From positions 32,238-92,466 of the forward strand of contig WELA01001627.1 in assembly GCA_009602735.1 (NCBI GenBank): DNA of 60,229 bases, in the 5' to 3' direction. The notes beneath the pieces are model-generated. The model was not told where the DNA came from. It did not search any database and saw only the letters and a list, made by a program, of their open reading frames with translations. Below, one piece after another: positions 1-60,229 of the stretch. The position numbers and the translations under genes were made by a program. Source of the stretch: Mesotaenium endlicherianum (Eukaryota). Within the stretch, counting starts at the first letter, position 1. Each line of letters opens with the position of its first letter.

Positions 1-821
1 TTCCAGTAAAGCCACCAGTCTGCGGCACTGCCTTTCAGTAGCGCACCGGTGTGCCTGACCTTCTCGTGATCTTGCAGTTCTGGGTAGTTCTCCAGCCACT
101 GCTCAACATCCGCGAGAAACTTGATCAGGTAATATTTTATGTTTCCCTCAGGATCATATTCCTGGGGAGGTTTTGGCTTGGGCTTACTAGCTCCTCGGCC
201 ACAACCACTAGTGGTTTGAGACCCCAGTTGGTCTCTGTCCCGCAGTAGGGACATTATGATTCTGTTGTCCTCCTGCTGGGACTGATACATGGTCGCCATT
301 TGCAGCTGCATCTGAACGAACAATGCTCCCAAGTCTACACTCTGGGGTGGTAGATTAGCAAATGCAGCAGCAGCATTGGCATCTACTCGCTGAGTAGTGT
401 CCTCAACAATCCCTCTCGCTCCTGCAGCAACAATTCCTGCCGCATTCAGCCGGTCACGTATTTGACCTAGGGGTACATTGAGTTGTACAGCAGGAGGTGG
501 GTTCAGAACATTGGCCCTTGATGCCATAAATTCTTCAACAGTGCGCTCGTCAGCTGGGTGTCCTTCCCTCCTTTCTGTATCTTCAGCGGCCTTTGCTACT
601 TGTTCAGCTTCTAATCTGGCTCTCTCCTCCTTAGCTTGCTGTGTTGCGACTGCGGCAATAACAGCTGCCTCATCTGCAGCCTCTCTAGCTGCAGTATCTG
701 CTACTGCTTCAGAATAGGTACGGGTTCCCGCTACATGGCTTTCCGCCTGGTTTTCGACATTCTCGTTATCCTGGTTCTCCATGTCTCGGGAGTTGCTAGT
801 TTGAGACCTTGTCCTTACCAT
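1..821 (-). CDS. gag: Ty3/Gypsy gag (element A), N-terminal part, runs off the window
   Basis: Hand translation of the - strand from ATG 821 is open to position 1: MVRTRSQ...KPPQEYDPEG...FLADVEQWL...GALLKGSAADWW (capsid-type LxGxAxxWW). It lies just downstream of a PBS and an LTR. Confidence 0.8.
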   Translation of the reverse strand, partial: MVRTRSQTSNSRDMENQDNENVENQAESHVAGTRTYSEAVADTAAREAADEAAVIAAVATQQAKEERARLEAEQVAKAAEDTERREGHPADERTVEEFMASRANVLNPPPAVQLNVPLGQIRDRLNAAGIVAAGARGIVEDTTQRVDANAAAAFANLPPQSVDLGALFVQMQLQMATMYQSQQEDNRIIMSLLRDRDQLGSQTTSGCGRGASKPKPKPPQEYDPEGNIKYYLIKFLADVEQWLENYPELQDHEKVRHTGALLKGSAADWWLYW

Positions 822-842
822 ACAAAGAAGACTGTGATAACT

Positions 843-854
843 GCTCCGATACCA
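843..854 (-). promoter_or_regulatory. Primer-binding site (tRNA-iMet-like) of element A
   Basis: TGGTATCGGAGC on the - strand, 1 nt after the LTR-terminal CA. Confidence 0.8.
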
Positions 855-855
855 C

Positions 856-1576
856 TGAAATAAATTGACTTATTAAATAGGCAATTAACAATTAATAAAG
901 ATCTTTATATCAGCAAGTAATCTTTATGGTATTTTTCGTTAATTGGTTAAACGGCAAAGGACAACACACTAGCAGTGAATAATACTCGTAAGTCAAATGC
1001 GAGTAAACTAGCATCAATAATGCAAATCAGTAAACTCATACATAAGCAAGGTTAGAAGACAGTGCGTATCAATGGCTTCTCGCCTTGGATTCAGATCTCT
1101 CTCAGTAAGCTGTACAAGAGAGTTGGCCTCGTTTCCGAATGCCGAACTCGAGAGCAATGCCTAGCATATGTACATGGAATGAGTTTACTGTTCAACGGTC
1201 AGTGCGATGGCACCGCCTACCCGGGAGTTAACCACGTTGGTAGGACCTCGGTTAACCAAATCCACCGCCATCTCCCATCATCCCGAATCGCCATCCATCA
1301 TAGGGATGTCATCTGGCCATTCATCTAGCATACCACATTTAGATGCATATCGAGGCAGTGCGCTGCTACCGAGTACGGAAGTCAGCTGGCTGTCAAAGAA
1401 TGTGTCAGCAAGCTGACTTAAGGTGACCTCAGCCTGCTACTTCGGGCCGAGTCATTAAACTGATATTAACTATAAAGTCCAGCAGACTGATCATTAACTA
1501 GAGTTCAGCAGGCTAAACTTATTTAATTATATTATTTAAATAAATATTATGTCAACCAATATACTGATTCATTACA
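856..1576 (-). mobile_element. 5' LTR of Gypsy element A, inserted into the 3' LTR of element B
   Basis: TG...CA termini and an adjacent PBS. Homology to the element B LTR begins immediately after 1576. Confidence 0.75.
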
Positions 1577-1685
1577 AGTATCTATTCACACTTGACTCCA
1601 CACAATACTACTCCAAATATATTCAAAAGCATTAAAATATATGCAAATTAATATATTATAACTCAAATCACTACGTCATCCCCCC
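1577..1685 (-). mobile_element. Remnant of element B 3' LTR (1577-1675) plus polypurine tract
   Basis: 1577-1674 aligns by eye with 9636-9732 and is preceded on the - strand by GGGGGGATGA. Confidence 0.8.
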
Positions 1686-2185
1686 GACAAAAAATGCGAC
1701 GTCTCGGCACGTCAAGTCAGGTCTTAAACATGTAAGGTAGACTAGTCAAGGTCGTGGGTGGTGTGACCTTATTGGCAAGCCTACTCCTTGATGATAAAGA
1801 ATACTGTACAAGTTGGCCCAGAATCTGCAATGAATTCAAAAATTCATAGCGTTCACATAACTGCTCCAAATCTAAAAATTTTAGTGCTAGACAAACCGCG
1901 TTGGAGAACTCTACCAAATCAACAAATTTAAGAGCATTCTGACTTCTGGAGTGTCGTTGAGAGCTGAGAGAGTAGGCCCTCCAAATCTGTGCAGAGACTT
2001 CTGATAATCATAAGTCCTTCTATACTTCTTCAAATTTTGCAAAGATAGTCTCTAAATGGACACCGTAAGGGCTTCTACCATAGTTTTGATTTTCAGAGCA
2101 TTCCAACTTCAGGGGAGGGCACAATGTCAGTAGGCATATTCTGCCCTTATAATGCCAGCAACCTGACCTCCTTCTACTCAGAGCA

Positions 2186-5115
2186 TCATATCTCGCTCAC
2201 CAGTGCTCCATATTGAGCAAACTTGGATTCTAACTTTGAGAAATACGACTGCGTCTGAAGGTGCTTCAACGCCTCGTGGTCCGTAGTGACCAGCACCTTG
2301 CGTCCTTCAACGTAGCAGTGCCAAACCTTCAAGGCATGTACAATCGCCAATGCCTTTTGCTCCGTGGTTGTATAATTTTGCTCGGCTGGATTTAGCTTTC
2401 TTGACTCGTAGGCAATGGGCTTCAGTCCCTTGCCTTGGTCTTGAAGCAGGATTGCTCCTTTTGCAGAGTAAGATGCATCGGTGATGACGTGGAAGGGCCA
2501 ATCTGGGTTTGGACTTGGGAGTGTGAGTACCGAGGATGTCGTCAATCTTTTGCTTCAGCTGTTGGAATGCTTCCTCCTCTTTCTTGGTCCAAACATATGG
2601 CTTGTCTTTTTTCAGTAGATCCGTGAGAGGGGCTGCTATGTGCGAGAAGCTCTGGATGAATCTCTTGTACCAATTGGCAAATTCCAAGAATGATTAGAGT
2701 TCTTTCTTGGTCGTGGGGGTTGGCCATTCCTCCACCACCGTGGTCTTCTTAGGGTCCATCTTGATGCCATCAGCAGTCACGTGGAGACCTAAGAACTCCA
2801 ATTCTTGTTTGGCAAACTCGCACTTTAACTCCTTTGCAAATAGCTTGTTTTGCTTCAATACTTCGAGGACTTCTTTCAAGTGTCTCGCATGCTCTTCCAG
2901 GGTCTTGCTGTAGATAAGGATGTCATCGATGAATACCACTACAAATCTGTCCAACATGGGCTGAAATATGGTGTTCATCATAGTCATGAAAGTTGCTGGC
3001 GCGTTGGTGAGTCCAAAGGGCAAGACCATGAACTCAAAATGTCCATATCTTGTCCTGAACGCCGTCTTCTCTATGTCAGGTTCAGCGATGCGAATCTGGT
3101 GGTAGCCGCTTCTCAAGTCCACCTTCGTGAAGTACTTGGCTCCAACCAACCGGTCCACGAGCTCATCCATGCGCGGCAGCAGGTGTCAATTCTTGATGGT
3201 GATCTTGTTGGGGGCGTGATAGTCCACACACATCCTCAAGGTACCATCCTTCTTCTTGACAAATAGCACCGGGGCTTCAAATGGCGACTTGCTAGGTCGA
3301 ATGAAGCCATGCTCCAGTAGCTCCTTAATTTGCTTCTTGACTTTGTCTAGCTCCGTGTATGACATCTTGAACATAGGCCGAGNCTTGAACATAGGCCAAG
3401 AGATGGGCTTGCTTCCGGGCTCCAACTCTATGTTGTGGTCTACGAATCTCTTGGGGGGTAGGCCCTTGGGCAATTCCAAGGAGAATACTTCTTTGTAGTC
3501 CTCTACGACTTCTTGTATCTCCTTGGGAAGGGGGCTGCCTTCTTGACTCTCAATGTCTTTCTTGATGTCTTTTGGCATGATCAAGGCCAAAAGAAGCTGG
3601 TGTCCATTCCTCACAAGTCTCTTGAGTTGGAGGGCGGACAATAATATCTCGTGTGCCGGCTTCTTAATGTCTTGGGTCTAGATATTCTAGATTGCGCACA
3701 AGATACAGATTCTTGAAGTGATGTCATTCTTGATCTTGATAGTACCGTCCTTCCAATCAACTTGGGGATTGTGCTTGGTCAACCAAGGCGTCCCTAGGAT
3801 AACGTCGTACTTGTCCAATTGCATGGGGGAGAACACTACTCTGTCCTTGAAGGACTTGATAGAGAGTGCCAAGAGGTACGTTTTCTTGGAAGGGGTAGTA
3901 TAGGAGAATCCGTCAGGCATCATAATCTCCTCGTCGTGGTCAAGAGTTCGCATAGTAATGCCGTGCTTGGTGGAAAAATCTGCAGCGATGAAGTTGCCTT
4001 GAGCTCCGCTATCCACCAAGATGTGGACCTTCTCTCTCAAACGCATTGGGGCTGGAACGTCGTCTTCAACGGGGGTCTCCAACTCACTTGGCTTGTTGTC
4101 CTCTCGTGAAGTGGGTCTAGGGGTGGTAGGCTCCTGGCCTACCGACGGTGTCCGTTTTTTGACAACTTTTTGGGGCATGAGAGTGCACGATGGCCCTTCT
4201 CCTTATAATAAAAGCATAGTCCAGCCGTCATGAGCACTTCTTTTTTAGCCGGGGACAGTCTTGCTTTCACTCCTTGCTGGTTTCTTGCATCATAAGTGGC
4301 ATTGGAGGGTCTTCCACTCTTCCGGGCAACCGCGGGGTCCCTTTTAATAACTCCAATTTCCATGGGTGTGGATCCTCATTTAGACATGGAAGGGGCTGCG
4401 TACACCCGCGTCGCCGGTGCCCGTGAAGATGAAGGCACGGAGTGCTTGAAATCCAAGGTATCCACCTTTTGAGCCACTTCAATAATCTTTGAAAAGTCCG
4501 TCAAGTCGCGTAATTCCACTTCTTTTGCCACCTTGCGCTTGAGGCCAGACACATAACGATCAATTTTCTCCTCGAGCGACATGTTGGGGATCTCAAGAGT
4601 GAGGCCATGAAATCTGGATGTATATTCTTGAACGGTCGTCATTTGCTTGAGATGGCGAAGCTTTTCTCGAGCAATTTTTTCCGCATTGATGGGCATGAAT
4701 TGCTTCTGGAGGGCTTCACGAAAATTCACCCATCTTGCATATGATGGTGGGGGCTCTTGGCCGGGTATGGAATGCGCCACAGCTTGATATACAGTCGCTT
4801 GATAGTTACGCCACCATGATGTTGCTGCTCCTCTGAGCAAGGTAACGGCAAAACGGACGTAGTCCTCCTCGGGTACTTCAAGGAATGTGAGGTACGTCTC
4901 CACTTGGTAGAGCCACAGATTCAATTTGGCTCCTCTCCCAGGATTGAAAGTGTCTGGTTTGCCGGGCTTGATGAGTTTCCTTGCTCTTGTAGGCTCTTGT
5001 GGAGGCGCTTGAGCCGGGGTTGGATTTTGAGCGTTGCTCGCAATAGGGGCAACTGAAAGGGGCAGAGTGCCCTAGTGGAAGCGTAGTGACTCACGAGGAA
5101 AAGAACTAGTTGCAA
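2186..5115 (-). pseudogene. Degenerate Ty3/Gypsy gag-pol (element D): capsid, zinc knuckle, protease, RT, RNase H; no integrase
   Basis: Fragmented ORFs: LLRGAATSWW, CFYYKEKGHRALSC, ILVDSGAQGNF, RT ...FIDDIL, RNase H VITDASY...IAYESRKL. Several stops and frameshifts. Confidence 0.9.
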
Positions 5116-5203
5116 TCATACTAAAGAGTGCGGCGGCATATCACTAAGAAATCTTAAGAAAATTACTCAACATTTTGAGTAGCAAGAAACTGCTCACAAA
5201 TGA

Positions 5204-5805
5204 TGTAGGATGAAAGGCCTCGTCATCACAAACTTGTAGAAATTTACAGAAGTGAAAACTGATAAGAAACAAAGTAGTTATGCCTATTTATAGTTTTCTG
5301 ACGTAAGTCCTCTCTAGATGGGAGGGCCGCTTAGCAACATATTTTCCTAAGTGTTTGTCAAATCGTCCCTTCCAGAATATTTGTGAGAAAGCCAGATCTG
5401 TCTCATCGGATGTGTCGGGTCGATTTGACGTCCACATACATGCATCGACATTACTAGAATATTCTATCTTAGGCGCGCTAGGCTAAACCGAAACTTCTAG
5501 GTAAATCGACCTAGTCGGCACACCGCGTCAGCCGAACTTACGTGAAGGTTCGAGTTCAATTTAACGGGCCAGATCGCTCGATGCTGTCGGTCAATCCGAC
5601 GGTCGCGCTCACCGCGAATTATGGACAGTCGTCGACCGACCTCAAAACTGATTAAACTTCGGAAATCCATGACTCTCTTGATACTTAACCAAATTTGATA
5701 AACATTATATCAAAATGATCACAAAAATGAACTCTACACTTCTATACAATCAAAACATACTTTCATAAAACTCAAAAGTGCACTGTATAAAGCTATGACC
5801 TTACA
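5204..5805 (-). mobile_element. LTR: 3' LTR of chromovirus C, also sitting upstream of element D gag
   Basis: TGTAGG...CCTTACA termini; PPT GAGGAGGGGGATGA immediately before it on the - strand; TATAAATA on the - strand at about 5285-5292. Confidence 0.75.
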
Positions 5806-8800
5806 TCATCCCCCTCCTCAAGATGCGACGTCCTCGACGCATTCTGCAGATAACGCCTCAACTTACTCTTACAATGAGTCAAGTTGGCCTCCCGCTCCCA
5901 AGTGTTGTCGTCCGTATGATAGCCTTTCCACTTGACCAGATACTCTTGGACAAATCGTTGGCCTCGCTTGACTCGTCGGTCGTCGACAATCGCCTCCACT
6001 TCATACTCCAATACATCATCGATCTCGACCGGTAGTGGCGGTGTAGGTAGTCGTCCTGGATGTCCTTCATTCGGGTCAACGTATGGCCACAAACAACTGA
6101 CATGGAACACATCATGAATACGCCAGCCTGAAGGAAGCTCCAACTTGTAGGTCACTGGATTCACCTGCTTGAGCCCCACAAAGGGACCTGTAAACCGTGC
6201 CCGCAGTTTCCTCTTGCCCGTGAAAGGTAGATATTCTGTTTACAAGAGTACTTTGTCACCCACATGGTATGTCGCTTCCCTCCTGTGCTTGTTGGCATAC
6301 TTGACCTGTTCCTCCTGTGCATTCCGAATACACGTCTTCGCCATATCCCAAGTCTTGGCCATTTGCTCCATAAACGCTTGTGTAGTAGGAACCTGAGTCT
6401 CCTTGGCCTTCTCCAACAAGATGTTCCCTGGATGATATACTTCTCGCCCATAAACTATAGCGAATGGTGACTGCTTGGTTGATCCCTGCATGCTCTTGTT
6501 GTAGGCAAACTCCAACTCTGGTAGCTTCTTGTCCCACTCTGAAGGGTCTTCCATAGTGAAACTCCTGAGCACCTCTTGCAGAGTTTTGTTGAGCCTCTCA
6601 CTCTGCCCGTCTATCTGAGGGTGATAGGAAGTGCTCATACTCAACTTGGTCCCCATCAAAGTTAACAATGACCGCCAAAAGTTGCTAGTAAATCGCGGAT
6701 CCCGATCTGAAACAATCACCTTCGGCAACCCATGCAGCTTGAAAATATGATCAAAGAATAGCCGTGCCACATCTGCTGCTGTAGAAGTCTTCTTCATGGG
6801 AATGAAGTGAGCCATCTTGTTGGGTCTATCAGACACAACCCATATTGCATCATGTCCTTGACTACTTACTGGTAACGACGTGATAAACTCCATAGCAATT
6901 TGCTCCCAAGGGTATTCTGGAATAGGCAGGGGCTGCAATGTACCTCCCTTCTTTTGATTTGGTGTCTTGTTTCTCTGGCACGCATCGCAACTCCTGATCC
7001 ACTCCTCGATGTCCTTGTCCATATTTCTCCAATAGTACTCCCGCTTCAGCACGCTTGCCGTCTTCTTGCTTCCAAAGTGTCCAGCATATAAGCAATCATG
7101 ATGCTCCGCAAGTAGTAAGTCTCGTAGCTCCTTGATGTCAGGTACCACCACTCTCTTGGAATCACCAATATACCATATGCCGTCCTTCTTCTGCATACTC
7201 GAGTTGGACTCAGCTGCTCCACCATCAACAAACTCTGGGTCCTCCTCATAACCTCTCTGAAGCTTCGCCTTGAAGTCCATACACTCCTTGATGACTGAGA
7301 CAGCTGAAATGTCACATTTCCTGGATAAAGCGTCTGCAGGGTTGATCTTCCCAGGTAAGTACTCAATCTTGTGGTCGAACTGTTGCAGAAACTCCATCCA
7401 CCTTGCTTGTCTTGGTGTCAACATTGGCTGCGTCATAAAATTTTCCAAGCTCTTGTGGTCGGTCTTGATGAACACATTCCGGCCGTCTACATAACATCGC
7501 CAAATCCTCAAAGCTTGGATAATAGCCAACATCTCCCGCTCGTGTGCTGCATAATTCTGCTCAGCAAGACTCAACTTCTTGCTCTCATGTGCCATAGGTT
7601 GCAATCCTTTGCCCTGGTCTTGGAGAAGAATGGCGCCCACTGCAAAATTTGATGCGTTCGTGATGATGGTGAAAGGAAGCTCTGGACTTGCAATTACCAA
7701 CACAGGTGCCTGTGTCAACAGCTCCTTAATCTTCTCGAAGGCTTGCTGCTCCTTGTCACCCCATAGCCACTTCTCCTGCTTCTTTAACATGTCCGTGAGC
7801 GGTGCACACACCTTGGCGAATTCCTCAATGGAGCGTCGATAATAATTTGCCAGACCGAGGAAGCTCCTGAGTTGATGAATATCAGCAGGTACCGGCCAAT
7901 CTCTGACTGCTTGCACCTTCTTCTGCTCCACCTTGACTCTTTCGGCTCCCACTATGTGCCCAAGAAACTCGACCTCCTTGAGACAGAAGTCGCACTTGCT
8001 CATCTTCCCATATAACTTTTGATATCTCAAGATCTCCAACATCTTCCTCAGATGCTCCACATGCTCCTCCAAGGTCTTTGAGTAGATCAAGATGTCGTCC
8101 AAAATACAACCACAAACTTGTCTAAATAGGGTCTCAAGATACTATTCATGAGTCCCATGAGTGTAGCAGGTGCATTAGTCAACCCAAAAGGCATGACTGT
8201 GAACTCAAATAACCCATTACGAGTTCTGAAAGCAGTCTTCTGAACGTCTCCTTCCACAATCCGTACCTGGAGATAGCCACTCAAATCAATCTTCGAGAAA
8301 CACTTCGCCTCGACAAGCCTGTCAATCAACTCGTCCACTCGTGGAAGTGGGTACCTATTCTTGATGGTGATCTTGTTAAGCGCCCGGTAGTCAACACACA
8401 TCCTCATAGTCCCATCCTTCTTCTTTATTAATAAGACTGGCGCTGCAAATGGAGACTCGCTCGGTCGGATGAATCCCTTCTCCAATAACTCTGTCAGCTG
8501 CTTCTTCAACTCATCTAACTCCGCAAACGATTGTCGATAGGCGGTTCTCACTGGTGGCTTGCTCCCTGGTTCCAACTCAATCTTGTGCTCCATAGCTCTC
8601 TGTGGAGGTACCTGCAGGTAGCTCCTCAGGAAATACGCACTTGAACTCCTCCAACGGCGCCTTAATTTGGGCAGGCATCTCAGCAGGCTTCTTTTCTTGA
8701 GCAGTTGGGCTCTGCTCCTTCTGAGTAAGGGGATCCGACACCACTACTTGCTCCTCCGGCGATATACATTTGCCCAGGCTGTTAGGATTCACGCTTGCTC

Positions 8801-8852
8801 CATGTGATGACCTGGCCAGGGCAACCGAAACAAGGTACATCTCCATTGACAT
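5793..8852 (-). pseudogene. Chromovirus pol (element C): RT, RNase H, integrase, C-terminal chromodomain; frameshifted, gag and protease deleted
   Basis: RT motifs; HHCC (H...H...CDAC); integrase core (VSDRD, GQSER); chromodomain YEVEAIV...YLVKWKGY...NTWE. Confidence 0.93.
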
Positions 8853-8900
8853 ACTTTCATGAAACTCAAAAATGCACTTTTATAAACCTATGACCATACA
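8849..8900 (-). mobile_element. Truncated 5' LTR of element C (first ~52 bp only)
   Basis: Matches about 5755-5805 with about 5 mismatches and ends in CA on the + strand. Confidence 0.7.
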
Positions 8901-9196
8901 GCAACCATGGCAGTCATAGCTTCTCTTGACGCTTGCACAGTAGCTTCATAGGTGGCCAAGCCCACTTGGTTGTGGACGGTCATTAGGAAGACTGCCCACT
9001 CATTTGCGGGATCTCCTTGTTGTGGGGTCAATTTTGCTATAGCGGCTGCCACGGGATTTGACGGTGCTCCTCCTTGTGGTGCTTCTTGTTGTTGTAGATT
9101 TTCTTGAGTGGGCTCTCCCATCGGCGCTGGAGGAGGGACTCTTGGAGAGGAAGGGCTTCCTTCGATAGCTTGCTGTTGGACTTGAAGATTGGCCAT
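8901..9196 (-). pseudogene. N-terminal gag remnant of element B
   Basis: Pro/Gln-rich ORF starting just after PBS TGGTGTCGGAGG (9221-9232), cut by element C. Confidence 0.55.
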
Positions 9197-9233
9197 CTTC
9201 TTGTGCTACCAAAGTGCCTACCTCCGACACCAC

Positions 9234-9733
9234 TGTAGTGAAACAGATAGATAAAGTACTTAGTAAAGTGGAATGCTTTATCTACTCAAGACAAGGATCT
9301 TTAAACACAAGTGGTAGCTTCTTGAAAGAGATAATTTTTTGAAAGTTTATACATTTCTGGAATTTGGCATGTATAAGAGTGATTTTGGAATGTCTTTCTA
9401 TGTTCTAGCTCTTGTTTATTTATTTGCTACATCAGTAATTTCTAGGAAGGTGCATGTTGATGTGTTGGCACCCAACACATCCCAAAAATTGCCACCTCTT
9501 TCTAGAATAATGTACACATGTCCTTTTGACCTAAAAATGGCACATTTGACTTTTGCCACATGGAGTTCTTCTAGGTCCTTCCTTTGATTTCAAAAATGCC
9601 TTCGAAGGTTCAAAGAACATGAACCAAGTCATTAGAGTATCTATTCACAATTGACTCCACACAATACTACTCCAGATATATTCAAAGCATTAAAATATAT
9701 GCAAACTAATACATTATAACTCAAATCACTACA
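9234..9733 (-). mobile_element. 5' LTR of Gypsy element B
   Basis: Perfect terminal inverted repeat TGTAGTGA...TCACTACA, adjacent PBS, second partial copy at 1577-1675. Confidence 0.85.
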
Positions 9734-9869
9734 GATGGTCATCATTCAATTGCTGCAAGGCGTCGGCTAGTTCTTGCGTTAGTGCAAAATGTCTACGCTC
9801 TCAAGAAGTGGAGGGGGCACTGCTCTTCTTGAAGACAAAGCGGTCATTCTGGCTTTAGGAGCCTCTTTC

Positions 9870-10151
9870 TAGACTTGCCTTCTTTTGCTCTCCAAATTTC
9901 CATTCTTGGGTGACTTTCATCCTTCCGGAAGTTGCAATAGAGTTGTAAGACATCCTTATCCAAGTACTGAACCAGGCTCATGATGGCAACAGACTGCGTG
10001 TATGAAGCATCCTTCCGCACCTTTTAAAGAAATTCGCTTAATATATTAGATCAAACTTTTCAAAAGTGAGACTATTATCGCTTGCTCGTCCACGAAAATA
10101 TTTTGTGGACAACTTGAACTTGGAATTCTCATCCTTTTCACCACTAGTCAT
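9870..10151 (-). pseudogene. Degenerate gag fragment related to the gag of the DNMT-bearing element
   Basis: Hand translation KYFRGRASD...KF...ANF...SLVQYLDKDVLQLY resembles YRFSGRPGT...EFQANF...TLMRYLSHEARDTF in the 42109 gag. Contains a stop and a frameshift. Confidence 0.45.
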
Positions 10152-10774
10152 CTCAGCAAGTGACTAGCAAGCACTGACCCTTACCCAAGTGTCTCGCTTT
10201 GTGCCCAAATCAGGTGCAAAAAATCGCTCGCTATACGGATTCTTATCGTTTGTGGAGATTTGTCGAGGCTTGTCTTCTGACGTTTGCTCTCTCCACGAGT
10301 TGTTAGGCAACTCAGAGATCTCACTTCTTCGTGGACTCTCGCTTGAGTCTGAGCCTTCCACAAGCTCCACAGGATGGTACATTCTACTACTCCTCAATCA
10401 CATATAAAGTTGAATTTTACCGACTCCTCTTCCAGGTTGTGCACCGGCTGACCTTTCAAGCCTTAGTCCTCAATTTGCTGGGGAATTCTCGTTCACCTGA
10501 ATCAATCAATTGAAGTCCTCAGAAGTAGGACAGAAGCGTCTTACTTCCAAATAGGCTTTTGCCAAAGTTGATGGTTATACAAATAAACACATTCTAGTTT
10601 GCAGAAATCACGTCTAAGCAAAACGCACACAACACGAAGTTTCAGTGGAAATTGGCCACCAGGGCTTTCGCTTAACTTTTACCAAGGCACAGCTTACAAA
10701 ACTCTAAAATCACTGCATCTATGCCGGCCAGGCTTGAGCTTTTTGCGCAAAAACGTGACAAACAGTGTTCCACG

Positions 10775-12185
10775 TTGGCTGGCTCACTCGGTTCTTCACT
10801 GAGGGCGTTACTTGTTAAATCTGCTCTTGCTATCAGCAATTCGACAAATGCGACTTCTGAGAACTTGGAAATCAACACAACCCTCACCATTTTATGTGCT
10901 CTTCGCATGCTTGTGGTGTTTGATCCTTATCTGCGCTAGAAGTCCTAGCAAATCCTATCTGCAAGCTCTCTACAACTTTTAAGTGGCATGCCTTCTTGGG
11001 AACTCCTATGTAACGATCCGCCGCGTGGCCGGATGCGGCGCGTGCGACACATCGCGTGGAGCAATAGAAGTTTTGGTTTCAATTGTATAAGTACAATTGG
11101 CGCGCGATCTAAGTACCTCGAGTTACCTTTTTGTTTGTATTGCTACAATGGTATCAAAGCGCGAACGTACGCAATTGTGTCTAGGAGACAAGGGTTCAAA
11201 TCTTGCGGGGTGCGAAACTCGTCGACGATACGACCGTACGGCGATCTTTGGATTGTACGAAGAAAGGACACTATCCCGAAACAACGTCCCTCGCGCTGCC
11301 GGAGCCTGAGTGCCTGGGACGTGCACACTTATAGGTGGGAGGAGTGTAACGATCCGTCGCGTGGCCAAATGCGGCGTGTGCGACACGTCGCGTGGAGCGA
11401 TAGAAGTGTCGATTTGAATTGTATAAGTACAATTGGCGCGCAATCTAAGTACCTTGATTTATCGTTCCGTTCGGATTGCTACATCCTAAACTCTAACATT
11501 TCTATGATACACTGAGAAAGAAACTAGTAAGCGTCGGCAGACGCGTGTCTTCTCGGCTCCTTGCGACCTTGGAAACTCCTTCTTCTTTGCACATTCCCTT
11601 TCTCTCTCCTTCTCCTTCTTCTCCTTCGCTCCTTTGCTCCTATAATCCTTTCTGGCAAATGTGCGAGGCAAGAATGAGTGCAACGTGTGCGAGGCTTGTG
11701 CCTATCCTAGGCACCACGCAAGCACGTCCCTCTCAAGAGTTAGTCACAGCCGCATGGATGTATGCTCCACCTCGTGGGTCAGCGCACCCCTATGTGGCCA
11801 TCGGGCCCATGTCTCCTAAAGTGGCATCTCGACGGTGGCAACTCCACGTAAGGGTTGCTGCCGAGTTGGCCTGCTTATCCAGCGTGGCCCGACTCATTCA
11901 GTGCTAAGCTAGCTGCTTGGTCAGCTTCCTTGACCTGGCAACTGCTGACATGGACCTTTTGCGGGTCTTTGTAAAAGCTGACCTGGCTGTCAAACCCCAC
12001 CCATCACTGAGTGTCGATTTTGACCCGTTGCAGTCACACGAAAGAGTGACTTTGACCTTAACTCTCAAATGCTGACTTTGCAGAGGTCGGCAATTTAGCC
12101 AGCGGCTCAACGCTGACAGTCCGCACCTGGGCGGTCGTTGCGCCACGCATGCTGCGCCATCAAACTGATAGCAGTCGCGACACTA
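10775..12185. repeat. Dispersed repeat, copy 1 (probable retroelement 5' region/LTR)
   Basis: Colinear by eye with 43163-43685 plus 51727-52195. Copy 1 carries the TRIM and copy 2 carries the hAT. Confidence 0.75.
11009..11483 (+). mobile_element. TRIM (miniature non-autonomous LTR retrotransposon)
   Basis: Two 139-bp TG...CA LTRs (11009-11147, 11345-11483), PBS TGGTATCAAAGC, PPT AGGTGGGAGGAG, 5-bp TSD TCCTA. The empty site is visible near 43390. Confidence 0.95.
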
Positions 12186-25315: not shown

Positions 25316-26381
25316 CTGCGGCCCCATCCCATCCGCGCACCCCCGGCCCCAGCCCCAGCCCCACGCCCGCCATCGAGGAGACTCCACGGTCAGGAGGAGG
25401 CCCGAGTCTGCTGACGTGAAAGAGGAGGCGGCAATGTGGCAGCGGGGAAAGCGAGGAAAGCGAGGAAAGCGTGCATGCTACGAGCAGCAGAGGATGCGGA
25501 AGTGACACGTGTCGTCTCAATACTTGCATGTCCGCGTTTGAGTCGAGCAACTTGTGCGCAAACAGAGACGGAGACCTGCACCGCATGAGCTGTGCATGGG
25601 GCAGACACCGCAGGCAAGACACAAGGCACCCAGCAGGTGATTTTTGTTTATGCAGCCATGATCCCCCCGCAGCGCAAGCCCACGCTGGCCCGCTTGTCGG
25701 CTCCCCAGGAACCCCCCCGGTGACAGGTGTCACCATGTCCAAGGCCGCCAGGCGCCTGCCCCACGCCTGGAGCAGCAGCGGCCGCAGCACAGCAGCAGCA
25801 GCAGCAGGGTAGGCGTTTATAGGTGATATTTGAGAGGATTGTGTGTGCTTGGGTGGAGCGTCGTCCGCTGCGTCGACTGTGTCAGCAAGGGCAAAGGTGA
25901 CGGGGCCATTCCTGCCAGGGCTGTTGTCAGCTTGCATGCGGTGTTGGCGGCTGCCGTGCCAGCTGGCTTGCAGGGACAACAACAAGACCCCAGGAGGCCC
26001 ATATGGTCTACCAGCAAGCCTGCGGGGCGCCGTGGAATCTTCTCGCATTATGACGATGGAAGACGACTGTGCAGCAAAAAAGGGGGCCTGACTCAATCCT
26101 CTTTTGGTTATGATGCGGGGGGCCATGCAGGCAGCAGCAGGCGTGAATGATTGGCCACCCCGGCCAAACATGTCACGTGGAGAAAGGCGTGGAGAAAGAC
26201 AGAGAAAATGCCAAGAAGGGGGAAAGGAAGGGGGGAGAGATTTGGCCGGCNNNNNNNNNNNNNNNNNNNNNNNNNNNNNNNNNNNNNNNNNNNNNNNNNN
26301 NNNNNNNNNNNNNNNNNNNNNNNNNNNNNNNNNNNNNNNNNNNNNNNNNNNNNNNNNNNNNNNNNNNNNNNNNNNNNNNNN

Positions 26382-26432
<51 letters not shown>

Positions 26433-28402
26433 AAGAGGGAGAGGAGGGGCAGGGAGAAGGGGATAGCAAGAGAGAGAGAGGGAGGGAGGGAGGGGGTGTT
26501 GTGCCCGTTCTTATCGTGTCCTCTTGGTGTCTAGTCGTGTTCCCAGAGGGTGGTGGGTCAATGACAGGTTCTAGTGGTTAGTCGGGTTAGGGCGGTGGGC
26601 GAGGATGGTCTAGTCTATGTGCATTGGTGGTGAACAGTGAGACCCATGATCAGCTCACGAGGTTCTGCTGTTGAGTAGCTGTGAGGCTCCCTCCCCGATC
26701 ACGCACACTTCCTTTACCTTCACATGGTGTTGCCGCCCACATGTTTGTGGGTCGACCCTCAAGTTCGCTCGCCTGAAGGGTCAGCGCGGTTACCCAATGG
26801 GATCCCCCATTGTCTATGGCTAGATCATCACTGTACCATAGGCAATTTCCATGGGTATGGCCACGGATTGCTAGGGGTTAGGGAGAGTAGGGGACATTGG
26901 GGTGTTGGGTTCCTTTTGTCTGGTCACTAGTTGTACGTGTGCTTGACGACCTCTAGGTTCACCTCTTTTTCATATTTAGTTGATTTCGGATTTGTGTGAG
27001 ATGACGCGATGACGCGTTCATCGTAGTTGGTAGAGTTTGATCGTGTTTCGCAGGCACTGGGCTTAGCATTCAAGGGCACGCTACTTAGGCCGCGAGCTAA
27101 CACCATTTTGGTGTTAGCTTTGTATGTTCGCTTTTGTGAGTGAGTTTATTCCTATCTTGTGACGTGATCAAATGAGTGAGTTTGTGTGATGTTGTCTCGT
27201 TGTCTTCCTCACTTCTTTGTGTAGGATGCTCGTAGTTCACTCCACAACTCATCTTAAGTCGCGACCTCGTTAATCTCTCTCGCGGCCATAACAACGCTTT
27301 CCACCTTAGCTCGTGCCTTGCTTATCCGCCTAGGGGCTGTGCTTAGCCTAGAATGCTCGCCTGTACCTCGGCTCGTTTACGTACAAAGTTAACCATGAGT
27401 TAAGTGGGTTAGAAGCTAGGGACGGGCGGAGTTACTCTACTGGCGGACGTATGCCATACGACTTCACGAGGAGAGCGTCCTTGTGTGTGAAGTCTGCACG
27501 CGCTAATTGTGAGCAGGTGGAGCTTCAAAGTTTCACCTTGTGCCCTGTGAGTACATTGCGTCAATGTTAGGGCCGGTTGCGTGCGTTGTGTATTGTTGTT
27601 GTTTTGCTTGTTTGTGTGCGCCTCTACTTGGGCCGGGCACACTTTTGCTTGCAGGCTAGCCAGTGTTGCTTAGACCGGTTGTGGGTGCATTGTTAGCCTA
27701 GTTTGATCTTTGTTAGTATTCGTGCTAGTTTGTGGTTACTCCCGGCTCTTGCATTGGCCGGATTGCACGCTTTGTGGGTGTGTGCGAGCACTCCCGGCCT
27801 TTTTGTTGGCCGGGTTGTGTACGTTGGGTGGGGGCAATTAAGAAAGAGGGGGCATACTCTACGATAGCTGCTGTACTGGCAGCAGCTGAGTTAGTAGCAG
27901 CAGCAGACCCAGCCACAGCTAAGTCAGCGTCAGCTGTGCCGCCCGTGTCCGCGCCAGCAGCTGCTGAGTCTGCAGCAGTCACGCCAGCTGTAGCTGCGCC
28001 AATGTTGGCGGGGTCCGCAGCAGCTGACTCAGCAGCAGCTATGACAGCAGCAGCTGCGTTGGTCGCAGCTATGCCAGTGCAATAGCAGCATTTGCCGCCC
28101 TCGGCCGCTGACTCAACAGCAGCTGCGACAGCGGCAGCGAAGTCTGCAGCAGCTGGGCCAGGGAAACCGCGCCAGCCCCAGCTGTGCCAGGAACAGTAAC
28201 TGTCGCCTCGGTCGCTACTTGTCGTTTGCACTCTAGGGATTGGGGCCAAGTACCGCTGGTCCTGCTGCTTTTGGGAGTTTCCCCGCCGTTCGCTACCCAA
28301 TTCGCCTAGGCGCGCAGTCGGCGGTACTCCTCACGTCCCTTTTTCCGTGCTCGCAAAGTTCAGGTGTAGTGGGCCCCTACCTTTCGCCTCTGCACAGGTT
28401 GC

Positions 28403-30031
28403 ATGCCATACACCCCAAGACGTACACGGAGTGGGGCGTTGTACCAACGCGATTTTGTGCACAATCCTCTTGTCTCCGCACGCACGAGTGTGTTGTTTGA
28501 CTCTGAGCCTGAGGAGGGGGGTGACTTTGATTCGCTTTCTTTGCATCATCCGTCCACCCTTACCATATCGAAGCCCTTTTATAGACTATCTTTGGACCTC
28601 ATGCCCGAGTCGTTTTCTCCTCATCCTGCCGATACAGAGTCTCAGTCTGAGTGTTGTGTGATTGCATGCGAGTTTGGTTATTTGCACAAAGAATTTCCGT
28701 TTGTTTCTGAGGGGTTTTCTACCATGGCTACTTCCACGCTGCTATCTGAGACCTATACGGGGCACTCCAATGGCATTTACATCGTGGCATTGGAATCTAA
28801 GATTGACGCTTCGATTGCGTTGATGCGCGCTTGTAATCACAACCTCACGCGTAACCTGTTTTTCGACACTTTACCCTCACCCCTGGGCGGAGAGGCATTA
28901 TTATTCTATCGGAGGTTTAGGGTTGACATCGTCCAGACGGTACCGGACGCTGTGCCCGGTGCCGCCCCGATTCCTATAGTTGAGGCTCCTACAGTCCCGC
29001 CGGCGGACCATCCTCGAATAGCTGCTGCGGCTGCCGCTACCGCAGCCGCCATGGCTACTGGGCTAGACGCCGCCGCCGCGGCAGTAGTTGTCGCAGCGGC
29101 GGGGCTAGGCCCGATCGGGGGTGAGGGGGGGGAACTCGCACTACTTTGGGGAGCGGCAGGGGAACCTGCAGGCGCTGGACCGGTTGAGCTCGCTCTACCG
29201 GCGTATGCCACCCCCGTCGAGCAGCTTGCAGCTCGTGTGGCGGATTGCCATCATCGATCCATGCAACGGCGCCAGCAGCAGGCAGTACTTGGCATAGTTT
29301 TACCTTTGTATGAACCTGCGCCTGGAGCTGTCTTGGATCGCATTGACACCCTTTTGCAGATGTTTCCTCAGCACGTCCCCGCTAACGCTCGTTCTCGCCA
29401 AGATGAGTTGAGAGACTTTGTGCGCTCCGCGCGCGAGACTCCTAACATGGCTTATGAGCGTTTCCAGCAGTTGAGGGATGATACGGGCATTTACGTGGAT
29501 GTGACTCAGGCTTGCATCAAGTTCATCGGTGCTTTTTCTGCTTCTACTTCCCTGTGTCAGGCCCTTAACCATCAGCTTGCTCTTACTGCTATACCACAGC
29601 GGAGTGTACACGAGGTTTGTCGGTGGGCTGAGCAGATAGAGATGGTGCACGCAGCGTTGCAAGCCGAGCGTAGGACTGCCAAGGGTGGAGCCATGGGAGT
29701 GCATTCAGTGCAAGTACCTACTCCGCCAACCACCGCGGCCGTCCTGGGAGCGGGACATGCCGCCGCGACCAAGCGGGTGGTTCCAGTGTGCGACTGCTAC
29801 CGCCAGAAGGGTCACCTAGTGAAGAAGTGCTTTCTCCTTCATCCCCATTTGGCGCCGACGGGGTGGTCCTTCAAGCCCCATGCAGGCCGGCATGCAGGAC
29901 ATGCATCGTGGCGTAGGGTCGCAGCCTGCTCCTATTCTTGCTCAGTTTGTCGGTTTGCATCCCCTCCCGCCTTGAAGGCCTGGTTCCACCTATCCTTCCT
30001 GGTTTCCGCGACCGACCGACCATGCATATAA
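28403..30031 (+). pseudogene. gag-like ORF of a truncated retroelement, same gag family as the DNMT-bearing element
   Basis: N-terminal TRSG; FVRSARETPNMAYERF resembles FRRKNETIRMMYRRL; degenerate knuckle CDCYRQKGHLVKKC; no pol follows. Confidence 0.65.
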
Positions 30032-30641
30032 TGTAATTGAGGAGGAGGACAAAGATTTGGTCGTAGGGGTCCATGCAATTTACAGTTGTCGTGTGGCTGC
30101 CGCAGAGGGCCTTGCTGCCCCAACTGTAGGACCCGACCACGGGCAGAGCGTTGAGCAGTCCGCTCAGCTCCCGCGATTGTTTGACCTGTTTGAGCCCAAT
30201 GATACCTTGGGGGCCGCTCATGCCCGGCCGCCCGTACCAATTTGGGATGTGCTAGCTTGTCCTGCTGATGCAGGTACCTTGGTCATCCTCCTAGACGACG
30301 TCCCCGCGGCCCAGCTGCAGGCCCAGCTGGTGTGCGACAACCTGCGCGCGGAGGCGGCTTTCGTCGAGCGCAATCTGCTTCTTCCCCCTTCTCGTAACAA
30401 TGACCGTCGTCAGACGCTAGGCATCGACACCCCTAATCTACACAAGTGTTGAAATAGCAAGGACAGGACGTGATGCTAAAGGACTGGACAAGAGCTGGCT
30501 ATTCTAGGTGCTGTGGGTAAAAACCCCCCCTGTTAGGGGGAAAAGCCCACAACTTATGAGCTGTAAATGAAAGAGAATACGAGAGGTCTGAACTGGGCAC
30601 TAATGGGCACTAGTGGGCAACTAAGCAGCTACTAAGCACTA

Positions 30642-30777
30642 TGTCGTGCGTTACGAGGTCGAGTGCGCACCATAGGCATAAGCAACACATCATAGGCAAG
30701 CAGGCTTTGCTGCAATGGAGTCTATAATACATGTGCTGTTATAGCCAAAAAGGGGGTCAAGTCGCAAATGCTTTAAT
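30642..30777 (-). repeat. Terminal repeat B, copy 2
   Basis: Direct repeat of 31780-31914. Confidence 0.95.
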
Positions 30778-31777
30778 TAAGGGATGTGTACTCTCCAGAG
30801 TGAGCACCTCAAGACTGTAGTATGGTAGGAAAACAACTAGTGAAGTATCGCCCAAAAGATCACTGGAAGCACATCATGATCTTCAGAGTAGTCCTATGGC
30901 AAGGGTTTAAGCTGTGACTTTGCTCACCACTTGTGAAGTTCTTCAAGTGACTGGAAGCCTGGAGGGCTTGCTCCTCACAAGAGAGTAATTAAGTAGTCCT
31001 GAAAACACAAGAGATAAAAGTGTGAGCTTTACTGATAATCTCTGATACTTACACCTCGCATAATGGACTTCTAAAAGATGTCTCTTCTAGGGACATCTCT
31101 AGTACTTATAATCCTGGAAATCCGGCGGGGTATGCGGCGGATCCAATGCATGTAGTCACTCTAGGAGGCTCTCCTATGTCCACTAATGTGTACAAGGCAT
31201 GTACTAGCACTCCTATAGGCTAAGCATAACTCAAACCAATCAAAGCAAGGTGCGTAGGATATGCTACGTGGTCCTCATTGGCCGAGCTTACCTTGGGTGA
31301 TTTTACCTAGATAGCGCCTCAAAAGTGGATCTGGAAATTGAGGAAGCTTCCTCTAGGAGTAGGTGATGCAGTCACCAAGTTATAGCCTCAATGATGCACA
31401 TATACTATGGAAATACAAGCTTATGTAGGCTAAGGGGCTCGCGGATTTGTGCGCACAAAGCTTGGGGTCACGAAGAGCCAACAATGTCACCTTTGGGGAC
31501 ATTGAGTCACAAATTAGGCCTTGGGAAAGTTCCGCTAGGGACCGGTATGTGGCGCGGACTAGATCGCACCCATCTCGCTTGATACTTGACCAAATGACGC
31601 AAAATTGGTGTCATTCGGAAGATGCTTCAACGCGCTACTTGTTGGTGACTCGTAAATCTAGAAAAGGTCAACATACGGATGCGTAAAGTCAATGCAAAGT
31701 CGGCCTTCCTAGGTTGATATTTCGCACATGTGGAGCTTGGTTTTTATACAACAACCTCGACGCAATGAATAATGACA
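30778..31777 (-). repeat. Terminal repeat A, copy 2
   Basis: Direct repeat of 42168-43157. Confidence 0.95.
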
Positions 31778-31779
31778 GC

Positions 31780-31914
31780 TGTCGTGCGTTACGAGGTCAA
31801 GTGCGCACCATAGGCACAAGCAACACATCATAGGCAAGCAGGCTTTGCTGTAATGGAGTCTATAATACATGTGGCGTTAGCCAAAAAGGGAGTCAAGTCG
31901 AAAATGTTCTAATT
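31780..31914 (-). repeat. Terminal repeat B, copy 1, directly after the PPT
   Basis: Direct repeat of 30642-30777, joined to A2 through CA-GC-TG. Confidence 0.95.
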
Positions 31915-31927
31915 CCCCCCCCAGCTC

Positions 31928-32383
31928 TCAGCCTCTAGCTGATGGGCTGTGTACGCTGCCTAAGGCTAGCTCAGTGCAGTCTCCGCAGAACCAGTCTCCA
32001 GCTGGCACGCGGGCCAGCGGCGGGTCGAGGCAGCCGATGTGGAAGCCGAGGTTGCAGCTGTCGCAGAGCAGCATCTTGGCCTCCTGGCCAGTGCCGTGAC
32101 AGACCTGGCACACCCAGTCCTTGGGCGGCCACGCGTCGCCGGGACGGACATGCAAGTCAAGGTTAGGAAGGTGGCACGGCCCACAATTCTTCGTGTGGTC
32201 CTTGTGAAGACGGCCATCTGCGCCTTCCAGCTCCAGGACTCCTGACGCCAAGGCACGCTTGACGCGCAGGATGACCGGCGAGCTGCTGATGTCGAGGGTG
32301 TTCTTTGTCTGGCGTCGCAGGTACACGAAGTCACCTGCGGAAAATTGCAACACCCGCGGATGATAGGCTCCTCCACGAGTCAT
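31928..32383 (-). CDS. Integrase C-terminal region with PHD finger (frameshifted from pol)
   Basis: CQVC...LLCDSC...FHIGC...PAGDWFCGDC is a C4HC3 PHD finger. Confidence 0.92.
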   Translation of the reverse strand: MTRGGAYHPRVLQFSAGDFVYLRRQTKNTLDISSSPVILRVKRALASGVLELEGADGRLHKDHTKNCGPCHLPNLDLHVRPGDAWPPKDWVCQVCHGTGQEAKMLLCDSCNLGFHIGCLDPPLARVPAGDWFCGDCTELALGSVHSPSARG

Positions 32384-32391
32384 GGCGTACC

Positions 32392-35300
32392 TCAGTGTGT
32401 TGCGATGCTGTGCGATGTGAGGTTATCCATGGCCATGGGCAGCAGGCGCCGGAAGAGCTGAGCACGCTGCCCGATAAGAGCACTCCATGTCTCGGGACTG
32501 TCCAAGTCCAAGACGTTCTCGGCCACAGTCCTGGCTGCTGCTGGCAGGATGGGCTGTCGGCCGTAGAAAAGGAAGTAGGGAGAGTGCGAGGCTAGGGAGG
32601 CCTGCTTACTAAACCTGTACCCCATCGCCAGCCAAGGGAGGGCGTCGTCCCAGTGGGTACGGTCGTGGGCAAGGCAGTACTTTCGCAACCCTAGCTTGAC
32701 GGTCTGCACCATGCGCTCGGCGAGGCCGTCTGCCTGAGGATGATCGCGGGAGGTGGTGCGGTGGTCAATCATTGAGCGCTCCAGCAGCTTATGAAAGCTG
32801 CCCTGGAACTCCTTGCCCTGGTCGGTCAGCACCTCAGCGCAACCGCCAAAACGGCTAAGGACCTGATTGAGGAAGGCCTGAGCGATCCCCTCACTGGCCT
32901 TGCTGGGCAAGGGCACGAGCTCGATCCACTTGGACATGTGCTCAATCATCACCAAGACGTAGAGGTTGCCCTGGCGAGACTTGGGCAGCTCCCCAGCCAA
33001 GTCAAGCGACCACCTGTAGAACATCCCCTGAATAGGAAGGGGGCTGAGGGCAACAGTGCGCGCTGTGAAGCTCGAGCGCACACGGTCGCAGAGAGTGCAG
33101 CTGCTGACGACGGCGGCGACGACCTTAGTCATGCCGTGCCACCAGTACTCGGCCTGAAGAAGACTGAGGGCGCGCTTGACACCGAAGTGCTCAAGGGACT
33201 CGTGCACTCGGCGCACCAGCTGACTGCGTATGGCAGGCTCAGGGACCACCAGGACGGAGCCGTCTGCCATCACGCGCCGCACGCGCCCTTCCATAAAAAT
33301 GAAGTTGCGGCTGCGCCTGAGGATGCGGTCGCGCTCGCGTGCGCTGACATCGGATGCCAACTCCTTGGCCATGACGTACTGCAGCACTGGGGCGTCGTCC
33401 CACACGTCCTCGGGACCACGTTGCCAGCTGTCGTGATCCTCTGCCGCTGCCAGGGCCAATCGCCGAGTGGTGACGGTGACCATGTCCAGGCTAGTGAGCC
33501 CTGCGGGTCGCACATCGCCGTCCACGGTGAAGGCCAGGAAGGCCACCTCGTGCCAGGCCACCGGCTCATCCTCATCGTGGCGGGCCACAGTGAGATCCCT
33601 CGAGGAGGGCAGCGGGTTACGGCCGAGACCGTCAGCGTCCAGGTTGGTCGAGCCTGGGCGGTGGTGCACGTCGAAGGTGTACTCCTGCAAGATAAGCGCC
33701 CATCGTGCGTACTTGCCGGTCAAGCGCTCCGACGTCATGAGCCACTTAAGTGGCTGGTGGTCGGTGACCAGGCGGAAGTGCGTGCCGTAGAGATAGTGCC
33801 TGAAATGCACGATCGCCCAGACCGCTGCAAGGCACTCCCCCTCGTAGGAGCCGTAGTTGCCTTCCGCGCGGTTGTTGCTGCGGCTGGCGTAAGCCACCAC
33901 ATGCTCGAAGCCGTCATGCTCCTGCACCAGCACAGCGCCCAGCCCTGCCTGCGACCAATTGGTGTGGAGGATGAAGGGCTTTGCGTAGTCAGGACGCCGA
34001 AGCACAGGAGCGCTCACCTGCAGCTCCTTGAGCTTATCGAATGCCGCCTGCTGCTCTGGTCCCCATACGTAGGCAACGCCCTTGCGGAGCAAGTCGTTGA
34101 GCGGCTTGGCTAGCTCGCTGAACCCTGGCACGAAGCGGCGGTAGTAGTTGGCGATGCCGAGGAAGGCCCGTAGCTGCGAGAGATCTGTAGGAGGTGGGAT
34201 GCCTGTGATGGCCGAGATCTTCGCCAGCTGGGGTGCCAAGCCGCTGGAGGAGAGCAGGTGGCCAAGGTATTCCACCTCGCGGGTCCCAAAGGTGCACTTG
34301 CCTGGATGGCACTTGAGCCCAGCGGCCTCCAAGCGGTCCAGGACGATAGTGATGTGCACCACGTGCTCCTCAAACGTCTGACTGAAGACGAGCACGTCAT
34401 CGATGTAGCATCGGGCAAAGGACAGCCCGACCAGCTCCTTATCCATCACCCTCTGAAAGGTAGCTGGCGCATTCTTCAACCCGAACGGCATCACCACCCA
34501 CTCGTAGAGCCGCTGTGCTCCCCAGAACGCCGTCTTATGCTGGTCCTCCTCGGCGATGGGAATCTGGTTGAAGCCCTGATGCAGATCCAGCACTGAGAAC
34601 CAAGTGCACGTGCCAATGTCGTCAAAGATCTCGTCAGGCGTCGGCATAGGATATCTGTCCTGCTCGGTGACCTCGTTCAGCCTACGATAGTCTCCGCACA
34701 TCCTCTTCTCGGACCAGTTGCCCGAGGCATCCTTCTTGGCTGGCATGACCGTGGGTGCGGCATAACGAGAGCAGGACTCCCAAATGAGCCGGCTGTCCTC
34801 CAGGTTGCCTGTCTGCGCGCTGATCAAGCCATCCTCAAAGTGGCTGTAGCGATAACGCTTCAGGAAAATGGGCTCCTGCGACGAGAGAGTAATCCGCATG
34901 GGGTCCCCCCTGTAGCGCCCAAGATCGTGCATGCTGCTGGCAAAGCTGGTGCTGCGCCTCCCATCCAGCAGTGCCGTCAACTGTGCGGCCTGTGCCTTGG
35001 TGAGTGTCCCCCCCAGCTTCCATGTCGGTGGAGCTGGTGGCGTCGCCTGACCTGCAGCTGGAGTTTCTTGTTGTGCCGCTGGGGTAGACTGTGGTGCTGC
35101 AGGTGTCACCTGCCCTGCAGCGGTTGGCGCTTGGCCTGCCGCGGGTACCTGCACTGTGGCAGTTGCGGCCAGCTGCCTGGCACCGTCTGCCTGCGAGCGA
35201 TCGTCTGCCTGCGAGCGAGGAAAAAGAAAAGGTGACTGGGACTCCCTGGGTCGCTGTGAGGACTCCTCTCTCCGCCGGCCCCCCCCCAGCGAGCCAGAGT

Positions 35301-36582
35301 CCTCCCCGCGCGGCCGTGGGGAGGGGGGGCGGGTGCGCTCTGGCGGTGCAGGCCCTGTGCGCTGAGGATGCCATGTTGTGCTTGGCGATGTCTGAATGTC
35401 ATCGTCTGTGGAGTCATCGTCCATATTATCGGCAGGCCGAGGTAGCTCGGGATGCCGGGCTGCGGCGTAGAGAGGCGCCAAGGCTTGCGTCTGCAGCAGA
35501 ATCCACGTGAGGACGTTGGCGTCGATGGCCTGCCCCAAGAGGCGAATGCGGTTCACCTCAGTGAGACCGTCCACCTGCGTGAGATGCGGCGGAAAACCCA
35601 TGGCACGCTCCATCTCTGCAGGGCGTGGCCTGTCAAACATGCCAGTCTCCAGGTCGATGACCATCCCTCGCTGATCTCCGACAAAGGCGTCGCTGTCATA
35701 GCGACTGACAAAAGTCGGCAGCGCGCGAGTGACGTCATGCAGGACCTCACACTGCGCCATGGAGGGATGTGGCAGCGCCGTCACGCGCTGGGCCAGACGA
35801 GGGGCATCGAGGATGGAGTTGACGGTGCGTGTGTGACGTGGATGAGAGGCGGCCAACGCCTCGAGAGTACCTGGCATCGCCAAGTTTGCGAAGTAGGCGC
35901 GGACGCGGTGCGCGAAGGAACCAATCTGGGCAGCGTCGATGACGGCCTCGCGGCCGACGTAGCTGCTGCAAAGAGCGAAGTCGGCGCTAACATCGGGACG
36001 GCGATCGTGGCGTGCGGCCACGTTCTCCAGGACCCACGCGAGTGTGTGTGGCGGCTGGCGCTCCTCAACAATGTTGAGGACGCGGAGCAAGTGCCAGAAG
36101 AGGGCCGTGCGGGGATCGCTGAGCGCCCTGCCACGCCCGGCTCTGGAGAAGCCCTGGCACTCCCAACCGGCGATGACGAGATCAACGGGCCCAAGTCGGG
36201 TGACATGCTCGACGGTGATGTCGCGGATGTCCATGGACCAGTCTGTCTGAGCGCGGCGGAATGCGCGCGCGGGAAGGAGGTCAGGGAACCGCTCGTGGCC
36301 CAACGCCATCTGTCGACGGGCCACCTGCTGGGCCTCTGGATTGGGATCGACGTAGACGTAGCGGCGCACCGGGATGCCGGCTTGTAAGGTCGCGAGTAAC
36401 CCGGTGGCGATGCCGGCAAAGAGCTCGACGAGGACGATGCCGCCAGGTTGCTCGTCCAGAGCGTCTGCGCAGATAGGAGTCGGAAGTGGGCGACACCCCA
36501 CAGCAGGGGTGCCGGGCTGAGCGGGCGGCGGGAAGGTACGCTCGGCGCTGTGCTGATGTGGCGCCATGCGGAGGGCGGCCAC
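32392..36582 (-). CDS. Polyprotein: C5 cytosine methyltransferase (DNMT3-like, ~35480-36445) fused to RT, RNase H and DDE integrase
   Basis: MTase motifs I ELFAG, IV GWECQG, VI ENV, VIII HRVRAY, IX EMERAMGFP, X RLLG. RT YIDD. RNase H HTNWS (Asp to Asn). Integrase H..H..CTLC with DLAG/TDQG/GLAER. Confidence 0.95.
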   Translation of the reverse strand: MAALRMAPHQHSAERTFPPPAQPGTPAVGCRPLPTPICADALDEQPGGIVLVELFAGIATGLLATLQAGIPVRRYVYVDPNPEAQQVARRQMALGHERFPDLLPARAFRRAQTDWSMDIRDITVEHVTRLGPVDLVIAGWECQGFSRAGRGRALSDPRTALFWHLLRVLNIVEERQPPHTLAWVLENVAARHDRRPDVSADFALCSSYVGREAVIDAAQIGSFAHRVRAYFANLAMPGTLEALAASHPRHTRTVNSILDAPRLAQRVTALPHPSMAQCEVLHDVTRALPTFVSRYDSDAFVGDQRGMVIDLETGMFDRPRPAEMERAMGFPPHLTQVDGLTEVNRIRLLGQAIDANVLTWILLQTQALAPLYAAARHPELPRPADNMDDDSTDDDIQTSPSTTWHPQRTGPAPPERTRPPSPRPRGEDSGSLGGGRRREESSQRPRESQSPFLFPRSQADDRSQADGARQLAATATVQVPAAGQAPTAAGQVTPAAPQSTPAAQQETPAAGQATPPAPPTWKLGGTLTKAQAAQLTALLDGRRSTSFASSMHDLGRYRGDPMRITLSSQEPIFLKRYRYSHFEDGLISAQTGNLEDSRLIWESCSRYAAPTVMPAKKDASGNWSEKRMCGDYRRLNEVTEQDRYPMPTPDEIFDDIGTCTWFSVLDLHQGFNQIPIAEEDQHKTAFWGAQRLYEWVVMPFGLKNAPATFQRVMDKELVGLSFARCYIDDVLVFSQTFEEHVVHITIVLDRLEAAGLKCHPGKCTFGTREVEYLGHLLSSSGLAPQLAKISAITGIPPPTDLSQLRAFLGIANYYRRFVPGFSELAKPLNDLLRKGVAYVWGPEQQAAFDKLKELQVSAPVLRRPDYAKPFILHTNWSQAGLGAVLVQEHDGFEHVVAYASRSNNRAEGNYGSYEGECLAAVWAIVHFRHYLYGTHFRLVTDHQPLKWLMTSERLTGKYARWALILQEYTFDVHHRPGSTNLDADGLGRNPLPSSRDLTVARHDEDEPVAWHEVAFLAFTVDGDVRPAGLTSLDMVTVTTRRLALAAAEDHDSWQRGPEDVWDDAPVLQYVMAKELASDVSARERDRILRRSRNFIFMEGRVRRVMADGSVLVVPEPAIRSQLVRRVHESLEHFGVKRALSLLQAEYWWHGMTKVVAAVVSSCTLCDRVRSSFTARTVALSPLPIQGMFYRWSLDLAGELPKSRQGNLYVLVMIEHMSKWIELVPLPSKASEGIAQAFLNQVLSRFGGCAEVLTDQGKEFQGSFHKLLERSMIDHRTTSRDHPQADGLAERMVQTVKLGLRKYCLAHDRTHWDDALPWLAMGYRFSKQASLASHSPYFLFYGRQPILPAAARTVAENVLDLDSPETWSALIGQRAQLFRRLLPMAMDNLTSHSIATH

Positions 36583-36622
36583 AGCACGGTCTGCGTAGTC
36601 CCGCGTAAGGTTGGGGATGCGG

Positions 36623-39040
36623 TCAGTGAGCGACTGTGGACGCTCCCCCCGTGCGTGGTCCTGGTAGGTGCGCCACCGCAGGCGCGCATCCTGCAGGGCT
36701 GTGGGAGACAGCGCTGGCCTGACGTCGGGCCGAGGCCACGCACAGCTGCTGCCACCTGTCGCGCTGGGCGCGGTCAGTCTGGTGCGAGGCCGCGTGGGCC
36801 AGCTGTTCGAGAACGGGATGCGGAGTCAAGTAGGCTCGTTGGCGTGCGCGCATGTCTGCAGAGGGGACTGTGCAGACGGAGCGCTCGGAGCTGTCGACCT
36901 CCTGCGGGGATCGAACTAGCCGGCGAGGGGCCAGCTGGACTCGCGGCCGAGGCTGCCCTCGTGGGACGGACGCGTCCCGGGGCTGCCGGAGACTAGACAT
37001 GAGCCGTGTGCGTGCGGCGGCTGTAAATGGGTGACGACTAGGCGGCCTGCTGTTGGTGCGGGCCACCTTGGGAGGAGGTGACCCGGAGGGACCGTCGCCA
37101 GCGATGTGGCTGCGAGGGACGCTGGCGCGCGGAGCTGTAGGGGCCAGCATCACGAAATGCGCCTCGGAAGAAGACTGAGCGTCGTCGCCAGCTGAGAGGG
37201 GCCGGAAGGGCGGAGTGCGGCGTCGATCTCGAGTGTCGTCGTATGGCGGCGTGTCCCCGCGGGTCCGCGTGTCGTCGTAAGGAGGTGTGCGGTCCCTGTC
37301 GTCGTAGGGCGGCGTGACGGTGCGGGCGCGCGTCTCGCGGAGGGGAGTCACCTCTTGCGCCTCGCAAAGGGGTGTGAGCGATCGGGAGCGGCTCGTCTCG
37401 CGGAGAGGAGTGGTCTCTCGAGCGGGTCCGATGGTCGGCCAAGTGCGATGTGCGTAGGTCAGATGGGCGCAGATAGACGGGGTCGTGCGGTGTGGCTCGC
37501 GGACGCTGAGCCTGGGCGCTGGCTGTTGTATGGAGTGTGTGCCAGCGCTAGAGGAGGCCGCGGCAGCCCGGCTCGTCGCAAACAAATGCGCGATGCGGCG
37601 ACACTCGTGGCTCGTTGAGCAATCGTGTGACACTGGTCGGCTGGGTCCAGCGGCGTCGGTGCGAGCCCTGCTGGGCCAGTCGTGAGTCATGGGCTGGCTG
37701 GGTGCGCTGAAGTCGGGCGGACCAGTAGGTGTGCGTTGCCTGCGTGTTGTAGGTGCAGCTGGCGGGGGCTCCTCGGGTGGTGCCGCGCTGAGGGCCTCGA
37801 CGGAAGCCTCTGGCAGTTGTTCCCACTGCGTCTCCTCCTCACTTTTGTGGGACTAGTCGTCGGATCTGCCAGGATAAGCTGCCTGCCGCACGGCCTCGTC
37901 TTTGGATGCCGTGGGGCGAGGCCAGGTCTCGCCGGTCTGATGCGAGGCGTCGTGCGGGGGCGGCTGAGAGTCCATACTGTACTGAATGGCCACGCCAACA
38001 GGCACGTCGTGGCGAACGCGGACGTCGGTCCTCGCGGACGGTTCGCCTCGAGAGGCCGAGACCCCCTGATGAGTTGTGGGCGCTGCGACCGCACCGCAGG
38101 CAAGGGCGGCGGCAGCGATGGCTGTGATGGTCGTGGCGAGGGCCTTAGTGGCATCGTCCCACATCTGCCGCAACATCGCGCTGTGGGCAGTGCAGATGCG
38201 GATCTGCTCCCTGGCCTGGACTGCCAGGACATCCGCCTGCTGCTGCGGCGTGAGATGGAGCTCGACACTAGGTAGGTCCGGCTCCTTGTCCTGTGACTCG
38301 AGCAGATCCACCCCCACAGAGATCTCCTCGTCCTCGTGCCCGTCCTTATCGGTCTTGACCACTGGCCGGCCATCATCTAGTCCCATGAGGCCATAAAGAG
38401 CGGACACTGCTGGGCGGCGATCGACAATTTCAAGGGGCAAGGATGCGGTGCGCGTCCCCCCTGTCCTCCAGTCGGGACGATAGAAGACGCGCTCTGCCCA
38501 GTTGTCGACCGCGGCGCCTATGGGAAAGAGCACGTCCTGCCCTAGGAGCACATTGAAGGACTCGGAAGGAGTGACGAGTGCGTGCTGATGGATGGTCGTC
38601 TCGTCTGCCGTGCCTGGGCGCAGAGTGAACAGTAGCGCCAACCTCGTGCGGCCGGCGACGGTCTCGGACGTACCGGCGGCGGTGTTAATGCGCGTCGAGG
38701 AGTCCTCCAGGTCAGCAGAAGAGAGTCCCAGCTGACGAAAGTAGCGGAGGCTGATGAGGACCGGCTGCGCTCCTGTGTCGAACATGATGCGCTGTGGCGC
38801 CTGGGTGTTGACGAGCACGATCCCCTGCGAATTATCCAAAAACGCGTCGTTAGGAGTGCTGATCATCCTGCGCTCATGCGCAGAGCGCGCGGGCGTGAAT
38901 CGCACCGCGGTGGCGGCATCGGCCGTCGGTCTCCTGGCGGCGGTGCGCAGCGTGGCTCTGCGTGACTGGAGCATCAGCTGAGCGGCCTGCCTCGTTGCCT
39001 CCATGGAGACGCCGAGCTCTGCGAAGGAGATCGCCGGCAT
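36623..39040 (-). pseudogene. Aspartic protease and low-complexity linker of the same polyprotein
   Basis: IMFDTGAQ active site. ORFs 37853-39040 and 36623-37690 are in the same frame, separated by one TAG, and a frameshift near 36730 leads into the MTase frame. Confidence 0.8.
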
Positions 39041-40166
39041 ACGGTGCAGCGCCAGAGAGATGACCTCCGCGCTGAGCTGTACGTCGTCATAGGTGAAGCG
39101 AGCGCATGAGGCGTCGGCTCAGCTGAGGTCGTGGAGAGATCTAGGATGCGGAAGGAACGGGGCAGCCGCGGTGTCTCCTCCGTTCGGCGTCCTTGGTCTG
39201 GCCCGACGCGCTTCTGCGGAACAACGGGCCAACTGGCCGGTGCGGCGAGCGTGTGCTCGCGGCTCGCGCGCCCGACTGTGGAGCGGTTGCCGAGTGGCTA
39301 CGCGCGTGCGCAGCAGGCCAGAATGGCTGCTGCTGGCGCAGCCGGCAAACTTGCCGCGNNNNNNNNNNNNNNNNNNNNNNNNNNNNNNNNNNNNNNNNNN
39401 NNNNNNNNNNNNNNNNNNNNNNNNNNNNNNNNNNNNNNNNNNNNNNNNNNNNNNNNNNNNNNNNNNNNNNNNNNNNNNNNNNNNNNNNNNNNNNNNNNNN
39501 NNNNNNNNNNNNNNNNNNNNNNNNNNNNNNNNNNNNNNNNNNNNNNNNNNNNNNNNNNNNNNNNNNNNNNNNNNNNNNNNNNNNNNNNNNNNNNNNNNNN
39601 NNNNNNNNNNNNNNNNNNNNNNNNNNNNNNNNNNNNNNNNNNNNNNNNNNNNNNNNNNNNNNNNNNNNNNNNNNNNNNNNNNNNNNNNNNNNNNNNNNNN
39701 NNNNNNNNNNNNNNNNNNNNNNNNNNNNNNNNNNNNNNNNNNNNNNNNNNNNNNNNNNNNNNNNNNNNNNNNNNNNNNNNNNNNNNNNNNNNNNNNNNNN
39801 NNNNNNNNNNNNNNNNNNNNNNNNNNNNNNNNNNNNNNNNNNNNNNNNNNNNNNNNNNNNNNNNNNNNNNNNNNNNNNNNNNNNNNNNNNNNNNNNNNNN
39901 NNNNNNNNNNNNNNNNNNNNNNNNNNNNNNNNNNNNNNNNNNNNNNNNNNNNNNNNNNNNNNNNNNNNNNNNNNNNNNNNNNNNNNNNNNNNNNNNNNNN
40001 NNNNNNNNNNNNNNNNNNNNNNNNNNNNNNNNNNNNNNNNNNNNNNNNNNNNNNNNNNNNNNNNNNNNNNNNNNNNNNNNNNNNNNNNNNNNNNNNNNNN
40101 NNNNNNNNNNNNNNNNNNNNNNNNNNNNNNNNNNNNNNNNNNNNNNNNNNNNNNNNNNNNNNNNNN

Positions 40167-42109
40167 GTCAGGACCCCCCCCTGCTGACCGAGGGTGGCGG
40201 CCGCAACGCCCGTCGCTGCGCTGGCCGTACAGGCCTGCGCGCATGCGCCACTTGGCAGCGCGTGGGTGCAGCTGCTGTGCGCGGCTGCAGCTGCCGCCGT
40301 GACGACGTCGTGGCGTCGCCGAATGTACCGTGGTTCTGGCAGCGCAATGCGCGGGACGCACGTGAGAGCCAGCGTGCGTGCGTGCATGCCGCTGTTGGCA
40401 GAGGCGGCCCCGCCTGCCGTGCAAGTGCCACGTGGCGGTCCCTGCTGGGGCCTGCTGTCTACAGCAGCAAGCGGGGACCGGCTGTCTCTGCCTGTGCGCA
40501 GAGCTGCGCGCGGGCGTGCCGTACGGACGGAGTGGGACGCTGCGGCCGGACCCGCTGTAGCCGTGCACACCGCCAGGTGCCCCCGTCCCTGCCTGCCAGC
40601 TGTCGCTACGCGGGCCGACGTAAGGCTTGCTGGTGTCAACAGGGAAGCGCAAGCCAAAGGCTCTGTCGGGGCTTCGGCTGGCGCGCGGGCTGGCCTGCGT
40701 GCGCGCGAGTTTGCGCCGGCTGTCAGCGCCGTGGCGTAGGGCGGTGGAACGGACGCGAGGAGTGCTCCGCACTCGTCATAGTTGTCGGCGTCAAAGAGGC
40801 CACGGAGTCTAGCGATCTCCGCGTTGGCCTCCATGAGGGCGTCGCTGATGTCGTCGAAGCTGCAGTAGTCGGCTCCAGGAATCAATGCGGCGTTCGTCGT
40901 GGCCGTAGCTGCTGTCATCGCGGGGCGGCCACCCGCACGAGGGTTGCGTGCGCCTCGCTGTCCTGCTGAAGGCGTAGGGCCGTCGCGAGCGCGGCCGTTC
41001 TCGACGTCGCGCTTCTTTTGCAGACAGACGATCTGCAGGTGGCCGGCTTTGCCACAGTAGGTGCAGTCGCCGGGCTTGCCATTCTGCGCGAGAGTGCAGT
41101 TGTGGCGTGAGTGGCCCATCTTGCCGCAGGACCAGCAGGGATCGCTCGTGGTGGCAGCCATGGAAATGCGGCCACGCGTAGCTCCGCGCTGCTGCGTCTG
41201 CTGAGGCAGCTGAGAGCGCTGAGGCTGCTGCTGCTGTGACTGGGGCTGGCGGGCAGGCGTCGTGCGCGTCGTAGAAGACGGCAACACAGAGGCCTCCTGG
41301 CGCACGCCCGTGGATGCTAAGCCCACACGGTCGCTAATGTTGCTCCGTGCGGCGGCCAAGCTCTGCTTCTCAACGGAGAGGTAGGCCTGCTCCAGAGAAT
41401 ACTCGGAACCGTGACGGTCGATGAGGGGGACTACGGCCCTCTCCCTCAGACGCGGCTCGACGGCACGCAAGAAGATCCCCGCGGCCTCCCGGTGAATGAC
41501 AGTGCCGACATCGCGGCGGAGGTGCACCAAGCGGCGGTACATCATGCGGATAGTCTCGTTCTTGCGTCGGAAACAATGGTGCAGCTCGTACACCTTCTCT
41601 TCAGTTGCAGCCTGGAACTCTGTCTTTAGGATGTTCCAGAAGGCTTGCACTGGATCGGCTAGCAGGGTTGCCACTGGTGGGTCACCCACAAGCTCAGTGC
41701 GGGTCCGGAGCTCGGCCTCCTTCTCACGGAAGGTGTCGCGGGCCTCGTGCGAGAGGTAGCGCATAAGCGTGTCGAAGACGTCGCGCTTAGTCAGCGTGGG
41801 TGTCTTGAGCTTTGCAGCCGCGAAGTTAGCCTGAAACTCCGAGATGGTATCTTCCAGATCACAGGTGCCTGGCCTACCGCTGAAGCGATAGGCAGACCTG
41901 TCAGCCCTGACCTCGTGGTCACCTGCCATGGGATACCAGAAACCGTAGTGAGCCCACTGGGGAGATGGCTCGGAAGCAACTGCTGTGTGCTGGAGAGCAG
42001 GTCGCTCTTCTTCAGCGGGTTCAGTGATGGTGCTGAGATCTGAGTCTGAGTCTTCGTCACTGACCCCTTCGTAGTATGGCTGATAAGAAAGCCCACTACG
42101 GGTAGGCAT
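40167..42109 (-). CDS. gag: gag with two CCHC zinc knuckles (continues into an assembly gap)
   Basis: CWSCGKMGHSRHNC and CTYCGKAGHLQIVC; first ORF after repeat A1. Confidence 0.85.
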
Positions 42110-42167
42110 ACATTGAAGGTTCTAATTGCTTGAGGGCAAAGAGAGATCTTTTAGAAGTAAGGGAAGT

Positions 42168-43157
42168 GTACTCTCCAGAGTGAGCACCTCAAGACTGTAA
42201 TCTGGTAGGAAAACAACTAATGAAGTATGGCCCAAAAGATCACTGGAAGCACATCATGATCTTCAGAGTAGTCCTATGGCAAGGGCTTAAGCTGTGACTT
42301 TGCTCACCACTTGTGAAGTTCTTCAAGTGACTGGAAGCCTGGAGGGCTTGCTCTTCACAAGAGAGTAACTAAGTGGTCCTGAAAACACAAGAGATAAAAG
42401 TATGAACTTTACTGATAATCTTTGTTACTTGCACCTGGCATAATGGACTTTTGAAAGATGTCTCTTCTAGGGACATCTCTAGTATTTATACTCCTGGAAA
42501 TCCGGCGGGGTATGCGGCGGATCCAATGCATGTAGTCACTCTAGGAGGCTCTCCTATGTCCACTAATGTGTACAAGGCATGTACTAGCACTCCTATAGGC
42601 TAGGCATTACTCAAACCAATCAAAACAAGGTGCGTAGGATATGCTACATGACCCTCATTGGCCGAGCTTACCTTGGGTGGTTCTACCTAGATAGCGCCTC
42701 AAAAGTGGATCTGAAAATTGCGGAAGCTTCCTCTAGGAGTAGGTGATGCAGTCACCAAGTTATAGCCTCAATGACGCACATATACTATGGAAATGCAAAG
42801 CTTATGTAGGCTAAGGGGCTCGCGGATTTGTGCGCACAAGCTAGGGGTTTTAGGGGGTCACAAATAGGCAAGAATGTGCACATTGAAACACACATTGCCC
42901 TTTGGTGAGGATCCGCTAGGGGCCGGTACGTGACGCGGACTAGATCGCTCATATCTCGCGCGATACATGACCAAATGACGCGAACCCGGTGCCGTTCGGA
43001 AGGTGACTCGACGCGCTACACTTTGGTGACTTGGAAATTGAGAAAAGGTCAACGTATGGATGCGTAAAGTCTATGCAAAGTCGGCCTTCCTAGGTTGATG
43101 GTTCACACATGTGGAGCTCGGTTTCGTGCGGCAACCTCGACTCAATAAATCATGACA
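42168..43157 (-). repeat. Terminal repeat A, copy 1 (5' end, probable promoter)
   Basis: Begins TGTCA on the - strand; TATAAATA on the - strand near 42483-42490; no TGG-type PBS follows. Confidence 0.93.
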
Positions 43158-44435
43158 ACTGCATGGCTGGGCTCACTCAGTTCTTCACTGAGAGCTTTAC
43201 TTGTTAACACTACTCTTGCTATTAGCAATTCGACACTTGAGACTTCTGAGAACTTGGAAACTAACACAGCACTCACCATTTTAAGTGACCCTCGCACGCT
43301 TGCGGCGTTTGACCCAAACCTGTGCTAATCTCCTAACAGATTCTATTCTGCAGCTCTCTACTTTCTACCAGCGAGATCCTCTCTTGGAAACTCCTGAGGT
43401 CTAACCTTTCTATGATACACTTAGGAAGAAATCTTCCAGCGTCGGTAGAAGCGTGGCGCCCCGACTCTTCTATGGCCTTGGAAACTCCTTCTTCTTTGCG
43501 CTCCTTCTGCTTCTTCAGCTTCCTTTGACAACGATGCGAGCAAGAATGAGGCAGCTTCAGGCAGGACTCGTGCCTCTCACAGGCACCACACACTGTCCTC
43601 TCTCGAGAATGCCAGTGCTTAGTCACAGCGCTTAGCGTGCATGCCGTCCTTACCCAGCAGCTCTTACACAGCTTAGAAGTTGTCACAGGGTTACGCCGTA
43701 CGCCGTACAGGCCGACCCTCGTACGCTTAATTAAGCGTACTGAACCAGTACGCACGTACTAAGCGTACGAATAATTTTCAACTCGTGCGCGCCGCCCAGT
43801 GACGCGCCGACGTATTCACGTCTGGCACTGCACGCTCCGTTTCACTTATTAGTTTAAAATTGTCGTCGATCGAAGCGATGAAACATGACAGTACATGCAG
43901 ACAAGTTTTATCAGCAACGGCGGGAACATAAAAAAACAAGTGAAAGTTTCACCAATATTTGGGCCACCATGACATTGGTTCCAATTTCCCTCTCTTGCAC
44001 ATACGCATCTGCTTCGGTGTAGTGCAGCCGCGAATATTTACAAGCCAAACTTGAGGCCTACTTAACAGCTCTGTAGCCTCTTGTTGTTCATTCTACATCT
44101 GCTGATCATTCTTGTAAGTTTCTTTACCTCGTTTTCATGACCTCGCTTCCTCGCTCGCTTGTTCTTGTTACTTGTATATGTATTCATGTTTTGTTTATGG
44201 AAGTTTTTTATTCCGTTTGTTTGTGGCTGGTTCTGGTAATGGATCTTCAATTAGGCTTAGCTCACTAGTGCTAACAATGTCAATGTTCATGTGAGAGGCA
44301 GGCCTACACAAAGAGCACAAAGTTGAACCCATCTAGCGCCTATCGACGTGCCACCGTCCACAGACAAGTGCATCAGGTCACATGCGCCTCTCCCCTCCTC
44401 TTTTCTGCTGTCTTTTTTGGCATGGGGGATCTATT

Positions 44436-47400
44436 TGGCTTGTCAGGGCTGGCTGCCAGCCCCTTGCTTGCTTTTGTGGGGCTGGCTGCCACCCCTGAGC
44501 TTGCTTTTGTCGGGGCTGGCTGCCAGCTCCTGCTTGCTTTTGTGGGGCTGGCTGCCACCCCTGAGCTTGCTTTTGTCGAGGCTGGCTGCCAGCTCCTGCT
44601 TGCTTTTGTGGGGCTGGCTGCCAGCCCCTTGCTATTTTAAGATTTTAGTTGGGGCTGGCTGCCAGTCCCTCTCTTGCATTTGTCGGGGCTGGCTGCCAGT
44701 CCCTCTCTTGCTTTTGCCGGGGCTGGCTGCCAGCCACCTGCTTGCTTTTGTGGAGCTGGCTGCCACTCCTGAGCTTGCTTTTGTTGAGGCTGGCTGCCAG
44801 TCCCCTGCTTGCTTTTGTGGGGCTGGCTGCCACCCCTGAGCTTGCTTTTGTCGGGGCTGGCTGCCAGCTCCTGCTAGCTTTTGTGGGGCTGGCTGCCAGC
44901 CCCTTGCTATTTTAAGATTTTAGTTGGGGCTCGCTGCCAGTCCCTCTCTTGCATTTGTCGGGGCTGGCTGCTAGTCCCTCTCTTGCTTTTGCCGGGGCTG
45001 GTTGCCAGCCACCTGCTTGCTTTTGTGGGGCTGGCTGCCACCCCTGAGCTTGCTTTTGTCGGGGCTGGCTGCCAGCCCCTTGCTATTTTAAGATTTTAGT
45101 TGGGGCTGGCTGCCAGTCCCTCTCTTGCATTTGTCGGGGCTGGCTGCCAGTCCCTCTCTTGCTTTTGCCGGGGCTGGCTGCCAGCCACCTGCTTGCTTTT
45201 GTGGGGCTGGCTGCCACCCCTGAGCTTGCTTTTGTCGAGGCTGGCTGCCAGTCCCCTGCTTGCTTTTGTGGGGCTGGCTGCCACCCCTGAGCTTGCTTTT
45301 GTCGGGGCTGGCTGCCAGCCCCCTGCTTGCTTTTGTGGGCCTGGCTGCCAGCCCCTTACTTGCTATTTTAAGATTTTAGTTGGGGCTGCCTGCCAGTCCC
45401 TCTCTTGCATTTGTCGGGGCTGGCTGCCAGTCTCTCTCTTGCGTTTGTCAAGGCTGGCTGCCAATCCCTTGCTTGCTTTTGTGGGGCTGGCTGCCACCCC
45501 TGAGCTTGCTTTTGTCGAGGCTGGCTGCTAGTCCCCAACTTTCTTGTGTGGGGCTAGCTGCCAGCCCTGAGCTTGCTTTTGTCGGGCTGGCTGCCAGCTC
45601 CTGCTTACTTTTGTGGGGCTGGCTGCCAGCCTCTTGCTATTTTAAGATTTTAGTTGGGGCTGGCTGCCAGTCCCTCTCTTGCGTTTGTTGGGACTGGCTG
45701 CCAGCCCCCTACTTGCTTTTGTGGGAGCTGGCTGCCAGCCCCCTGCTTGCTTTCGTGGGGCTGGCTGCCAGCCCCGAGCCTCCTTTTTTTGGGGCTGGCT
45801 GCCAGCCCCTTACTTGCTATTTTAAGGTTTTAGTTGGGGCTGCCTGCCAGTCCCTCTCTTGCGTTTGTCGGGGCTGGCTGCCAGCCCCCTGCTTGCTTTT
45901 GTCGGGGCTGGCTGCCAGCTCCTGCTTGCTTTTGTGGGGCTGGCTGCCAGCCTCTTGCTATTTTAAGATTTTAGTTGGGGCTGGCTGCCAATTCCTCTCT
46001 TGCGTTTGTTGGGACTGGCTGCCAGCCCCCTACTTGCTTTTGTGGGGCTGGCTGCTAGCCCTGAGCTTGCTTTTGTTGGGGCTGGCTGCCAGCCCCCTGC
46101 TCGCTTTTGTGGGGCTGGCTGCCAGGCCCTTACTTGCTATTTCAATGTTTTAGTTGGGGCTGGCTACCAGTCCCTCTCCTGCGTTTGTCGGGGCTAGCTA
46201 CCAGCCCCCTGCTTGCTTTTGTGGGGGCTGGCTGCCAGCCCCCTGCTTGCTTTCGTGGGGCTGGCTGCCAGCCCCGAGCTTCCTTTTTTTGGGGCTGGCT
46301 GCCAGCCCCTTACTTGCTATTTTAAGGTTTTAGTTGGGGCTGGCTGCCAGTCCCTCTCTTGCGTTTGTCGGGGCTGGCTGCCAGCCCCTTGCTTAATGTT
46401 TTAGGGTTTTACTTGGGGCGGGCTGCCAGCCCCTTGCTTGGTGTTTTAGGGTTTTAGTCGGGGCGGGCTGCCAGTCCCTTGCTCTGTGTTTTGGGATTTT
46501 AGTTGGGGCGGGCTGCCAGCCCCTTGCTTGCTTTTGTCGGCTTGCTTGCGTATTTGTTTCCTGTTGATTTGGACTAGCAGTCTGTTTCATAATTTTAAAA
46601 CATTGTCTACTTTTTTTTTGTCTTGTGTGAAGCAGGGCAAGACAAAGAGGAGTGAGTGGACCCCCCTTGTGCCTATCGACGCGCGCGCCTATCGACGCGT
46701 GAGCAACGAGAGGTGGACAGGTGCCTTGACCCTCCCTCCTTCCTCTTTCCCCTCTCTCTCGTGCCCCTTGTTTGCTTTTGTTGGGGCTGGCAGCCAGCCC
46801 CGAGCTTGCTTTTGTGGAGCTGGCTGCCAGCCCCGAGCTTCCTTTTTTAGGGGCTGGCTGCCCAACCCCTGCTTGCTTTTGCGGGGCTGGCTGCCAGCCC
46901 CTTACTTGCTATTCTAATGTTTAAGTTGGGACTGGCTACCAGTCCCGCTCTTGCGTTTGTCGGTGATGGCTACCAGCCCCCTGCTTGCTTTTGTGGGGGC
47001 TATCTGCCAGCCCTCAGCTTGCTTTTGTTGGGGCTGGCTGCCAGCTCCGAGCTTGCGTTTATTGGGGCTGGCTGCCAGCCCCTTACTTGCTATTTTAAGG
47101 TTTTAGTTGGGGCTGGCTGCCAGTCCCTCTCTTGCGTTTGTCGGGGCTGGCTGCCAGCCCCCTGCTTGCTTTTGTGGGGCTGGCTGCCAGCCCTAAGCTT
47201 GCTTTTGTCGGGGCTGGCTGCCAGCTCCGAGCTTGCGTTTATTGGGGCTGGCTGCCAGCCCCTTACTTGCTATTTTAAGGTTTTAGTTGGGGCTGGCTGC
47301 CAGTCCCTCTCTTGCGTTTGTCGGGGCTGGCTGCCAGCCCCCTGCTTGCTTTTGTGGGGGCTGGCTGCCAGCCCTGAGCTTGCTTTTGTCGGGGCTGGCT

Positions 47401-47672
47401 GACAGCCCCTTGCTAATTTAGGGTTTTAGTCGAGGCAGGCTGCTAGCCCCTTGCTGTTTTAAGGTTTTTGTTGGAGCTGGCTGCTAGTGTGCGCCTTGCT
47501 TAGTTTTAGGGGAGCTGGCTGCCAGGCTCGGGGCTGGCTGCTCCTGTCGGGGCTGGCTGCCAGCCCCGTGCTTGCTCTTGTCGGGGCTGGCCGCCAGCCC
47601 CTTGCTTGCTGTTTTAGGGTTTTAGGGTTTTAGGGTTTTAAAGTTTTAGGATTTTAAGTTGGGGCGGGCTGC
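44436..47672. repeat. Palindromic ~33-bp minisatellite in the predicted 5'-UTR intron of the hAT transposase
   Basis: Dozens of GGGGCTGGC-T-GCCAGCCCC cores with T-rich linkers; unique interruption at about 46540-46780; candidate intron 44114 (GTAAG) to 47755 (TTGCAG). Confidence 0.92.
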
Positions 47673-47769
47673 CTGGCAATTATTGGCTTTTTTGGGGGTT
47701 GTTTGAATGACATCTTACTTTGTCTCTTATTGGTTCTTGTGCTTCATTATTGCAGGTTTCACCTTCATC

Positions 47770-50161
47770 ATGTCTCAACCATGCACTTCGTCTGGAGCAA
47801 CGCTTGCTGGAATGAGGACGTCCACCGGAGCTTTAAGCGCTCGTCTTCCCCCTAGGGCAGTTGCTGCAAGGTCTGGTCCAGAGTGGGGCCATGTGGCCAT
47901 CGTTGCGGAAGCCAAGTCCAAGAACTCATATCCGAAGGTGAAGTGCATTTATTGCCCTAGGGAGTTTACTGGTGGAGCCACGCGGATTCGTGGCCATTTC
48001 ACGGGAGGCTGTAAGGATGTTAGTCAGTGTGAGGAGGTTCCTGACAATGTTGTAGATCTCATGATTAGCCGTAGCAACGGTAGTGCTAGTTCTCTGTTGG
48101 GAACGCGACGTAGGAAGAGTGCCATGCAAGCTGCACGAAAGCGCGTGCATGAATGGGGTTTTGACGCTAGTGGCTCACCATGTGCAAGTGCTGGAGGGTC
48201 CCCCTCAGGCAGGGAGTCGAGTCAGACCTCTATAAGTGAAATGTTCCAGAAGATGAATGCTGATGTTGTCCATGAGACTGTCGCTCGCTTCTTCTATGGT
48301 ACTGGTTCATCATTCAATGTTGCTCGTAGTGAGTTCTTTAGGGACATGTTGGTTGCTGTCAGTAAGTACACCCAAGAAACGGGTGTTGTGTATGTCCCGA
48401 TGAAGGATAAGCCTCTCGGAAGTACCTTACTAGATAAAGAGGTGCTGAAGATAGAGGCTTGGGAGAATAAACAAAAGAAGGGACTCCCGCAGACAGGTTG
48501 TAGCATTGTAGCAGATGGGTGGACCGATCCATGCGGGCACCCTCTTCTTAACGTGCTTATGGTTGTGGGAGGCACTGAGATGTTCATGGATGCTATCAAC
48601 ACTGAGGGTGAAAGGAAAACGGGTGACTACATCGGTAACCACCTGCTTGCAGCCGTGGAGAAGATAGGGGCCGAAAATGTCGTACAGCTTTGCACAGACT
48701 CTGCAGCTAACATTTTAGCTGGTTGTAATGTGGTTCGCGAGAAGCACCCGCACATATATTGGACGCCTTGTGCTGCTCACATTTTGGACCTGCTGTTGAA
48801 AGACATAGGAAAGATAAAAGAGCTCGAGGGCATAATTGATAGCTTCAAGCACTTGGTCCAATTTGTTGCAAACCACCACATGCCTCACGCTCTTTACCGT
48901 GAGCATGGGGCAAGGCTTGGAAATAAATTGGAGTTGTTGAAGCCAGGGCCCACGAGGTTTGCTAGTAACTTCCTTTGCTTGCAAAGACTCATCGTTGTGA
49001 GGGATACCTTACAAGCTATGGTGTCTGAAAGAAGATGGTTTGAGTGGGCGGCAAAGAATGGTTGTGTAGGTGAGGCTACGGAGATTAGAGACCTAGTTCG
49101 CGACGATGAACTTTGGGAGCGAGTGAAGGTATGGATAGCTGTGTGTGAGCCGATCGTAGTTCTCCTTCGACTAGTCGACTCTCCACAACCTTCTCTCGGG
49201 AAGATCTGGGCTCGCATGAGTGCCATTAAAGAGCATGTGCTTGAGGTTGAAGGACTCAAACCGACACAAAGAACCCAAGTTAAGAAGGACGTGAAGGCTC
49301 GCTGGGACCAACTTCACAGCCCCCTACATTCTGCGGGTAAAAGTCTATTTTGATGTTGCTCACCTTTCTTGCTCGGCGGCTGCTGTTCTCTTGCATGCTT
49401 GTTATTGTGAGTTGATCATTGTTATTGTTATTGTGCTTGTTATTGTTATTGCTCTCTTTTTTGTGATGTGCATTGCGTTCTCATATACTGAGTGTGCTTC
49501 TTGACTTTGTTTGGCTACAGGCTACTATCTGGACCCCGAGTTCCAAGACCATGAGTCTTGGGCAGTTGAGAAGTGTCTACTAACCGATTGGTCCAACGTG
49601 CGGAATACCCTTGTCGGAGGGAGTGTGCTTGATCGAGCGTTGGTGGATCGAGAGTTGGCACTCTACCGGCAGAGCGGTGACATTTTTGGCGATGATGTTT
49701 GCAAGGCTAATAAGACTATGATGCCTGCTCACAAGTGGTGGGAAACATACGGAAGTCATTGTCCTAACCTTCAGCTTCTTGCTATGAGAATATTGTCACA
49801 ACCTGGTTCAGCAGCTGCATGTGAGAGAAATTGGTCTGAGTACGGGTTTGTTCATAGTCCGATTCGCAATAGGCTGCTCCCTACTAGAGCAAAGAAGTTG
49901 GTGTACGTGCATTCTATGTTGAGACTTCAGGAGAAGAGCTTGGACTTCCTTGGACCAAGTGTTGGCGCCACTCCATGGGTTGAAGAAGCGGAGTTCTTGG
50001 AGACACCTGAAGAGGAGGGTCTCAATCTTGCCATGCATGCCTCGTTGAGTGAGGAACAGGAGATAGAGGTAGAGGATGAGGAGGTGGAGGAAGAGGAGTT
50101 GGAGGAGCGACCTAGTGTTTTAGCTCCAGGAAGAAGGAGGCCTAGAGAGATCGGTTACTAG
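47770..50161 (+). CDS. hAT transposase (BED finger, catalytic core, dimerisation domain), two coding exons
   Basis: CIYC...RGH, ADGW, TDSAAN, CAAH, ACERNWS. Intron 49337-49520 restores HSAGYYLDP. No stops seen. Confidence 0.95.
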
Positions 50162-50237
50162 ATGTGTCTGTCAGCTAACATATATGTAGTAGAGGTAGCA
50201 TGTATTCTCACTCACTTTTTTTGGCTAAGTCACACTG

Positions 50238-51112
50238 CACTCTCTATTAAATTTGGCAATTATAAGTACTTCTTAGATCTTGTACACGCTTGTTAAGAGT
50301 TTGCATCTTCTTTACACTTCTTCATTGAAGCTTATTATACCCGATCAAAATGCAATGATATTGCTAAGCCTTCTTATTTTACTAATAAATAAGATAGGAA
50401 GTACAAAAACAATGCTCTGCCTAGCGGCTGTCTCAGTGTTCGACTTTTGGTCGATAAGTCAAATTTCACTCACTCTTAAAAGTAGCATATATAGGTACTT
50501 CTTAGTTCTTATACATGCTTGTTTAGAGTTTGAATCGTCTTTGTACTTCTTCATTTAAGCTTATTGTACTCCATTAAGAAGCAATGATACTTCTAAGCCT
50601 CCTTATTGAATTAATAAAATAATTACAAAGTACAAAAATATGCTCTGCTAAGCAGCCCTCTTAGTGTAAGACTTTTTGTGAATAAGTCAATCACTCTTAA
50701 ACGTAGCATTTATAGGTACTTGTTGGTGGTTATACATGCTTCTTAAGAGTTTGAATCTTCTTCACACTTGTTCATTGAAGCTTATTATACTCCATTAAGA
50801 AGCAATGATACTACTAAGCCTTCTTATTGAACTCATAAAATAGTTAGAAAGTACAGAAAACATGCTCTGCTAAGCGGCCCTCCCATGGTTAGACGTTTTG
50901 TCGAGAAATCAAATTTCAGTCACTCTTAAATATGGCATATATAAGAACTTCTTATTTCTTACACATGCTTGTTAAGAGTTTGAATCATGTATACACCTCT
51001 TCCTTCAAGCTTATTCTACTTGATAAAGTAGTAATGATACTCCTGACTGTTCTTGTTCAACTAATAAATCAATCAGGAAGTACAAAAAACAGGTCTGCTA
51101 AGCGGCCCTCCC
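50238..51112. repeat. AT-rich tandem repeat, about 4 diverged copies of ~225 bp, in the hAT 3' region
   Basis: Recurrent CACTCT...AAGCTTATT...AGTACAAAAA...CTCTGC units starting near 50238, 50471, 50692 and 50921. Confidence 0.85.
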
Positions 51113-53731
51113 AGAATAGGAACGATAAATGCCGTCGACATTATTCATGGACAACGGGTATTTATATTGTTCGAACAAAATGCAGCTTACGTAAGATTCA
51201 GCGTGTGGCAGCGTGGTAAAGCATCGCTCCTTGCATACGGTGACTGGGGATCAAATCCGTTGGGTTGCACCTGATACGTGATTTATCATAATACTTTTTT
51301 CTCAGCAGATAGTGAATGCTAACTACAATGCAGCAAAGACTGGCCTGCCATAGAATCGTGCACGGCACTTCGGATAGCTCTCTGAACCCTGCACCTGGTG
51401 GCGGGAGTTCAAACCCGACCGGTGACGCTCTGATGGTATAGTTTGATCAAGTGTTCGCTAGTCATCGTTTCAAATCGGGCAGTTAAAAATTCCGAACGCG
51501 CACGGAAAAAATTTGCCATTTTGAACAAAAACAAAAGTCTGACACGACATGGTATTTGTACACGTGCGACCGATATCAGACGTCGACGTCGTAGCTACTT
51601 GACGTCGACGCCGTCGTGACTTGGCGTACTAAGCGAACTAGTTCTTTTTTTTGAACACCGTACTAAGCGAACTAGCGTACTAGTCGAACTAAGCGTACAA
51701 GCGTACGACGTAACCCTGAGTTGTCATTCAGCATGCATGCATTGATTGGGATTGTCGCGCGTGACCGCTTAGCCTTTCAGCTGACAATCACGCCTATGTG
51801 GCTGGCTGGCAGCGTTTAGGATGAGCGCTCAAGCCGTGACTGGTCACCTGAGGGTCTGGCCGAGGCAGCACACAACGCCCTTTGCAACATCCTTGCTGCA
51901 CTTGGCTTGGATAGCCGATTGATCAGTACCTTTCTTGGCACTTGCTGGGCTGGCTCATTGCTGGTTCCATGCCCCTAGCCTTTCGGCTGGCTACTCTGTC
52001 CAAATCCCCATCCAGTCCTGGGTGTGGGTTTGCCGTGCCGTGACCACTTTGACAGTGATAACGACTTCAACATGACCGCTGACTGAGATAACTCGATCCT
52101 CTGGTCGGTGAGTCAATGCTGACTTCCCGTACCTGGGCGGCCGTGACTTGCGCTGCGCGTGCGGCACCGTCAAGTGGATAGCAGTCGCGACACGCGTTGA
52201 TGCTTTTTTAGCGTGTATGACATTGTGACGCGGCCACATTTACTTCATGGGATGGTATTGAGAGTAAATCAAAAGGCGAGTTTACCGGCAGGTGTCGCTC
52301 GTCGCAGGGAAGTGATCGCATTTGCAGTCGCACCCACTCGTGGATGTTTTTTCCTGGAGCTAAACTGCCCTGAGGTGATCCCGACTAATTCCCAAATCTG
52401 CTCCAAATTGAACCTCGTGAAAGCGAACGAATGTCGCACTCATAAGTCGCATCAAAGCACGCACGCGGGTAATCACGTCTGCATGGATGGCTTGCACTCT
52501 TGGCTCGCAAGCGCTCGCACGAGGGTCTTGCAAAATTGTCCATATAGTTCGGCGTAGCTCCAAATGCATCCGAATTTGAGTCTTTCTGGCTTCTGCTTTG
52601 TCCAGATGGCATCGAGATGGCTACCTGACCGTTTTCCCGGTATGAGGCGCATATCTGAATAAGTTGTGATTGGTTAGCTCTCTCTCTCAATAGACGTACA
52701 TGTAGGCAGAATCTCCCAAGTTCGTTAATATTCATTCCAACTAACTTTGACTCGGAGACAATTGTTCGTAAAGAACGAAGAAGAGATCACACGTCAAAGT
52801 CCGCCTAAACGGACACCAACTGCCCTGCCACAGGAGAATGCCAGAGCAGGTCACTGTCAGCGACTCAGATTTTTGTGGCAAATGAACATTAAGCAGTAGG
52901 AGATGCACGGGTGTGTACTCGTGACCTCTAAATCATCTGAATGCATGTTCGTCATGCCCTGCAAAGGAATTATTCTCGCACTCTGAAGGCTCTGGCTATA
53001 CTTAGTGCTACTTCCTGCAGCAAGCAACTAAAGGGCGAAGCCACTCATGGCTATACAACTTGTTTCCGACTACTCAAGTAAATAGGTCACTAAGGTTTTG
53101 GTCTATACGAAGTTTAGAGAGCCACTCTTCTTATTCTTCTAGTCAGCATAGGGCTCCCCTCCTCTTCCACGGCCACTTCTATTTTAAAGGTCAAGCAACA
53201 TACTCTTTACTTTAGCTTGTGTCTTAAATAAGTCACCCAAATACCTGCTCGACTTTCCATTCTGGAAACAGCAATGATATGTAAACAGCGTCACTATCTT
53301 TGTGAAGCCTGGATGAGATAACTTTACTATCCTTCGTGTGCATGTTCTCTTTTGTGCTGGGCTAGGAGATCTATTGTGTCTCTTTCAAAGGTAGATTAAT
53401 ATGCCCACGAGGGTTGATAAGGTACTCCTATAAGAGGAAAATATCTTGGTATGCAGATGTGTAGCATCATCTACGAACATTTCAGATGCATGTCTCTGTG
53501 AGGTGCTTCAGAGTCTGGGATTGATATTCCTCTGCAATGATGGATCTTAGCAATGCGAGGTCCTAAGAGGCCGATACCTTCAGGCTCTTACACATTCCTT
53601 TCGAAGCTGAAGTAGTGTTCAAACCGGCTGTCTTGCAGACTCACTGGCTATACAGAACATCAGCAGACTAACACTTTGAAGGGCACACCACTTTTTGACC
53701 ATCACTTCCAGCTATACAATAGGACAATGAC

Positions 53732-55516
53732 ATGTCTCTGAAAGGGGGAGAGTCCTCGTCAAATTCACAGGACACTGATGAGCGTGGCAGCGGTGACAAC
53801 TTTAAGAAGGTGCTTGCTTTTCTCCGCATATCTTGCACTTGCTTCCTCGGTGTAGTGCTTACGTACATGCATGGGAGGCAAATAGCCAAGAAGGTTTGGC
53901 TCAACTTGTTCATGCCTTCTGACATGCAGGGACTTTGGACACCTGAGGAGGATGCCATATTGAGTACTTGTGTACAGCGCTTCAAGGAAGGAAATTGGTC
54001 CACCATAGCTCTGAGATCAGGCCTCACCAGGTGCACTCACTCGACCTACGTGCTTCATTGATTGAAGGCACGTGTGATGGTTCTTTGCTTGCGATACTAG
54101 CATGCAATCGATGCAGGCATTAAGCCTCTGTGTTCGCAAGCTCACTTGGTGCTACTGATGGGGTCAATCTAATAAAGCAGGAGCGGGAAGAGTTGTCGAC
54201 TTCGATGGGTGAAGCATCTAAGCCCGGCTGTGAAGAATGGGCCTCTCACAGAGAAGGAGCAAAGACGGGTGATTGAGCTGCAGTTAGTACACGGCAACAA
54301 ATGGGCTCTGATGGCGTCTTTGCTGCCCGGTCGGTCTGACAACACAATCAAGAACTTCTGGAATTCCCATCGGAAGCGTGCCTTGAGGCGGGCACAAGCG
54401 CAGCAGCACCAGCACCTGTTGCCTGCACCTCGTGGAGCAGCCGCATGTTCCAGAGGAAGACTGCCGGCTGTTTCACGTGATGCCAAGGAGGACATGGTGC
54501 AGCCTCCTGTTGGTGACCACGACCACTCCATGCCTGCTCCTGCATGTGTTCCCATGAGCGAGGACGACCTGGGCTTGCCTTTCGTGTCCTTCTCATCAAC
54601 ATCGTGTGATGAGGAGTTGTCATCAGGCTTCCTGCCAGCAGCGCCTGAAGCGTCGCACGACTCCGACTGCAGCATTGGCATTGGCCATGGGGGGGCGCAT
54701 CAGCTGGCATTTCCCTTGGGCTTTGCATCTCTTGCCAAGTGCCACGCCACCACATCTGCAACATCGCATGCTGACCACTATTCACCCTTTGAGCACGACG
54801 AGAAGAGTCCAACCATGAGAATATCTGGCGAAAATGAGTTGGAAGAAGAGATGGCAGAGCGCAGGAGACTCCGCCACCTGGCAGAAGCTCGGAAAGTGTG
54901 GGAGTTAATAGGAGCAAGCCCAACAGGAATGCGGGAGGCCCTGAGAGAGTGTATGCCGGCTGCCTTGAAGACATCCGCCGTCTCCGCATGTTGCGCGGAG
55001 GCCACTGTGGGGTCCTCTGGGGATGCCCACCTGCTGCTGCCGCCTGGCCTCCATGCGCTTGGAGCCTCGGGAGCCCATCCAGGGCAAGCACAAGAAGGTG
55101 AAGGAGACGACGAGAGACAGGACGAGGCTGGCGAGTACGACTGGCTGGCGCTGCAGGCCGACCCCACATGTCCCGCGGCACCCTGCGACTCCGATCCCCA
55201 CCACACTGACCATGTGTTGGCCCCTGCTGAAGAAAGTCCCGCCAAAAGCGTCATAGTGAGAACAGGAGAGAGTGGGACAGCTGTAGCAAAGCGGGCCAGG
55301 CAGCGGCTGCACACCCCCTCCATGCCCATGTCAGTGGACGTCCCGCGGCTCCCGTTCATGTTCCCAGAAGCTGGATGCCCAACGCCTGCAGACGTGCTGT
55401 TTGCACGCTCCCAGCAGTCGCCCAGCCTTGCGGCTCTGCTGGCTAGCCCTCGCTATGACTGGGCTTGGGGTCCAGGTCGCAACCTCTTCTCGCCTCCTCC
55501 TTTAGGCATGCACTAA
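53732..55516 (+). CDS. R2R3-MYB transcription factor (GAMYB/DUO1-like subgroup), 3 exons
   Basis: Exons 53732-53809, 53930-54030 and 54181-55516 give KKGLWTPEED...NWS...RSGKSCRLRW...GNKWA...LPGRSDNTIKNFWN. Confidence 0.92.
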
Positions 55517-56282
55517 CGGCCCGTCTTATTTCTCGATCTTCCAGAGCCTTTGCACCTCAGTGGGCAACTGGATGTTTATTCGACCAGCTTTGACGATAAT
55601 GTGAAGAATGGAAAAGTGACTATTCTATATTTTTTATGAGCACTCGTCTCCAATAATGTGGGACACTTGTACCTCTTCGCCCACTATTAGTGACTAGAGT
55701 CCGTGCAGTAAGCTTGTTGGAACCCCCGCACAAAATGTGCCAGGCTTAGATCTCCTAAGAGGCGCTTGGTGTGACAGGGAGCCAGCCCAGTTGTGTGGAT
55801 CCTTTGATGCACAACATGGTATACTTCATGCCTGCTGAAAATAAGCTGCGTGACTTTGACATGCTACTCAGCAGCATTGCTTACAGAGCACCTCAAGATT
55901 GTGTGCTAGCCTGAGGTGGTTTTCCGGCAATTTCTTTATTGAACTTGAAAACATGAGCTTGAAGCTGAAAACGTCTGAAGCATAATAATTCCGAACAACT
56001 TGCGTCCCACCTGACTTTTCTAGAATGCATGCAACAACCACACCATATAGTACAAGGCATATAGTCGAAATTTGTGCAAATCGTAATGGCCTAAGAAAGA
56101 GTCATGGCTGTCACAACAAAGCGCCCGTTCTTGGTCTCATCCATTACTGGAACGTCAAGCATCACCCTCCCATAACCAGAAAAGCTGGCACCGGCAAACC
56201 TTTCAGCACCTACTGCCCAAAGTGTCCACCACCAAAATTTGTAAGATTATCTTTCTCTTGAGGACACTTTCAAAAGCTGCTT

Positions 56283-59200
56283 CTAGAAAAGCATAATGTG
56301 TAGGCTGTTTAAATTTATCAACAATCGAGCTCGTTGTAGCACCGAGACGGACAACTGCTCCCTCCTGGGTCTGTTGCACTGAAAGCAAGGAGCCCTGCCA
56401 CCACGACACTAGAGCCCAGCAAGAAGTGTTAGCACGTCATCATTGAGCACCTAAAGAAGGCAAGTCGTGGCTCATAAGTTACAAAGTGAGTCTGCCGGAG
56501 CATTACCCGGAGGACGAGCGCTTTGGTGGCCGGCGGAAGACTCTCACACATCCTCCTCCAAACCTCCTCCTTGTTGCAATCATCAGAAGAATGGCCCTGT
56601 GCGATTTCAAAGCCACGACCTGGCCCCTGTGCGGAGTCCAGAAGTTTACCTTCTTCCTTTTCTTCTTCTCCTTCTCCTCCTGCCTCTACTACAACGCCTC
56701 CAGCTGAGGTGAGGGGGGTGATCACTCTTCTCTCCACGGACACCACAGCTGTTGCGCCACATTGTTTAATGGCTTCCAGAAAAGAACTGAGGGCGAGGGC
56801 GTCTTCCACGCCCTCCACCAGCACAAGGGATGTGCTCGTAGCCCCAGCAACAGCGGAGGGGCCTTGAGGGCCACGGCATGTGATGATGTTGTCCACCACT
56901 TGCAGGGGAGCAGCAGCATGGGGTTGAGTAGGGATGAAGCTGCCAGCCTGCGCTAGGAGCTGAGTGAGGCCCACGCGCTGCAACGTGCGGCCATCCTCCC
57001 CATCATGATGCACAAGCCTCACACTGCCTGAAGCTGTCAGGCAAGGCCTCACATATCCTGCTTCTGCTGCCATCTCTGCAGCAAGAACACCCACAACACG
57101 CAGAGGCACACACGAGCGCACGCGCACACACACACCCACACACACATTGGTTGCTACTGAAGCAGCTGCCTACTTGAAAGTAAGGGTACTCACAATGTGC
57201 AAAGGGAATCCCACACACGGTCCAGCGGAAGAGGAGATGGTGGAGATGGGGGGGGAGGGGGGGGGAGAGTCTGGGGGAGAAAGCAACCTGCAAGAGCACA
57301 CAGCATGTCGAGGTGCGCCAGAGCATCCACCAGCTCCAGCAGCGCTGCCACGTGCCTGCTCTCCAGCTGCCCATCCTCATCTCGGCAGGAGAAGAGGCAA
57401 ATGCTGGCGGTTGCTGAGGCTGAGGCCAAGGCTGGAGCTCCACAGTGATAACAGGTCCCAGGAGGAGGCGGCCTCATGTTGCCCACCTGACCCGCACGCA
57501 GTGTTGGCCGGTAAGACAAGCCGACATGCATGCAGGCACACTTGTAAGGCATCAGCGGTGCAGCTTGGTGCTCCTCCCACTCGCGTCTCCAGGCGCTTAC
57601 CCTCCTCAATAGCGGCACCAGCTTGATGGCGGTTGCAAGCGCGTCAATGTCAAGGCTGGGCAAGCCACGCCCCTCCCGCGCCACCACCTGGCCGACACCT
57701 CGCGCGGCTTCGATGAAGGCCGCCAAGTCTTGCACGTCCCTGCCAACACCCCGCCCCCCACACAACTATTACTTGCCTGCCTGCCTGCCAAATGTGTGCA
57801 ACCAAGGGGGGAAAAGGGGGAGGCACTGACAAATGGTCAGCAGCACAGCACTGGAGGCGCTGCACCACTCGCTCCACGTCGCCCACGCGCTCCAAGCGGC
57901 TCTGCAGTGACTCCCTGACCGCGTGCTCCCGCAGCAGCACCTGCCACGCACAGTGGCTCTCTCTCTCCCTCGTAACCCGGCACGATATGCCAACGTCCAC
58001 GCGACATGTGTAGAGTTGGTTGGCAGGAGAGAAAGGGCACCTCGACGGAGTCAAGGCGCGCAAGGATGGCAGGCAGGTCCTGCAGCGGCCGCAGCAGCGT
58101 GCGCCGTAAGAGGCGTGCCCCCATGGGAGAGCGAGTGTAATCCGAGAGCAGTCCGCCCCAGGGCCAGCCGTCCCCCCCCACCTGATGCATGCAGCACCAG
58201 CACCAGCACCAGCACCAGCACCAGCACCAGCACCAGCACCAGCACCACCGCTGCGGTCACCTTTATTTTTACACGGCGGCGGCAAAACATGTCCCCACCC
58301 ACCCACCCACGGACACACACACGAACTTTACGAACATCCGTACATACTTGGAGAAGCGTGCGGGTGGTGGCGTCCATGGCCAAGGGTGCCTCCTGGTCAT
58401 CACTCCTCCACAAGTGATGCTGCGGCGTGTGGGCCCCCTCCTGCCCCTGGCACTTGCGCGTGATGGTGAAGCTGCTGCCCAAATAGCTGCAGGCCGCCGC
58501 AGCAGTGGCAGCGGCACCGTCAAGTACGGCCGCTTCCTGAGGGACCAGAGTGCATGAAAGGGAGTGGGAGAGGGTGCGCACCTGACAAGACCACCCACAG
58601 CCATGTCTTCCAGCTCTCCCAGGGCCCCAGAGGCTGCTGCGGGATGGATGGAGATGGACACGGAGTGTCGCTGCCCTGCCGCTGCCACGTCACTACTGTG
58701 TATCCACCTGCCCTGCAGCGGCAAGCACCACCATTGACACTCTGTTCATGCTCCACCACAGCAGCAAGCCAGCTAGCCTGGAGAGATGAAGCAGGTCAGG
58801 GCCACTCACCACACCAAGCGGACGGCTCCGGAAATAGTCCAGGGCTTTGGCCACATAGGTGGGACCAGGTGGCGCCTTCAGAGGCATGCTGCTGCCACCA
58901 CTGGGCTCCATGGGTACGTCCACGAGGCGGCCGCCTATACGCCGCTGTCCCGCCCAAGCAGCCACTATTCAGACATGACTATATGGACGGGCTCCATAGC
59001 GCTTCGCGCCCGGGGGTGGGGGGGCGGGGTGTGTAGCAGAGGTACCTGGGAGGCAAAGAGCACGAGACCGGGCGGCGGTGCCATCGCCAGAAGGGCATGG
59101 GCCAATGCTGCGTGTCCCCCCCCCCCNCCTGGTGCCTTTGCATGCACTTCCCACCCACCCTGCCTGCCTCCCCTCCTCCCACCGTCCCTCCCTCCCTCCC

Positions 59201-60166
59201 TCCTCCCGGCAGCGAGAAAGGGCCATAATGACCACAGCGACAACGATCGTCCCCGTTCAATCACCTGTGGAGACATCAACACACGCAAGGCCCCAGGTGT
59301 CAGCCTCTCCCGCGGGCGGAAGAAGCGCAGCCAGGCGGGGGGCGTGCGGCCCCAGGGGAAGGGTGAAGCGCTTGTCCAGCAGCGCCCCCGCAGAGAACAC
59401 GGCGCTCATGCCCCTCCCCTCCTCCTCCTCGGGCATGACGGCCAACCCCCGCCCGCGCGCCAGTAGAGTGACGATGCAGCTGTCAAGCATGCTCGGCGCC
59501 AGCCGCGCCACAGCCACCCCCTCTCGCGGCCCCTGGAGGGCAGTGCCGAGCTCTCTAGCCAGCTGGCGGGCATCGTCATTGTACGCCTCCACAAGGCCCT
59601 TGTCCCTCTGCACACAGACACACATGCACAACCCGTTGCTCTGCGGCCGTTAGTAATGTGGTACGTGCGTGTGCAAGCAAAGTGGAGGAGAGAGGGGGGA
59701 GGGGGGCAGGGAGAGACCGTCCTGACCTGGAGCAGGAGCAGGCAGTGGGACCACTCGCGCTTAAGCTCCTCGTAGCGCCGCAGCACCCGCCTCCCCACAG
59801 GCGCCCTGCTTCTGTCATCCAGCCCCAACTCGCCCACCTCATCCTCTCCTTCTTCTTCCTCTCCTTCTTCTTCTTCTTCTTCCTTGTCGTCGTCAAGGAC
59901 CGCATCTTCTGACGCAGGCTGGAAGCGGGAAAGAACAGGAGCAGCTGCTGCATGGCCAGGAGGCTGCAGCGCCTCGTGCGGCCGGGGGGAGGCGCTGTTG
60001 TGGGCCTTAAAGTGCAGCTGCTCCAGCTCGTGGGGCCGCAGCCCAGCGTCGTGGCACAGGTAGGGCAGGACAGCAGCCAGCATGTTGACGTCGTCCATGG
60101 CGCGGTGCGTCTGCTCCATGGGCTTCAGCTGGTAGTGCACGTACAGCCCCTCCAGCTTCAGCTTCC
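56283..60166 (-). CDS. Multi-exon MutS-family gene with N-terminal DEDDh exonuclease; 5' end outside the window
   Basis: HRAMDDV (ExoIII); YEELK...LLLLQ...EAYNDDA (domain I); [10 protein letters not shown] (II); [18 protein letters not shown]...ARLDSVE (III); [30 protein letters not shown]; terminal [12 protein letters not shown]. Confidence 0.85.
58191..58247. repeat. (GCACCA)n hexamer microsatellite in a MutS intron
   Basis: About 9 direct copies. Confidence 0.9.
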
Positions 60167-60178
60167 CTGCGCGCTTGC

Positions 60179-60229
<51 letters not shown>

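What the first reader, a model, noticed from the sequence alone, without database searches (positions are those of the whole stretch)
30642..43157. DDE-integrase Gypsy element with split direct repeats (A...B-A-B): possible integration from a 2-LTR circle at an internal att site
Seen: on the - strand the order is A1 - gag/pol - PPT - B1 - GC - A2 - B2. The PPT abuts B1, which starts AATT rather than TG. A1 ends CCCTTA rather than CA and has no tRNA-type PBS. The TG/CA att-like ends (TGTCA.../...CGACA) lie at the outer termini and again back-to-back internally as the palindrome CAGCTG (31776-31781). The A2/B2 joint is the palindrome TTAATTAA (30773-30780). Known: A...BAB ends are typical of tyrosine-recombinase retroelements (PAT/Ngaro/TOC1-like) that integrate circles, whereas Ty3/Gypsy DDE integrases normally use linear cDNA. 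Inference: the reverse-transcribed LTR is B-GC-A, the cDNA is end-joined into a 2-LTR circle, and the integrase opens it at the internal CA|GC|TG, giving exactly this layout. Caveats: this is one decayed copy, the TSD is imperfect, and the two flanks do not obviously belong to one empty site.
Basis: partly seen in the sequence, partly recalled or inferred. Interest (0 to 1): 0.88.

Follow-up and report, generated by a model that had tools for sequence, protein, structure and literature searches.

The report
Gypsy retrotransposon with circularly permuted LTRs
This is a decayed copy of a green-algal and bryophyte-type Gypsy retrotransposon lineage whose inserted copies begin and end in the middle of the repeat that reverse transcription should leave at the ends, which likely means its DNA copy is first joined end to end and then opened by integrase at an internal site, a route normally regarded as a dead end.

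Summary
The layout is real: A1-gag/pol-PPT-B1-GC-A2-B2, with TG/CA outer ends. The predicted reverse-transcribed LTR is therefore B-GC-A, and the inserted copy is a permutation of it. The layout is lineage-wide. Four full-length relatives show it (4-bp target duplication exact in three), and 15 of 15 visible 3' ends put the PPT before B. All split elements that were placed fall in one clade whose integrase has D-34-E spacing. No tyrosine recombinase was found in relatives. This copy itself is likely a recombinant, so its imperfect TSD proves nothing. The layout was noted once in a figure legend (KnitGypsy-Dnmt3, 2018). It is also present in curated Chlamydomonas consensus sequences, including the actively transposing Gypsy-7a_cRei (B = 8 bp). 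My ten searches found no mechanism in print. Best reading: the cDNA ends are joined and integrase cuts the nearby CA|GC|TG site (free 2-LTR circle about 0.6; inferred, untested). The scan reported this same layout earlier on another genome (e1-7364823).

The parts
30642..43157 (-). Whole element, 12,516 bp, A1-internal-B1-GC-A2-B2; decayed and likely recombinant
42159..43157 (-). A1 (999 bp; starts TGTCA, ends CCCTT); outer ~300 bp 18% diverged from A2, the rest about 5%
42485..42490 (-). TATA-like box in A1 (predicted promoter)
   Evidence: function inferred
42447..42466 (-). Predicted 5' end of the RNA and self-primer in A1 (17/20 complementary to the PBS)
   Evidence: transcription start not mapped
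42139..42158 (-). Self-priming primer-binding site abutting the end of A1
   Evidence: 19/20 to A2; shuffle and whole-interior controls
40167..42121 (-). gag-like ORF with a weak zinc knuckle hit (E 0.0016, below the Pfam cut-off)
39359..40166 (.). Assembly gap (808 N) between gag and protease
37853..39118 (-). Aspartic protease ORF
   Evidence: PF13975 E 1e-8
32392..36825 (-). pol ORF without stops: C5 DNA methyltransferase - RT - RNase H - HHCC/DDE integrase (D1275, D1335, E1370; D-34-E)
31928..32422 (-). Integrase tail and PHD finger, in another frame (frameshifted in this copy; in frame in relatives such as L080)
31915..31922 (-). Polypurine tract (G8) abutting B1
31780..31914 (-). B1 (135 bp; starts AATT, ends CGACA)
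31774..31783 (.). Internal palindrome GACA-GC-TGTC, the predicted integrase att site (CA|GC|TG)
   Evidence: conserved in relatives; cleavage untested
30779..31777 (-). A2 (999 bp), holding the 19/20 self-primer match at 31067-31086
30773..30780 (.). A2|B2 joint: exact fusion of the PBS-defined end (CCCTT) to the PPT-defined start (AATT)
30642..30778 (-). B2 (137 bp; ends CGACA at the element's 3' terminus)

Best explanation
This is a Ty3/Gypsy retrotransposon of a green-lineage clade whose inserted form is A-internal-B-GC-A-B, likely because reverse transcription makes a cDNA with B-GC-A at both ends, the two ends are likely joined into a 2-LTR circle, and the DDE integrase likely opens it at the CA|GC|TG palindrome nearest the joint. 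Steps: (1) The RNA would start about 25-30 nt after the TATA box in A1 and end inside A2 (inferred). (2) Its 5' end would fold back onto the site right after A1 and prime minus-strand synthesis, as in Tf1 (complementarity shown; priming inferred). (3) The plus strand would start at the G-run before B1 (position shown). These two primers define the cDNA as [B-GC-A]-internal-[B-GC-A], with ends that lack TG/CA. (4) The ends are joined without gain or loss of bases (the exact A|B joint is shown; the ligase and the circle are inferred). (5) One staggered cut after each CA leaves two CA-3' ends with 2-nt GC overhangs, the geometry of processed retroviral ends (established knowledge, recalled); insertion gives a 4-bp duplication (shown in relatives). 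B2 is thus made anew from B1 in each round. This particular copy was likely later recombined with another copy or solo repeat in the outer part of A1.
For: Self-priming site abuts A1. It recurs in 7 of 7 visible 5' ends of relatives (9-12 of 12 matches, at 31-32 nt from a TATA in six) and in L080 (13/13). The PPT abuts B in 15 of 15 distinct visible 3' ends of two families; 12 continue B-spacer-A and 10 show B2. The full layout appears in L006, L011, L013 and L016, with 4-bp duplications exact in three and 3/4 in L006. The spacer is 2 nt in 12 of 12: GC six times, GT three times and AC twice (single transitions of GC), TA once. The same PPT-B-CA|GC|TG signature or att palindrome occurs in further families L027, L034, L044, L080/L081 and L082. 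A2|B2 joints have no inserted or lost base in 9 of 9 loci scored. B1 and B2 of one copy share variants against other copies: family 1 has 0.57 indel events within copies against 2.3 between; in L081 B1 = B2 (0 of 106 differences) against 5 differences to L080. The 12 split-labelled rows fall in one clade (FastTree local support 1.0) and the 6 ordinary-LTR rows lie outside it. No tyrosine recombinase. Read by eye: Gypsy-18_cRei and the entry before Gypsy-23_cRei have the full layout; Gypsy-7a_cRei has it with an 8-bp B. An 8-bp free arm seems too short to be held in an intasome (recalled footprint about 16-20 bp), which favours joining before cutting. HIV-1 integrase can cut and use 2-LTR junction palindromes.
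Against: No circle, RNA end or cleavage was observed; the evidence is anatomy only. A closed 2-LTR circle holds two identical att sites, yet no mirror product (A-B-GC-A...B) was seen in 8 of 8 5' ends, so an extra asymmetry is needed (B is always short, so the 5' att lies close to the joint; inferred). Three 3' ends (L018, L025, L029) stop after B1; they could be mirror products, 1-LTR-circle products or B1xB2 recombinants, and their 5' ends are off-contig. The within-copy B signal is absent in family 2 (0.058 within against 0.061 between; three loci), and in family 1 only 7 of 14 B copies have their partner as nearest neighbour. The L081 joint is ambiguous by one base; L030 has a deletion across the joint; L012 is rearranged. 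Exact joints in nearly every copy are cleaner than host end-joining usually gives for retroviral circles (recalled). All split elements are kin, so they count as one origin. The window's own TSD is imperfect and its flanks do not match.
Confidence: 0.6

Rival explanations
1. Reverse transcriptase jumps end to end after finishing the plus strand and copies B-GC once more. This would give a linear, terminally extended cDNA that integrase trims at the att nearest each end; no free circle is needed.
For: It explains at once why the mirror layout is missing (0 of 8 5' ends) and why joints are exact (9 of 9). End-to-end jumps are known for several RTs (recalled).
Against: It does not require the two half-sites to sit exactly 2 nt apart in one palindrome, yet the 2-nt GC spacer is kept from chlorophyte library entries to the streptophyte-like loci. 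It needs an extra second-strand synthesis step.
Confidence: 0.2
2. Integrate first, join afterwards: integrase binds the att in the left LTR of the linear cDNA and inserts both halves; the host then repairs the two loose RT-made ends into the A|B joint.
For: It gives the same product and the same polarity; the att is always near the left end.
Against: It leaves a chromosome break held by a B arm of only 8 bp in Gypsy-7a_cRei. Chromosomal repair should leave frequent indels, and 9 of 9 scored joints are exact.
Confidence: 0.1
3. A DIRS-like scheme: the RNA runs through B2, and template switches between the A and B repeats build the intermediate, so B2 is inherited through RNA.
For: The repeat layout is that of PAT/Ngaro-type elements (legend; passage). 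Family 2 shows no within-copy B signal.
Against: Ordinary PBS and PPT signals sit exactly at the A end and the B1 start and would bypass B2. B2s do not cluster apart from B1s. There is a DDE integrase, a protease and a 4-bp TSD.
Confidence: 0.08
4. A one-off rearrangement, nested insertion or misassembly of an ordinary A+B LTR element.
For: This copy is decayed, has an N gap, a mosaic A1 and unmatched flanks.
Against: The same layout occurs in four full-length relatives with TSDs, in several more families, and in curated Chlamydomonas consensus sequences.
Confidence: 0.02

Closest known systems
KnitGypsy-Dnmt3 of Klebsormidium nitens (de Mendoza et al. 2018, PMC5890265; I read passages of the charophyte section with the Fig. 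4 legend, the whole Discussion and passages of one supplement; figure not seen)
   Same: Gypsy domain set with a C5 methyltransferase in Pol; the legend says its repeats are arranged as in a DIRS element. Four K. nitens proteins fall in the same clade as the window's pol.
   Different: In what I read, the paper gives no priming sites, att site, TSD, PHD finger or mechanism. The window's pol is 40-48% identical to these K. nitens proteins over the best local alignment; I did not verify that they are the authors' KnitGypsy-Dnmt3 copies.
Gypsy-7a_cRei, Gypsy-18_cRei and the entry before Gypsy-23_cRei in the Chlamydomonas repeat library v3.4 (Craig et al. 2023, PMC9940879; passages and supplement parts 282, 283, 296, 299 read by eye)
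   Same: PPT-B-CA|gc|TG-A-B ends and D-34-E integrase spacing (counted by eye in 7a and in the entry before Gypsy-23); PHD finger stated for 7a; Gypsy-18 shows a self-complementary primer site after A. Gypsy-7a made 86 new insertions in one laboratory strain.
   Different: Gypsy-7a has an 8-bp B, a TGG (tRNA-like) primer site, a second ORF, and by my reading its PHD ahead of the integrase. The paper notes only 'LTR subparts' and a left LTR lacking 8 bp. Not placed on my tree.
PAT/Ngaro/TOC1-type DIRS elements with split direct repeats
   Same: A...B-A-B layout, with an internal B|A joint that restores the recombination site.
   Different: They use a tyrosine recombinase and lack a protease and DDE integrase (recalled; passage for the recombinase). 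Here there is protease, DDE integrase, TG/CA ends and a 4-bp TSD.
Tf1/sushi and Tcn1 self-priming chromoviruses (Neumann et al. 2019, PMC6317226; passages)
   Same: Primer site complementary to the predicted RNA 5' end instead of a tRNA.
   Different: They have ordinary LTRs and a chromodomain. The window's element has a PHD finger and groups away from the window's own chromodomain Gypsy.
Integrase cleavage of HIV-1 and foamy-virus 2-LTR junctions (PMC4372172 passages; PMC1905944 abstract; PMC1180852 listing only)
   Same: A DDE integrase cutting a palindromic CA...TG site inside circular DNA, which then integrates.
   Different: There it is a minor salvage route that re-opens the end-to-end joint and restores the normal provirus. 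Here the att is separate from the joint, so the product is permuted and the route would be obligatory.
IS3/IS30-type copy-out-paste-in circles (recalled, no call)
   Same: A DDE enzyme acting on two abutted ends separated by a 2-3 bp spacer in a circle.
   Different: Bacterial DNA transposons, with no reverse transcription.

Membership tests
Ty3/Gypsy (Metaviridae) | Order protease-RT-RNase H-integrase | tested here: met
Ty3/Gypsy (Metaviridae) | HHCC plus DDE integrase | tested here: met
   triad present, but spacing is D-34-E, one residue shorter than foamy-virus integrase and the outgroup loci
Ty3/Gypsy (Metaviridae) | TG...CA outer termini and a 4-6 bp TSD | tested here: met
   Termini met in the window; TSD exact in 3 of 4 full-length relatives and 3/4 bases in the window
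Ty3/Gypsy (Metaviridae) | Two whole LTRs, PBS after the CA of the 5' LTR, PPT before the TG of the 3' LTR | tested here: not met
   The PBS follows a non-CA end and the PPT precedes a non-TG start. It is Gypsy by its proteins and non-canonical by its ends.
KnitGypsy-Dnmt3-like group | C5 methyltransferase inside Pol | tested here: met
   PF00145 E 1e-8; also in L006, L013, L021, L027, L080
KnitGypsy-Dnmt3-like group | DIRS-like repeat arrangement | tested here: met
   the published layout is known to me from the legend only
KnitGypsy-Dnmt3-like group | Groups with K. nitens elements on an RT-RNase H tree | tested here: inconclusive
   Same clade as P0048, P0057, P0066, P0073, but their identity with the published copies is not verified
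DIRS order, split-direct-repeat type (PAT/Ngaro) | A...B-A-B repeats | tested here: met
DIRS order, split-direct-repeat type (PAT/Ngaro) | Tyrosine recombinase instead of a DDE integrase | tested here: not met
   None in 90 of 90 ORFs of 110 aa or more from six relatives, nor in 13 of 13 ORFs of the intact L080; the window's 808-N gap cannot be read
Tf1/sushi/Tcn1 chromoviruses | Self-priming PBS | tested here: met
   Complementarity shown; priming itself untested
Tf1/sushi/Tcn1 chromoviruses | C-terminal chromodomain | tested here: not met
   PHD finger instead
Troyka | CG...CG ends and 3-bp TSD | tested here: not met
   (parts 1-3 of 5 read)
Circle-integrating element (proposed mode) | Extrachromosomal circle with one A|B joint and integrase cleavage at CA|GC|TG | not testable with these tools
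   Needs cDNA isolation and integrase assays

The most novel reading that the evidence does not exclude
An old lineage of DDE-integrase LTR retrotransposons, spread across chlorophytes, streptophyte algae and bryophytes, has made the 2-LTR circle its obligatory integration substrate. It has uncoupled the ends made by reverse transcription from the ends used by integrase, carries a single internal att palindrome as bacterial IS circles do, and has an integrase core one residue shorter than other Gypsy integrases. One likely member is jumping now in laboratory Chlamydomonas.
Probability: 0.55. Interest if true: 0.92.

Novelty: new variant of a known kind. Interest (0 to 1): 0.8.

Why it matters
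Retroviruses and LTR retrotransposons are held to integrate linear cDNA whose ends are the att sites, with 2-LTR circles a dead end or a minor salvage route. Here the primer sites and the att site are provably in different places, so some end-joining step must come between reverse transcription and the finished insertion. If the substrate is a circle, this would be a natural case of an idea once proposed and then dropped for retroviruses (recalled), and a mechanistic bridge between LTR elements and DIRS or IS-type circle integrators. It is directly testable, because Gypsy-7a_cRei is active in common Chlamydomonas strains. It also matters for annotation: LTR finders that demand TG...CA on both repeats would miss or mis-split this clade (inference from the criteria quoted).

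Tried and rejected
No whole genome is held for this window, so copies in its own genome were not counted, and no read-level check of this locus, its RNA ends or its circles was obtained. One search used a wrong end for A1 (off by 7 bases) and was redone. No tRNA gene was found in the window. A scan of viral contigs gave 63 pattern matches and no relative. An in-silico empty site did not align across the junction to the paralogue at 10500-11600, so the window's TSD was dropped as evidence. L005 and L017 were dropped as duplicates of L006 and L016. Loci with fewer than 300 aligned RT/RNase H residues (among them L023, L029, L030, L054) are not on the tree, which has 97 rows, is midpoint-rooted and was not tested with a one-clade test. 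D-E spacing could be scored for 78 of 120 proteins (66 with 34, 12 with 35) and 39 of 79 loci (14 with 34, 25 with 35); only those on the tree are known to split by clade. A search for a self-priming stem in L027 gave no convincing site. Troyka was checked as a possible name and rejected. The gag-like ORF at 28370-30031 is only faintly similar to this element's gag (27% over 85 aa, E 8e-4) and is treated as a separate element. Literature searches found no paper giving the mechanism; Repbase Reports, the Craig 2021 thesis, subscription journals and paper figures were not visible, and the Chlamydomonas supplement is cut and was read only in four parts plus search hits, so a description there cannot be excluded.


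Full report
Observation. On the minus strand the element runs from 43157 to 30642 as A1 (43157-42159), internal region, a G8 polypurine run, B1 (31914-31780), the two bases GC, A2 (31777-30779) and B2 (30778-30642). A1 and A2 match at 908 of 996 aligned bases, B1 and B2 at 126 of 135. The internal region encodes a gag-like protein, an aspartic protease, a stop-free 1,477-residue frame with a C5 DNA methyltransferase, RT, RNase H and an HHCC/DDE integrase, and a frameshifted tail with a PHD finger. The catalytic D, D and E are present and align to foamy-virus integrase, with Ty3 integrase also matched.

The primer sites define a different LTR from the one seen at the ends. The 20 bases that follow A1 are, however, 19/20 complementary to a stretch inside A2 (17/20 in A1) that begins 24 bases after a TATA box. 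No other site among 9,398 interior 20-mers exceeds 15/20, and 10,000 shuffles reach at most 16/20. This is the arrangement of self-priming elements such as Tf1 and Tcn1 (mechanism recalled). Minus-strand synthesis would therefore copy from the end of A, and plus-strand synthesis would start at B. The cDNA should carry B-GC-A at each end, and its ends would not be TG/CA. The TG/CA pair lies inside that unit, back to back as GACA-GC-TGTC (31774-31783). The A2|B2 joint is the exact fusion of the PBS-defined end with the PPT-defined start.

This copy is likely a recombinant. The outer 300 columns of A1 differ from A2 at 54 positions, the other 688 at 32. The right flank belongs to a repeat also present at 10776-11590, but the left flank does not continue that repeat. 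The 3-of-4 'TSD' therefore carries no weight, and the case rests on relatives.

The layout is lineage-wide. The best of the 120 listed protein hits (about 55% identical or less over full length) are PHD-bearing Gypsy proteins, those with names coming from Coleochaete, Calypogeia, Closterium, Klebsormidium, Riccia, Marchantia, Tetraselmis and Tetrabaena. The host of the window was not determined. A metagenome scan returned 79 loci. Four distinct full-length relatives (L006, L011, L013, L016) show A...B-A-B, with 4-bp duplications exact in three and 3/4 in L006. In these two families all 15 distinct visible 3' ends have the PPT directly before B; 12 go on through a 2-base spacer into A, 10 show B2, and 3 stop after B1. 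All 7 visible 5' ends are A preceded by unrelated flank and followed by a self-complementary primer site. The spacer is GC in six, GT in three, AC in two and TA in one; GT and AC are the single transitions expected from decay of a methylated CAG/CTG (inference). Nine of nine scored A2|B2 joints have no gained or lost base; L030 and L012 are damaged and L081 is ambiguous by one base. Further families show the same palindrome after the coding region: L027, L034, L044, L080/L081 and L082. Five distant loci with both LTRs complete have ordinary ends: PPT before TG, and a TGG primer site just after CA.

B2 appears to be remade from B1. In family 1, B1 and B2 of one copy differ by 0.57 indel events on average against 2.3 between copies, and by fewer transversions (0.016 against 0.028). 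Only 7 of 14 B copies have their partner as nearest neighbour, and family 2 (three loci) shows no signal. In L081, B1 and B2 are identical over 106 bases while differing at 5 from the related L080.

Clade and integrase. On an RT-RNase H tree of 97 rows, the window and 11 split loci fall with the named algal and bryophyte proteins in one clade (local support 1.0); six ordinary-LTR loci and the window's own chromodomain Gypsy lie outside. The integrase of this clade has 34 residues between the second D and the E, against 35 outside: 66 against 12 of the 78 scorable proteins, 14 against 25 of the 39 scorable loci, and 5 of 6 loci. The missing residue maps just after the second aspartate in the alignment to foamy-virus integrase. 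This is one evolutionary event, and a link to the unusual ends is untested. No tyrosine recombinase was found in 90 ORFs from six relatives or in the 13 ORFs of the intact, gap-free L080; the window's own 808-base gap cannot be read.

What is in print. De Mendoza et al. 2018 (PMC5890265) describe KnitGypsy-Dnmt3 and remark in the Fig. 4c legend that its repeats are arranged as in DIRS while its domains are Gypsy. The Discussion, read whole, offers no mechanism for this. The Chlamydomonas repeat library supplied with PMC9940879 holds the layout in several entries, read by eye: Gypsy-18_cRei, the entry before Gypsy-23_cRei, and four of the 14 motif hits listed that have a G-run and short spacer before the palindrome (one of them is the entry). 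Gypsy-7a_cRei, with 86 new insertions in one strain, has an internal part that ends PPT, eight bases, gc; the same eight bases end its LTR entry, and the legend says the left LTR lacks the final 8 bp. It is thus the same layout with B = 8 bp and a tRNA-like primer site. Ten searches found no account of the mechanism; sources outside the library and figures were not visible. The scan's notes hold an earlier report of the same layout on another genome that reached the same paper (e1-7364823); it is not independent support.

Mechanism. The anatomy forces two steps: the two RT-made ends are fused, and integrase uses the internal palindrome. I favour a 2-LTR circle opened by one staggered cut (0.6). 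The spacer is always two bases, which gives both ends the 2-base overhang of processed retroviral ends (recalled); an 8-base B is an unlikely free intasome arm (recalled footprint); and HIV-1 integrase can cut and use 2-LTR palindromes. The main difficulty is polarity. A closed circle has two att sites, yet none of eight 5' ends shows the mirror product. B is short in every family seen (8 to about 200 bases), so the site next to the joint may simply be the one within reach (inference). An end-to-end jump by RT on a linear molecule (0.2) explains polarity and exact joints more directly; integration followed by repair (0.1) and a DIRS-like RNA route (0.08) fit less well. The methyltransferase may methylate the cDNA, as the 2018 paper suggests for its dinoflagellate DIRS elements, and the PHD finger may guide insertion; neither was tested.

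Verdict. The element is a Gypsy by its proteins and a non-canonical variant by its ends. The layout has been remarked on in passing, but its cause is unexplained in what I could search. An active likely member in laboratory Chlamydomonas makes the question testable now. Interest 0.8.

Noticed in passing
window 11009-11483: A miniature LTR element (TRIM-like): 139-bp TG...CA LTRs, a TGGTATCA Met-type primer site, a PPT and an exact 5-bp duplication TCCTA, inserted in the repeat that also forms the right flank of the finding.
   Followed up: partly
window 10776-11590 and 43164-43499: Two ~80% identical copies of an unnamed repeat; the copy at 43164 starts at the element's 5' boundary and its upstream part is missing from the window. 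The frame 43336-43758 has no Pfam hit.
   Followed up: partly
window 2190-8743 (minus strand): Two decayed ordinary Gypsy elements: one with an SH3 and chromodomain tail (5796-6239) and D-35-E integrase, one with a Ty3-type capsid (4379-5071) and RT.
   Followed up: partly
window 15852-20646: A KDZ (Kyakuja-Dileera-Zisupton) transposase fragment (16653-17450, E 5e-23) interrupted by a ~144/160-bp GT-rich tandem array at about 17650-19560.
   Followed up: no
window 47707-50161: A hAT-type transposase in two frames (DUF659 and hAT dimerisation domain), followed by ~225-bp tandem repeats at 50214-51114.
   Followed up: no
window 44430-47700: A 33-34-bp satellite array with TTTTAGGG-like runs near 47600, resembling plant/algal telomere repeats (resemblance recalled).
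   Followed up: no
window 28370-30449: A gag-like ORF on the plus strand just left of the finding, with no Pfam hit and only faint similarity to the element's gag.
   Followed up: partly
window 54176-55516: A Myb DNA-binding domain gene fragment (E 8e-14).
   Followed up: no
window 42119-42127 (minus strand): The first nine bases of B1 (AATTAGAAC) recur about 30 bases after the end of A1, just past the primer site; seen by eye, unexplained and possibly chance.
   Followed up: no
L027:2940-9257: In this relative the methyltransferase lies between RNase H and integrase, not ahead of RT as in the window, so the domain's position varies within the clade.
   Followed up: no
L080, L081, L082, L083, L084: Members of this eukaryotic retrotransposon clade sit in bacterial metagenome-assembled genomes, likely as mis-binned plant or algal DNA.
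   Followed up: no
L005:6231-6641 and L006:13655-14065: An inverted fragment of the integrase tail lies just beyond the element's 3' end.
   Followed up: no

What the first reader, a model, noticed from the sequence alone, without database searches (positions are those of the whole stretch)
56283..60166. DEDDh exonuclease fused to a MutS protein with a degenerate ATPase
Seen: one exon (59727-60166) encodes both an exonuclease end (KLEGLYVHY...HRAMDDV, like DnaQ/plant DPD1) and the start of MutS domain I, so the fusion does not depend on a splice model. The mismatch-binding Phe of GDFYE is replaced (GLVEAY). No Walker A (GPNxxGKS) is visible before [17 protein letters not shown], and Walker B reads SLVLVEG. 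The exons I traced still keep frame. Known: nuclease-MutS fusions I know of use GIY-YIG (plant MSH1), HNH or Smr at the C-terminus. Inference: an ATPase-dead MutS scaffold guiding a 3'-5' exonuclease, possibly organellar and possibly related to the origin of DPD1. I cannot tell whether it has been reported.
Basis: partly seen in the sequence, partly recalled or inferred. Interest (0 to 1): 0.7.

Follow-up and report, generated by a model that had tools for sequence, protein, structure and literature searches.

The report
Organelle exonuclease on a dead MutS
This expressed gene of the alga Mesotaenium, a close relative of land plants, is a version of the already described DPD1-MutS1 fusion that keeps its DNA-trimming exonuclease residues but has lost MutS's ATP-using, DNA-clamping and mismatch-reading parts, so it likely works as an organelle exonuclease on a motor-dead scaffold; club-moss and fern copies show milder decay of the same ATPase.

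Summary
RNA reads show a spliced minus-strand transcript that joins the exonuclease end to MutS domain I. The domain V exon is contiguous, so no P-loop exon is hidden. The protein is P0001, labelled Mesotaenium endlicherianum. The fusion itself is published (DPD1-MutS1, PMC12292046), and the best hits are those land-plant fusions. What I did not find in print is the decay. All five DEDDh residues are kept, but the mismatch Phe, about 85 residues of clamp/lever, the adenine pocket, Walker A Gly/Asn/Lys, signature loop, Walker B, H-loop and dimerisation HTH are lost. Identity to moss is 46% in the exonuclease against 28% in the ATPase. Selaginella and ferns also lack the Walker B Glu, while three bryophytes keep it, against the paper's statement that plant copies retain these motifs. 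Streptophyte copies end in a KH-like DnaA_N/STICHEL-type domain that the paper's text does not mention; this copy keeps it. Best reading: a likely active organellar 3'-5' exonuclease on a pseudo-ATPase scaffold. Activity, targeting, sister-species orthologues and any intact paralogue are untested. New variant of a known kind.

The parts
59727..60166 (-). Exon: C-terminal part of the DPD1-type DEDDh exonuclease, acidic linker, start of MutS domain I
   Evidence: joint 59607/59727 in 71 raw reads over 5 runs
60087..60107 (-). Exo III motif with catalytic His and Asp (H376, D381 of P0001)
59265..59607 (-). Exon: rest of MutS domain I and start of connector (II); FXE Phe replaced by Leu, Glu kept (59581-59598)
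59046..59127 (-). Exon in connector; its first ~20 bases are hidden in the assembly's single N at 59127
   Evidence: loose ends at 59264 and contig X2 record 5
58348..58944 (-). Three connector exons (58810-58944, 58582-58712, 58348-58486); a minor acceptor at 58964 shifts frame and stops early
   Evidence: joints; translation
57601..58181 (-). Three core-domain (III) exons (58041-58181, 57831-57940, 57601-57739), the best-kept MutS part
   Evidence: PF05192 E 2.8e-21 on P0001; 37% to moss; joints
57288..57486 (-). Exon with a short Pro/Ala/Cys linker in place of the clamp/lever domain IV, then the last core helix
   Evidence: 121 residues between core anchors against 199-265 in 28 of 31 rows; joints
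56507..57075 (-). Single exon holding the whole pseudo-ATPase: Walker A remnant 56984-57010, Walker B remnant 56810-56830, H-loop remnant 56726-56743; no adenine-pocket RHP, no signature loop, no HTH; ends with the first helix of the C-terminal domain
   Evidence: contig X1 record 1 covers 56506-57075 without gap or extra letters
56203..56394 (-). Last coding exon: most of a KH-like DnaA_N/STICHEL-type (PF23007-like) domain, stop at 56203-56205
   Evidence: PF23007 E 0.0013, below its cut-off; 40% to Riccia, E 4e-7; own HMM E 3e-16; model pLDDT 86
55910..56202 (-). 3' untranslated region (read depth reaches the 55910-56064 bin)
   Evidence: table 2

Best explanation
The gene encodes a DPD1-MutS1 fusion whose MutS half has lost its ATP-binding, signature, dimerisation, clamp and mismatch-reading motifs, so it likely works as an organellar 3'-5' DNA exonuclease carried on a catalytically dead MutS scaffold and is likely positioned by its C-terminal KH-like domain rather than by mismatch sensing. 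Shown: spliced transcript, open frame, five DEDDh residues (three read from the P0001 model outside the window), loss of the motifs, retention of core and C-terminal domain. Follows from established MutS enzymology: without Walker A Lys, Walker B Asp-Glu, the trans signature and the HTH there is no composite ATPase site and no ATP-driven sliding clamp, and without the FXE Phe there is no mismatch intercalation. Inferred, untested: import into plastid and/or mitochondrion; Mg-dependent trimming of exposed 3' ends (organelle DNA turnover or processing of recombination and replication intermediates), as for seed-plant DPD1; and docking of the KH-like tail on a nucleoid or replisome partner, as DnaA domain I and the Pol III tau C-terminal domain do in bacteria (their roles recalled).
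For: RNA: 9 of 11 modelled introns listed as joints, the other 2 supported by loose ends and contig pieces; domain V exon contiguous. Walker A Lys is present in 30 of 31 aligned MutS rows and missing only here; Walker B DE is present in 25 of 31. Decay is selective. Identity to Physcomitrium is exonuclease 46%, C-terminal domain 42%, core 37%, against domain I 32% and ATPase 28%. Riccia scores 52/55/51/72/68, and the more distant Cymbomonas still scores 58% in the ATPase. The MutS half has a 2.37 substitutions/site terminal branch, while the exonuclease branch (0.99) is like Physcomitrium's (0.83) and Spirogloea's (1.21). The model keeps exonuclease, domain I, core and a truncated ATPase sheet folded and matches MutS structures, best E 2e-24. 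An exonuclease plus the same C-terminal domain with no MutS between exists (P0085: own HMM E 4.6e-8; PF23007 E 0.0054). In plant MSH1 both the FXE Phe and ATP are needed for mismatch-directed cutting (10.64898/2026.06.11.731605, section 14).
Against: No activity, localisation or partner is shown. The N-terminal 215 residues and Exo I/II come from a gene model outside the window, and no targeting predictor was available. No other Zygnematophyceae fusion was found, so dN/dS and conservation of the dead state could not be measured; it may be a one-lineage relic. Trees are weak: 59% for grouping with land-plant fusions, 21-50% on the exonuclease backbone. Fold matches of the tail are weak and the fold is common (best Foldseek E 0.016; best Z 7.1, DnaA domain I Z 4.5-5.0). 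The whole-protein model is low confidence (mean pLDDT 53, pTM 0.36). 11 of 67 raw junction reads at the 59046 donor use an acceptor that truncates the protein after the connector start, and Spirogloea's DPD1 model is stand-alone; both suggest the MutS half may be dispensable.
Confidence: 0.55

Rival explanations
1. The MutS half is a vestige in transit to loss: only the DPD1 exonuclease (perhaps with the tail) matters, and the MutS part survives as an inert spacer because frame-breaking changes would remove the tail or destabilise the mRNA or protein.
For: Very long MutS branch; large in-frame deletions; minor truncating splice form (11 of 67 reads); stand-alone DPD1 models in Spirogloea and seed plants; P0085 joins exonuclease and tail without MutS.
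Against: The core keeps 37% identity to moss and is predicted helical at pLDDT about 75-85; domains I and II keep their fold; the order of all remnants is preserved.
Confidence: 0.25
2. It is a non-catalytic partner subunit: it pairs with an active organellar MutS-family ATPase (plant MSH1 or an unseen MutS1 paralogue) and supplies the 3'-5' exonuclease to mismatch repair or recombination surveillance.
For: MutS proteins act as dimers, and DPD1 is proposed to act after MSH1 incision (10.64898/2026.06.11.731605, discussion passage). An intact paralogue could not be excluded because no genome is held.
Against: The HTH and trans signature that build the MutS dimer are deleted. No protein labelled Mesotaenium was among the 66 hits to the Riccia MutS half, though only lengths 1025-3262 were searched and the search missed known divergent orthologues.
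Confidence: 0.12
3. The MutS half still binds nucleotide or distorted DNA in a non-canonical way and steers the exonuclease to mismatches or D-loops, as the first reader's 'guiding scaffold' implies.
For: The FXE Glu is kept, the P-loop keeps its length with Arg for Lys, and Thr follows it.
Against: Adenine pocket, P-loop Gly and Asn, Walker B, signature, H-loop, HTH and clamp are all lost; the remnant loop is acidic.
Confidence: 0.05
4. It is a transcribed pseudogene, or the degeneration is an assembly or gene-model artefact.
For: One assembly gap (N at 59127); P0001's annotated C-terminus and one connector exon differ from the RNA-supported model.
Against: Reads and contigs from 8 runs show no listed base differences or indels against the window, canonical GT-AG joints and an open frame; exonuclease residues are intact.
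Confidence: 0.03

Closest known systems
Plant cyanobacterial-type DPD1-MutS1 fusion (Sloan et al. 2024, PMC12292046); e.g. Physcomitrium P0190, Marchantia P0189, Riccia P0014
   Same: N-terminal extension, DPD1 DEDDh domain with five catalytic residues, MutS domains in order, and the C-terminal PF23007-like domain; top hits of the HMMER search.
   Different: The three bryophyte proteins keep FXE, clamp, Walker A/B, signature, H-loop and HTH; this copy has lost all of them and is about 1234 aa against 1864-2004.
DPD1-MutS1 of Selaginella (P0016, P0164), Adiantum (P0015), Ceratopteris (P0183) and unnamed P0017
   Same: Walker B Glu and Walker A Asn lost in all 5; clamp and signature also deleted in both Selaginella models; FXE altered in Adiantum and Ceratopteris; tail kept.
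   Different: They keep Walker A Gly and Lys and the RHP adenine pocket. The decay is likely independent of Mesotaenium's, because bryophytes and Cymbomonas are intact (accepted species tree, recalled).
Seed-plant DPD1 (Arabidopsis AT5G26940), TREX-like DEDDh exonuclease
   Same: Same exonuclease type; stand-alone DPD1-like proteins fill most of the next ranks, about 40-44% identical over the domain. DPD1 is a dual-targeted Mg-dependent 3'-5' DNase that degrades organelle DNA (PMC11164812, passages).
   Different: Stand-alone, about 300-400 aa; none of the stored stand-alone plant DPD1 proteins matched the C-terminal domain HMM.
Bacterial/cyanobacterial MutS1 (Taq 1EWQ, E. coli 1E3M; Moorea P0191)
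   Same: Domains I, II, III and part of V align by sequence and fold.
   Different: No nuclease fused; active ABC ATPase, clamp and mismatch Phe.
Plant MSH1 (MutS plus C-terminal GIY-YIG)
   Same: Organellar MutS-nuclease fusion of green plants.
   Different: C-terminal endonuclease of separate origin; needs Phe and ATP to cut. Here the nuclease is an N-terminal exonuclease and no GIY-YIG is detected.

Membership tests
Plant DPD1-MutS1 fusion (by descent) | N-terminal DPD1 DEDDh domain with five catalytic residues | tested here: met
   D225, E227, D316, H376, D381 of P0001 align with the orthologues; only H376 and D381 lie inside the window
Plant DPD1-MutS1 fusion (by descent) | Exonuclease and MutS on one transcript and frame | tested here: met
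Plant DPD1-MutS1 fusion (by descent) | MutS half of cyanobacterial MutS1 descent, grouping with land-plant fusions | tested here: inconclusive
   Sister to land-plant fusions at 59%, inside the plant + cyanobacterial group at 86%, long branch (31 rows, 613 columns)
Plant DPD1-MutS1 fusion (by descent) | C-terminal PF23007-like domain shared by land-plant members (feature found here, not in the paper's text) | tested here: met
   own HMM from 7 land-plant rows: E 3e-16; BLAST E 4e-7
Plant DPD1-MutS1 fusion (as described: full MutS1 domain set) | Domains I-V complete, including clamp/lever IV | tested here: not met
   121 residues against 199-265 between anchors; no PF05190 hit
Plant DPD1-MutS1 fusion | Plastid/mitochondrial transit peptide | not testable with these tools
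   N-terminus lies outside the window; P0001 residues 1-216 are low-confidence in the model and 61-215 are Ser/Arg/Ala-rich and poor in acidic residues, which is only suggestive
Active MutS1 mismatch-repair ATPase | FXE mismatch motif | tested here: not met
   Leu-x-Glu
Active MutS1 mismatch-repair ATPase | Walker A Gly/Asn/Lys, Walker B Asp-Glu, trans signature Ser, H-loop His | tested here: not met
   H/G/R, EG, deleted, no His; no hidden exon
Active MutS1 mismatch-repair ATPase | C-terminal HTH dimerisation element | tested here: not met
   gap in the alignments
Seed-plant DPD1 | Stand-alone DEDDh exonuclease | tested here: not met
   fused in the major transcript; a minor splice form would end shortly after domain I
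Seed-plant DPD1 | Mg-dependent 3'-5' DNase acting on organelle DNA | not testable with these tools
   needs an assay
Plant MSH1 | C-terminal GIY-YIG endonuclease | tested here: not met
   no Pfam hit; the C-terminus is KH-like
Nuclear MSH2-7 | Groups with eukaryotic MSH clades | tested here: inconclusive
   Falls away from the three eukaryotic-type rows used as outgroup, but the MSH subfamilies were not all sampled
DnaA domain I / Pol III tau-C / STICHEL domain (tail only) | KH-type alpha-beta fold and profile match | tested here: inconclusive
   PF23007 passes its cut-off in Selaginella (31 bits) but not here (19 bits on a partial domain); Atlas rows for the moss tail at 0.89-0.90 name PF23007, PF12362, PF20964; fold matches weak

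The most novel reading that the evidence does not exclude
Streptophyte DPD1-MutS1 is really an exonuclease plus a replisome- or nucleoid-docking KH domain, like the epsilon and tau-C parts of bacterial Pol III, joined by a MutS body whose motor has been switched off at least twice independently (Mesotaenium; Selaginella and ferns). The Mesotaenium protein is a selected, fully ATPase-dead and clamp-less MutS scaffold, and these pseudo-ATPases are living intermediates on the path to stand-alone seed-plant DPD1.
Probability: 0.3. Interest if true: 0.7.

Novelty: new variant of a known kind. Interest (0 to 1): 0.45.

Why it matters
The ATPase is described as the one domain all MutS subfamilies keep, and plant MutS1 as retaining Walker A and B (PMC12292046). 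This copy, and more mildly the Selaginella and fern copies, contradict that. They suggest that plant DPD1-MutS1 repeatedly stopped being a mismatch-repair motor while keeping the exonuclease and an unremarked C-terminal domain. That gives a graded natural series (intact moss, Glu-less fern, clamp-less Selaginella, motor-dead Mesotaenium, stand-alone seed-plant DPD1) for asking what the untested DPD1-MutS1 does in organelles, and how DPD1, the nuclease that clears organelle DNA from pollen, became free-standing. It also points to the tail as the part to test first.

Tried and rejected
No genome is held for this window, so an intact MutS1 paralogue, the upstream exons and the host's MSH1 could not be searched. 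Three word-based protein searches and one HMMER search of cluster representatives (150 of 5085 hits listed) found no second Zygnematophyceae fusion. One search missed even the land-plant orthologues and one search missed the fern and Selaginella ones, so the blank is weak. No base differences were listed in 8 runs, so there is no polymorphism for a selection test. The exonuclease tree paired Mesotaenium with an unrelated long branch (P0080) and has 21-50% backbone support, so it does not settle the origin of seed-plant DPD1. The Atlas search with P0001 gave only MutS clusters under 0.8. Fold searches of the 62-residue tail gave no match at E 0.001 or Z 8; the model lacks the domain's first helix, which lies in the previous exon. 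A hidden P-loop exon was rejected. A frameshift at the N gap was rejected. P0001's annotated C-terminus was rejected in favour of the RNA joint 56393/56506. GC by codon position was not decisive for selection (GC3 falls from 0.93 in the exonuclease end to 0.54 in the ATPase exon and 0.42 in the conserved last exon). Earlier scan findings: none for this protein. Literature searches without a paper on the decay: MutS1+Zygnematophyceae 0, DPD1+Mesotaenium 0, MutS+Walker A+degenerate+pseudoenzyme 0, MutS1+Selaginella+Walker B 0. DPD1-MutS1 returned only versions of the Sloan paper; Mesotaenium+MutS gave 8 papers, seen as listings only and none on this gene by title. No complex prediction was run.
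Full report
Observation. The minus strand of 56203-60166 carries twelve exons. The first (59727-60166) reads in one frame from the end of a DEDDh exonuclease through an acidic linker into MutS domain I. It is 100% identical to part of P0001, a 1128-aa model whose source label is Mesotaenium endlicherianum ME000048S07950. Pfam finds the exonuclease (222-389, E 8.6e-20) and MutS III (E 2.8e-21) above cut-off, MutS I just under it (E 0.0008) and MutS V only as a trace (E 0.09). The window ends in a CT repeat inside the preceding intron, so Exo I/II and the N-terminal 356 residues are known to me only from P0001.

Expression and gene model. Eight runs were laid, five of raw RNA reads and three of contigs. 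Nine of my eleven introns appear as GT-AG joints. The two others lie beside repeats or the single N at 59127 and are supported by loose ends and contig pieces. In the stranded runs first mates lie on the plus strand, as expected for a minus-strand RNA. Contig X1 record 1 runs 57484-57288, 57075-56506 and 56393-56112 with no extra letters, and the three joints involved have 64, 40 and 64 raw reads. So nothing is spliced in where the clamp or the P-loop should be. Contig X2 record 5 links the exonuclease exon to the connector and shows 444 nt for exons 2+3, in frame across the gap. The RNA model has 260 + 611 stop-free codons (0 of 2000 shuffles stop-free), about 1234 aa if P0001's start is right. 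It differs from P0001 at the C-terminus, where RNA adds the end of exon 11 and a last exon to the stop at 56203. A minor acceptor at 58964 (11 of 67 raw reads at that donor, leaving out 3 reads with an odd joint) shifts frame and stops within ten codons.

Relatives. A HMMER search of 1.84 billion representatives ranks four long proteins first: Riccia P0014, Adiantum P0015, Selaginella P0016 and unnamed P0017. All have exonuclease + MutS I, II, III and V. Stand-alone DPD1-like proteins follow. A search with the Riccia MutS half added Marchantia, Physcomitrium and cyanobacterial MutS1. PMC12292046 (abstract, passages and part 1 of 2 of section 8 read; figures and supplements not available) describes exactly this family: a plastid-derived MutS1 with an N-terminal DPD1 domain in non-seed plants and some green algae, function untested. 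It notes FXE loss in Zygnema and two ferns and states that Walker A, Walker B and the signature are retained. Its text mentions neither Mesotaenium, Selaginella nor a DnaA/STICHEL domain (0 occurrences); its figures or data repository, which I could not see, may include them. In my tree of the MutS half (31 rows, 613 columns) Mesotaenium is sister to land-plant fusions at 59% and inside the plant + cyanobacterial group at 86%, on a 2.37 substitutions/site branch. Orthology therefore rests mainly on the shared three-part architecture.

What is lost. Against 30 other MutS rows, the Mesotaenium protein has Leu for the FXE Phe. It has 121 residues across the clamp/lever region against 199-265 in 28 rows (113 in both Selaginella models), and no RHP adenine pocket. 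HHDGEDGRT stands where relatives have TGPNASGKS, making it the only row of 31 without the Walker A Lys. It has no signature loop, EG for the Walker B DE, no H-loop His and no HTH. The five exonuclease residues are all present. Identity to Physcomitrium is 46% (exonuclease), 42% (tail), 37% (core), 32% (I), 25% (II) and 28% (V). Riccia gives 52, 55, 51, 72, 53 and 68, and Cymbomonas, an outgroup, still gives 58% in V. The normally best-conserved modules have thus decayed most. An AlphaFold model of P0001 (mean pLDDT 53) is confident in the exonuclease, fair in domain I, core and a shortened ATPase sheet, and matches MutS structures best.

Parallel decay. Of nine streptophyte fusion rows, the three bryophytes keep every motif. 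Adiantum, Ceratopteris, P0017 (groups with the ferns at 100%) and both Selaginella models lack the Walker B Glu and Walker A Asn, and Selaginella also lacks clamp and signature. These are predicted proteins that I did not check against RNA, but the Walker changes are point substitutions in well-aligned blocks. With bryophytes and Cymbomonas intact, parsimony on the accepted species tree (recalled) needs at least two independent losses of ATPase function.

The tail. The RNA-supported C-terminus matches the C-termini of land-plant fusions (40% to Riccia, E 4e-7; HMM from seven land-plant rows, E 3e-16 among 266 stored proteins). Pfam calls it PF23007, STICHEL DnaA_N-like, above cut-off in Selaginella and below it elsewhere. 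Atlas look-alikes of the moss tail include PF23007 and Pol III tau C-terminal clusters at 0.89-0.90, leads only. The last exon folds confidently (pLDDT 86) into a KH-type arrangement, with weak matches to Era and uS3 KH domains, DnaA domain I, DciA and tau-C (best Z 7.1, best E 0.016). It is absent from the Cymbomonas and other non-streptophyte fusions. One unnamed protein, P0085, has exonuclease + this domain and no MutS.

Mechanism. Established MutS enzymology (recalled, and for plant MSH1 shown in section 14 of 10.64898/2026.06.11.731605) requires the Phe for mismatch reading and ATP for the clamp cycle, so this protein cannot plausibly do canonical mismatch repair. Seed-plant DPD1 is a dual-targeted Mg-dependent 3'-5' DNase that degrades organelle DNA (PMC11164812, passages). 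The most likely working (0.55) is a DPD1-like exonuclease acting on exposed 3' ends of organelle DNA, carried on a folded but motor-dead MutS body and positioned by the KH-like tail. Targeting, activity and docking are all inferred. Rivals are a vestigial spacer (0.25), a passive partner of an active MutS (0.12), non-canonical residual guidance (0.05) and pseudogene or artefact (0.03).

Verdict. The fusion is already known. The fully ATPase-dead, clamp-less form, the parallel Walker B loss in Selaginella and ferns, and the conserved tail were not found in ten full-text searches of an open-access library, which misses most subscription papers. It is an orthologue of DPD1-MutS1 by architecture but fails the tests for an active MutS1. 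New variant of a known kind; interest 0.45. Open: sister-species orthologues, dN/dS, an intact paralogue, the 5' exons and all biochemistry.

Noticed in passing
P0085 (stored protein, unnamed source; cluster of 6): 527-aa protein with a DEDDh exonuclease and the same C-terminal PF23007-like domain but no MutS between them.
   Followed up: partly
P0015, P0183, P0017, P0016, P0164: Fern and Selaginella DPD1-MutS1 models lack the Walker B Glu and Walker A Asn; Selaginella also lacks clamp and signature loop, against the published statement that these motifs are retained.
   Followed up: partly
P0148 (Rhodelphis marinus): DEDDh-MutS fusion with intact ATPase motifs but no FXE, in a relative of red algae, whose MutS1 is described as unfused; it groups apart from the green fusions in the MutS tree.
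   Followed up: partly
P0091, P0227, P0222, P0243: Further DEDDh-MutS1 fusions with intact motifs and no tail, from sources without organism names; they form one clade at 86%.
   Followed up: partly
P0177 (Cymbomonas), residues 1253-1280: C-terminal extension gives a weak PC4 ssDNA-binding-domain hit (E 0.019) instead of the streptophyte tail.
   Followed up: no
P0021 (Spirogloea muscicola): A 319-aa stand-alone DPD1 model in another Zygnematophycean; may be a real fission or a split gene model.
   Followed up: no
window 58964 and 59046: Minor splice acceptor (11 of 67 reads) would give a short exonuclease + domain I protein, resembling stand-alone DPD1.
   Followed up: partly
window 59127: A single N hides an assembly gap of at least 20 exon bases beside a poly-G run; the public model P0001 skips part of this exon.
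   Followed up: yes
window about 53926-55516 (+): Convergent neighbouring gene with two Myb repeats split by an intron, R2R3-MYB-like.
   Followed up: partly
window 49505-50161 (+): hAT transposase C-terminal dimerisation domain (E 2.8e-14), followed by what look by eye like several degenerate repeats of about 220 nt at about 50200-51100.
   Followed up: partly
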